Notes under the pieces: model-generated
The model's input: the letters and a program-made list of their open reading frames with translations, nothing else
Database searches by the model: none
Told to the model about the DNA's origin: nothing
Part shown: positions 1-52,962 of the stretch, in pieces
How positions within the stretch are numbered: the stretch's first letter is position 1
How the letters are laid out: each line of letters begins with the position of its first letter
Assembly (NCBI RefSeq): GCF_001194135.2
Contig: NC_068982.1
Coordinates: forward strand, 103,966,420-104,019,381
Source: Octopus bimaculoides
Taxonomy: Eukaryota
Direction of reading: 5' to 3'
DNA: 52,962 nt
Made by a program: the position numbers and the translations under genes

Positions 1-354
1 GTGCGGGTGGCACATGAGATGCACCATTTTGAGCGTGGCCGTTGCCAGTACCGCCTGACTGGCTCCTGTAGGATTTTCGAGCGAGATCGTTGCCAGTGCC
101 CCTGGACTGGCTTGTGCGGGTGGCACATAAAAGACACCATTTCGAGCGTGGCCGTTTTCGTGCGGGTGACACGTAAAAGCACCCACTACACTCTCTGAGT
201 GGTTGGCGTTAGGAAGGGCATCCAGCTGTAGAAACTATGCCAAATCAGACTGGAGCCTGGTGTTGCCATCCGGTTTCACCAGTCCTCAGTCAAATCGTCC
301 AACCCATGCTAGCATGGAAAGCGGACGTTAAACGATGATGATGATGATGATGAT
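1..354 (+). mobile_element. RTE-LINE 3' tail / RTE-related short element
   Basis: Motif gagtggttggcgttaggaagggcatccagctgtagaaac...gttaaacgatgatgat ending in a (GAT)n tail; the same motif recurs about 10 times in the window. The RTE link is inferred from the RTE ORF2 end at 44.8 kb running into the same sequence family at 48.2 kb. Confidence 0.8.
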
Positions 355-441
355 ATGCATACATATATGTACACACTTACATATATATGTATATACATAT
401 GCATATACGGGCACAGGATGTCATAGAACATAAACAACATG

Positions 442-1277
442 AAATCTCTTTTACTCTTTTACTTCTTTCAGTCATTTGACTGTGGCCATGCTGGAGCACC
501 GCCTTTAGTCAAGCAAATCAACTTATTCTTTGGAAGCCTAGTACTTATTCTATCGGTCTCTTTTGCTGAACCATTAAATTACAGGGACGTAAACACACCA
601 CCATCGGTTGTCAAGCAATGTTGGGGGGACAAACAGACACACATAGATATACACACACATACATATATATATGTATGTATATATATATATATATNNNNNN
701 NNNNNNNNNNNNNNNNNNNNNNNNNNNNNNNNNNNNNNNNNNNNNNNNNNNNNNNNNNNNNNNNNNNNNNNNNNNNNNNNNNNNNNNNNNNNNNNNNNNN
801 NNNNNNNNNNNNNNNNNNNNNNNNNNNNNNNNNNNNNNNNNNNNNNNNNNNNNNNNNNNNNNNNNNNNNNNNNNNNNNNNNNNNNNNNNNNNNNNNNNNN
901 NNNNNNNNNNNNNNNNNNNNNNNNNNNNNNNNNNNNNNNNNNNNNNNNNNNNNNNNNNNNNNNNNNNNNNNNNNNNNNNNNNNNNNNNNNNNNNNNNNNN
1001 NNNNNNNNNNNNNNNNNNNNNNNNNNNNNNNNNNNNNNNNNNNNNNNNNNNNNNNNNNNNNNNNNNNNNNNNNNNNNATATATATATATATATATATATA
1101 TAGATACATATATACGATGGGCTTCTTTCAGTTTCTGTCTACCAAATCCACTCAAAAGGCTTTGATCAGCCCGAGGTTATAGTAGAAGACACTTGCCCAA
1201 GATGCTATGCAGTGGGAATGAACCCGGAACCATGTCGTTGGTAAGCAAGCTACTTACCACACAGCCACTCCTGTGCC
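442..1277 (-). mobile_element. tRNA-derived SINE with internal (TA)n microsatellite (gapped)
   Basis: Minus strand: tRNA-like head ggcacaggagtggctgtgtggtaagtagcttgc...ggttccgggttc, internal (TA)n/N gap, 3' tail tgactgaaagaagtaaaagagtaaaagag. Further partial copies at ~25380-25535, 29060-29450, 30540-30665, 38100-38215, 38870-39005 and 48975-49080. Confidence 0.8.
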
Positions 1278-1787
1278 TACGAACGTTTTTTGCGAACAGC
1301 ACAAGAAACAAATGGAAATCAAGACAAGCAACATAAAGAACGACCCTTCATCAGTTGTTGGCTGTTTTTCTACTCCGTATTTCGAGCAATTCACAAGATA
1401 CATCTTTGACAAAACAGCTGCTTCCACAAAGTAAATGAAATAAAATTTGGGATTTTGCAGAGGCTTAACAAAAATAGGACAGTGAAACAAACAGAAAGGG
1501 CTGCTAAGCCTTAACGAGGTGAGGTGGTGAATGCTGGAGGAACAAGTTTTGGCAGGAGACAGACAAGAATGTGTCTGATCTCTGCCGCTGATCAGAAGGA
1601 AAGAAAGAAACTAAAGTTAGGAAAAGAAAGATGGCCGATGGTCACGTGCAAGCAACAAGAGAGCAAAGGAGGAAGTGTGAGGGAGAGAGAGGGACAGACA
1701 GAGAACGATGAAGAAAGCAATGATGATTAACTAGTTCTTGGCAGATTAGCTTGAAATCACCTCCATGTGTTAGGTTAACAGGTTTCT

Positions 1788-1905
1788 CTAGTGTAGTGGT
1801 CCACACAGAGTCAGACAGGTCTTAGGCATTCTGTAAATCCATGTGTGTATCAATGGCATAATTAGTACAAATTGCACAGGGTATCATGTTGTATACAAAA
1901 AAGAA
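1788..1905. repeat. Isolated fragment of the array intron unit
   Basis: gtgtagtggtccacacagagtcagacag..gtcttaggcattctgtaaatccatg...aaaaagaatgg matches the unit body in the 4.3-18.9 kb array; no exon is attached. Confidence 0.8.
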
Positions 1906-2013
1906 TGGTTACATAAGCTATCCATTCATTTTTCTCTACTACTACTATTACTACTACTACTGCACACACGCACATACATATGTATATGTATTATGTGTGT
2001 GTGTGTGTGAGTA

Positions 2014-2064
<51 letters not shown>

Positions 2065-2351
2065 GTATGTATACTAAACTTACTACTCAGCGTTGGCCAG
2101 TAAAGTATTCACAAAACTGTTTGCTATTTTGTAGAATGGGAATTCATGGTACTTATGCATGTATACATATTTAACCTAACTTCTGGATTTATTTAATTGG
2201 AACTATCCAAACAATAGTAATCAATTTACATGAGTAGATTTTTTTAACAATTTTTTTTTCCTGAAAATCACCTATTACTTTTATTTTAAAGTCAAAGAGA
2301 GGAGAAAGGAAATGAGTATGAAAGTGTATATGAAATAGACGTACGTGCATG

Positions 2352-2575
2352 TGTGAGAGAGAGAGAGGGAGAGAAAGAAAGGAGAGAGAGAGAGAAAGAA
2401 AGGAGAGAGAAAGAAAGGAGAGAGAGAGAGAGAAAGAAAGGAGAGAGAGAGAGAGAAAGAAAGGAGAGAGAGAGAGAGAAAGAAAGGAGAGAGAGAGAGA
2501 GAAAGAAAGGAGAGAGAGAGAGAGAAAGAAAGGAGAGAGAGAGAGAGAAAGAAAGGAGAGAGAGAGAGAGAAAGA
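2352..2575. repeat. Compound (AG)n/(GAAAGAAAG) microsatellite
   Basis: Directly visible; source of the spurious RE/LS-repeat ORFs. Confidence 0.95.
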
Positions 2576-3340
2576 CAGTGTGCCACTTACACATACATGA
2601 GAACACACGTTCACTCACTCACACACACTCTCTCTCTCTCTCTCTCACACATGCACACATACATGCAAAAAAGAAATATGCATATATATTGATGTATGTA
2701 AGTATACATGACAACACACCCCTACACTCACTCTCTCTCTCTCTCTTTTCCTGTCTCTCTTTCACACACATGTCCATTTCATACACATGTTCATACATTT
2801 TTCTCTTTCGTCTCTCTTTCACTTTAGAACAAAAGTAAATGAATAAAAAATTTTATGGAAATTAACAAACTCTGGATGATGAAATCACATTCAGTCAAAA
2901 ATATTTCCTAATTATTAAAATATTGTGTACGTCAAAAAGTCAACGGTAGTTTTTTCTTAGAGAGCATAAAGACTATGTGTGTGTATATATCACAGATGGC
3001 AGACGTGTATTTGTGTTGATTGACATGCCATGACATTCATTATATGTCCGTGTATTCTGTATGTGTATATGTGTGTTGATGTCATGGAAGCCATTTATTT
3101 TTTTCATCAAGAAATAATAGAAACTGTGTTTAATCGTTTAAATAGAGGTCCAAATGTCAGCAGTACAGCATGTCATTTCCAAATTTCAGGTGGAGTAAAT
3201 TGTGTCATGGTGCTGTTTTTGTCATAGACAGTGCCCAACTGAACCTACTATACTGTGTAGTCGACAAAATATAAAACAAATCATGTACAGGTGCAAAATT
3301 ACAAATGTAAAATGGCAACAATTTACTCATCGCACCCTCA

Positions 3341-3371
<31 letters not shown>

Positions 3372-3378
3372 GAATAAT

Positions 3379-4127
3379 AATAAAGAGTATGGTGAGATGT
3401 ACACTCACAAAATTTATTTTTTAGTTATATGCATCATATTACAATGACCTACATGTGTTTCTGCGGCAGTGGCTACTCACTGCAGCGAATGGAACCTTAT
3501 CATATTGTCAGTGCAGTTTCTTCAGGGTCTATCCATTTGATCGGAGGCGCAATGGCCCAGTGGTTAGGGCAGCAGACTCATGGTCATAGGATCGCGGTTT
3601 CAATTCCCAGACCGGGCGTTGTGAGTGTTTATTGAGCGAAAACATATAAAGCTCCACGAGGCTCCAGCAGGGGATGGTGGTGAACCCTGCTGTACTCTTT
3701 CACCACAACTTTTTCTCACTCTTACTTCCTGTTTCTGTTGTGCCTGTAATTCAAAGGGTCAGCCTTGTCACACTGTGTCATGCTGAATATCCCCGAGAAC
3801 TACGTTAAGGGTACACGTGTCTGTGGAGTGCTCAGCCACTTGCACATTAATTTCACGAGCAGGCTGTTCCGTTGATCGGATCAACTGGAACTCTCGATGT
3901 TGTAAGCGACGGAGTACCAACAACAATCCATTTGATCATCCTTGAAGTTCACTTTGAGGATGACCAAATGGACAAACTCTGATGAAGCTGCACTGACAAT
4001 ATTGCAAGGTTACATTTACAAAAGTGAGCAGTCACTGAAGCAGACACACACGTGTAGGTCATTATAATATGCTATATATAAGTATAAAATAAAATTTGTG
4101 GATATACAAGTCCCCATACACTTTATT
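3379..4127. mobile_element. Foldback/MITE-like palindrome (arms ~170 bp, 4-nt loop) interrupted by a SINE
   Basis: Left arm catattacaatgacctacatgtg...atattgtcagtgcagtttcttcagggtctatccatttg is the reverse complement of right arm caaatggacaaactctgatgaagctgcactgacaatat...cacgtgtaggtcattataatatg. Centre loop ttca at 3948-3951. Confidence 0.85.
3543..3925 (+). mobile_element. Full-length tRNA-derived SINE with 12-bp TSD
   Basis: tRNA-like A/B boxes (tggcccagtggttagg; ggtttcaattccc), (CAA)n tail, TSD atccatttgatc at 3531-3542 and 3926-3937. Second copy at 51342-51724 on minus. Confidence 0.9.
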
Positions 4128-4386
4128 CTTATTAATATTAGTTTATACTGCAGAAAATTTTTACCGTTCAGTGACGAGTACATGGAATTACTCATCAGAA
4201 GGATTCACAGAGTGACTAACAACTAAATGAAGACACAGACGCTAGATACTGATGCTTGTGGTTAGCCATTAACTAGAACTTAATTGAGAGCTAATACGGT
4301 GTCCACTTGGATAATATAACACTCCAATGGTTGAATAGATGGTTCTTAATCCAGGACAAGCGAATTAATATATCTTAAATAATTAC

Positions 4387-4431
4387 CTTGTCAGCATCCT
4401 TGTCATCTTCAGGACTTAGAGAAGATGTTCC
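4387..4431 (-). CDS. Array micro-exon 13 (45 nt): GTSSLSPEDDKDADK
   Basis: attttacag|GGA...AAG|gtaatt; phase 0/0, no stop. Confidence 0.75.
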
Positions 4432-5064
4432 CTGTAAAATAAAATGGAAGCATATATATTTATGATTCCATTAATGTAGTAAATATATTTTTTGATTTTA
4501 AATAGTACAACATTTAAACTGATAAGTGTAGAGTTCATACACAGTCTGACAGTTGTCTACTGGTCTTAGGCATTCTGTAACTCCATATATGTATTAATGG
4601 TATAATTGATACATATTGCAAAATGCATAATTTTCTATATAAAAAAGAATGGAAAGCTCAGTGTATCACATGTATCTCAATAGCATGTTTCTTTATGACG
4701 AATGCAAAGTACATTATACAACAATTCATAATTCTGCATTGTCACATAACTCTTATTTAATCAGGTGATATTCAGCAACCATTCCATGAAATACAATGGA
4801 TCTCTGGGGATTGAGGTCTTAAGGTCTTTATCAACATAGATTTGACTACAGTTTACCCAGTATCACCTGAGGAAATGGGATTGTTCAGCAACAAAGAGAA
4901 ATTACGCAATGTTGAGTAATGTAGTTGCAGTTTGCACTGATAATAAATAATCACACTGTTGAGATGCATGTAATGACGTTTTGAGCTATTCATTCAATTT
5001 TGTTTAATACACAGTGTAACTCAGTGCTAGAAGTGTTGTCCCACCCACAGGTAACAATAGAATT

Positions 5065-6143
5065 TCCATGTACCCTACCCCTAGAATCCAAACTACATCT
5101 CCTCTCCTAAACTGCATTACTTCTATTTCTTACAATTCTTCTTCATACACTATGATTTTCTTCCACTTCCCATCCTTGCCTTCAGTGCCCTGCTCACTGT
5201 ACTGCTGCTTTCCCCATCCCTCTCTTTATTTCCAGGTTCCCACCAGCCACTGCATTCCCACTCCATTCCCTACTTGCATCTTCTTGGCAAAACCTGGCCA
5301 CATATGTTATGTCTCTGTACCTTGAGGGCATGTCCTGGCAATTGCTCCCATTTATCTCTCTTCCTTACTTTGTCACTATGCACTGAATCCCATTCCTTGT
5401 GTGCATATCCTGGCACTTCACCACTATCTCTCTGCTGCTCTCTCTCTTGCACTCTTGCTGTCATCCACTCTCTATTTCTCTTTCCCTGGCTCTTCCTTTT
5501 GGTTGGGTAACAATATATCTCCTCTACAGCAGCACACCTGTTCCAGCCCTCATTTTTGATTGCTTTCTCTGTCTTCTTCTCCTGCACTCCTCACTGGCTA
5601 GGTAACTAAGTCTTTCCTTTACAGCAACACACATTTCTATCCTCATTCTTGTACCCTCGCTTTCCCTCTCTTTCTCTTCCCCCCCTCTCTCTCTTGGCTG
5701 AGTAACCATGTATCCGCTATATAGCAGACACCTGTTTCTGCCTTTCTATTTCTCTGTCACATTCTAATCTTTCATCAGCTGATGCAAGATCACCTCCTCT
5801 AATGTCTCTACCCATCTGAAAATTCCTTTTCTTGCAAGTTACTTAGTGACCCTGCTGGTGCCACCATAAAGAGCAGCCAGTCTACACTGTGAAGTGGTTC
5901 GCATTTGAAAGGGCATCCAGCTGTAAAACCGATGCCAAAACTGACTTCACATGTGCTGGTGCCACATAAAAAGTACTCAGTCCTCTCTACAGGGTGGCTG
6001 CTGCTAGGAAGGGCAACCAGCAGTAAAAACCATGCCTAAACAGACACAGCAGCCTGGTGTTGTCTTCTACCTGGCCGGCTCCCGTCAAACTGTCCAACCC
6101 ATGCCAGCATGGTAGAAGGAGGTTAAATGATAGTGATGATGAT
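5065..6143 (+). mobile_element. CT-rich repeat ending in RTE-type tail, inserted in array intron
   Basis: Ends with aggaagggcaaccagcagtaaaaacc...gttaaatgatagtgatgatgat; similar CT-rich body plus tail at 44930-45672; interrupts the array unit. Confidence 0.65.
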
Positions 6144-6249
6144 GACACACGTGCACGCGCACACACATACACACACAAACAATGGTACAGATGGTTAAAT
6201 AGTTGCTTTAAATCCAGGACAAGCAAATTAATATAGCTTTAATAATTAC

Positions 6250-6297
6250 CCTGTCAGGACTCAGGCGTGATTCTCTAGGACTTAAGGCAGATCCTCT
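6250..6297 (-). CDS. Array micro-exon 12 (48 nt): RGSALSPRESRLSPDR
   Basis: ttttgctttacag|AGA...AGG|gtaatt; phase 0/0. Confidence 0.75.
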
Positions 6298-6977
6298 CTG
6301 TAAAGCAAAAGGAAAGTGTATATATTTATGATACTATTAAGAAAGTAAATATATTTCTTGATTTTAAACAGCACAATTGCTCAGTGAAGAATCTATACAG
6401 AGTCAGACAGTTGTCTACTGGTCTTAAACATCCTGTAAATCTATGTATGTATCAATAGCATAATTGGTACATATTGCAAAGTGCATTATTTTGTATACAG
6501 AAAAAGAATGGAAAGCTCAACATATCACCACATGCATTTCAATAGCATGGTTATTAATGACGAATGCAAAGTACATTAAATAACATTACATAATTTTGCA
6601 TTGTCACATAACAATTCTGTTTCATCAGGAAACCTTCAGCAACCATTCTGTGAAATGCAATCAATCTATGGAGAAAAAGATCTTTATACTCATAGATTCG
6701 ACTGTGTTTTATCTAGTATAGCCTAAGGAAAATTTGTGGTTATGCAACAATATGAAATTACGTAATGTTAAGCAATGTACATTGCTCTGATAGTAGATAA
6801 TTGCACTGTTAAGATGTTTTGAGCTCTCCATTAAATTTTCTTAACCACACACACACACACACGCACACACAACACAAAACAGACGCACACACACATGTAC
6901 ACTCATATGATGTTATGATAGTTGAATAGTTGCATTTCAATCCAGGACAAGCAAATTTATATATCTTAAATAATTAC

Positions 6978-7025
6978 TTTGTCAGCATTCACGAGGTTAT
7001 CTTTGGTCATAATGACCAATTTTCT
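6978..7025 (-). CDS. Array micro-exon 11 (48 nt): RKLVIMTKDNLVNADK
   Basis: tttagtttacag|AGA...AAA|gtaatt; phase 0/0; visible in the ORF track as LQRKLVIMTKDNLVNADKVII. Confidence 0.75.
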
Positions 7026-7806
7026 CTGTAAACTAAATATATATNNNNNNNNNNNNNNNNNNNNNNNNNNNNNNNNNNNNNNNNNNNNNNNNNNNNNNNN
7101 NNNNNNNNNNNNNNNNNNNNNNNNNNNNNNNNNNNNNNNNNNNNTATATATATATATATATATATATGATTCTAATGGTATAGTAAATATATTTCTTGAT
7201 TTTAAATAGTTCAACATTTAAATTAGTGAGTGTAGTGGTCCATGCAAAGCTAGAGAGTTGTCTACTGGTCTTAGGCATTCTGGAAACCCACGTATGCTAC
7301 AATAGCATAATTGATACATATTGCAAAGTGCATCCTTTTGCTTAAAAAATATAACACCACATGCATTTCTATAGCATGTTATTTATTACAAATACAAAGT
7401 ATATTATTTAACAGTACATAATTCTGCATTGTCTCAGAGCCATACCATTTCATCAGATGATATTCAACAATTCCATGAAACACAATCTATGGGAATAAAG
7501 ATCTTTATCCTCGTAGATTTGACTGCACTTTACCCAGTATCACCTGAGGAAATGTTCTGGCTTTGCAACAATGTTCAATTACGTAATGCTATATAATGTA
7601 TTTTGCACTGATAATAAAGAATCACAATGTTAAGATGTGTGTAATGATGTTTTGAACTATCCATTCAGTTTTCTTTACCACACACATGCGCACACACACA
7701 CACAAAGACACATGCATACACACGTGCACTCACACTTACACAATGGTATAGGAGGTTGAATAGTGCTTTTCAGTTCATGACAAATTAATACAGCTTTAAT
7801 AATTAC

Positions 7807-7845
7807 CTTTTCAGCATCCTTGTAGTCTTCTTTGGCAGAATTTTT
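7807..7845 (-). CDS. Array micro-exon 10 (39 nt): KNSAKEDYKDAEK
   Basis: ttttattttacag|AAA...AAG|gtaatt; in-frame 9-nt deletion relative to the 48-nt copies. Confidence 0.75.
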
Positions 7846-8412
7846 CTGTAAAATAAAATGAAAGCATATATATTTACGATTCCATTAATATAGCAAATAT
7901 ATTTCTTAATTTTGAATAATACAACATTTCAATTGTTCAATATAGTGGTTTATACACAGTCAGACAGTTGTCTATTGGTCGGAGTCATTCTGTAATTCTA
8001 TGTATGTGTCAAGGACATAATTGGTACATATTGCATTGTGCATGGTTTTGTATAAGAAAAAGAATGGAAAGCTCAACATATCACCACATGCATTTCAATA
8101 GCATGTTATTTATTACAAATGCAAAGTACATTATATAACATTACATAATTCTACATTGTCACAGAGCCATACCATTTCATCAGATAATATTCAACAACCA
8201 TTCCGTGAAAGATAATCAATCTAGGGGTATAAAAAGCTTTATCCTCATAGATTTGATTGCATTTAATCCAGTATTACCTGAGGAAATATTCTAACTGTGC
8301 AACAATGTTCAATTATGTAATGTTATGTAATGTACTTTGCACTGATAACAAAGAATTACAATGTTTAGATGTGTGTAATGTTGTTTTGAACTATTCATTC
8401 AGTCTTCTTTAC

Positions 8413-8450
<38 letters not shown>

Positions 8451-8562
8451 CACTCACACATACACAAATACATACAAACTCACAAACACACTTACATAAT
8501 GGTATAGGAGATTGAATAGTGCTTTTCAGTTCATGACAAATTAAAACAACTTTAATAATTAC

Positions 8563-8610
8563 CCTTTTAGCATCCTTGTAGTCTTCTTTAGAGCTTATGG
8601 CAGATTTTTT
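8563..8610 (-). CDS. Array micro-exon 9 (48 nt): KKSAISSKEDYKDAKR
   Basis: ttttattttacag|AAA...AGG|gtaatt; phase 0/0. Confidence 0.75.
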
Positions 8611-9300
8611 CTGTAAAATAAAATGAAAGCATATATATTTACGATTCCATTAATATAGCAAATATATTTCTTGATTTTAAATAATACAACATTTAAATTG
8701 TTCTATTAGTGGTTTATACACAGTCAGACAGTTGTCTACTGGTCTTAGACATTCTGTAATTCCATGTATGTGTTAATGACATAATTGGTACATATTGCAT
8801 TGAGCATGGTTTTGTATAAAAAAGAGTATGGAAAGCTCAACATATCACCACATGCATTTCAATAGCATGTTATTTATTACAAATGCAAAGTATATAACAT
8901 TACATAATTCTGCATTGTCACAGAGCCATACCATTTCATCAGAAAATATTCAACAACCATTCAGTGAAAGCTAATCAATCTAGGGGTATAAAGAGCTTTA
9001 TCCTCATAGATTTGACTGCACCTGAGGAAATGTTCTAACTGTGCAACAATGTTCAATTATGTAATGTTATGTAATGTACTTTGCACTTATAAGAAAGAAT
9101 TACAATGTTAAGATGTGTGTAATGATGTTTTGAACTATCCACTCAATTTTCTTTACCACACACATGCGCACTCACATACACAAATACACATGCACACATG
9201 CACACACACAAACACACAAACACACACACTTACACGATGCTATAGGAGATTGAATAGTGCTTTTCAGTTCATGACAAATTAATACAGCTTTAATGATTAC

Positions 9301-9348
9301 CTTTTCAGCATCCTTGTAGTCCTCTTTAGAGCTTATGACAGATTTCTT
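9301..9348 (-). CDS. Array micro-exon 8 (48 nt): KKSVISSKEDYKDAEK
   Basis: ttttattttacag|AAG...AAG|gtaatc; phase 0/0. Confidence 0.75.
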
Positions 9349-10029
9349 CTGTAAAATAAAATGAAAGCATATATATTTATGATTTCATTAATATAGCAAA
9401 TATATTTCTTGATTTTAAATAATACAACATTTAAATTGTTCTATTAGTGGTTTATACAGTCAGACAGTTGTCTATTGGTCTTAGACATTCTGTAATTTCA
9501 TGTATGTATCAATGACATAATTTGTACATATTGCATTGTGCATGGTTTTGTATAAAAAAGAGAATGGAAAGCTCAACATATCACCACATGCATTTCAATA
9601 GCATGTTATTTATTACAAATGCAAAGTATATAACATTACATAATTCTGCATTGTCACAGAGCCATACCATTTCATCAGATGATATTCAACAACCATTCCA
9701 TGGAAGACAATCAATCTATGGGGATAAAAAGCTTTATCCTCATAGATTTGACTGCATTTAACCCAGTATAACCTGAGGAAAGGTTTTAACTGTGCAACAA
9801 TGTTCAATTATGTAATGTTATGTAATGTACTTTGCACTGATAACAAAGAATTACAATGTTTAGATGTGTGTAATGTTGTTTGGAACTATTCATTCAGTCT
9901 TCTTTACCATACACATGCACACACACATACATAAATACATACAAACACACACACACACTTACACAATGGTATAGGAGATTGAATAGTGCTTTCCAGTTCA
10001 TGACAAATTAAAACATCTTTAATAATTAC

Positions 10030-10077
10030 CCTTTTAGCATCCTTGTAGTCTTCTTTAGAGCTTATGGCAGATTTTTT
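10030..10077 (-). CDS. Array micro-exon 7 (48 nt): KKSAISSKEDYKDAKR
   Basis: Identical to the 8563-8610 exon; canonical AG/GT. Confidence 0.75.
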
Positions 10078-10568
10078 CTGTAAAATAAAATGAAAGCATA
10101 TATATTTATGATTTCATTAATGTATCAAATAATTTTTTTTGTTTTTAAATAGTACAACGTTTATATTGTTCTATGTAGTAGTTTATATACATTTAGACAG
10201 TTAATCAGGTGATATTCAGCAATCACTCATTGAAATACAGTCAATCTTGGAGAATAAAAATATTTATCCTCAAAGATATGACTGCATTTACTCAGCTTCA
10301 CTCAAGTAAGCTTCGTAGTTATGCAACAATGTGGAATTATGCAATATTATGTAACATACTTTATATTGACAATAAATAATTACACTGTTGAGACATGTGT
10401 AATAATGTTTTGAGTTATCCATTCATTTTTTTACTACACACACAAACACACAGAAACACAAATACATCCACACACTAACACACACACACACACACTCAAT
10501 GGCATAGATAGTTGAATAGTTGCTTTTCAATCCAGATGAGCAAATTGATATATATGTTTAATAATTAC

Positions 10569-10616
10569 CTTGTCAACATTCAGGTGTGTTTCTCTAGAAC
10601 TTACAGCAGATTGTTT
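10569..10616 (-). CDS. Array micro-exon 6 (48 nt): KQSAVSSRETHLNVDK
   Basis: cctttgttttacag|AAA...AAG|gtaatt; phase 0/0. Confidence 0.75.
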
Positions 10617-11289
10617 CTGTAAAACAAAGGAAAGCACATATATTCATATTTATATATTAACATGATTCCATTAATGTAGTAAATATATATCTTGATTTCA
10701 AATAGTACATTTAAACTGGTCAGTGAAGAGTCCCCACAGAGTCAGACAGCTGACTACTGGTCTTGGGCATTCTGTAAATCCATATATGTATCAAAGGCGT
10801 AATTAGTACATATTTCAAAGTGCATCATTGTGTACAGTGTAAAAGAATGGGGAGCTGAACATATCAGATGTACCTCAATAGCATGGTTATTTCTGACAAA
10901 TGCAAAGGACATAATATAGCATTACATAATTCTGCATTGTCACATAACAATTCCATATAATCAGGTAATATTCAGCAATCACTCATTGAAAAACAAACAT
11001 TTTTTTGAGAATAAAAATCTTTATCCACATAGATTTCACTGCAGTTTACCCAGTATCACCTGAGGAAACAGTGGTTTTGCGACAATGTAAAATTACGTAG
11101 TGTTGAGTAATGTACTTTTCACTGATAATACATAATCACACAGTTGAGATGTCTGTAATGATGTTTTGAGCTATTCATTCATTTTTTTATCACACACACA
11201 CACACACACACGTGTGCGCATGCACACACACACATACACAAACACACAATGAATAGTTGCTTTTCAATCTAAGAAAAGCAAATTAATAT

Positions 11290-11490
11290 CTACTATAATA
11301 ATACTCTTATGTATTTCTTCGCCACAACATATGAATGAGAAAGGAAGGGATGATAGATGAATAAGGAAGGAAGGGGTGATGGCAAACTTGGTAGTGGGAT
11401 GATGGCAGTTATACGGTAAAAAAAAAAAATCAAACAGCACTTCAACTCTGCGTGAGTATATGTGTGTGTACATAAAAGGGAGTTATGTAA

Positions 11491-11532
<42 letters not shown>

Positions 11533-11724
11533 AATGGAAGTGGGATGGTGAATATTCAATGCTGAAAACAAAAGCCAAACAGCTTTTCAACTCTGTGTGA
11601 GTATATGTGTGTGCATGTACAAGGGAAGTATGTAAGTGTTTCTATCTATAATTATTTTGTACCTCATTTATCTATAAAATACTACAATTAGCCGTCATTT
11701 TTGTCAGCACGGGGCCAGCAAATC
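11290..11724 (+). mobile_element. Non-autonomous Helitron-like insertion in array intron
   Basis: Splits the unit consensus gcaaattaatatatctttaataattacc; begins tctactataata, contains (TG)n, ends near gcacggggccagc. Family assignment from terminal resemblance only. Confidence 0.5.
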
Positions 11725-11734
11725 TTATAATTAC

Positions 11735-11782
11735 CTTGTCAGCATCCTTGTAGTCATCTTTAGAACTTTTGGCAGATTTTTT
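11735..11782 (-). CDS. Array micro-exon 5 (48 nt): KKSAKSSKDDYKDADK
   Basis: cattttgcag|AAA...AAG|gtaatt; phase 0/0. Confidence 0.75.
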
Positions 11783-12476
11783 CTGCAAAATGAAATGAAA
11801 GCATATATATTTATGATTCCATTAATGTAGTAAATATAGTTTTTGATTTTAAATAGTACAACATTTAAACTGATGAGTGTAGAGTCCATACATTGTCAGA
11901 CACTTGTCTACTGGTCTTAGGCATTCTGTAAATCTATGTATGTATCACTGGCATAACTGGTACATATTGCAAAGTGCATCATTTTGTATACAACAAAAGA
12001 ATGGAAAACTCAACATATCACCACATGCATTTCAATAGCAGGATTATTTATTATGAATGCAAAGTACACTATGTAACATTACATAACTCTGCATTGTCAC
12101 ATAACCACACTTCTTCATCAATTGATATTCAACAATCATGCATTGAAATGCAATCAATCGTTGGGGATGAAGATCTTTATCCTCATAGATATGTCTGAAG
12201 TTTACCCAAGTATTACCTGAGAAAATGTCAAGGTTATGCCAGGTCATGAAATCACATAATGTTATATAATGTACTTTGCACTGATAATAAAGAATCACAC
12301 AATTGAGATGTGTGCAATGATGTTTTGAATGATCCATTTAATTTTTTTTTGATACACACAGACCCCCAAACATACACACCCACACACACAAACAAACACA
12401 CACACAATGGTATAAATGGTTGAATAGTTGCTTTTCAATCCCTGGACAAGTAATTTAATATATCTGTAATAATTAC

Positions 12477-12524
12477 CTTGTCACCATCCAGGCTACCATC
12501 TCTGGAACTTAAGGCAGATTTTCT
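12477..12524 (-). CDS. Array micro-exon 4 (48 nt): RKSALSSRDGSLDGDK
   Basis: ttcgttttacag|AGA...AAG|gtaatt; phase 0/0. Confidence 0.75.
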
Positions 12525-13252
12525 CTGTAAAACGAAAGGAAAACATATATGTTCATGATTCCATTTATGATTTTAAATTGTACAACATTTAAATTGCTTA
12601 ATGCAGCAGTCCATATGGAGTCAGAGATCGGTCTACTCGTCTTAGGCATCATGTAAGTCCATGTATGTATCAATGGCGTAATTGGATACATATTGCAAAG
12701 TGCATCATTTTGTGTAAAAAAAAAGAGAAAGCAAAGCTCAACATATCACCACATGCATTTCAATAGCATGGTTATTTATTAAAAATATAAAGTACATTAT
12801 ATAACATTACATAATTCTGCATTGTCACATAACAATCCCATTTTATCAGGTGATATTCTATAGCCATTTCATGAAATACAATCAATCCATGGTGATAAAG
12901 ATGTTTATCCTTATAGATTTGCCTGCATTTAACCCAATATTACTGGATGATATGTTGTGGTTATGCCAGAATATGAAATTACGAAATGTTATGCAGTGTA
13001 TTTTATATTGATAATACATAATCACATGGTTGAGATGTGTTTCATGATGTTCTGAGCTATCCATTCAATTTTCATTGTCACACACATGCATTCACACACA
13101 CACACACAGAACACACACACACAAACAAACAAACACACACACACTCACATACACACACACACACACACACTCACACATACACAACAGTATAGATGGTTGA
13201 AGAGCTGCTCTTTAATCCAGGATAAGCAAATTATTATATCTTTAATAATTAT

Positions 13253-13795
13253 CCTGTCAGTATCAATGTGATGACCTTTTATTATGATAAAAGCAAAATT
13301 CTGTCTGTCTAGGATCTCTGCGTCTCAGTCTACATTTGTTCTACATGGACATAATAGACCTTTTTTGAAATCAGGATGATCCCGGCATTGAAAATTTGCC
13401 CTTGATTCTTCAACATCCAGCATTGGGATCTGATTTAAAAGTATTTTGTTTGCTACTTGTAGCAGGTAGAGCTTGGCTGATTCATGTCATCTTGGTTGGC
13501 ATTTGTTTGATGACATCAGAGATCAAGTGGGAGATAAATTACATTCGCTTCATTAATTTTATGTCAAGACAAGAACTTTGACACAAATTGGCCAACATTT
13601 GGGATTCAACTTGGGACATGAAGAATAGACTGGTTGCATGACAGATTCAATTCTCATCCATCTTTAACCTCTGATCAAACACCACCGGGCCATATAGTCA
13701 TTATAGATGTATTATAGTCCTCCATAGGAGAGCTAGTTTAAATGTCTGCACAGAGTGTAGCTTTTAAGAAAGTTAGAAATAAAGGCAGATTTTCT
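13253..13795 (-). pseudogene. Array exon split by ~500-bp insertion (3' half ..DTDR with donor gt>at; 5' half RKSAFIS.. running to TAG)
   Basis: GATACTGACAGG|ataatt at 13253 (donor mutated); acceptor half at 13795 reads RKSAFISNFLKSYTLCRHLN* (13733-13795). Confidence 0.7.
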
Positions 13796-14491
13796 CTGTA
13801 ATACAAAAGGAAAACATATATTTATGATTCTATTAACATTGTAAATATATTTCTTGATTTTAAATAGTACAGCATTTAAATTAGTCAGTAATGAGTTCAT
13901 ACAGAATCAGAGAGTTGTCTACTGGTCTTAGGCATCCTGCATATATCATATATACACTTATGTATATATCAATGGCATAATTGGTACATATTTCAAAGTG
14001 CATCATTTTGTATAAAAAATGAGAAATGGAAGCTCAACATATCATCACATGCATTTCAATAGCAAGTTTATTATTACAAATGCAAAGTACATTTTGTAAC
14101 ATTATATAATACTGCATTGTCACATAACCATGCCATTTCATTAGGTGATACTCAGCAATTATGTATTGAAATACAATCAAACTTTGGGGCAAAGATCTTT
14201 ATCTTCATAGATTTGCCTGCATTTTACCCTGTATGAGCGGAAGATATGTTGTGATTATGCCAGAATGTGAATTTACATAATGTGTACTTCATATTGATAG
14301 TAAAAATGATTACATTGTTGAGATGTGTATAATGATGTTTTGACCTATAGATTCAGGTTTCTTCACCTCACACACACACGCATACACACAGAACACACAC
14401 ACACACAACAAACACACACACAATGATATAAATGGTTGAATAGTTGCTTTTCAATCCTGAACAAGTACTTTAATATATCTGTAATAATTAC

Positions 14492-14536
14492 CATGTCAGC
14501 ATCCAGGGTATCATCCATAGAACTTAAGGCAGATCT
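14492..14536 (-). CDS. Array micro-exon 3 (45 nt): RSALSSMDDTLDADM
   Basis: ttttgttttacag|AGA...ATG|gtaatt; in-frame 3-nt deletion. Confidence 0.75.
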
Positions 14537-14995
14537 CTGTAAAACAAAAGGAAAACATATATGTTCATGATTCCATTTATGATTTCAAATTGTACAACAT
14601 TTAAATTGCTTAATGCAGCGGTCCACATGAAGTCAGAGACCTGTCTACTCGTCTTGGGCATCATGTAAGTCCATGTATGTATCAATGGTGTAATCGGGCA
14701 CATATTGCAAAGTGCATCATTTTGTGTAAAAAAAAAGAGAAAGCAAAGCTCAACATATCACCACATGCATTTCAATAGCATGGTTATCTATTAAAAATAC
14801 AAAGTACGTTATATAACATTACATAATTCTGCATTGTCACATAACAATCCCATTTGTTATTCAGTAGCCTCAAATTGTTATGTGACAATATCAAATGGGA
14901 TTGTTATGTGACAAACACCACCAGGCAATATAGTCATTATAGACGTATTATAGTGATGCTATTTAACTCTCGTTAGTTTTAGTCCTCCATAGGAG

Positions 14996-15058
14996 CTAGT
15001 TTAAATGTTTGCACAGAGTGTAGCTTTTAAGCTGGTTTGAAATATAGGCAGGTATTCT
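14996..15058 (-). pseudogene. Stop-containing array exon derivative RIPAYISNQLKSYTLCKHLN*
   Basis: Intact acceptor ttttgttttacag, 63 nt to TAG, no array-type donor. Confidence 0.65.
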
Positions 15059-15410
15059 CTGTAAAACAAAAGGAAAACATATATTCAAGATTCCATTAAT
15101 GTAGTAAATATATTTCTTGATTTTAAATAGTACAGTATTTAAATTAGTCAGTAAAGAGTTCATACAGAATCAGAGATTTTCCTACTGGTCTTAGGCATCC
15201 CGTATGTATCATATAAAATGGGATTGAAAAGAACTTTGGGACAAATTGAAATTTAACTTGGGACGCGAATGATTGCATTACTAATTCTTATTAATCTTTA
15301 ACCTCTCATCAAACACCACCGGGGCATATAGTTATTATAGACGTATTATAGTCATGCTATTTAGCTCTCCTTAGTTTTAGGCAACAAACCCTATTAGCCC
15401 TCCATAGGAG

Positions 15411-15473
15411 CTAGTGCAAATGTCCACACAAAGTGTAGCTTTTAAGAGAGTTAGAAATAAAGGCAGATTTTCT
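15411..15473 (-). pseudogene. Stop-containing array exon derivative RKSAFISNSLKSYTLCGHLH*
   Basis: Intact acceptor ttttgttttacag, 63 nt to TAG, no array-type donor. Confidence 0.65.
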
Positions 15474-15735
15474 CTGTAAAACAAAAGGAAAACACATATT
15501 CATAATTCTATTAACTTAGTAAACAAATTTCTTGATTATAAATAGTACAACATTTAAACTGGTCAGTGAAGAGACCATACAGAGCCAGAGTGTTGTCTAC
15601 TGGTCTTAAGCATCCTGTATATATCAATGGCATAACTGGTACATATTGCTACATATTGCATGATTTTGTGTAGAAAAAGAGAATGGAAAGCTCAACATAT
15701 CACCACATGCATTTCAACAGCATGATTATTTATTA

Positions 15736-17177
15736 CTAGCAGAAATACCCAGCTTTGCCCGGGTTAAAGAGATTAATGAAATCTAAAAACGCCTTCTAGA
15801 CTACGCAACCCTCAACTGTTAGTAGCTACGATACCATATTTCTACATTAATAACTCTCCAATCCATGCCAGCATGGAACATAGATATTAAGTGGAATGCC
15901 AGTCTCTCATCTGGGAGGGCCTTGAAATCAATGTTACCAACTGGGGACTATGTGTGTCGCAGTGATAATAAAAAGACTCAAAGGAGGTCTGCAACGAAAT
16001 AATTTTACTCAACACTTTGCAAGTGTATCAGTGGAGGCAAAGATGCGTCTCATTTACTTGACAATTTATGCACCACATTGCAGAAATCACAATGTAAGTA
16101 TATCTGAAAGGGTAGTCTTACACTGTTGTACTGTTGAATTACAAATAATGCTCATCTGTTATGTNNNNNNNNNNNNNNNNNNNNNNNNNNNNNNNNNNNN
16201 NNNNNNNNNNNNNNNNNNNNNNNNNNNNNNNNNNNNNNNNNNNNNNNNNNNNNNNNNNNNNNNNNNNNNNNNNNNNNNNNNNNNNNNNNNNNNNNNNNNN
16301 NNNNNNNNNNNNNNNNNNNNNNNNNNNNNNNNNNNNNNNNNNNNNNNNNNNNNNNNNNNNNNNNNNNNNNNNNNNNNNNNNNNNNNNNNNNNNNNNNNNN
16401 NNNNNNNNNNNNNNNNNNNNNNNNNNNNNNNNNNNNNNNNNNNNNNNNNNNNNNNNNNNNNNNNNNNNNNNNNNNNNNNNNNNNNNNNNNNNNNNNNNNN
16501 NNNNNNNNNNNNNNNNNNNNNNNNNNNNNNNNNNNNNNNNNNNNNNNNNNNNNNNNNNNNNNNNNNNNNNNNNNNNNNNNNNNNNNNNNNNNNNNNNNNN
16601 NNNNNNNNNNNNNNNNNNNNNNNNNNNNNNNNNNNNNNNNNNNNNNNNNNNNNNNNNNNNNNNNNNNNNNNNNNNNNNNNNNNNNNNNNNNNNNNNNNNN
16701 NNNNNNNNNNNNNNNNNNNNNNNNNNNNNNNNNNNNNNNNNNNNNNNNNNNNNNNNNNNNNNNNNNNNNNNNNNNNNNNNNNNNNNNNNNNNNNNNNNNN
16801 NNNNNNNNNNNNNNNNNNNNNNNNNNNNNNNNNNNNNNNNNNNNNNNNNNNNNNNNNNNNNNNNNNNNNNNNNNNNNNNNNNNNNNNNNNNNNNNNNNNN
16901 NNNNNNNNNNNNNNNNNNNNNNNNNNNNNNNNNNNNNNNNNNNNNNNNNNNNNNNNNNNNNNNNNNNNNNNNNNNNNNNNNNNNNNNNNNNNNNNNNNNN
17001 NNNNNNNNNNNNNNNNNNNNNNNNNNNNNNNNNNNNNNNNNNNNNNNNNNNNNNNNNNNNNNNNNNNNNNNNNNNNNNNNNNNNNNNNNNNNNNNNNNNN
17101 NNNNNNNNNNNNNNNNNNNNNNNNNNNNNNNNNNNNNNNNNNNNNNNTACATCTCTTTCTCTCTCTCTTTCTCTCTT

Positions 17178-17210
<33 letters not shown>

Positions 17211-17528
17211 GAAAGTATCTGTCATTACAGTATCGAATGTGATTGTTTCAGTTAGTGGAATAATTTCATTTTTAAAGTGAAAGTATTTGACATGAGTGTT
17301 TTTGTTTCACTTTTGACAGGTAATACTTAAATAGTGGAGGAGATATTATGTTGCCGTGGGCTCGAACTCTGCAAGAAGTTAAACATTTTTTTTGACTAAA
17401 ACACAACTGGAACCCTAAGTAAGGCATCTGTAAAATTTGAATGAAATTGGTTCCGTAGTTCTCGAGTTTTAGGGATTCACACAGACAGACAGACAGACAC
17501 ACATTCTCATTTTTATATATATAGATAG
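15736..17528 (+). mobile_element. Helentron/HINE (DINE-1-like) non-autonomous element, partly gapped
   Basis: Starts tactagcagaaatacccagctttgcccggg, ends aaattggttccgtagttctcgag...(CAGA)n...tttttatatatatagatagat; splits the unit consensus ttatttatta^tgaatgcaaag. Confidence 0.7.
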
Positions 17529-17793
17529 ATGAATGCAAAGTACATTATATAACATTATATAATTCTACATTGTCACATAACCATACCATTTCATTAGGTG
17601 ATACTCAGCAATTATGCATTGAAATACAATCAAATTTTCAGAATAAAGACCTTTATCTGCATAGAAATGTCATGATTATGCCAGAATGTGAATTTACATA
17701 ATGTTATGTAATGTACTTTACATTGATAGGAAATATTCACATTGTTGAGATGTGTATAATGATGTTTTGACCTATACATTCAGGTATCTTTAC

Positions 17794-17825
<32 letters not shown>

Positions 17826-17956
17826 CGCACACGCACACACACACACACACACATACATACATACACATTCACACATATGCACAGATAATGGCATAGTTGG
17901 TTGAATAGTTGCTTTTCAATCCAGGACAAGCAATTTAATATAGCTGTAATAATTAC

Positions 17957-18001
17957 CCTTTCAGAATCCAGATCTTCTTTGGAACTTAAGCCAGATATTC
18001 T
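17957..18001 (-). CDS. Array micro-exon 2 (45 nt): RISGLSSKEDLDSER
   Basis: ttttgttttacag|AGA...AGG|gtaatt; in-frame 3-nt deletion. Confidence 0.75.
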
Positions 18002-18630
18002 CTGTAAAACAAAAGGAAAACATATATGTTCATGATTCCATTAATGTAGTAAATATATTTCTTGATTTTAAATAGAACAGCATTTAAACTGGTGAGTTTA
18101 GTGGTCCACACACAGAGTCAGACAGTTGTCAACTAGTCTTTCGTACTCTGTAAATCCATGTATGTACCAATAATATAATTGGTACATATTGCAAAGTGAA
18201 TCACTTTGTGTAGAAAAGTGAATGGAAAGCTCAACATATCACGACATACATTTCAATAGCATGGTTATTTATTATGAATGCAAAGTAAGTTCTGTAACAT
18301 TACATAATTCTTCATTGTCACATAACAATCCCATTTCATCAGGTGATATTCAGTAGCCATTCAATGAAATGCAATCAGTCTTTGGGGATAAAGATGTTTA
18401 TCCTCACAGATTTGCCAGCATTTTACTCAGTATTACTGGCTGAAATGCGTTGATTATGCCAGAATATGAAATTACTGAATGTTATGCAGTGTACTTTACA
18501 TTAGTAATAAATAATCACACGGTTGAAATGCATATAATGATATTTTGAGCTATCCATTTTATTTTGTTTACTACATACATACATACATACATACATAAAT
18601 ACATGCATACGTACGTACATACATGCATGC

Positions 18631-18663
<33 letters not shown>

Positions 18664-18762
18664 TACATAAATATATATATATATAAATATACTATGGTAT
18701 AGATGGTTGAATAGTTACTTCTCAATCAAGGACAGGAAAATTGATATATCTTTAATTATTAC

Positions 18763-18810
18763 CCTCTCAATAACTCTGCCCTGCTCTTTAGAAATTGTGG
18801 CACCTTTTCT
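18763..18810 (-). CDS. Array micro-exon 1 (48 nt): RKGATISKEQGRVIER
   Basis: ttttcttttgcag|AGA...AGG|gtaata; phase 0/0; most divergent copy. Confidence 0.75.
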
Positions 18811-18906
18811 CTGCAAAAGAAAAGGAAGGCATACATATTTATGATTCTATTTACATCGTAAATATATTTCTTGATTTTAAATAGTCCATATAAATTTCTT
18901 CAAAAT

Positions 18907-19638
18907 ATGAGGGAAGTTAAAAATTACCCACACTTTTGCCATAACAGATCGTTATTACTGTCACACTTCCTTCTGTGCATGCGTGTTCATAGATGGTACT
19001 ACTGTGCTCATGTGATCAAAGTTTGAGCCTGATCACACCATTTATTGTTCTGGCTTTACAGTGTAAGTATGGCTGCTCCACTAGCAATGTGCACCAAAGA
19101 AGAACAAAGAGCAGTGACCCGATTTCTTTGGTCGGAAGGTGTGTCAGGTGCTAAAATTTATCAGAAGATTTTAAACACAATTGGTTGATGGTTTCAACAG
19201 TCTGGGCGACCATGTGTGGACGTGCATTGTCAAGCAGCAACAAAACTTTCTTCAACAATAGGCTTCAGTGTTTGGTGTGAATTGCTGGCTTCAATTTGTT
19301 TACCAGCAAAGCACTGTATCTTGCACTGTTGATCATACAACCCTTTTCCAGGTAGGCATCCAGTATGGGCCCTTTTGAGTTAGAATCACATTTCCTGTGG
19401 AAGACCGAGATTTGAATTTCTTCATCACTGGCAAGCCAGGATGTTTTCACTCCATACTCTGTCTTTTAGATTCTGCCTCATAATGATGGACCCACGTTTC
19501 ATCTCCAGTGACTATTTTGCTCAAAAATTCCTCACTCTCATTGTTGTAGCGATCAAGTAAATGTCAGTAGACCTCAAGACATTTGCACTTGTGCTCTGCA
19601 GTAAGCTCTCTTGGCACCCATCTTGCACAGACTTTATG
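18907..19638. mobile_element. Rearranged mariner transposase relic
   Basis: Plus strand from 19069: MAAPLAMCTKEEQRAVTRFLWSEGVSGAK (HTH). Minus strand 19638-19262: HKVCARWVPRELT...IVTGDETWVHHYE (linker and first catalytic Asp). Confidence 0.85.
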
Positions 19639-20380
19639 CTTGGGTAAATATATTTTTACACCTCATTGACTTTATGTTTGGGTAAATATATTTTTACACC
19701 TCATTGATCTAGAAACGTGCGTCCACAATTAATCAAGGTCGGGTAAATTCGTTATTTTTTCCTTTTTTGCCTTTGTAGTTTGCAAGTATTACTGTTTTTG
19801 GGAGTTGTATTTTAGTAGAGAAATAGTAGTTTTGGCTGCTATTTCTAATTTTCGGTGTGTGGTGAAGCAATACTTGCTGAACCCTAAATTTTAAATTGTG
19901 TTTATATATTTACTGATAATGGTTTTTAACACACCGAACTACTTGGTAAAATTACTAATTATCAATTAATTATTAATTTTTACCCTATGTCTGTATGAGT
20001 TTATTTGCTCCCTGATAGTAAACTGCAGTTTTCTGCAGGATTACTCGTAGTGCACATTGGTAATTGAAGAATGATATGATTTTCTCGCTTGTCTATATGA
20101 ATACAGAAATGCTGTTCTTGGATAATCATTTTGATGTCGCCTGATTGAATTAATTATTCTTTTATTAGCATTCTCGGATATATAATTTTGAAAAATTGTG
20201 CTGATGAAGGATATATGCTTGGATAAATATATTTTTACACCTCATTGATCTAGAAACGTGCGTCCACAATTAATCAAGGTCGGGTAGATTCGTTATTTTT
20301 TCCTTTTTTGCCTTTGTAGTTTGCAAGTATTACTGTTTTAGGGAGTCGAATTTTAGTAGAGAAATAGTAGTTTTGGCTGG
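19636..20380 (+). mobile_element. Penelope-type partial tandem terminal repeat (pLTR)
   Basis: ~165-bp direct repeat (19675-19845 and 20215-20380) plus a 35-bp third start; the right copy carries a hammerhead motif, typical of Penelope pLTRs. Confidence 0.6.
20194..20271 (+). ncRNA. Type I hammerhead ribozyme motif
   Basis: AATTGTG-CTGATGA-[45 nt]-GAAA-CGTGCGT-C^-CACAATT: both core boxes, perfect 7-bp stem I, short ACG/CGT stem III; stem II is long and imperfect. Confidence 0.6.
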
Positions 20381-20427
20381 GGACAAACTACCTGTATCAA
20401 CTTGCGATAAAATTAAGTAGTAATTTT

Positions 20428-21602
20428 ACCTTGTACTTATTCTTAGTGCAAGTTTTGAAGAGTGCAGTTCAATTTTAAAAGTTATTTTTCCAAAGCTATA
20501 ATGGAAGTGACAAAGGAGCATATTTGGCATATTTTGCTTAATGAGTACAACAAAGGCAACAATGCAACAGAAAGTGCAAGGAATATTAATGGAGTATATG
20601 GCGATGGGACAATAAGTGTAAGCCAGTGTCAACAGTAGTTCCAGAAATTCTGAGCCAGAAACTACAACCTATAAGAAAAGCCTCATCTCAGAAGATCTGT
20701 AGAGCTCAACAAGGATGTCCTGCAAACCCTGGTGGAACAAAATCCAGTCATACTGTTGAGGAACTAGCAGAGAAGCTTGGATTTGGTCATTCAACCATTC
20801 ATCAACACATGTGTGCCATCAGAAAAGTCAGCAAACTGGGTCAAGGGCTTCCTCACAAACTTTCCAAGTCTAATTGTGTGCAGAGAGTGAATGTGTGTTC
20901 TTCTTTGATGTCACATCATCACAAATGAACTATTTTTGGACCAAATAGTGACCAGTGACGAGAAATGGGTTCTCAATAAAAATATCAAACACTGAAGACA
21001 GTGGGTAAGGAAAAGAGAAACACCAGCACCCCAAGCTAAGGAAGATCTTTACCCATGTAAGGTATTGTTATCTGTTTGGTGGGATATGAAATGTTTAGTC
21101 CACTTTGAATTTTTTAACCCAAATCAACAATAACAGAGGAGATCTATTACAAGCAGCTTGAGCGGCTTAAGTCAGTGCTAGAAGAAAAATGATCAACTTT
21201 GGTTTCAAGACAAAAGGTGTTCTTCCATCAGAATAATGCTTGGCCACATACAGCGAGTATGACATTCCAAAGGCTGGAGCAGTTTGAATGGGAAACGATG
21301 CCCTACGCACTATATTCGCCAGATATTGCCCCATCTGATTATCATTTATTCCACAGTCTTTAAACTCATTTGGAAAAAATATGAATTCTGTAGATGAGGT
21401 CAGAACAGTACTGGAGGAGTATTTTCTGTCATGGACAAATGCATTTTGGAAGAAGTGCCTTGCAAGTCTACCAGATAGATGGAAGAACATTGTATAAAAT
21501 GAAGGAGTGTATATTTTAGATTAAAAAAGTACTTTGTCTATCTTAATTTTGAAAAATAGAAGTACAAAAAAACTGCATTATCTATGGTATGGCCCAATAT
21601 AT
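20428..21602 (+). mobile_element. Near full-length mariner (DD34D-type) transposase pseudogene, ORF 20501-21524
   Basis: MEVTKEHI.., IVTSDEKWV, HQNNAWPHTA, YSPDIAPSDYHLF motifs with stops and frameshifts; 3' TIR-like gcattatctatggtatggcccaata. Confidence 0.9.
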
Positions 21603-21609
21603 ACATACC

Positions 21610-24046
21610 AGGAGGACTCAAGCCTCATGGAGCAAGTGATACTCAGGTCAGTCAGGGGAAACAACATCTTGGACCTCTGTTTCACAAATAATGTGGACCT
21701 TATCCATAATGTGAAGGTAACACCAACAACATTCTGAGCCCACAACATTGTTGAACTAACTATGTATGGTCCTAAGCTAACTGCTGGTATCTACCCTATC
21801 AGGAGGACTCAAGCCTTATCCAACCTGTATTTCAATAAAGCAAAATGGGAATCAATCCACAAAGAGATCCACGAATGTAACTGGTCCAACATTCTTTGTA
21901 TGCAAGACACTGACTTGAAATTCAACCAGTTTATGTCAACAATGCAAGCTATATGCACTAAATATACCTCAGAAGGAAAGGCCAGCATACCAACAAACAA
22001 GATACCCAGGGAGAGAAAAATCCTTATGAGACACAGGTCAAAAGTCTCAAAGTGGTTGAGTAGGCCACTGAAGGATAGGGAGAAGTCTATCTTAATATGG
22101 GCACTCCTAAAAATCGAAAACAAGATCAAACTCTCTCATGAGAGGGAAAGAGTAGAGAGAGAGAATAGAGCTGTGGAAAACATAAAAACAAACCCCAAAG
22201 CTTTCTACAAATTCACAAAGGAAACAGCCATAATACAATATAAGATAGGACCATTATTCCAAGGGAATGACACACTGACCACGGACCCAGGAAGGGTAAG
22301 TGAAAAATTTAAGTGTGTCTTCAATTCCCCACTTGGACACATGCAGATAAAAACCCAGCTGAATTCTATAATATTGCAGCTCTAAAAAAGAGGTGCCAAC
22401 CATCGATTACATTAACATTGAGGAGACAGATGTAACAGCAGCCATAGATGAAATGAGCTCAACCTCTGCAATTGGTCCAGATGGCTTACCAGCTATTTTC
22501 CTGAAGTCATGTAAGCAGGCTTTAGTGAAACCACTTCAGATACTTTCCCAAAGTTTCCTTGCAATTGGTAAACTTCCTAAAAAGCTAAAAGAAGCAGATC
22601 AGGGGCCAAAAACTACAGGCCAATCTCTCTGACTTCACACAGTAAGGTCATGGAGCAAATCACGAGAAAGAAGTCGAAAATGTTTCTAGAAGAAAAGCAC
22701 CTACTGAAACACAACGCAGCATGGATTTCGTCCAGGAAGAAGCAACCTCATATAACTCCTACAGCATTATGACTGGATTTTGAAACAGCTGCTGGACCAT
22801 TCAGATGTCAGCGTGATATGTCTTAATTTTGCAAAGGCATTTGATAAGGTAGGTCATGGCATGATATTTCATAAGCTACAAGATCTTGGCATTGCTGGTA
22901 AACTAGGAGAGTGGCTGAATGACTTTCTTAAAGACAGAAGTCAGGCAGTTGCAGCCAATGGTGCTCTTTCTGAGGAAACTCAAATTCTAAGTGGCATCTC
23001 CCAGGGAACTATTCTAGGGCCATTACTGTTCATAATAGCTCTTGGACAGCCACTGTCATTAGCTATGCCGATGAAACAAAATCATCACAGGCAATAAAAA
23101 ACCAAGATGACATCACAAGCTTACAGCAGGACCTGAATTCAATATACAAGAGGACCAAAGTAAACAACATACAGTTTAATGCGGGAAAATTTCAAGCACT
23201 GCACTATAAACTCACGAATGTACCACAGCCTGCATATACAGGACCCAAAGGCACTGCAATCTCAGAGTCACAAGAAGTGAAAGACTTGGGGATCAGTATG
23301 TGCAATGACACATCATTTTACATGCACATTACCAAGATGGTAGCAAAGTGCAGACAACTGGCAGGATGGATACGGAGATCCTTCAAGACAAGAGACCAAT
23401 AAACTATGTTGACCCTACAGAGAACCTTTGTTCTCAGCTGCCTGGATTACTGCTCCCAATTATGGTCACCACATAGAGTCAAACTAACAGTGGAGCTTGA
23501 AGCAGTCCAAAACCACTATGCTAAAAAGATTGAAACATGCAGTAGATGAGCTACAGGGATAGGCTGCAAAAACTGCAACTTTACTCCCTGGAGTGAAGGT
23601 GCGACAGATATGTAATAATCTTCATATGGAAAACTCTAGAAGGACTAGTACCTAATTTTGGCATTAGGTAAATGCCAGAACTGGCCACCATTGTATTTTA
23701 CCAAAGGTTCCATCCACTCCATCTAAATTCAGGACCAGGTACTGCAATAGTCTAGGATTCAAAGGCCCACAGCACTTCAATGCCCTTCCACAAAAATAAG
23801 AAATCTGTATAAGGTAAAAGTAGGTGTCTTCAGAAAGAAACTAGACATCCTCCTGTCCACAATATCAGATGAACCAACAGCTTGACATGAGATGCAGACG
23901 AGGGTAGCAGAATCAAACTTCCTTATACATCAAATGGGCCAACAGTTGAGACAAAGGCACATACAAGAGTGGTGATGTGAAACACTCCACACTGAGAAAA
24001 TCAGCACGACAGTAGCTGCATGGCTGAAACAAGTAAAAGAGTAAAA
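21610..24046 (+). mobile_element. 5'-truncated CR1/L2-clade LINE (endonuclease end + RT), decayed
   Basis: RGNNILDLCFTNN (APE C-terminus), GPDGLPAIFLK, FAKAFDKVGH, SGISQGTILGPLLFII; 3' tail ctgaaacaagtaaaagagtaaaa. Confidence 0.9.
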
Positions 24047-26244
24047 TATATATATTTCATCTAAAGGAGATCTCTTTAAAGATGCATAATGTTATAAAAC
24101 ACAGCATACTTCAAAGCTAGGTGAAACAAATCACCCTCAAAGTGAATGAGAGCAACAAATACTGATATTTCACAGTTATTTCCACTCATCAATGTTACAT
24201 ACACTTCCACTTCTGAAAGAAATCGCAATAACCAACCAAAAGTTTGTACTCAAATTGCATAAAATCTATATGCTGATGTGAAAAAGTGTGACACAAGGAA
24301 AACAAAATTCAAATGTTGCGTTTGAAGCAAACATTGTCACTATCACACTCTTTGTATACATATTTCTGTTTCAACCCAGAAATGTTTTTACTTTAACTGC
24401 TGCACCTCAGTAACATATTAAATCCAAATATTTGAAAACATTTTGGCTTCTTTATATAAAGTGAATGGAACTAACCTCATAAGCTTGTGCAAGCAAGCGC
24501 TGTTCATTTAAAGATTGTTTCAACTCAGAAATTCTTGTCTTTAACCGATCCACCTCAGCAACATACTAAATCAAAGTAGTTGAAAACATGTTGGTTTCTT
24601 CAGGTAAAATAAAATTTAATTAATTGCAACAAACAACTGAAAAAGCACAAGAGAAAATATGCAAACTAATGCAAAACATATTACATACTCACACACGTAT
24701 AAGCATGTATGTATATTGATATAGAAAATAAGCCAAGATCTTTTGGTCCTGAAGTAGAATTCCAACTAAGGTCAATTTAGCTATTAATACCACTGGAATA
24801 AGGACAAATAAGACTAAGATCAATCTGAATAACCAAAGATGTACAATTTATGAGTAGAATGCTGCATTCACAGTTTTAATTCCAGTTCTTCTCAGAACTG
24901 TTTCAAAAGGGGTTAGACATTCAGAATGGTGACTATTGTTTTATATTAGCCAAGAGATTCATTATTTGAAAGTTTCTTGTTCCTTGAAAAATATCAGTTA
25001 GCTAATGGATATAAATATCAGAAAGCTGACTAAGAATGAAAGGAGAATGAAAGGATCTAGCTTAAAAAATTAAATTGCAAGTAGTCCCAAAGAATGTGAT
25101 GAAATAGTTAGAACTGTAACATCAAGGCAAATTTATTAAATGAATATGTAGCACAAATCAGAGACCTTAATTTCTTATGGCAAACAGAGCCAATAACTAT
25201 AGCATATACAACAAAAATCTACTGAACCCAACATAGCTATGAATCTGTGAAGAAATATCAAAATGTCTTTTCATGATAGCCATCTATTCAGGCTCTGCTA
25301 ACTGAAACTGGAAAACAACAGCAACATCAACAATAACAATAGCTATCCTGTAAATATGTCAATAAGCACAAACATGGAAAGGCACAGGATTGTGTAGTTT
25401 AGAAGACTGCTTCACAATCATGTAATTTTGAGCTTAGTCCCATTGTGTAACACTTTGGGCAAGTGTCTTCTACTGTAGCATCGGGGCAACCAATGCTTTG
25501 TGAGTGAATTTGGTAGACAGAAAATATATGAAGTCGTGCCTGCATGTGTGTCTGCGTGAGTGTTTACATTCTCTGATGAACTGAGCTATAGATAGTGTAA
25601 TTTGTTGACAAACAATACCATCTATAAATTATCCAGTAGCCCACCATTTTTGAAGAGAAATGGAATGAAAATTTACTTTGAAAACAAGCAAAAGTTAGCA
25701 ACGGGAAAGGCATTTGGTTGTAAAACAATGCCTTAATAATATGTATTCATGTAATAATGCTAGCATGAATAGACATAAAACAAATAAGTGAACATTATCA
25801 TAAAAAAGAAGGGATAACTATTTTCAGTTGAGTTGGATGAGGTAAATAAGTAATGCACTTTGCTTGTATGTATAAAGCAATGCCACAAGTTGGTTTGAAT
25901 TACTGACATTTTAGAGTTACAGCCCCTGTTATACATCTTATGAAATTCTAGAATGGAACAAACTTACATGCATGATTTGTTCCATATGTCAGTTATGGAT
26001 ATTGAAATAAGATAAGATAAATGTTATACTGAGATATTAATGTCATATGGTTAAGTGATCTAATATTTAATGTAGAAAATACCAAATAAAGAGAAATATC
26101 ACACATGAGTACTAATAACTAACTTCAAATATATGACTTATAGGTAAGTAGGAATATTTATTTATTTTGATTATGGTTACCATAATCAAAATAAATAAAT
26201 AAATAAATAAGAGAAACTGAAAATAAAAGAAAATGATTACTTAC

Positions 26245-26319
26245 TTCTTCCTTTATTGTTTTAATTTTTAATGCAGCTTCCCTGTTTTGATCTACACTTC
26301 TCCCCATTTTTTCAGATTT
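26245..26319 (-). CDS. Host-gene exon (75 nt, phase 0/0): KSEKMGRSVDQNREAALKIKTIKEE
   Basis: ttttgttttag|AAA...GAA|gtaagt; perfect splice sites; phase-compatible with the array exons. Confidence 0.8.
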
Positions 26320-27237
26320 CTAAAACAAAAATTATTATTTTCAGAAGTGAAAAGCTAATTACTTTTCTGTAAATGGCATTGACAAACAATAAAATATACA
26401 CAAAAACTCAGTCATCATATCAAATCTAATGTATGAATACGAAGGAAGATTTAATCCATCACATATTACCAAATGTGCAAAACATATTTTATACTCAGGT
26501 AATTTATAAACTGGGGTATTTTATGTGGATTATATATTTTTGTATTATCTGGGATATTTTATATAGATTAACCAATTATCACCTACTTACCAACTTTTCA
26601 TTTTCTTTGATGTAATTGTTCAACAATTTATTTCTAATCATCATCTGTGAGATAACCAAAGAAATAAAATTGTTAGAATGACTTAACAAGACATGAAACC
26701 TTTGAAGGAACAGTATAAAATTGTGATGTGCTTGACTTTGATGTACATAAATGAGGTGAAGGGATAATAATTTGAGTTAGAAACTGAAACCCAGACATAA
26801 TTTGGTTTACTAAGATGTTAACACTTCATGCAACTTTATTTACTTTCCTTATAAATTTACAGATTTCTGTTAAAGTAACAAACATGACATTTGTATGTGA
26901 TGGAATTTAAAGTTGTGGTGCATTACTTTTCTTATAATAGCAATATTAGTTAAGAGTTTTTAATTGATACGTAAATGAATTGACAAACTCGCTTCTCAGA
27001 TGAAATTCAAAGTTGTGGTGTCCATTACTTTTCCTGTAATATTGATTTCAAATACATCAACCCAGTACTCAACTGGTACTTATTTTATTGATTCTGCAAG
27101 GATGAAAAACTGACTTTGGTGAAAATTGAACTCAGAGTGTAAAGATGGATAAAATACTGCTAAGCATTCTGCCAGCTCACTGCCTGTACTTTTCCAGTAA
27201 TATTAGCAATATTAAATGTTTTTATTGAAGTGTTAAT

Positions 27238-27425
27238 CATCATCATCATCATCATCGTTTAACGTCCGCTTTCCATGCTAGCATGGGTTGGACGATTTGA
27301 TTGAGGACTGGTGAAACCGGATGGCAACACCAGGCTCCAATCTAATTTGGCAGAGTTTCTACAGCTGGATGCCCTTCCTAACGCCAACCACTCAGAGAGT
27401 GTAGTGGGTGCTTTTACGTGTCACC
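27238..27425 (-). mobile_element. RTE-type 3' tail element
   Basis: Reverse complement of the aggaagggcatccagctgtagaaac...(GAT)n motif. Confidence 0.85.
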
Positions 27426-28366
27426 CACACAAATTAATGAATTCTTTTCTTTGCAAAATAGATGAATACAATATTTTCCCATCACTACAAATCAACATCC
27501 TAACAAATCATTTAAATCTATTAACTACAGTGTTTTAATAACGCGCATGCACACACACACACGCGCACACAAAGTCTCTGATGAAATTCCTTAGTTCATT
27601 ATATAACTAAAACTACATGCCAAATACTCAAGAATGATATAATAATCCAACTTTCAACAGAGCTCAAATATAACCCATAGTATCATTGCGTTCTCACATT
27701 TGGATCAGTACTGTTACTGAAGATACAAGCATTCTGGACCACAACAGTAGAAGGACATTTGGCTAACTAGAAAATACTCGCCTATACACTGCAGCTTCTA
27801 GCCCACAAATACTTTGTCCCTTCATTCTGCTTACTATAACTATTACAACAGCTTTTATTCCTATGAACTAGTTAGTCTTATATCAACACCATCAGACCCA
27901 CCTGGTACATGCTCTCATCTTCCCCTCTTGTCACCTATCATTTAATTCTACCCATGTCATCCTCAGGTTCCACAGGAACTACTTTGCCCATCATTACTTA
28001 TGAGAACATCAACATAAACCAATCAAAGATATTGATCCAAACAGTCTTAGAGAGTTTGTGAAGGTCATGATCACTGCACCTTTCCGTCTTGCTGAACCAT
28101 TAAAAAAAATAACACATGCTTACATGCACACAGATATATGCACATATGCACACAAGGGTGCACTTACATACACTTGCTTGAAGACACATACAGTTGCTTG
28201 TACACACACATACACTCACATGTGCATGCAAATACATAGATATTCACACAAAAGTATATTTATATAAGTATATGATTATACTACAATCTGTTTATGTACT
28301 GAAATAGTTTGCTTAATATTAAGAAAAATTATATAATTTTATATTGAAAAAGATACACATACTAAC

Positions 28367-28437
28367 TTCTTGAGCCACTTGTTTTGACTTCATTTTTTCT
28401 CTGATTAAATCTTGCTGAACCCTGTTCACTTTGATTC
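28367..28437 (-). CDS. Host-gene exon (71 nt, phase 1/0): (R)IKVNRVQQDLIREKMKSKQVAQE
   Basis: ttttttcttctctttcttaag|GA...GAA|gttagt; joins 36907-36994 and 26245-26319 in frame. Confidence 0.75.
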
Positions 28438-28643
28438 CTTAAGAAAGAGAAGAAAAAATTTTAAGCATTACATTTTTTGCACAATACTTCAAAATGAAAC
28501 GAATTGTTAATCTTGGGTTTATATGCAAATAGAGTGAAGTCTATTTGCTGATCCATTGCAGCATAACACCTGTGAAAGAAAACTGAATTATGAATTAAAA
28601 GCAGATCTAGTAATATAAACATTATCAGTCATGCATACATAGA

Positions 28644-29020
28644 GTATGTGTTTTTTTTTTTATACACCCATTTGCTGTAGGATAGCATCCTGGGAAAAGC
28701 TTCCTACCTGATGCCAAGTGTTAAGAAACATTGAATGTCCCAGACCAGGTGAGACAACACTTCAATTCTTTTTTCCCATGTGCTACACTGTAACACATCA
28801 CTCTATTTGTATATAAGTACCAGACTTTGTTTCAAGGTACATGTTATTGATAAGCTACAATAATGGTAAAATATCAATATCTACCATTCTTGGTCAACCG
28901 AGGTGATTTGTCTCTGGGACATTCGGTGTTCTTTAACACTCAGCATTGTTTGTGTAGTGAGCTTTCCCTAGATGCTATTCCATAGCAAAAGTGGGTATAA
29001 ATAAAATGCAAACCTCTATA
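28644..29020. mobile_element. MITE-like inverted repeat (arms ~105 bp, ~170-bp spacer)
   Basis: gatgccaagtgttaagaaacattgaatgtcccaga versus reverse complement of tctgggacattcggtgttctttaacactcagcatt; the match extends outward to tatacacccatttgctgtaggatagcatc / gatgctattccatagcaaaagtgggtata. Confidence 0.75.
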
Positions 29021-30408
29021 TATGTGCAACCAATAAAGTTTATTTATATATAATTTTTTTTTTTACTTGCTTCAGTCATTTGACTGTGGCCATGCTGGAG
29101 CACCACTCTGAAGTGGTTTTGCAGAACAATTCAACCCCAGGACTTATTTTTAAGCCTATTACTTATTTTATCAGTCTCTTTTCCAAACCACTAGGTTACA
29201 GGTATGTAAACACACCAACTCCAGTTGTCAAGTGAAGATGGGTGGGTAAGACAAACACAGACACAAACACACACACATAGATATATATACATACATGCAG
29301 ACATATATATATATATATATATATATGATGGGCTTCTTTCAGTTTCTGCCTGCAAGATCTACTCACAAGGCCTTGGTTGGCCCAAGGCTATAGCTATAGT
29401 AGAAGACATTTGCCCAAGGTGCTACGCAGTGAGACTGAACCAAGAACTATGTGGATGTATGGTAATGTCTGTTGACCTGACTATTAACACTAATGTTTTA
29501 TGATAGTCCCTCTTCCAGATTTTAGCAATAGAATACCCCTGTTGCTATTAGGTGACTCTTCTTCACCCCTTTGTAGCCTGTCTTCCTCTGTTCTCTATTC
29601 TACTTGCATCTTTCCATCTTCTTTTCCTCCCTCCCCCATGCAATAGCCATTCCTTCAGTGTTCAGCTTGTTATAACCAGAAATGGCTCTGATGGAAGTAG
29701 CATTAATTTTTTTTGGTCATTCAATTTTTCTCAATTGATCAATAGGCCAACTAAGTAAACCTATTAGTAATATACCTATAATAGCTACTGGAAACAGCTG
29801 TAAGCCAAATTTTCTCCAACAGAGGTAAAATATGTAATGACCATCATTTTTAATCTGTTTTATACATAAGCACACACACACACTATATCATAGATTGCTG
29901 AATATGAACCTAGATAGTATGATTGTAGATCAACTGCATAAGTTATCTAATTTCTGAGAGTCGACAACAACTTAAGTAGCAGGTGCAATGACTTTATACT
30001 TTGTGATATATTCTTCTAAGTGGGAATAATATATCTCATATAGAAAATATGGAATATTTACCATAAGTTACACTCTGCAGGACATGTAGATGATTTGGTG
30101 ACTAAACATTTCATTTGAAAAGTTCTAGCCCCAAACAGCATGGGTTTCTGAATTCTATAATATTATCAGGCTCTGCTTAACTATGCCCTTTTTCTGAGAA
30201 ATCCCACCTTATGTCTACATAAAATTTAAGTGTTGCTGAGCTGACATGTCAGTTAGCTTATTTACATCTTCGTATCTATGACAGTAGTTATGACTTCTTT
30301 ATATTTCAAAATATGAAGAAAACTATAAGAACTAAAAAAAGTGAGTTTACAGAAATATATTTATGTTTGGAACATAAAGACTTACTGAGGAAGAAGGTTA
30401 TATATCTC

Positions 30409-30538
<130 letters not shown>

Positions 30539-32136
30539 AATGGGCTTCTTTCAGTTTGCACCAACCAAATTCACTCACAGGGCTTTGGTAGGCCCAAGAC
30601 TATAGTAGAAGACACTTGCACAAGTTGCCACATGGTTGGGAAGTAAGCTTCTTACCACACAGCCTGACCTAAGTAAAAAAAAATTATAAAATATAGTTAC
30701 ATTGCCTTCTGGTACTTTGGATCAACCTTTGGGCATTTGTAGAAAGGAAACATCTTGAATCTGCTGTTTCTGCATATTTCCAGGTGCTTTCTCAGCAGAA
30801 TCCACTTTTGAATTTCATATGGAAACCAGTGTCCAAATATTTGAAGTTGTTGTTGCTATATATTTCACATCTATTGTCTCCCTAGTCCTTCAGGAAGAAT
30901 TCTGAATTATCCTCTGCTGTGAATTTTGTCCTCATGAGATGGTTTTAAAGATTTTTTGGTTGATGTTTACTTTTTTTTATGAGATTTTCATCAACCAGAT
31001 TTATCATTTTGGGGCTTTGTGAAAGTATTTGTAGGTTTGTTTTTATAGTGTGAAATATGTCAGTCTCTCCTGAATTATGTGTATTGATAAATGGAATAAT
31101 ATTTCCTTTTTTGTCTTAGGCATCCTCAATTATATGATGTCCCATTTCATTGCCTTTTTAACTCCATTATTTATTAATTTTAAGGAGTAATTCCAACATT
31201 ATAAGGGAAAGCACTTGCACTTTGTGGGACATTGCTGGCAAGTGACCTACTGCTATAGATACCAAAGCAGGGCCATACTTGAGCTAGTTATCAAAACACA
31301 AAATATGTAGAGCAACTCACTAGAGACACTGGATGCCTCCCCAAAGGCCTTACTCAACTAATGCAGGCCCTAGATGGATGCTGTATTGGGGGTTCAAAAT
31401 GCCCAAGCGAGCTCAACCAAATAATGACGATCAGGAAACCTTTAAGTTTATTCAGTTGAATTTGACATATTTTTGGGTCAGCCACTATTACACAAATATG
31501 TCTTGCCATACTATGTGCAATGTTTTGTTTGATGTGTGAAGGATGACAAGAATAGAAGTTCAATTATTGGTATGTGTTTGTTTTTTGTGATATATATCTG
31601 TTGTTGCTGTGGAGTTATATTTTTACATGAATGTCTAAGAACAGTACGTCATTATGACTGGTTTCTCTCATGAATTTGATAGACGGGTGAAGGGTGTTCA
31701 GAATGTCATTGAATATTTGTAGATCATCATTTAGTTTCTCTCAAAAACTAAAGCAGTCAACAGGTAAGCATTTTCCACTTTTCAATGACATATTTCTTGA
31801 AATTTTGCTCAAAAGTTTTCTCTACTTTCTCATATAGTTTTTCTTTTAAAAAAACTCATCACCATGTTAGCATACGAGGGTGCAATTTTAATTATCATAG
31901 TTGTGCCCTTTATTTGTCGATATGTTTTATCATCAAAGTTAAAGGTGTTCTCTAGTACTAGGCATGTAGTCTTGTTAATGAAATCTGTTTTGAAACGTTC
32001 ATTTATCTTCCCTTTATCTTTTTCTCCCCATTTTTGTTTCATTGCTTCCAGGCCCAAAGTGTGAGGTATATTAGTATAAAGGTTACTAACATCGAAACTT
32101 ATAAGGATAGTTCTTTCTGGGACAGTGGGCAGAATG

Positions 32137-32673
32137 TATAGGGTGTGGTAGAGAGGACGGACGTTTTTGAAAAATTCACAAAATCATTAATTTTAGCTGC
32201 AAACAAATTTTATTGACATCAATGTGTTTGTATTGAATTAGCATTTGTCAAAATCAAGTGTGGAAAACAACATCCATCATGTGGTGTCTGTTTTCAATGA
32301 TGCATTTCTGAAGGTGTTCTGGGGTCCATACCATTCATGGCACCCCCACCGGTCTTCTATTCATTAGTGTACCTTGTGTATGAAGTGCATTCAACATAAG
32401 ATTGTGTTATTAATAGGAACAGTCTGATTTTGGTGAACGTTGAAGTGGCGCTGAAACTCATGCTGAACTGCTGTGACAGACTCATTATTCTTCACATAAC
32501 TTGTAGGCAAACACGCAATGCTCTATTGTTCATAGCGCCATGGCTTTACCTGAAAAGAAAAAAAAATGCTAAGACTCCACTGACCAAATGGTATCTGTCA
32601 GACATATGTTTCTCCCTCTAGGGCTGAGTAATAACCATTTCAAAATCGTCTGTCCTCTCTGTCCCACCCTGTA
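32137..32673 (-). mobile_element. Internally deleted Tc1/mariner (DUF4817-like N-terminus) inserted at TA in the Penelope RT
   Basis: ~36-bp TIRs tatagggtgtggtagagaggacggacgtttttgaaa / tttcaaaatcgtctgtcctctctgtcccaccctgta; internal NNESVTAVQHEFQRHFNVHQNQTVP. Confidence 0.85.
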
Positions 32674-33477
32674 TTTGAGAAAATCCATGTTGTGTTTTAT
32701 ATAGCTGGATATTAATGATCATGAGTTTTCAAGGAATATATTTGAAAGATAACTTAGTCAATGTGCTGGAGACTGTGGCCCAGCAACTACTGCTCTCAAT
32801 TTGAGATCAGTAGGTCCTTAGTACTTTTATATACTGGTTCTTCTGTTTATTCATGGCACTCTGTATTTCCAAACTTTTAAGGGTCTTGGGTAATCTGTAG
32901 AAATTGTTCTATTCAATTTCAGAGTTATCTATGAAGGAGTCTGGGTATTGGTTAATTAATGTTCCGATTTTATTCATTTTTGCTTTTTCTGGACTTCTTG
33001 TTTCTTCCTTATAGTAATTTTGGTCTGTTAGGTGTTCCAATATTTTGTCTTTATAATAGTCCCTGTCCATAATCACAATTGGCCCACTCTTATTGGTTTC
33101 TTTGAGGATGATATTGAGTTGTAATTTATTAGTGTTAGTAAAGCCTTCTTTTCTTTATGAAGGTTTTGCTTGCATTTACAGACACTGAGAGAGAATTTGG
33201 AAAGTGTATCTGTGTACTTCTATATGTAAACCAGGTTGACAAAATAATATAGTCTGCCATGAACACCTGTGCTTTGATTCTTTCTTTCTTTTTCTTTCTT
33301 TTTTTAGTCACTTTTGCTATGAATTAAATTAATGAATTCAACGGGATACACCGTCTGCAAGTAGTTGGGTTCAGCATATTATCCTCCATTTACTAATTGT
33401 TATACAAATTTTGGGTAAAACCTCCACTTTTACCCGNNNNNNNNNNTATATATATATATATATATATATATACCTCA

Positions 33478-33805
33478 TTCGAGCGAGGTCATTGCCCATT
33501 CGAGCAAGGTCGTTGCCAGTGCTGTTGGACTGGCTCCTGTGCAGGTGGCACGTAAAAAACACCATTTTGAGTGTGGCCGTTGCCAGTACCGCCTGACTGG
33601 CCCTTGTGCCGGTGGTACGTAAAAGTACCCACTACACTCTTGGAGTGGTTGGCGTTAGGAAGGGCATCCAGCTGTAGAAACTCTGCCAGATCAGATTGGA
33701 GCCTGGTGCAGTCATCTGGTTCGCCAGTCCTCAGTCAAATCATCCAACCCATGCTAACATGGAAAGTGGACGTTAAACGACGATGATGATGATGATGATG
33801 ATGAT
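33478..33805 (+). mobile_element. RTE-type 3' tail element
   Basis: Same family motif and (GAT)n tail. Confidence 0.85.
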
Positions 33806-35304
33806 ATATATATAGTTGAAATTTACAGAAAATCAAAAGACGAAAACAGGTGTATAAACAACAAGCAGGTGTACTAGTTTGACACTTGGGAAGGTGTGAA
33901 AGTCTTTTACGTTTTGAGCCTATGCTCTTCAACAGAAAGGAACATGAGGAAATAAACAGAGAGAGAATTTTAAAAAATTGGAGTTCGCAGTCAATCATGG
34001 TGACTGATTAGATATATATATATCCTGTTGGGAGTGAGGTAGGATTTATTTCTGACATCTGACTCATTATTTATATTCTTATTGCCAAAGAATTCTATAA
34101 GGTGAAGGTGACAATTAAAATGTTCAATGTCTACTTTTAGTTTAGAAGTGGGTATAGGAGGTAAATTTGAAACCTTTAAATAAAAGATCCATTTAATTTT
34201 TGTTGAGGTCTCTTTTTGATAAATTTATAATTTTAGGGTCTACATGTTCTGTGGGTTTATTTAATTTTTTTGTTTAATCTGATCTGGGGTCCAGTTGTAG
34301 AATGTTCCCCCTAAAAAAGGAGTTGTAATATTGTGTTCCTGTTTTCCTGTTTCTGGGGTTCTTGTTGTTTCTTCATAAGTGAGAGAATATTTCATGATCT
34401 CTATTTGTCTTATGTTACATGTTTTGTCTGCCTCCTTTCCATCCTCCTTTATGCTTGTCAGGTCATTCAGTATGTTTGGGATTGCTGGTTGTCAACTGCA
34501 GATTTTTTTAGTTTTCCATGACATCTATTTGTATTATGACTTTAATTTTGTCTGCTTTTTTTCCTGTCTTTCTCCTCAAGTATTTGATATTATGGGTTGG
34601 TAGTTGTCTACTATATCTTGTGTGTTTGTTTGTGGGAGTATCATGTTTTGGAATCAAAGTGTACAGGTTTCTAGTTTGCATTTGAAATGATCTTGAAGTC
34701 ATCCATCTCCACATATGTTTTTGGATGATTGGAAGTCAGATATCTTTGTCTGATTCCTCTGGGATTGATTTTCATGATTCTCTTTGCTTTGTCTGTATTT
34801 TTCCATTGTGGATTAATTAACTGCTTTTGTTGTTTTTCCCACATTTTTATAGATTTTTATTTCTCTTCCCATTCAGTGTCTTCTTTCCATAGTTATTGTG
34901 GTTTTTCTTGATTATGACCATCACTTTGTTTTGAAATTTCAGCAAACATATTTGCATCAACTGTTTTGAATTTTTCTTCATATACTTTTCGTGACTGGAG
35001 AAAGGATATCTTTGTTTTCAGATGGCAACTGCTAAGTTTGCATATATCACTGTCTTTTTTAGCATTACTCCCTTTATTTCTCTGAGAAATTTTCTGGGCA
35101 GGATTGGATTTTCTTTGTTCCACCAAATGCTTTTCCAATATGCATGTTTGTATTGATTCAGAAGTTTTTTTCCAGAGTTGTGGTTTCATTTGCTCTTTGT
35201 TTTTTTATGTCAACTTTTGTTTCTTGCAAATTTTTCTTTGAGACAGGTGTGGTTCAGTGGTAGAATTTGCATCATTGGTTCTTGTCACTAGAGTATCTTT
35301 AAGG

Positions 35305-35348
<44 letters not shown>

Positions 35349-35463
35349 ACAATAATCCTTTTGAGATCTCAGATAATTTTTTCTGAATCTCCTGATTCTT
35401 TTAATGTGCTAGTTTCCTGGTATTAAACTGATATTAATTAATATCCAATTTTTTACCCTGCTA

Positions 35464-35502
<39 letters not shown>

Positions 35503-35539
35503 TAATTTAGAGAAGAACCACCACAGTGCAACTCAAATC

Positions 35540-35609
35540 TATCTATCTATCTATCTGTCTATCTGTCTGTCTGTGTATCTATCCATCTATCTATCTATCT
35601 ATAGATAGT

Positions 35610-35645
<36 letters not shown>

Positions 35646-35666
35646 TAGATAGATAGATAGATAGAT
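35540..35666. repeat. (TCTA)n/(TCTG)n followed by (CAGA)n/(TAGA)n tetranucleotide inverted microsatellite
   Basis: Directly visible; the two halves are reverse complements. Confidence 0.85.
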
Positions 35667-35673
35667 ATGTACA

Positions 35674-36439
35674 TACAGGGTGCAATGGGTAAATTGTCAC
35701 CATATTATATTTTTGATTTCACACATGTGCATTGTTTGTTTTTGATTCTGTCAACTACACAGTATAGTAGGGTCAGTTGGGCACCATGACACAATTCACT
35801 CAGTCAGAAATTCGGAAACAACATGTTGTATGACTTGGCATTCATGCCGGAAGCTCCAATACCAACATCATAGTGTTTGGAGTGATCACTAGTGATGGTG
35901 ACGTTATGCTTCTATTCATCTTCCCACATGGCCTCAGACTCAATATGGGGGTCCTAGATCAAGTGCTTGGAGGAGATAGTGTTGCTCTGGGTCAAGAAGG
36001 TGGCTGCTGGAAGACCCAATGTCTTGCAACAGGACTCTGCATCATTCCACACAAGCAAAAGAACCCAGTCATAGCTGTCAGACATTTTCTGCAACCACAT
36101 CACTCCTAATATCTGGTCACCTAACTCCCCAGACTGAAACCTCCTTGATTATTGTACATGGGACGCAGTTGAGCGAGAGACCAACAAAACTCCTTGTAAC
36201 ACCAAAGATGAACTGAAGGCAAGGATTATGGTAGCATTCACCAACTCCAGAAGAGTTGCCGGAAATTCCAAAGTCGTCTGGAGGCAGTGGTTGAAGCTAA
36301 GGACGATTTTACTGAATAGATTTATTCTTTAGTATTTCAAGATATTTTTATGCAATTTTGATAAATATATCTGTTAAAATGAGATGTCAGTGTTATTTTC
36401 ATTTTTGCATAATTTAGACGACATTTTATTCATCACACA

Positions 36440-36446
<7 letters not shown>
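35674..36446 (+). mobile_element. Tc1/mariner (maT/DD37D-like) relic, catalytic C-terminal half
   Basis: VFGVITSDGDVM..FIFPHGLRLN; WSPNSPD*NLLDY..WDAVERETNKTPCNTKDELKARI; diverged TIRs cagggtgcaatgggtaaattgtc / gacattttattcatcacacaccgtg. Confidence 0.75.
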
Positions 36447-36474
<28 letters not shown>

Positions 36475-36906
36475 AATATATATGCTGAGTAAGTCCAATG
36501 AATGAGACTGGCAGCATTTGTGCATTTCTTCATGCAATTTGGTTTCATACTCGCATAATTAATGTTTGTCAATGACATGAAACATGAGTGTCTTTTATAA
36601 AGCATTAATATCAACTGTTTTTTGAGTTCCTTTTATGTATGTATGTATGTATGTATGCATGCATGCATGCATGTATGTATGTATGTATGTATGTATGTAT
36701 GTATGTATGTATGTATGTATGTATGGATGGATGGATGGATGTATATGCGTGTGAATATGTTTATTGTTAGATTTAAAACGTTTATTTTAAAAAGCATGTA
36801 TAATTAAAGAAACTTAAAATATAAGCATTTATTTAATTAGGAAACTAATAGTAACTAAATGTTAATGGCAAAGAAAATATCCTAGTGATTACTAATTAAA
36901 CCTTAC

Positions 36907-36994
36907 TTAAATTAATTGATTCGATAGGTGCCTCTTCAGTAAGCTGCTCCAAATTGAAGTCCATGTCTTCTGATGAAAAGTGATATGGGTCTTT
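36907..36994 (-). CDS. Host-gene exon (88 nt, phase 0/1): KDPYHFSSEDMDFNLEQLTEEAPIESINL
   Basis: tatttcttctacattgtag|AAA...TTA A|gtaagg; strong sites; phases fit both neighbours. Confidence 0.8.
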
Positions 36995-37311
36995 CTACAA
37001 TGTAGAAGAAATATACTTGTATATTCATAAAATACTCTCTCACACACACATACACACACATGCATGCATGCGCGCACACACATACACACACACATATATA
37101 GGAACAGAAAGAGAGAGGAAGAAAGAGAGAGAAATAGATCCTTTGGGGTTTTTAGTGGAACCATGCACACACCCACAGACAGACAGACATACACAAACAC
37201 ATGCATGCGCACACATGCATACACACGCAAACACACTCAGACATAAACATAGATATTTTGTGTTGTCAAAATATTTTTATATATTATCTCATTTTGACAG
37301 CACAAAATATA

Positions 37312-37346
<35 letters not shown>

Positions 37347-37721
37347 TGTGTCTGTGTGTGCTACATTTGTGTGAGCTGTAATAAGGCAGGTTTATAGAAT
37401 ACTACACTACCCTTGACCCGCTGGGTCACTGACAGTTCAAGTTATAAAACATTGAAGCTGATTTCAACGTTGCATTGAAATGAAAGTTAATTTTATGATG
37501 ATTCAATTAAATATTTCAGTTCATTCATATCATCATAGGTCTATTTACAAGTTCATGTTTAAGGTTTTATTGATTATTTATAGCATCTAATAGAAATAAA
37601 ACTTCCAGGATAAACTTGAATTCCAGTAACAGTATTTATTTATGGCATATGTGCATACTTCTACAAAAATACAAAAGGAATTGTTAAAAATTAATAGAAA
37701 CAATTTTCACAGTATTATATA

Positions 37722-38100
37722 TTCCCATTTCAGGGTTATGTTACTTTCGGGGTATTTTCCCATCATGCACCGTTTTGGCTATTTATGAAGGTACCCCAAA
37801 AAGCTGCGTATTTCAGGAATCCGTGGTCTGATTTATGCAAAACTTGATTTATTCCATTTGTATTCACATTTCAGGGGTACCTTACTTTCAGAGTATTTTC
37901 CCATTATGCACCAGTTTGGCTGTATTAAATTACAGACAAGCATGCATGCAAGCAGGCAAGCAATCACAGAGTTTTAGTAGTACCCCCAAAAAATATGTAT
38001 CTCAAGAATCCATGGTCTGATTTACACGAAACTTGTTTTATTCCATTTGTATTCACATTTCAGGGGTGCCTTACTTTAAGAGTATTTTCCCATTATGTTC
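37722..38100. repeat. Degenerate tandem repeat (~2.5 units of 140-190 bp)
   Basis: ttc(c/a)catttcagggg...ttactttc..ggtattttcccat(c/t)atg recurs at ~37722, 37864 and 38053. Confidence 0.75.
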
Positions 38101-38823
38101 TGGTTTCAATCATTGGACTGCAGGCAAACTGAAGCATTGCTTTCAGGAATTTTAACCATGGGATTGAACATGGAGCCAAGTGGTTGGGAAACAAGCTTCT
38201 TACCACACAGCCATGCATGCATTATGTTGCAGTATTGTTTTAAACACTAGTGGAATTGTGAATATTTCACAGAATTAACTTATTTCTGAAAACTTTATCC
38301 AAAAAACCTGGAAGCGTAGCTTATGTTGTGTCTGTATCAAAAGATAGTTGTTCATCTGCTAATCATTGAAAAGTGAAGAAAATTGGAATATGAAGATTGC
38401 TTAATGCACTTTATATACTTAATGTACAATTTTATAGTCTTAATACACAACACTTTCCCTCTTTCTCTCTCACTCTTTGCTTTACCCTCTTTTTCTCTCT
38501 CTTTTTTTCTTTCCCTTCAACTAATCACATGAAATTCTTACAGATGGGCTAAGTAATAAAGTAAAAAACTTTAGTTCAAAATAAAAAGAAATTCCAAATT
38601 TCACTCACCACAATCTCCCCTTTTCCCTATCTCTGCTCCCCTCAGCATCCTCCCATAAAATAAATTAAACTGTTGTTAAATAAGAATATCCAATGGTAAA
38701 ATAAATTTTTATCATAGTATATTTCTCTTTTTTTAATTATATATATGTATACACACACACACACACACACACATACACACAAACAAACATATATAATATA
38801 TATGTGTGTGCATGCGCATGTGT

Positions 38824-38863
<40 letters not shown>

Positions 38864-39371
38864 ATGTATTTGTGATGGTTTGGTGACACCCCTATGACAG
38901 AGCAATTTGGCAAAACAGACCAATAGAATAAGTACTAGGCTCTAAAATAAGTATTGGGGTCAATTTGTTTGATTAAACATTTCAAGAGTGGTGTCCCAGC
39001 ATGGCTGTGTGTGTGTATGCGTGTATGCTTCTTGCTCTTCTAAGTTTTCTTTCACTTATCTCTCTAAAGCATCACTACTTCTCACATGCACCGCCTCTCT
39101 ATTTCTCACCTTCCCATTTTAAAACCTCTCTCTCTTTCATCTAGTATAGTAATCCAACACATTTCTCTCTCGTTCTCTCTTTCTCTCTCTCTCTCTCACT
39201 TTCCCAATCTCGTAAGCTCTCTCCTCTATTTGTATTTCTGTCTGTATCTCTTCTTTGGCTTGTTGCCCCCCCCACCACCACCACCTAAAGAACTATGATA
39301 ATATTAGATGTACGACAAAAGACATAGTCTGCATCACTTAACTCACACAGAAGAAACAGCAAAATAAATGA

Positions 39372-39441
39372 ATGAAAACAAAAGGAGTTATTTTTCTTAT
39401 CCTTGTCATTGTATGTTTTACCTTTGACTCAATGACTATTG
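39372..39441 (+). pseudogene. Candidate signal-peptide exon MKTKGVIFLILVIVCFTFDSMTIG of a decayed nested gene
   Basis: Basic n-region plus hydrophobic h-region; upstream acceptor-like aactcacacag; putative donor reads G|gcatgc rather than gt. Confidence 0.35.
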
Positions 39442-40504
39442 GCATGCTACATCCATCCAACATGGTTTCGTATTCACCCATACACTGTTCTAAATGTTTA
39501 ACCCTTTTTAACAAGAACAGCTTCTCTTTCTTATCGATGTCTTTAATTCTGTGTTTGTCTCTTTCTCTCTGTAAATAAGAATACATAAAAAATAAAGTGC
39601 ATTTGCTAAAATTAGCGAACACTCATTTTTGTTTTCAGTGCAACGACATGTATGAATGTATGCATATATGCATTTATGCATGTATGTAGGCATGTTTGTA
39701 TGCATGCATTGATAAAGATTTGTGTAAAATACAGCATACATTAGGGAACCTAAGATAAATTTAAAATGACAAACTACAGTTTTTAAGCCTTTTCCTGAGA
39801 AACTTCAGACAGATGTGAATATATCTTTTTATTTTCATAACAGAAAATTAAAGGAGATGGTCCTGACATGTTCCGTGTTTCATTAGCTGTTTTGTTCCCT
39901 CACCTTTGTAACAAAGCATGTATATGTGATAGCTAGTGCTGAGGTAACCAGTGCAACATGTGGTAGGGTGGCTATTAATGGAGATCCAATGGCACTGGAA
40001 TACTATAGTACTGTATTGGTGATGTGACCTCTTGAGAATGCAGAGGTAAAGGCCATTAAATTGGTGGTGCAAGGCAGATTTAGCTGCTACATGTGTGTTA
40101 ATAAAGACCATTTGAAGGATTTTTTTTTCCTTGTAAAAATTAGGTGAAGAAAAGGAGAGCAGTAGAGCCAAGAACAATTACAAATTCTGAAAGCTTCTAT
40201 TTCAAAATTACCACCAGTTGCAGGTTAGTGGATGGCAAGAAAGTTTTTTTCTTGGTCCTTAGTTCCCTAAATCCAAACATCAAGAAGCAAACAACTGCAT
40301 ACTCAAAGAACTCCATCCAGTAATCCTACCTAATTGTTTTATGCTATGGAGGAGAAAATGAATGAAAAACAGGGATGACAAATTAACTGAGACAGTGGAA
40401 AAAACAACAGAAGAAAGAATCAACAAAAAATAGATAAGATACATAAAGGGGTGGCAAATGAAACATCCAAGGTAAAGCTCATCCTACTTCCATGATTTTT
40501 ACAG

Positions 40505-40654
40505 TTGTTCATGAAGCAAATAGCAGACTGGATCATTTGAATGAGTTATATTTCCGTTATGAAGAGATGAGTTCTGATTATATGGAACATGCAGCTATTT
40601 ATGAATATTACTTTTAGTTGCTACATGAAACTGTATTTAAATTAGAACAAAGAA
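40505..40654 (+). pseudogene. Exon-like 150-nt phase-1/1 segment with one in-frame TAG
   Basis: ttccatgatttttacag|TT GTT CAT...AGA A|gtgagc; VHEANSRLDHLNELYFRYEEMSSDYMEHAAIYEYYF*LLHETVFKLEQR. Confidence 0.4.
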
Positions 40655-40768
40655 GTGAGCTCTTTCTTTTCTGCTCACCTGAATTGTCCATGGGCAGAGG
40701 TGTTGCTGAAAAGGATCAGAGTTGTGGAAATTTTGATCTGACTCAGTATGATTTTATAATTATATTTG

Positions 40769-40825
<57 letters not shown>

Positions 40826-41817
40826 ATGCACACGTGTGTGTGTACATGTGTCTGTGCTGTGAGCATTTGAGTGTGTCTGATTGCCTTTATTCATTTAATT
40901 ATCTTGTGTAATTTTTTTTAAACAAAAAAAAAAATTTTTAAATATATCTCTGACTGACATAATATTTGGTCTTAAAGCTAAGTTCTTTACCTCAAAATCT
41001 GCTTTCAACATTATTAGAGCATCTTGCATTTGTTGTCGACAGGATAATCGAATATTCTTTAATTTCTAGACAGATGAATAGAGAAAAGAAGTGATGAGAA
41101 ACATTCAGTGAAAGTAAAAACAGTATAGAATATTATCATCATTATTCTTATCTTTATCATCAGAACTCATACACAGAATCAATCATAACTGCCAAGTGTC
41201 CCACTTTAACTAATAAAGACCTCTGTTCACAAGTCATTTCCAGACAGTTTATTAATGTAATGAGTTACAACATATGGGTAATTAGGGAAATGTTTATATG
41301 TACCTAATTTTAGAAAATTGTGAGGAAGATTTTGATATCTTATTGTGGAAACATAAAAAGTGTGTAAGAGAAACTGGAAAAAAAAGTTGGTATGTATGTG
41401 AAATTGGGAAGATCATAGGTGTATAAATGAAACTGGACAAAGATGTTGATATGTACTTGAAATTGGAAAGATCATTTGGTGTCTAAGTGAAATAGGAAAA
41501 GATTTGGGTGGGTGTGAGAAAATGGAAAGACCATAAAAGCATGAAATTTGAAAAATTTTAGTACTCAAAATTAGAAAGATGTTGGTATGTATGAAAAACT
41601 ATTATTGCAATTATACTTTTTTTTTTACTGACAAAGGTTTGTTCAGGTTGGCAGAAGAGCATATCCACTCATTTTGGTCCTGCATCATCTCATATTTTTG
41701 GCCTGTCACCTTCAAGTTTGTTTTCTTCACCACATTTCTCAATACTTTCACAGATTTTAATCTCCCTCTGATTACTTTCCATTATCATTATTAATCATTC
41801 ACTTACTTCTTTCCACC

Positions 41818-41860
<43 letters not shown>

Positions 41861-41907
41861 ACACACACACAAAAATACACACCAGATTCATAAATTTGTT
41901 ACTGTAC

Positions 41908-41959
41908 TTGCTGATATTTTTCTTCAGTTTCTTCAACAAATTCTTGATATTTTTTATAC
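41908..41959 (-). CDS. Host-gene exon (52 nt, phase 2/0): YKKYQEFVEETEEKYQQ
   Basis: ttttttacttttgcaacag|G TAT...CAA|gtacag; joins the 36994 exon in frame. Confidence 0.7.
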
Positions 41960-42204
41960 CTGTTGCAAAAGTAAAAAAATTTTAAGAAAAAAGCAAATCA
42001 ATCAGCTATTTATTGATTAACAACTGATAACAATAACAAAGTTTCACTGTATAAACATAGACTTTTAATCTGTTTCTCATAGCAGCCAAACTATATCACC
42101 CAATGAAAGCAGCATATGTAAATATTAGTAACTTCTCTGAACAATCAATAAATGGAGGCCAAGATCACAATGTCTTCAGGCATAGTTTTATCATTGTAAT
42201 TAAT

Positions 42205-42590
42205 ATATAACTCAGCTTGCGAAGACTTGTTGGGGCAAGCGAAAGCGAAATTGTGATGGCACCTGTGCCCAGCGTCGCCTTTCTGGCACTTGTGCCCGTG
42301 GCATGTTTAAGGACTTTCGAGCAAGATCGTTGCCAGTGCCCCTGGACTGGCTCTTGTGCGGGTGGCACATAAAATACACCATTTAGAGCGTGGCCGTTGC
42401 CAGTACAGCCTGACTGGCCTTCGTGCCGGTGGCACGTAAAAGCACCCAAGGGCATCCAGCTGTAGAATCTCTGCCAAATCAGATTGGAGCCTGGTGTAAC
42501 CATCTGGTTTCACCAGTCCTCAGTCAAATCGTCCAACCCATGCTAGCATGGAAAGCGGACGTTAAACGATGACGACGATGATGATGATGA
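42205..42590 (+). mobile_element. RTE-type 3' tail element
   Basis: Family motif with (GAC/GAT)n tail. Confidence 0.85.
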
Positions 42591-42864
42591 TATATATACA
42601 TACATCTTAAGGAACCAGCGTCCTGCCCAGGGAGGAATATATACACCTGAAGAACCGGGAAACTGGTCCTATGCTCCTTAGTGAGCAATGGGGATGAACC
42701 TTAACAAAAAATTAAGTACTACAGCCAATGTTTTTGACTAAACTGTTCAAGATGGTGCCCTAGTATGGTTGCAGTTCAATGATTGGAATGAAACAAGTAA
42801 AAGATAATGTGCCAATGTATAAATATAAATAATTTAAATTACAAAAAATTATTACATATTCTTC

Positions 42865-43350
42865 GGAGACATGTAAAAAGCACCATTCGAGTGTGGTCGA
42901 TGCCAGTGCCAGCTGACTGGTCCCATGCTGATGACATGAAAAAAGCACCATTCAAGTGTGGCCAATGCCAGTACCGCCTGACTGGCTCCCGTGCCAGTGG
43001 CACATAAAAAGCACCATTCAAGTGTGGCCAATGCCAGTACCGCCTGACTGGCCCCCGTGCCAGTGGCACATAAAAAGCACCCACGACACTCTCAGAGTGG
43101 TTGGCATTAGGAAGGGCANNNNNNNNNNTGTGGCCAATGCCAGTACCGCCTGACTGGCCCCCGTGCCAGTGGCACATAAAAAGCACCCACGACACTCTCA
43201 GAGTGGTTGGCATTAGGAAGGGCATCCAGCTGTAGAAACATTGTCAGATCAGATTGGAGCCTGGTGCAGTCTTCTATCTTGCCAGCCCTCAGTCAAACCG
43301 TCCAACCGATGCTAGCATGGAAAGCGGACGTTAAACAACAACGACGACGA
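42865..43350 (+). mobile_element. RTE-type 3' tail with internal ~65-bp tandem repeats
   Basis: aaaaagcaccattcaagtgtggccaatgccagtaccgcctgactgg repeated; ends in the family tail. Confidence 0.85.
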
Positions 43351-43589
43351 CAATGGATGCAACAAGATTATGAGCAATGCCATCATTTGACTGTTCTCTT
43401 AAACATGAGCAGCATGGATGAGGCTTTTCAATTCCTAGATGTGGCAATGATGGGCACCTCTTGCAGCAGGTGTCCACAAAGCTTACCTTCCACATGTCTT
43501 CATCATTGAATTAGGGTTTTGCCTATCAGGAATCACTGCTGAGATACTTAAAATACTTGACAGTGTGGCATATAACCTCATCACCAGTA

Positions 43590-44830
43590 TAGTTAATTAG
43601 GTTGTCCACGAGGGAGTTATACCCAACAACTGGTGTAGCAGCATTACAGTCAAGAAATAATTATAGAGGTATCAAATTGTTGGACCTGGTCATGAAAGTT
43701 ACAGAGATGGTCATAGCTCAACTAATTAGGAAGAGAGTTAACAGATGCAGTTTGGTTTTGTGCCAGGGAGAAGCATTACTGATACTATCTTTCTGGTAAG
43801 GTAGCTGCAGGAGAAGTATTTAGCCAAAATTAAACCTCTGTATTTGTCATTTGTCTACATGGAGAAAGCCTTTATCAGCTCCCTTGCTCTCTCATCTGGT
43901 AGTCAATACAGAAACTAAGGATAGATAAGTGGTTAGTGAGAGCTGCCCAGGCTATGTACAGGGATGCTGTCTGTAAGGCAAAAGTCAGCAATGAGTATAG
44001 CAATGAATTTAGTGTAGAGATACAAGCTCACCAAGGATCAGAAAACAGACAAATCACTAACCATTCAGAGAGATGGCCCTGCTTGAAATATAGAAAAGAT
44101 GTTGGTGTACCTAATGCAAGCTATGGACACATAAGAGATGCAGCGATGTCATAAGAAGGTTAACAGAGAAAGCAGTCTTTGTGTGTGGTAGATGTGCAGG
44201 TACAATAAACATTAAGAATGTACAAAAAATAGACTTTAAATGTCCAAGGTGATCCTTAGAAGTAATTGATAGCTTCCATTACCTAGGGGAGCAAGTTAGC
44301 AGTGGAAGAAGATACTCTTAATCTGTAGTTGCTTGAATAAGAATGGACTGGGAAAAGTTCAGAGAGCTTCTACCTTTGTTGATAACAAAGGGCATCTTTT
44401 CCAGATTGTATGATGCCTGCATACAAACAGTAATGCTATGTAGCAGTGAAACATGGGCTGTGACTACAGAAAAGCTTGAAAGAAATGAAAGAAATGAAGC
44501 CTGCTTTCTCTACTGGATGGGTAATGTCAGTGTGGATCTACAACAGTGTAAATGATTTAAGAAAAAAATTGGGTATAAAAGGCATCAGATGTAGTGTGTA
44601 AGAAATAAGACTGCACTGGTACGGTCATGTAATGCATATGGATTAGAACAACTGCATAAACAAGTACTGATCTCGAACTGTGGAAGCAACTTGTGGAAAG
44701 GGTAGACCCAGGAAGACCTGGGATAAAGTAGTGGGAAATGAGCTACAGATTGTGAGCCTGACAGAGGAGATAATAAGGGACCAAGACTTCTGATGATTTG
44801 CTGTGCTTGAGAAGACATATCAAGCTAAGT
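43590..44830 (+). mobile_element. 5'-truncated RTE-clade LINE ORF2 fragment
   Basis: NNYRGIKLLDLVMKVTE, QFGFVPGRSITDTIFLVR*LQEKYLAK, YDACIQTVMLCSSETWA, RLHWYGHVM motifs. Confidence 0.9.
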
Positions 44831-44929
44831 AAAATCATGGCCATCTATATATATATATAAGAATGTCTTTTATTGCCATGCTCCCACTTCCCCTCATGCA
44901 CACACACACACACACACACACGAACAAAC

Positions 44930-45672
44930 ACATGCACACACATTCATACACAATCAGTCCTCTGTCAAAACTCCCCTACAACCCATCTTCCCACCACTCC
45001 CACCACCTGCTGCAGGCCATTCTACTCTCTTTTACATGCTTATTTGCACACTCTCTATGGTTTCATATATCTACTATATCCCATCTCTTAACCACTTCAG
45101 TTCCTCCAGCCACCACTTACTATTTCAGAACACATTCCCTCACACACCTTATGGAACATATCCTATTTCCTCTACTATTTATACTCCCCACCCCATTGTT
45201 CCCTGTTGGTAAGGTATCTCTCTCTCTCTCACTCTGAATGCCTCTCTATCTTTCTCTCTAACTCTGTCCCACCTTCCTCTCCTTCCTTGCTCTACTGAAA
45301 CAGCCAAATATCTTCCCCTATAGCATGATGGCTATCTCTGTCTCTTTATCATACTCTAATCTTTTGCCTGACACACAACCATTTCTCTCAGCTCCACTCT
45401 GTCTTTCAGCTGAGAGGTCATTGTCTTGGAAACTACTTGGTGACCCTGCTGGTGCTGGTGTCACGTAAAAAGCATCTGTGCTGGTGCCACATGAAAAGCA
45501 CCCAGTACACTTTGTAAAGCGGTTGGCATTAGGAAGGGCATCCAGCCATAGAAACCATGTCAAAACAGACAATTGGAGCCTGGCTCTCTGGCTTGCCAGC
45601 TCCCATCAAACCATCCAGCCCATGCCAGCATGGAAAACAAATGTTAAATGATGATGTTTATGATGATGATGA
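44930..45672 (+). mobile_element. CT-rich repeat with RTE-type tail
   Basis: Similar to 5065-6143. Confidence 0.6.
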
Positions 45673-45696
45673 ATATATACATACACACATATATAC

Positions 45697-46972
45697 ATAC
45701 TAGCAAATGCACCCATCCTTTGGACGGTTTAAGTTGCTTTGGTGGTATTTTTTTTCACCAAATAAATGAACTACCAAGAAGGTTTATGAGTAGCATGGCA
45801 ATCTAGGTTACCGATTAACCTAAGAACAGAAAACCAAACTGAAGGCTGGTTATTGTGGAGGTCATTGCACTTTAATGATCATGGAACATATAAGTTTGCA
45901 AGTGATGCAAAGTAGAGCTACTGAAGTGTTTTGGGAATAGATTATGGATAATGACTACAAAATATAGTTGTTTTATATGAAAGTGAAATTTCTTGTCAGA
46001 AATAGCCACATAAATAGTGTAAAGAAATTGAAGGAAGATGTTGAAACTTCCCCTCATACTGGGGAAGTTTATTTTATTCAACAGCAAAGGGAGCTATTTT
46101 TTTGGAGAGAAGAATGATTGGTACATTCAAAGATGGCAGTATAATACCTACTTGAAAAAGCACAGTTAAAGAAATGTATTTACTACATGCTTACAGTGTA
46201 CGACCACTCTGAAATTGACTTCAGTTAATGAAAAATGAAAACATGAAGAGTTTGATTTCAGTTCATGAATACAGCTTTGAGTCTTTAGCAGTTCACAGTG
46301 AAAAGATGTTGTGTTCAAAATATCATAATGGATGGGTAAATAAGCATCCTTAAAGTGAAACAATGCATTGGTAGGTAAGCAAAAGTATCAACAAATAGAA
46401 GACGGGGAAGGGAGCATCACCTTTCAAGTAACTCAGAATAGATAAAGGTAAGCTTGCTAAAGTTTAATGCAGTTCAAATATGGAGATTAAGATTGTTTGG
46501 TATTGGATATTCATCATGTACTTTGTTCCTAGTCAATTTAATCACTGTCACAGGTGGACAGTCGAAATAAATAAATAGACAAAATCCTTTCACCTTTATA
46601 ATATTCTCTAACCAAGTAATAATGCACAATTTCAACATATAAATAAATAATAAATAAAAAAAATGTGAAAACCACTAAAACAATATTCTCTAATGCCAAT
46701 ATATGACCATATAGATTAAAAAAGTACGAAAGACCCTACATACAAAAAAAAAAAACTATGCACATACAATGAATTAGAGAAAAACCTGTGTAAACCACCG
46801 TTTTTCCCACTTTGTCCATTTACACAGAAGCTCTGGGCAAAATGTTATAGTGCATGATCATCCTTGGAATATAAGTAATGTGTGTGTAAAGTTTGGTGAA
46901 AATCGGTTGAGAATTATGGAAATGTATGTATTAGTCAATATACACACACATACTGTAATTTATGTATATTGG
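45697..46972 (+). mobile_element. Helentron/HINE-like non-autonomous element
   Basis: 5' tactagcaaatgcacccatcctttggacgg; 3' gtaaagtttggtgaaaatcggttgag...acacacacata...tatgtatattggat; same architecture as 15736-17528. Confidence 0.5.
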
Positions 46973-48169
46973 ATATACATACATATATACATACATTCAT
47001 ACATACATACATGTGTACATGTGGGTGTGAAAAACTTAATCACAGCAAAATCATTGTTGCTTATACTTACAATATTTGCACCTGTGTATTAATAGAGTCT
47101 ATGACAAATGATTCAGTGCTGCGCTTCTCATTCACTATTTCTTCCCTCAAGTCATTCACCGTCTAAAAAAATCATAAGTTAGAGAAAAAGCAAGACAAGT
47201 TGTGAGAAGTGTTAAAAATCTGAGTGAAGAAAGATGGAAAAGAATAGAAAGCTTGATTTTTTAACATCTCTGTTATGTCTTGCATACTATAGCTGGCCAT
47301 AGCCAAGAAAGGTAAAACAACCAATGAAAAATTCCATGATGGAATGAAGGCATGTGTTTGCTTGGATGGTAAGCTGTCTGAACACTTGTTGCAAGAGGTG
47401 TCAATCATTGCCATATATGTGCAAAAGTGTTTAGGTTTTAGCTGGACTGAAAAGATACATATCTGTGCTGCTCATGTCTAAGAGAACAATCAAGCAATGA
47501 CATTACTTAAAATCAAATTGCAGTTATTATGTATATATGCGGAAGAGAAGAGTAAGCTAGAAAATAATAAAATAGACTACACATAGTAATTCAGCATAGT
47601 AAATAAAATTAATATAAAGTGTGTGTGTGTGTTGTGTGCATGTATGCATGTGCTCATGTGTGCATGTGCTCACGTGTGTGTGCATGTGTGTATGAACATG
47701 TGTGTGTGTGCACATGTGTATGTGTGCGTGCGTGCACGTTTGTGTGTGTGTGTGTGTGTGTACACTGTGAGAAGAGATTACTGGCATTTTGGGCAAGACC
47801 TTTTATATGATGTTAGAAATCACCTCAACATATGACATGTATGAAACTGATGGAGAAATTCATGAGTTTTGGTAAAGTTTGCTAAAGAAGAAAAGAGGAA
47901 TCTGTTGTTTTGGGACTGATTCTTCATTAACATCATCACCATTTTAATATCTACTTTTCCATGCTTGCATGGGCCTGATGGAATTTGCTAAGAAAGATTT
48001 TCTACAGTTGGATGCTCTTCCTGTTGCCAATCCTCACTTGTCTCCAGCAAGATTATATTTACCCATGGTAAAGCATGTTTTTCATGTAAAATTGTAAATG
48101 AGCAACACTCATTTTCAACCATCACATGATGACGAGACAAGGACACACATACGTAGACCTTTAGCAATA

Positions 48170-48668
48170 TGCTGTGCTTGAGAAGACCTGTCAAGCCAAG
48201 TGAAATCGTAGTTGTGACTGATGCCAATGCCAATGCCACATAACTGGCACCCATACTGGTGGCATATAAAATGCACCTTTAGAGCATTGGGCCAATGCTG
48301 TGTCACATAACTAGCACCTGTGCTGGTGTCGTGTAACTAGCACCTGTGCCAGTAGCATGTAAAAAGTGCCTTTCAAGCATAGGGCCTCATGGAAGCAGTA
48401 ACAAATGACTGAGACCTTCAGCAACCTGCCATGCTTGAGTAGAAGACCCATCAAGCCAAGTGAAATTGTAGTCATGACAGATACTGGTGTCACACAATTG
48501 GCACCTGTGCTGGTGGGACATAAAAGCACCCATTACACTCTCAGAGTGGCTGGTGTTAGGAAGGGCATCCAGCGATGGGAACCTTGCCAAATCATACTGG
48601 TTAGCCCTGGTCAAACCATCTAACCCATGCCAGCATGGACAACAAACGTTAAATGATGATGATGATGT
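48170..48668 (+). mobile_element. RTE 3' UTR element
   Basis: Begins gctgtgcttgagaagacc (as at the end of the RTE ORF2 at 44805) and continues to the (GAT)n tail. Confidence 0.8.
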
Positions 48669-48887
48669 TAATGTCCACTTTTCCATGCTTGCATGGGTCA
48701 GATGGAGTTTATTGAAGCAGAATTCCTATGGCTATATGTCTTTTCTGTCGCCTCTTTCCAAGTAAGGTAATAATTTCTCAGTGGTCAAGCAAGCTTTTAC
48801 AGAATCTTGGAAATGAAGGACAGTGGCACTCGTTTATAACTATTATGTGATGTCAAGACAAGGAGAGGCAAACATACATGCACAAAG

Positions 48888-48920
<33 letters not shown>

Positions 48921-49672
48921 ACACACATAAACACACACACATATATATATATATAAAACACACGCATATATAAAAAGTCTTCTTTCAGTTTCTATATACC
49001 AAATCAACTCACAAGGTTTTGGTCTGTCCTGGAATGTAGTAGAAGACACTTGCCTAAGGTGCTACAAATTGGGAGTGAACTGCTATCCTCTGATAAAACA
49101 CAGTGAGTCAGCCTACTGTGTTTTGTTGGAGAGTGAGTGTTTGAATTCCTTGGAACATGTCTCATACATGATCACAAAAAATGTTCAACTTGTCATTGTA
49201 CAACCTATGATACACAGTAAGGTGAAAAAATTGGGATAATTTTTTTTCAATCTTTCGCAAGTATCTCAGTTTCTTGTTTTTTGACATGCTGAGTTTTGTC
49301 AGAGAAGGGCAGTGAAGTTTAAACCACATGACTTGGAAGTAAGCTTCTTACCCTCATAGCCACACCTGTACTTTATAAGAGAAAAAAGTTTTTCTACGTT
49401 TTCAGTTGAAAAATTTCTTTACTTTAAGATAAAGATTAAATATCAGATACCTCATCTACCCTTTTGTCCACTATCCAAACATCTATGTTTAGCTTTCAGC
49501 ATACAAACTTATTTTACTTTACAAATTTTCTGAGGTGCTCTGCCTTTCATACAAATTAACAGTACAATTCAACAGTTCATATTTAGTTAATTTTTCTCCA
49601 GCCTCTGGAGCTCTACAATCAAGTGACCATGTTTCATTATTCATACTATATCATACTCTTTGTACATTTAAG

Positions 49673-49713
<41 letters not shown>

Positions 49714-50661
49714 TACTTACACAAGATTTATACAGTCTGCTTTTGAATAGAAAAACCTGTTAACAAACAGATTTTATTCCTAACTCTCCTAACTTTTTTT
49801 GAACGTTTCCCAACTCTTTCTTACTCAAGCTTCAATACTAATTTGATCACCAAGGTAACAGAAACTATTTACTATCTCTAACGAGCCATTTAATTAGTCT
49901 ATGTACTTCGTTTCAAGGGCAATTCTGCTGCTAAATAGCTCTGCATATTTGATGCATCTAAAGTTCTAGTTTCCTGTCAGTCTGCCAGAGATTCCACATC
50001 TTTTATGTATTCATTAGAGCAGACTGTATATAAAATGCCCCCACCTCACCCTCACTCATACATTCAAATGGCGTTTAATTTTATATACTTTTTGCTTTGA
50101 AATTTTATAATTTATCATAGTTTTTGGAAAAGAGATAAAGGACCCAGGCAGAGATAGTGTATTCCATAAGTTATGTAGCAGTTGTTTTTAGGCTATATAT
50201 TGCACAACATGGCAATTTATGTTCCCAACACAATTCTACTGTAACTCATGTCTCATAATTCCTTAATTATCATACCTGTGATAGTTGTAAAATGTTTCAG
50301 TGCCAGAGAACAACTTCCAGCAGAGAATTGTGAAAGTATAGTGTGTACCATCAAACAGTACTCATTACTGTTTTATGTGCCACCTGCACAAGAGCCAGTC
50401 CATCGGCACTGGCAATGATCTCGCTCAGATGTCTTACTGGTAAAGGCCACGCTCAAAATGATGTATTTTACGTGTCACCTGCACAAGAGCCAAGATATTT
50501 AAATTAATTTTTTTTAACTAAACAGTTTGGAACCTCAGACACTGGTTGAATGCGTCACGTAGAACATGGTTTACTCTTAATGTTTTTGACAAAACCTTGC
50601 ACTTCAGAAGCTACTCCATATCAAAGTCGTCATATTTGGGAAACTTCAGCCAATCAATGAC

Positions 50662-50896
50662 TATTAGGTTGGTGCATAATTATTGTGGGTTTTTTTTTCA
50701 AGAAATTTTATTCAACAAAAACAATAACAAAATTTAACAAAAAATATCTTTAAATGATTATTCCAACTGGCTGCCAAGCAAATGGGAAGCAGTAATTGAA
50801 GTAGGTGGTGAATATGCTCCGGAATAATCATTTAATGATGTTTTTGTTCAATAAAATTTATTGAAAAAAGTTGCAATAATTATACACAACCTAATA
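50662..50896 (+). mobile_element. Mariner-derived MITE
   Basis: ~65-bp TIRs (tattaggttggtgcataattattg...ttttattcaacaaaaaca / tgtttttgttcaataaaat...caataattatacacaacctaata), TA ends, internal WEAVIEVGGEY remnant. Confidence 0.85.
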
Positions 50897-50980
50897 GTTG
50901 TTTATATAGGCACAATGACCTATTTTATCAGGTTAGATAGCTTCCTTAATACTAACTTTTCATTCATACGATATACATAC

Positions 50981-51030
50981 TTTATTTCAGGTAAGAATGT
51001 ATATCCATAACCTGCAAGGCATGACCTCTT
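50981..51030 (-). CDS. Candidate host-gene exon (K)RSCLAGYGYTFLPEIK
   Basis: Strong donor AAA|gtatgt ending in phase 2, which fits the 41959 exon. Acceptor uncertain: 51030 is weak but phase 0; 51011 is better but phase 1. Confidence 0.4.
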
Positions 51031-51070
51031 CTTCAACAGCATCAGAATTAATACATTATTTGGTGTATCT

Positions 51071-51217
51071 GAAGTGGCAAGTTCAAATTCCACCAAGGTC
51101 GCCTTTGCCTTTCATCCTTTCGGAGTCAATAAATTAAATACCAGTTTCGTACTGGGATCGATCTAATTCATTGACTCTCTCTCTAAAAATTTTGGGCCTT
51201 GTGCCTAGAGTAGAAGG
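51071..51217 (+). mobile_element. 5'-truncated tRNA-SINE with 16-bp TSD
   Basis: TSD attatttggtgtatct at 51055-51070 and 51218-51233; B-box-like gttcaaattcc and gcctttcatcctttcgg core. Confidence 0.85.
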
Positions 51218-51341
51218 ATTATTTGGTGTATCTCATTAAATATAGATACTTTGTGAGAAATGTTAGCTTCTTGAATAGTTAAATTAAAACTCTTAATGAC
51301 ATGTTGGTATGCAGTATTTTGTTACACAACCATAATATACT

Positions 51342-51724
51342 GTTGTTGTTGTTGGCACTCCGTCGCTTACGACATCGAGGGTTCCAGTTGATCCGATCAA
51401 TGGAACAGCCTGCTCGTGAAATTAATGTGCAAGTGGCTGAGCACTCCACAGACACGTGTACCCTTAACGTAGTTCTCGGGGATATTCAGCGTGACAGTGT
51501 GACAAGGCTGACCCTTTGAATTACAAGCACAACAGAAACAGGAAGAGTGAGAGAAAGTTGTGGTGAAAGAGTACAGCAGGGTTCGCCACCATCCACTGCC
51601 AGAGCCTTGTGGAGCTTTTAGGTGTTTTCGCTCAATAAACACTCACAACGCCCGGTCTGAGAATCGAAACTGCGATCCTATGACCGCGAGTCCGCTGCCC
51701 TAACCACTGGGCCATTGCACCTCC
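51342..51724 (-). mobile_element. Full-length tRNA-derived SINE with 13-bp TSD
   Basis: Reverse-complement copy of 3543-3925; TSD accataatatact at 51329-51341 and 51725-51737. Confidence 0.9.
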
Positions 51725-52063
51725 ACCATAATATACTATAAAATATGTTAAATGTTTTTATAAGTCAATACTACATTAGCAGTGCACTTTACATTACTTG
51801 TTAAGGTTATCTCTACAGATATTCTATTGAAATTATAACCAACACTGATTTTCATTGTGATGTTTTATATCTTAAGTCTGTGAAATGTTATTTGGAACAC
51901 ATTAACAAAATGCGAAATGTCTATATTTATATTTACATAAATGCATGGTAGGTATTTATCTATCAATTTGGCTTTTGTCAGTAACTAATTGTGTCACCAC
52001 CACTACTATTACCATTGTCATCCCTGTCGTCATTGTTGCCATCACCATCATTGTCGTCATCAT

Positions 52064-52103
<40 letters not shown>

Positions 52104-52194
52104 AAGCATGTTACAACATAAAGGTTTTTCAAAGTAAATATTTTGAAGGGTGTAGATCAAAACTAATTGTGAAGTAAAGAAACAAATTAATTAC

Positions 52195-52312
52195 CGCTTT
52201 TATTGCAAGTAAGTATTCAGATATAGTTTTGACTTGAAAATCATCAAATGAGGATACAGAATGCTTCCTTGTAATAATAGACTTCTTAAATTCTTCCTTG
52301 GTAGTCATCATA
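52195..52312 (-). CDS. Host-gene exon (118 nt): MMTTKEEFKKSIITRKHSVSSFDDFQVKTISEYLLAIKA (possibly contains the start codon)
   Basis: catattttag|T ATG ATG...GCG|gtaatt; only one frame is open. Confidence 0.65.
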
Positions 52313-52737
52313 CTAAAATATGGAAAATGAAGATAAATTAATTAACTAAATTCTTCCTCATGCCTTTATTCTAAAGTACTGAAAATCAAAAACACCCAAC
52401 TGGTATTTGATAATAAATGTAATATAAGCTGATATTAAATTGAAAGCAGAAACAGGCTAATTAACTCAGTGAACTCGAATCTTATACCTGTATCTTGCTT
52501 GCTAACAAACAATATAGCTTTTACTAGGCTTTTAATATCTTTATTGTATCAAATTGGTGATTATAATATCTTAATTTAATTGTTGTTCATACTTAGTATG
52601 AGCAGGTGGAAAATTACAAGCATTTAAACTGGTAAATTACCACCAACTAGCTCCAATTATTTGTTTACAATAACAATTCTTCCCTATTCTCATTTTTAAA
52701 TTAAAACCTTTGCCAAACTCAACCCAGGTTGCCTTAC

Positions 52738-52859
52738 CCTTTACTGTTAAGAGCAACATGCTCATGAACTACTTTCTCTTTATCAACAATTGTTCTCCTC
52801 TTAATTTTTTTTCAACTGTCATGCCTCTAGTAATTATTTATTTTGTCAAATTCTTCACT
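52738..52859 (-). other. Exon-like segment with canonical sites but two in-frame stops (5' UTR or decayed coding exon)
   Basis: ttttagcatttag|AGT GAA...AAA GG|gtaagg; SEEFDKINNY*RHDS*KKIKRRTIVDKEKVVHEHVALNSKG; ends in phase 2, matching the 52312 exon. Confidence 0.35.
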
Positions 52860-52962
52860 CTAAATGCTAAAATTTTGTTGATATATAAAACTAAACCAGG
52901 GAAGCTTGGATATTAGCATCCCTTTTAAGAGGTATCTTTATCCTCGAAATTGCTTTACATAT

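What the first reader, a model, noticed from the sequence alone, without database searches (positions are those of the whole stretch)
4387..18810. Hidden tandem micro-exon array: 13 frame-preserving exons encoding a repeated charged phospho-peptide in an unrecognised gene
What looks like a ~0.8-kb satellite is an exon-duplication array. Each unit carries a minus-strand micro-exon with a polypyrimidine-AG acceptor and a gtaat donor. All 13 intact copies are phase 0/0, stop-free and a multiple of 3 long: ten are 48 nt, and the three with deletions (two of 45 nt plus one of 39 nt, besides the 45-nt terminal copy counted among the variants) lose only whole codons, which argues for selection on frame. 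Joined in order: RKGATISKEQGRVIER-RISGLSSKEDLDSER-RSALSSMDDTLDADM-RKSALSSRDGSLDGDK-KKSAKSSKDDYKDADK-KQSAVSSRETHLNVDK-KKSAISSKEDYKDAKR-KKSVISSKEDYKDAEK-KKSAISSKEDYKDAKR-KNSAKEDYKDAEK-RKLVIMTKDNLVNADK-RGSALSPRESRLSPDR-GTSSLSPEDDKDADK. Symmetric phase allows any subset to be included, so this could be a combinatorial or length-tunable cassette system; the ORF track misses it entirely.
Basis: partly seen in the sequence, partly recalled or inferred. Interest (0 to 1): 0.88.

Follow-up and report, generated by a model that had tools for sequence, protein, structure and literature searches.

The report
Tandem array of in-frame micro-exons
A 14.5-kb tandem repeat carries 13 intact 39-48-base segments that have splice signals and evolve like in-frame coding mini-exons of an unannotated gene. 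No transcript or protein evidence could be obtained, so it is a strong candidate and not a proven gene.

Summary
All 13 peptides lie on the minus strand at the stated coordinates. Each follows an invariant CAG acceptor and precedes an invariant GTAAT donor, inside a ~740-bp tandem unit (array 4331-18883).

Corrections:
- Sizes are nine of 48 nt, three of 45 nt and one of 39 nt, not ten of 48 nt.
- Both assembly gaps lie in introns, and the unit sequence is colinear across each.

Evidence for coding:
- Frame 0 is open in 13/13 copies; the other sense frames are open in 3/13 and 0/13.
- All 4 exon indels are multiples of 3, against 3 of 32 in introns (Fisher p = 6e-4).
- A neutral simulation leaves all copies stop-free in only 5-7% of runs.

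The exon is nevertheless the fastest-evolving 48-nt stretch of the unit, and amino-acid-changing substitutions are as frequent as silent ones. Selection therefore keeps the frame and splice signals, not the residues.

Three protein searches found no product, and no known family matches. Splicing, phosphorylation and combinatorial exon use are untested.

Most likely these are real cassette exons for a disordered, charged, serine-rich spacer. That is a new member of a known kind (titin PEVK, caseins, schistosome micro-exon genes).

The parts
4331..18883 (-). Whole tandem array of ~740-bp units, each an exon plus a ~690-nt intron. It holds 17 exon positions: 13 intact, 3 truncated, and one 3' remnant belonging to truncated copy X3.
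   Evidence: Mapping one unit (8611-9348) against the window with blastn; repeat families.
18763..18810 (-). E1, 48 nt, RKGATISKEQGRVIER. It is the most divergent copy. Its upstream flank is unique beyond about -110, which marks the 5' edge of the array.
17957..18001 (-). E2, 45 nt, RISGLSSKEDLDSER (3-nt deletion)
15737..17530 (.). Foreign insertion of ~1.8 kb in the intron after E2. It contains assembly gap 16165-17147. The unit is colinear across it (unit position 467 to 469).
15460..15473 (-). X1, truncated exon copy: an intact acceptor and ~14 nt of exon, then foreign sequence. In-frame stop after 20 codons; no donor within 190 nt.
15045..15058 (-). X2, truncated exon copy with the same junction as X1
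14492..14536 (-). E3, 45 nt, RSALSSMDDTLDADM (3-nt deletion)
13782..13795 (-). X3, truncated exon copy (5' part). A ~517-nt insert (13265-13781) separates it from its 3' remnant.
13251..13264 (-). 3' remnant of the X3 exon (last 12 nt). Its donor has mutated from GT to AT.
12477..12524 (-). E4, 48 nt, RKSALSSRDGSLDGDK
11735..11782 (-). E5, 48 nt, KKSAKSSKDDYKDADK. A ~477-nt foreign insert lies in its downstream intron (11250-11726).
10569..10616 (-). E6, 48 nt, KQSAVSSRETHLNVDK. Its downstream intron lacks unit positions 418-615.
10030..10077 (-). E7, 48 nt, KKSAISSKEDYKDAKR (exon identical to E9)
9301..9348 (-). E8, 48 nt, KKSVISSKEDYKDAEK
8563..8610 (-). E9, 48 nt, KKSAISSKEDYKDAKR
7807..7845 (-). 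E10, 39 nt, KNSAKEDYKDAEK (9-nt deletion)
7045..7144 (.). Assembly gap in a (TA)n run, 19 nt upstream of the E11 acceptor. It is intronic, and both sides are in register with one unit.
6978..7025 (-). E11, 48 nt, RKLVIMTKDNLVNADK. This is the weakest copy: a TA-rich tract in place of a pyrimidine tract, A at donor position -1, and the longest branch in the tree.
6250..6297 (-). E12, 48 nt, RGSALSPRESRLSPDR. A ~1.1-kb insert lies in its downstream intron (5014-6145).
4387..4431 (-). E13, 45 nt, GTSSLSPEDDKDADK. Unit homology ends about 56 nt downstream, at 4331, which marks the 3' edge of the array.
8821..8892 (-). Most conserved block of the intron (0.87-0.94 mean pairwise identity), shown here for one unit: ...CATGCTATTGAAATGCATGTGGTGATATGTTGAGCTTTCCATTC. 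It contains a UGCAUG motif. There are 11 copies in the array.
   Evidence: (family D15)
1794..1908 (-). Degenerate fragment of a further unit (intron positions ~518-642, 74% identity). It has no exon and lies 2.4 kb beyond the array.

Best explanation
The 13 segments are real, or only recently retired, phase-0/0 coding cassette exons of a gene that current annotation misses.

Origin (inferred from the array's edges): an ancestral 48-nt exon and about 690 nt of its intron were multiplied by unequal crossing-over.

What selection keeps (shown):
- the acceptor, consisting of a pyrimidine tract, a CAG and a conserved ~100-nt upstream region that contains a candidate branch site;
- the GTAAT donor;
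- an open frame;
- a length that is a multiple of 3.

What selection does not keep (shown): the residues. The exon is the fastest-changing part of the unit, and nonsynonymous changes are at least as frequent as synonymous ones.

Function (inferred): each exon adds a 13-16-residue hydrophilic module with the pattern [KR]-x-S-A-x-S-S-[KR]-[DE]-x-x-x-D-A-[DE]-[KR]. The modules build an intrinsically disordered, charged, serine-rich linker. Length, charge and perhaps phosphorylation would matter in such a linker, and exact sequence would not. Diversifying selection on the modules is possible. Because every exon is symmetric, skipping any of them keeps the frame, so length variants by alternative splicing are possible but not shown. 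The truncated copies lack donors and would be skipped.
For: - Splice signals: CAG and GTAAT are invariant in 13/13 copies, while only 25-42% of flanking columns and 18% of exon columns are invariant. The one destroyed copy has lost its donor (GT to AT).
- Frame: 13/13 copies are open in frame 0, against 3/13 and 0/13 in the other sense frames. No other window of the unit reaches this.
- Stops: a neutral simulation on the inferred tree (89 substitutions) leaves all 13 copies stop-free in only 5-7% of runs.
- Indels: the 4 indels in the exon (-3, -3, -9, -3) are all multiples of 3. In introns, 3 of 32 gap runs of 30 nt or less are. Fisher p = 6e-4.
- Rate: exon distance exceeds upstream-intron distance in 64 of 78 pairs (0.31 against 0.23).
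- Rate on an intron-only tree: 79 nonsynonymous and 15 synonymous substitutions. The nonsynonymous rate per site is 2.05, the synonymous rate is 1.60 and the intron rate is 1.31. The nonsynonymous rate exceeds the intron rate with bootstrap p = 3e-4.
- Rate across the whole unit: the exon has 57 substitutions per 48 columns. Intron windows average 35.8 (sd 9.7), and none of 467 reaches 57.
- No structured RNA explains the conservation: no Rfam family and no consensus fold.
- Product: 202 aa, 47% charged, 20% Ser+Thr, 16% hydrophobic, with 17 S/T-x-x-D/E motifs.
- Array edges: E1 has a unique upstream flank and E13 a unique downstream flank, as expected if an exon was duplicated inside an existing intron.
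Against: - No protein in a 5.8-billion-sequence collection contains these peptides or the candidate neighbouring exons.
- No start exon, terminal exon or host gene was identified in 53 kb.
- Three or four of 17 copies are broken and have persisted for long; they are 86-90% identical to each other (family D8).
- The nonsynonymous/synonymous ratio is about 1.3 and not significantly above 1, so nothing shows that the peptide sequence matters.
- Each single test is modest. The stop-free test gives p of about 0.05.
- K/R at the exon ends can be a by-product of the splice consensus (AAG or AGG before GT).
- The window is dense in transposable-element fragments.
- The best-conserved sequence is intronic.
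Confidence: 0.55

Rival explanations
1. The segments are non-coding exons of a long non-coding or host transcript. They would be spliced, which keeps AG/GT, but not translated. The functional part would be intronic, for example the 70-nt conserved block. This is the arrangement of tandem small-RNA host-gene arrays of the SNORD116 or C19MC type (from my own knowledge).
For: - The exon is the least conserved part of the unit, and an intronic block is the most conserved at 0.87-0.94.
- The nonsynonymous/synonymous ratio is about 1.
- No protein was found.
Against: - 4 of 4 exon indels are multiples of 3, against 3 of 32 in introns (p = 6e-4).
- 13/13 copies have an open frame (p of about 0.05-0.07).
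- No Rfam family reaches threshold anywhere in the window.
- The conserved blocks have no consensus fold or covariation: -1.5 and -6.3 kcal/mol.
Confidence: 0.17
2. The array is a relic. An exon with its intron was amplified inside an intron, or the whole gene died. The copies are no longer spliced, or only one or two are, and they are decaying neutrally. Their intact look would reflect youth and shared ancestry.
For: - Three truncated copies, a remnant and several foreign insertions lie in the array.
- No annotation or protein was found.
- The exon changes at or above the intronic rate.
Against: - Units differ by 20-45%, so there has been ample time for decay. Even so, no full-length copy has a stop, a frameshift or a splice-site change.
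- Neutral decay does not predict an exon that is faster than its own intron.
- Neutral decay does not predict indels restricted to multiples of 3.
Confidence: 0.2
3. The array is an ordinary satellite or transposon-derived tandem repeat. The AG...GT pairs and the open frame would be chance features copied along with the unit.
For: - The window is repeat-rich.
- A fragment of the unit lies outside the array at 1794-1908.
Against: - The signals are kept while the sequence between them diverges by up to 50%.
- The frame statistics argue against chance.
- No other copy of the exon-bearing part of the unit exists elsewhere in the window.
Confidence: 0.06

Closest known systems
Schistosome micro-exon genes (MEGs)
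   Same: Most of the coding region is made of very small symmetrical exons, so exon skipping gives in-frame protein variants. MEGs also show accelerated evolution and many transposon insertions at their loci (PMC4350168). Here the exons are symmetric, evolve faster than their introns and sit among insertions.
   Different: MEGs are reported as restricted to platyhelminths and encode secreted proteins with a signal peptide (PMC4350168; the second point also from my own knowledge). MEG exons are not a tandem array of one homologous unit. Here the exons are 39-48 nt, all paralogous, and no signal peptide or flanking exon is known. There is no sequence similarity to any known protein.
Titin PEVK exon array
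   Same: It consists of many short, highly repetitive exons that arose by tandem duplication, sometimes helped by LINE insertions. The exons are alternatively spliced to tune the length of a disordered segment, and standard gene finders are known to miss them (PMC6469411).
   Different: PEVK exons are rich in P, E, V, K and A (ratio at least 0.54). The peptide here scores 0.38. No titin-type domain exons were seen in the window, and no homology was found.
Alpha-s1 and alpha-s2 casein genes (CSN1S1, CSN1S2)
   Same: They have an extremely fragmented coding region of many small exons made by exon duplication. Some of these exons encode serine phosphorylation clusters, and in-frame exon skipping is frequent (PMC12470106).
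   Different: They are vertebrate milk proteins with a signal peptide and SSSEE-type clusters. Their exons are not arranged as a regular ~740-bp tandem repeat. Here there are only single S-x-E/D and S-x-x-E/D motifs, and no homology.
Tandem small-RNA host-gene arrays (SNORD116/115, C19MC) and the avian fast troponin-T P-exon array (from my own knowledge, not checked in papers here)
   Same: In the host-gene arrays, each repeated unit has a short exon with conserved splice sites and a conserved intronic element. In the troponin-T array, tandemly duplicated in-frame micro-exons each add a short charged peptide.
   Different: No structured small RNA was found in the introns. The troponin-T exons are 15 nt, and the peptide has nothing else in common with this one.

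Membership tests
Schistosome-type micro-exon gene (MEG) | Most of the coding region is made of very small symmetrical exons | tested here: inconclusive
   All 13 exons are symmetric (phase 0/0; 39-48 nt). The rest of the coding region is unknown, and the sizes exceed the limit of about 36 nt that I recall for MEGs.
Schistosome-type micro-exon gene (MEG) | Accelerated evolution of the coding sequence | tested here: met
   The nonsynonymous rate per site (2.05) exceeds the intron rate (1.31), p = 3e-4. The nonsynonymous/synonymous ratio is about 1.3 among paralogous exons. The exon is the fastest of 467 windows. This compares paralogues, not orthologues.
Schistosome-type micro-exon gene (MEG) | Secreted product (signal peptide) and variant pools made by alternative splicing | not testable with these tools
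   No first exon was identified, and no transcript data were available.
Schistosome-type micro-exon gene (MEG) | Sequence membership in one of the described MEG families; reported as restricted to platyhelminths | tested here: not met
   No protein with any similarity was found. The window looks molluscan by its repeats, though the taxon was not verified.
Titin PEVK array | Exons rich in P, E, V, K and A (ratio at least 0.54) | tested here: not met
   P+E+V+K+A is 0.38 of the joined peptide (threshold from PMC6469411).
Titin PEVK array | Lies within a titin-like gene (flanking Ig/Fn3 exons) | tested here: inconclusive
   Pfam scans covered the joined peptide, two candidate exons and ten other ORFs or translated fragments from the window. 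They gave only a reverse-transcriptase fragment. The window was not scanned exhaustively.
Casein / SCPP-type genes | Signal-peptide exon and SSSEE-type multi-phosphorylation clusters in small duplicated exons | tested here: not met
   There is no SSSEE cluster. Twelve single S-x-D/E motifs are present. No signal-peptide exon was found.
Small-RNA host-gene tandem array | A conserved structured snoRNA or miRNA in each unit's intron | tested here: not met
   No Rfam match reaches the gathering score, and the sub-threshold hits all fall on microsatellites. The consensus folds are -1.5 and -6.3 kcal/mol with no real covariation.
Generic tandemly duplicated cassette-exon array (coding) | Intact splice signals, a conserved frame, and lengths that are multiples of 3 across paralogous exons | tested here: met
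Generic tandemly duplicated cassette-exon array (coding) | Exons are joined in mature mRNA and translated | not testable with these tools
   No transcriptome was available. Protein searches were negative.

The most novel reading that the evidence does not exclude
A cephalopod counterpart of the schistosome micro-exon genes. In this reading, a lineage-specific gene has a coding region built from a tandem array of symmetric micro-exons. The exons are under diversifying selection and are spliced in varying subsets to give a population of related charged peptides or protein variants. Each unit would carry conserved intronic control elements, including a UGCAUG-containing block. This would be convergent evolution of the MEG strategy outside flatworms.
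Probability: 0.15. Interest if true: 0.75.

Novelty: new member of a known kind. Interest (0 to 1): 0.45.

Why it matters
If the exons are spliced and translated, this is a gene that standard annotation misses entirely. It would also be an unusually clean case in which the frame and splice signals are conserved while the encoded residues change faster than the introns. The many paralogous exon-intron units at one locus offer an internal test bed for three questions. How are micro-exons defined? How do exon arrays expand? Can selection act on the length and composition of a disordered segment and not on its sequence? It also warns that repeat masking and assembly gaps can hide coding arrays in large, repeat-rich genomes. 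If the exons are not spliced, this is an ordinary decaying duplication.

Tried and rejected
- Protein evidence. The joined 202-aa peptide, a less repetitive 125-aa subset, and a set of candidate neighbouring exons were each searched against 5.8 billion proteins, with no hit. The first search reached 4999 word candidates. The second had only 16 candidates and still found nothing.
- Exhaustive HMMER search of cluster representatives. Structure prediction carries the same restriction in its description and was not attempted.
- Other assemblies of the locus. Exact look-ups of two window ORFs were not on record.
- Pfam and PDB sequence searches of the joined peptide gave only chance-level matches.
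- Small-RNA host hypothesis. Rfam found nothing at gathering score, and the sub-threshold hits were microsatellite artefacts. Consensus folding of the upstream flank and of the most conserved intronic block gave no structure. ARAGORN found no tRNA.
Neither resembles the unit beyond chance (z = -1.3 and 1.1). Neither has a database match or a Pfam hit.
- A simple scan for other exon-like segments on the minus strand gave many unsupported candidates and no further charged symmetric exons outside the array.
- A plus-strand ORF over the conserved intronic block (MESSTYHHMHFNS...). The copies differ in frame, so it was rejected as coding.
- A literature search for octopus microexons found nothing about this locus.

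Full report
**1. Observation.**
Each segment follows a T-rich tract ending in CAG and precedes GTAAT. Across the 13 copies the CAG and the GTAAT are invariant, as are A at +7 and T at +8. By comparison, only 42% of upstream flank columns, 25% of downstream flank columns and 18% of exon columns are invariant.

The segments sit in a tandem repeat with a unit of about 740 bp. Tandem Repeats Finder misses it because the period exceeds 500.

The sizes are nine of 48 nt, three of 45 nt and one of 39 nt.

**2. Anatomy of the array.**
Mapping one unit against the window gives this order along the minus strand:
- E1 and E2;
- a ~1.8-kb foreign insertion;
- truncated copies X1 and X2;
- E3;
- truncated X3 with a ~517-nt insert and a 12-nt 3' remnant;
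- E4 to E13.

The three truncated copies share one junction. Each has an intact acceptor and about 14 nt of exon, followed by unrelated sequence. They are therefore duplicates of a single disruption. Each reaches an in-frame stop after 20 codons, and no donor-like site lies within 190 nt. The orphaned 3' remnant has lost its donor (GT to AT).

Other foreign inserts lie in the introns after E5 and E12, and the intron after E6 has a deletion. Homology begins about 73-110 nt upstream of E1 and ends 56 nt downstream of E13. This is what tandem duplication of an exon inside an existing intron would leave. A degenerate unit fragment without an exon lies at 1794-1908.

**3. Assembly gaps.**
Gap 7045-7144 lies in an expanded (TA)n run 19 nt upstream of the E11 acceptor. 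The sequence before it matches unit positions up to about -21, and the sequence after it matches -19 to -1. Both sides therefore belong to one unit, in register.

Gap 16165-17147 lies inside the foreign insertion. The unit breaks after ...TACTTTGCATTC at 17531 and resumes at GTAATAAATAA at 15736, going from unit position 467 to 469.

Neither gap touches an exon. Because each exon is phase 0/0, the frame does not depend on what lies in the gaps. A hidden unit in the larger gap cannot be excluded. E11's pyrimidine tract is partly unread.

**4. Is it more than chance?**
- *Frames.* Frame 0 is open in 13/13 copies. The other sense frames are open in 3 and 0 copies, and the antisense frames in 8, 8 and 4. 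In a sliding control over the unit alignment, only windows overlapping the exon in frame 0 reach 13/13 copies that are open and a multiple of 3 long.
- *Selection bias.* Every copy that retains the full exon length is intact. The broken ones were broken by a rearrangement and not by point mutation, so choosing 'intact' copies adds little bias.
- *Stops.* Evolving the reconstructed ancestor down the inferred tree with the observed number of substitutions (89 by parsimony) leaves all 13 tips stop-free in 5-7% of 20,000 runs.
- *Indels.* The exon has four indels (-3, -3, -9, -3), all multiples of 3. In the introns, 3 of 32 gap runs of 30 nt or less are multiples of 3. One-sided Fisher p = 6e-4. 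The exon count comes from the 13-unit alignment and the intron count from an 11-unit alignment.

Each test alone is modest. Together they make a neutral, untranslated history unlikely.

**5. An unexpected rate pattern.**
The exon is not the conserved part of the unit. Mean pairwise identity is 0.68 in the exon, 0.83 in the 100 nt upstream and 0.74 in the 80 nt downstream. Codon positions 1, 2 and 3 score 0.69, 0.64 and 0.72, so the third position is not the most variable.

Exon distance exceeds upstream-intron distance in 64 of 78 pairs (means 0.31 and 0.23). This includes young pairs: E3/E4 at 0.16 against 0.06, E8/E9 at 0.10 against 0.03, and E5/E13 at 0.20 against 0.08.

On a tree built from intron columns only, the exon shows 79 nonsynonymous and 15 synonymous substitutions. 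The nonsynonymous rate per site is 2.05, the synonymous rate is 1.60 and the intron rate is 1.31. The nonsynonymous rate exceeds the intron rate (bootstrap p = 3e-4). The synonymous rate does not (p = 0.26).

Over full units, the exon has 57 substitutions per 48 columns. Intron windows average 35.8 (sd 9.7, maximum 56), and none of 467 reaches the exon value.

Two caveats apply. These are comparisons between paralogues, and gene conversion could distort the trees. The nonsynonymous/synonymous ratio of about 1.3 is not itself significantly above 1. One pair goes the other way: E7 and E9 have identical exons while their flanks differ by 9%.

My reading is that selection maintains splice signals, frame and hydrophilic composition, but not residue identity. 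Diversifying selection is possible but not proven.

**6. What the conserved intronic sequence is not.**
No Rfam family reaches its gathering score anywhere in the window, and the sub-threshold hits fall on microsatellites. The conserved 100 nt upstream of the acceptor has no consensus fold (-1.5 kcal/mol). It contains a candidate branch site, CATTAAT, about 40 nt from the acceptor; this is my reading.

The best-conserved block of the intron (0.87-0.94 identity, about 240 nt upstream of the next exon) also has no convincing fold or covariation. It carries a UGCAUG hexamer, the motif bound by Rbfox splicing regulators (from my own knowledge). A regulatory role is only a lead. A plus-strand ORF over this block changes frame between copies, so it is not coding.

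**7. The product.**
Joined in order, the exons give 202 residues:
- 26% K+R, 21% D+E, 20% S+T and 16% hydrophobic, with a net charge of +11;
- 17 S/T-x-x-D/E motifs (casein kinase 2 type);
- 8 basic-x-S/T motifs, most of them created at exon junctions;
- 3 S/T-P motifs in the last two exons.

The composition is that of an intrinsically disordered segment. Phosphorylation is inferred from motifs only. The K/R at exon ends may simply reflect the splice consensus (AAG or AGG before GT). Pfam and PDB searches give only chance-level hits.

**8. External evidence.**
None could be obtained.
- Three searches of the 5.8-billion-protein collection found nothing. They used the full joined peptide, a less repetitive subset, and candidate neighbouring exons.
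- The exhaustive representative search does not accept a spliced sequence.
- Two window ORFs are not on record in the contig index.

So the gene is either unannotated or not a gene. It was not established whether this species' transcriptomes are in those collections, so the negative result is weak.

No start or terminal exon was identified.

**9. Explanation and rivals.**
Best explanation (0.55): real phase-0/0 cassette exons that encode modules of a disordered, charged, serine-rich linker. Unequal crossing-over amplified them. Selection constrains frame and splicing but leaves the sequence free or diversifying. The truncated copies are skipped.

Rivals:
- A relic array that is no longer used (0.20).
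- Non-coding exons of a host or long non-coding transcript (0.17).
- A plain satellite (0.06).

The indel and open-frame statistics argue against all three rivals. The missing small RNA argues against the host-gene model. The broken copies and the absence of any product argue against the best explanation.

**10. Comparison with what is known.**
The array works like other arrays of duplicated symmetric small exons.
- *Titin PEVK:* short repetitive exons, alternatively spliced, shaped by LINE insertions, and missed by gene finders (PMC6469411).
- *Alpha-s caseins:* many small duplicated exons, some encoding phosphoserine clusters, with frequent in-frame skipping (PMC12470106).
- *Schistosome micro-exon genes:* very small symmetrical exons, accelerated evolution and transposon-rich loci (PMC4350168).

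It is not a member of any of these. There is no sequence similarity, the PEVK composition test fails (0.38 against 0.54), there is no SSSEE cluster or signal peptide, and MEGs are reported only from flatworms. I file it as a new member of a known kind.

**11. Verdict.**
The exon interpretation is statistically supported but lacks any expression evidence. The phospho and combinatorial claims are untested. Interest is moderate (0.45): this is a good, cheaply testable candidate for a missed gene with an unusual rate pattern, but not a new kind of system.

Noticed in passing
window 8821-8892 (-) and 10 further copies (6477-6561, 8033-8117, 9533-9617, 10816-10900, 11970-12054, 12698-12782, 13994-14078, 14710-14794, 15652-15736, 18191-18275): A ~70-nt intronic block is the most conserved part of the repeat unit (0.87-0.94 identity), more conserved than the exon. 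It contains a UGCAUG hexamer, has no consensus RNA fold and matches no Rfam family. It may be an intronic splicing control element.
   Followed up: partly
window 52195-52312 (-): An exon-like segment. It has a pyrimidine-rich acceptor, then T + ATG ATG... encoding MMTTKEEFKKSIITRKHSVSSFDDFQVKTISEYLLAIKA. It ends in phase 0 at a GTAATT donor, the same donor type as in the array. It has no database or Pfam match and no significant similarity to the unit.
   Followed up: partly
It is present as described but has no support from database searches and no similarity to the unit.
   Followed up: partly
window 20600-23100 (+): A fragmented retroelement. The ORF at 22780-23097 matches Pfam RVT_1 (E = 2.4e-8). 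The neighbouring ORFs look like pieces of the same element, broken by stops or frameshifts.
   Followed up: partly
window about 19000-20600: Translated fragments with a mariner-like transposase look (...RAVTRFLWSEGV...). There was no Pfam hit at E <= 0.01, so this is unconfirmed.
   Followed up: partly
window 3540-3960 and 51300-51640: Two copies of one dispersed repeat, giving near-identical translated fragments (...FQLIRS.EQPAREINVQVAEHSTDTCTLNVVLGDIQ...). The first copy adjoins a tRNA-like stretch that ARAGORN does not call as a tRNA.
   Followed up: no
window 42874-43081, with related copies near 27311-27538, 42165-42503, 45318-45572, 48387-48686 and 5880-6120: A 66-nt tandem repeat (3.2 copies) lies within a family of SINE-like dispersed repeats. 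Their translations share ...LDALPNANHSESVVGAF....
   Followed up: no
window 2355-2575: A GA-rich 23-nt tandem repeat (9.9 copies, 93% matches). It produces spurious ORFs in several frames on both strands.
   Followed up: no
window 1794-1908 (-): An isolated, degenerate piece of the array's intron (unit positions ~518-642, 74% identity). It has no exon and lies 2.4 kb beyond the array's end. Either the array once extended further, or part of the intron derives from a dispersed element.
   Followed up: partly
window 10030-10077 and 8563-8610: Exons E7 and E9 are identical (0/48 differences) although their flanks differ by 9%. E8 and E10 pair similarly. This suggests a two-unit block duplication or local gene conversion.
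   Followed up: no
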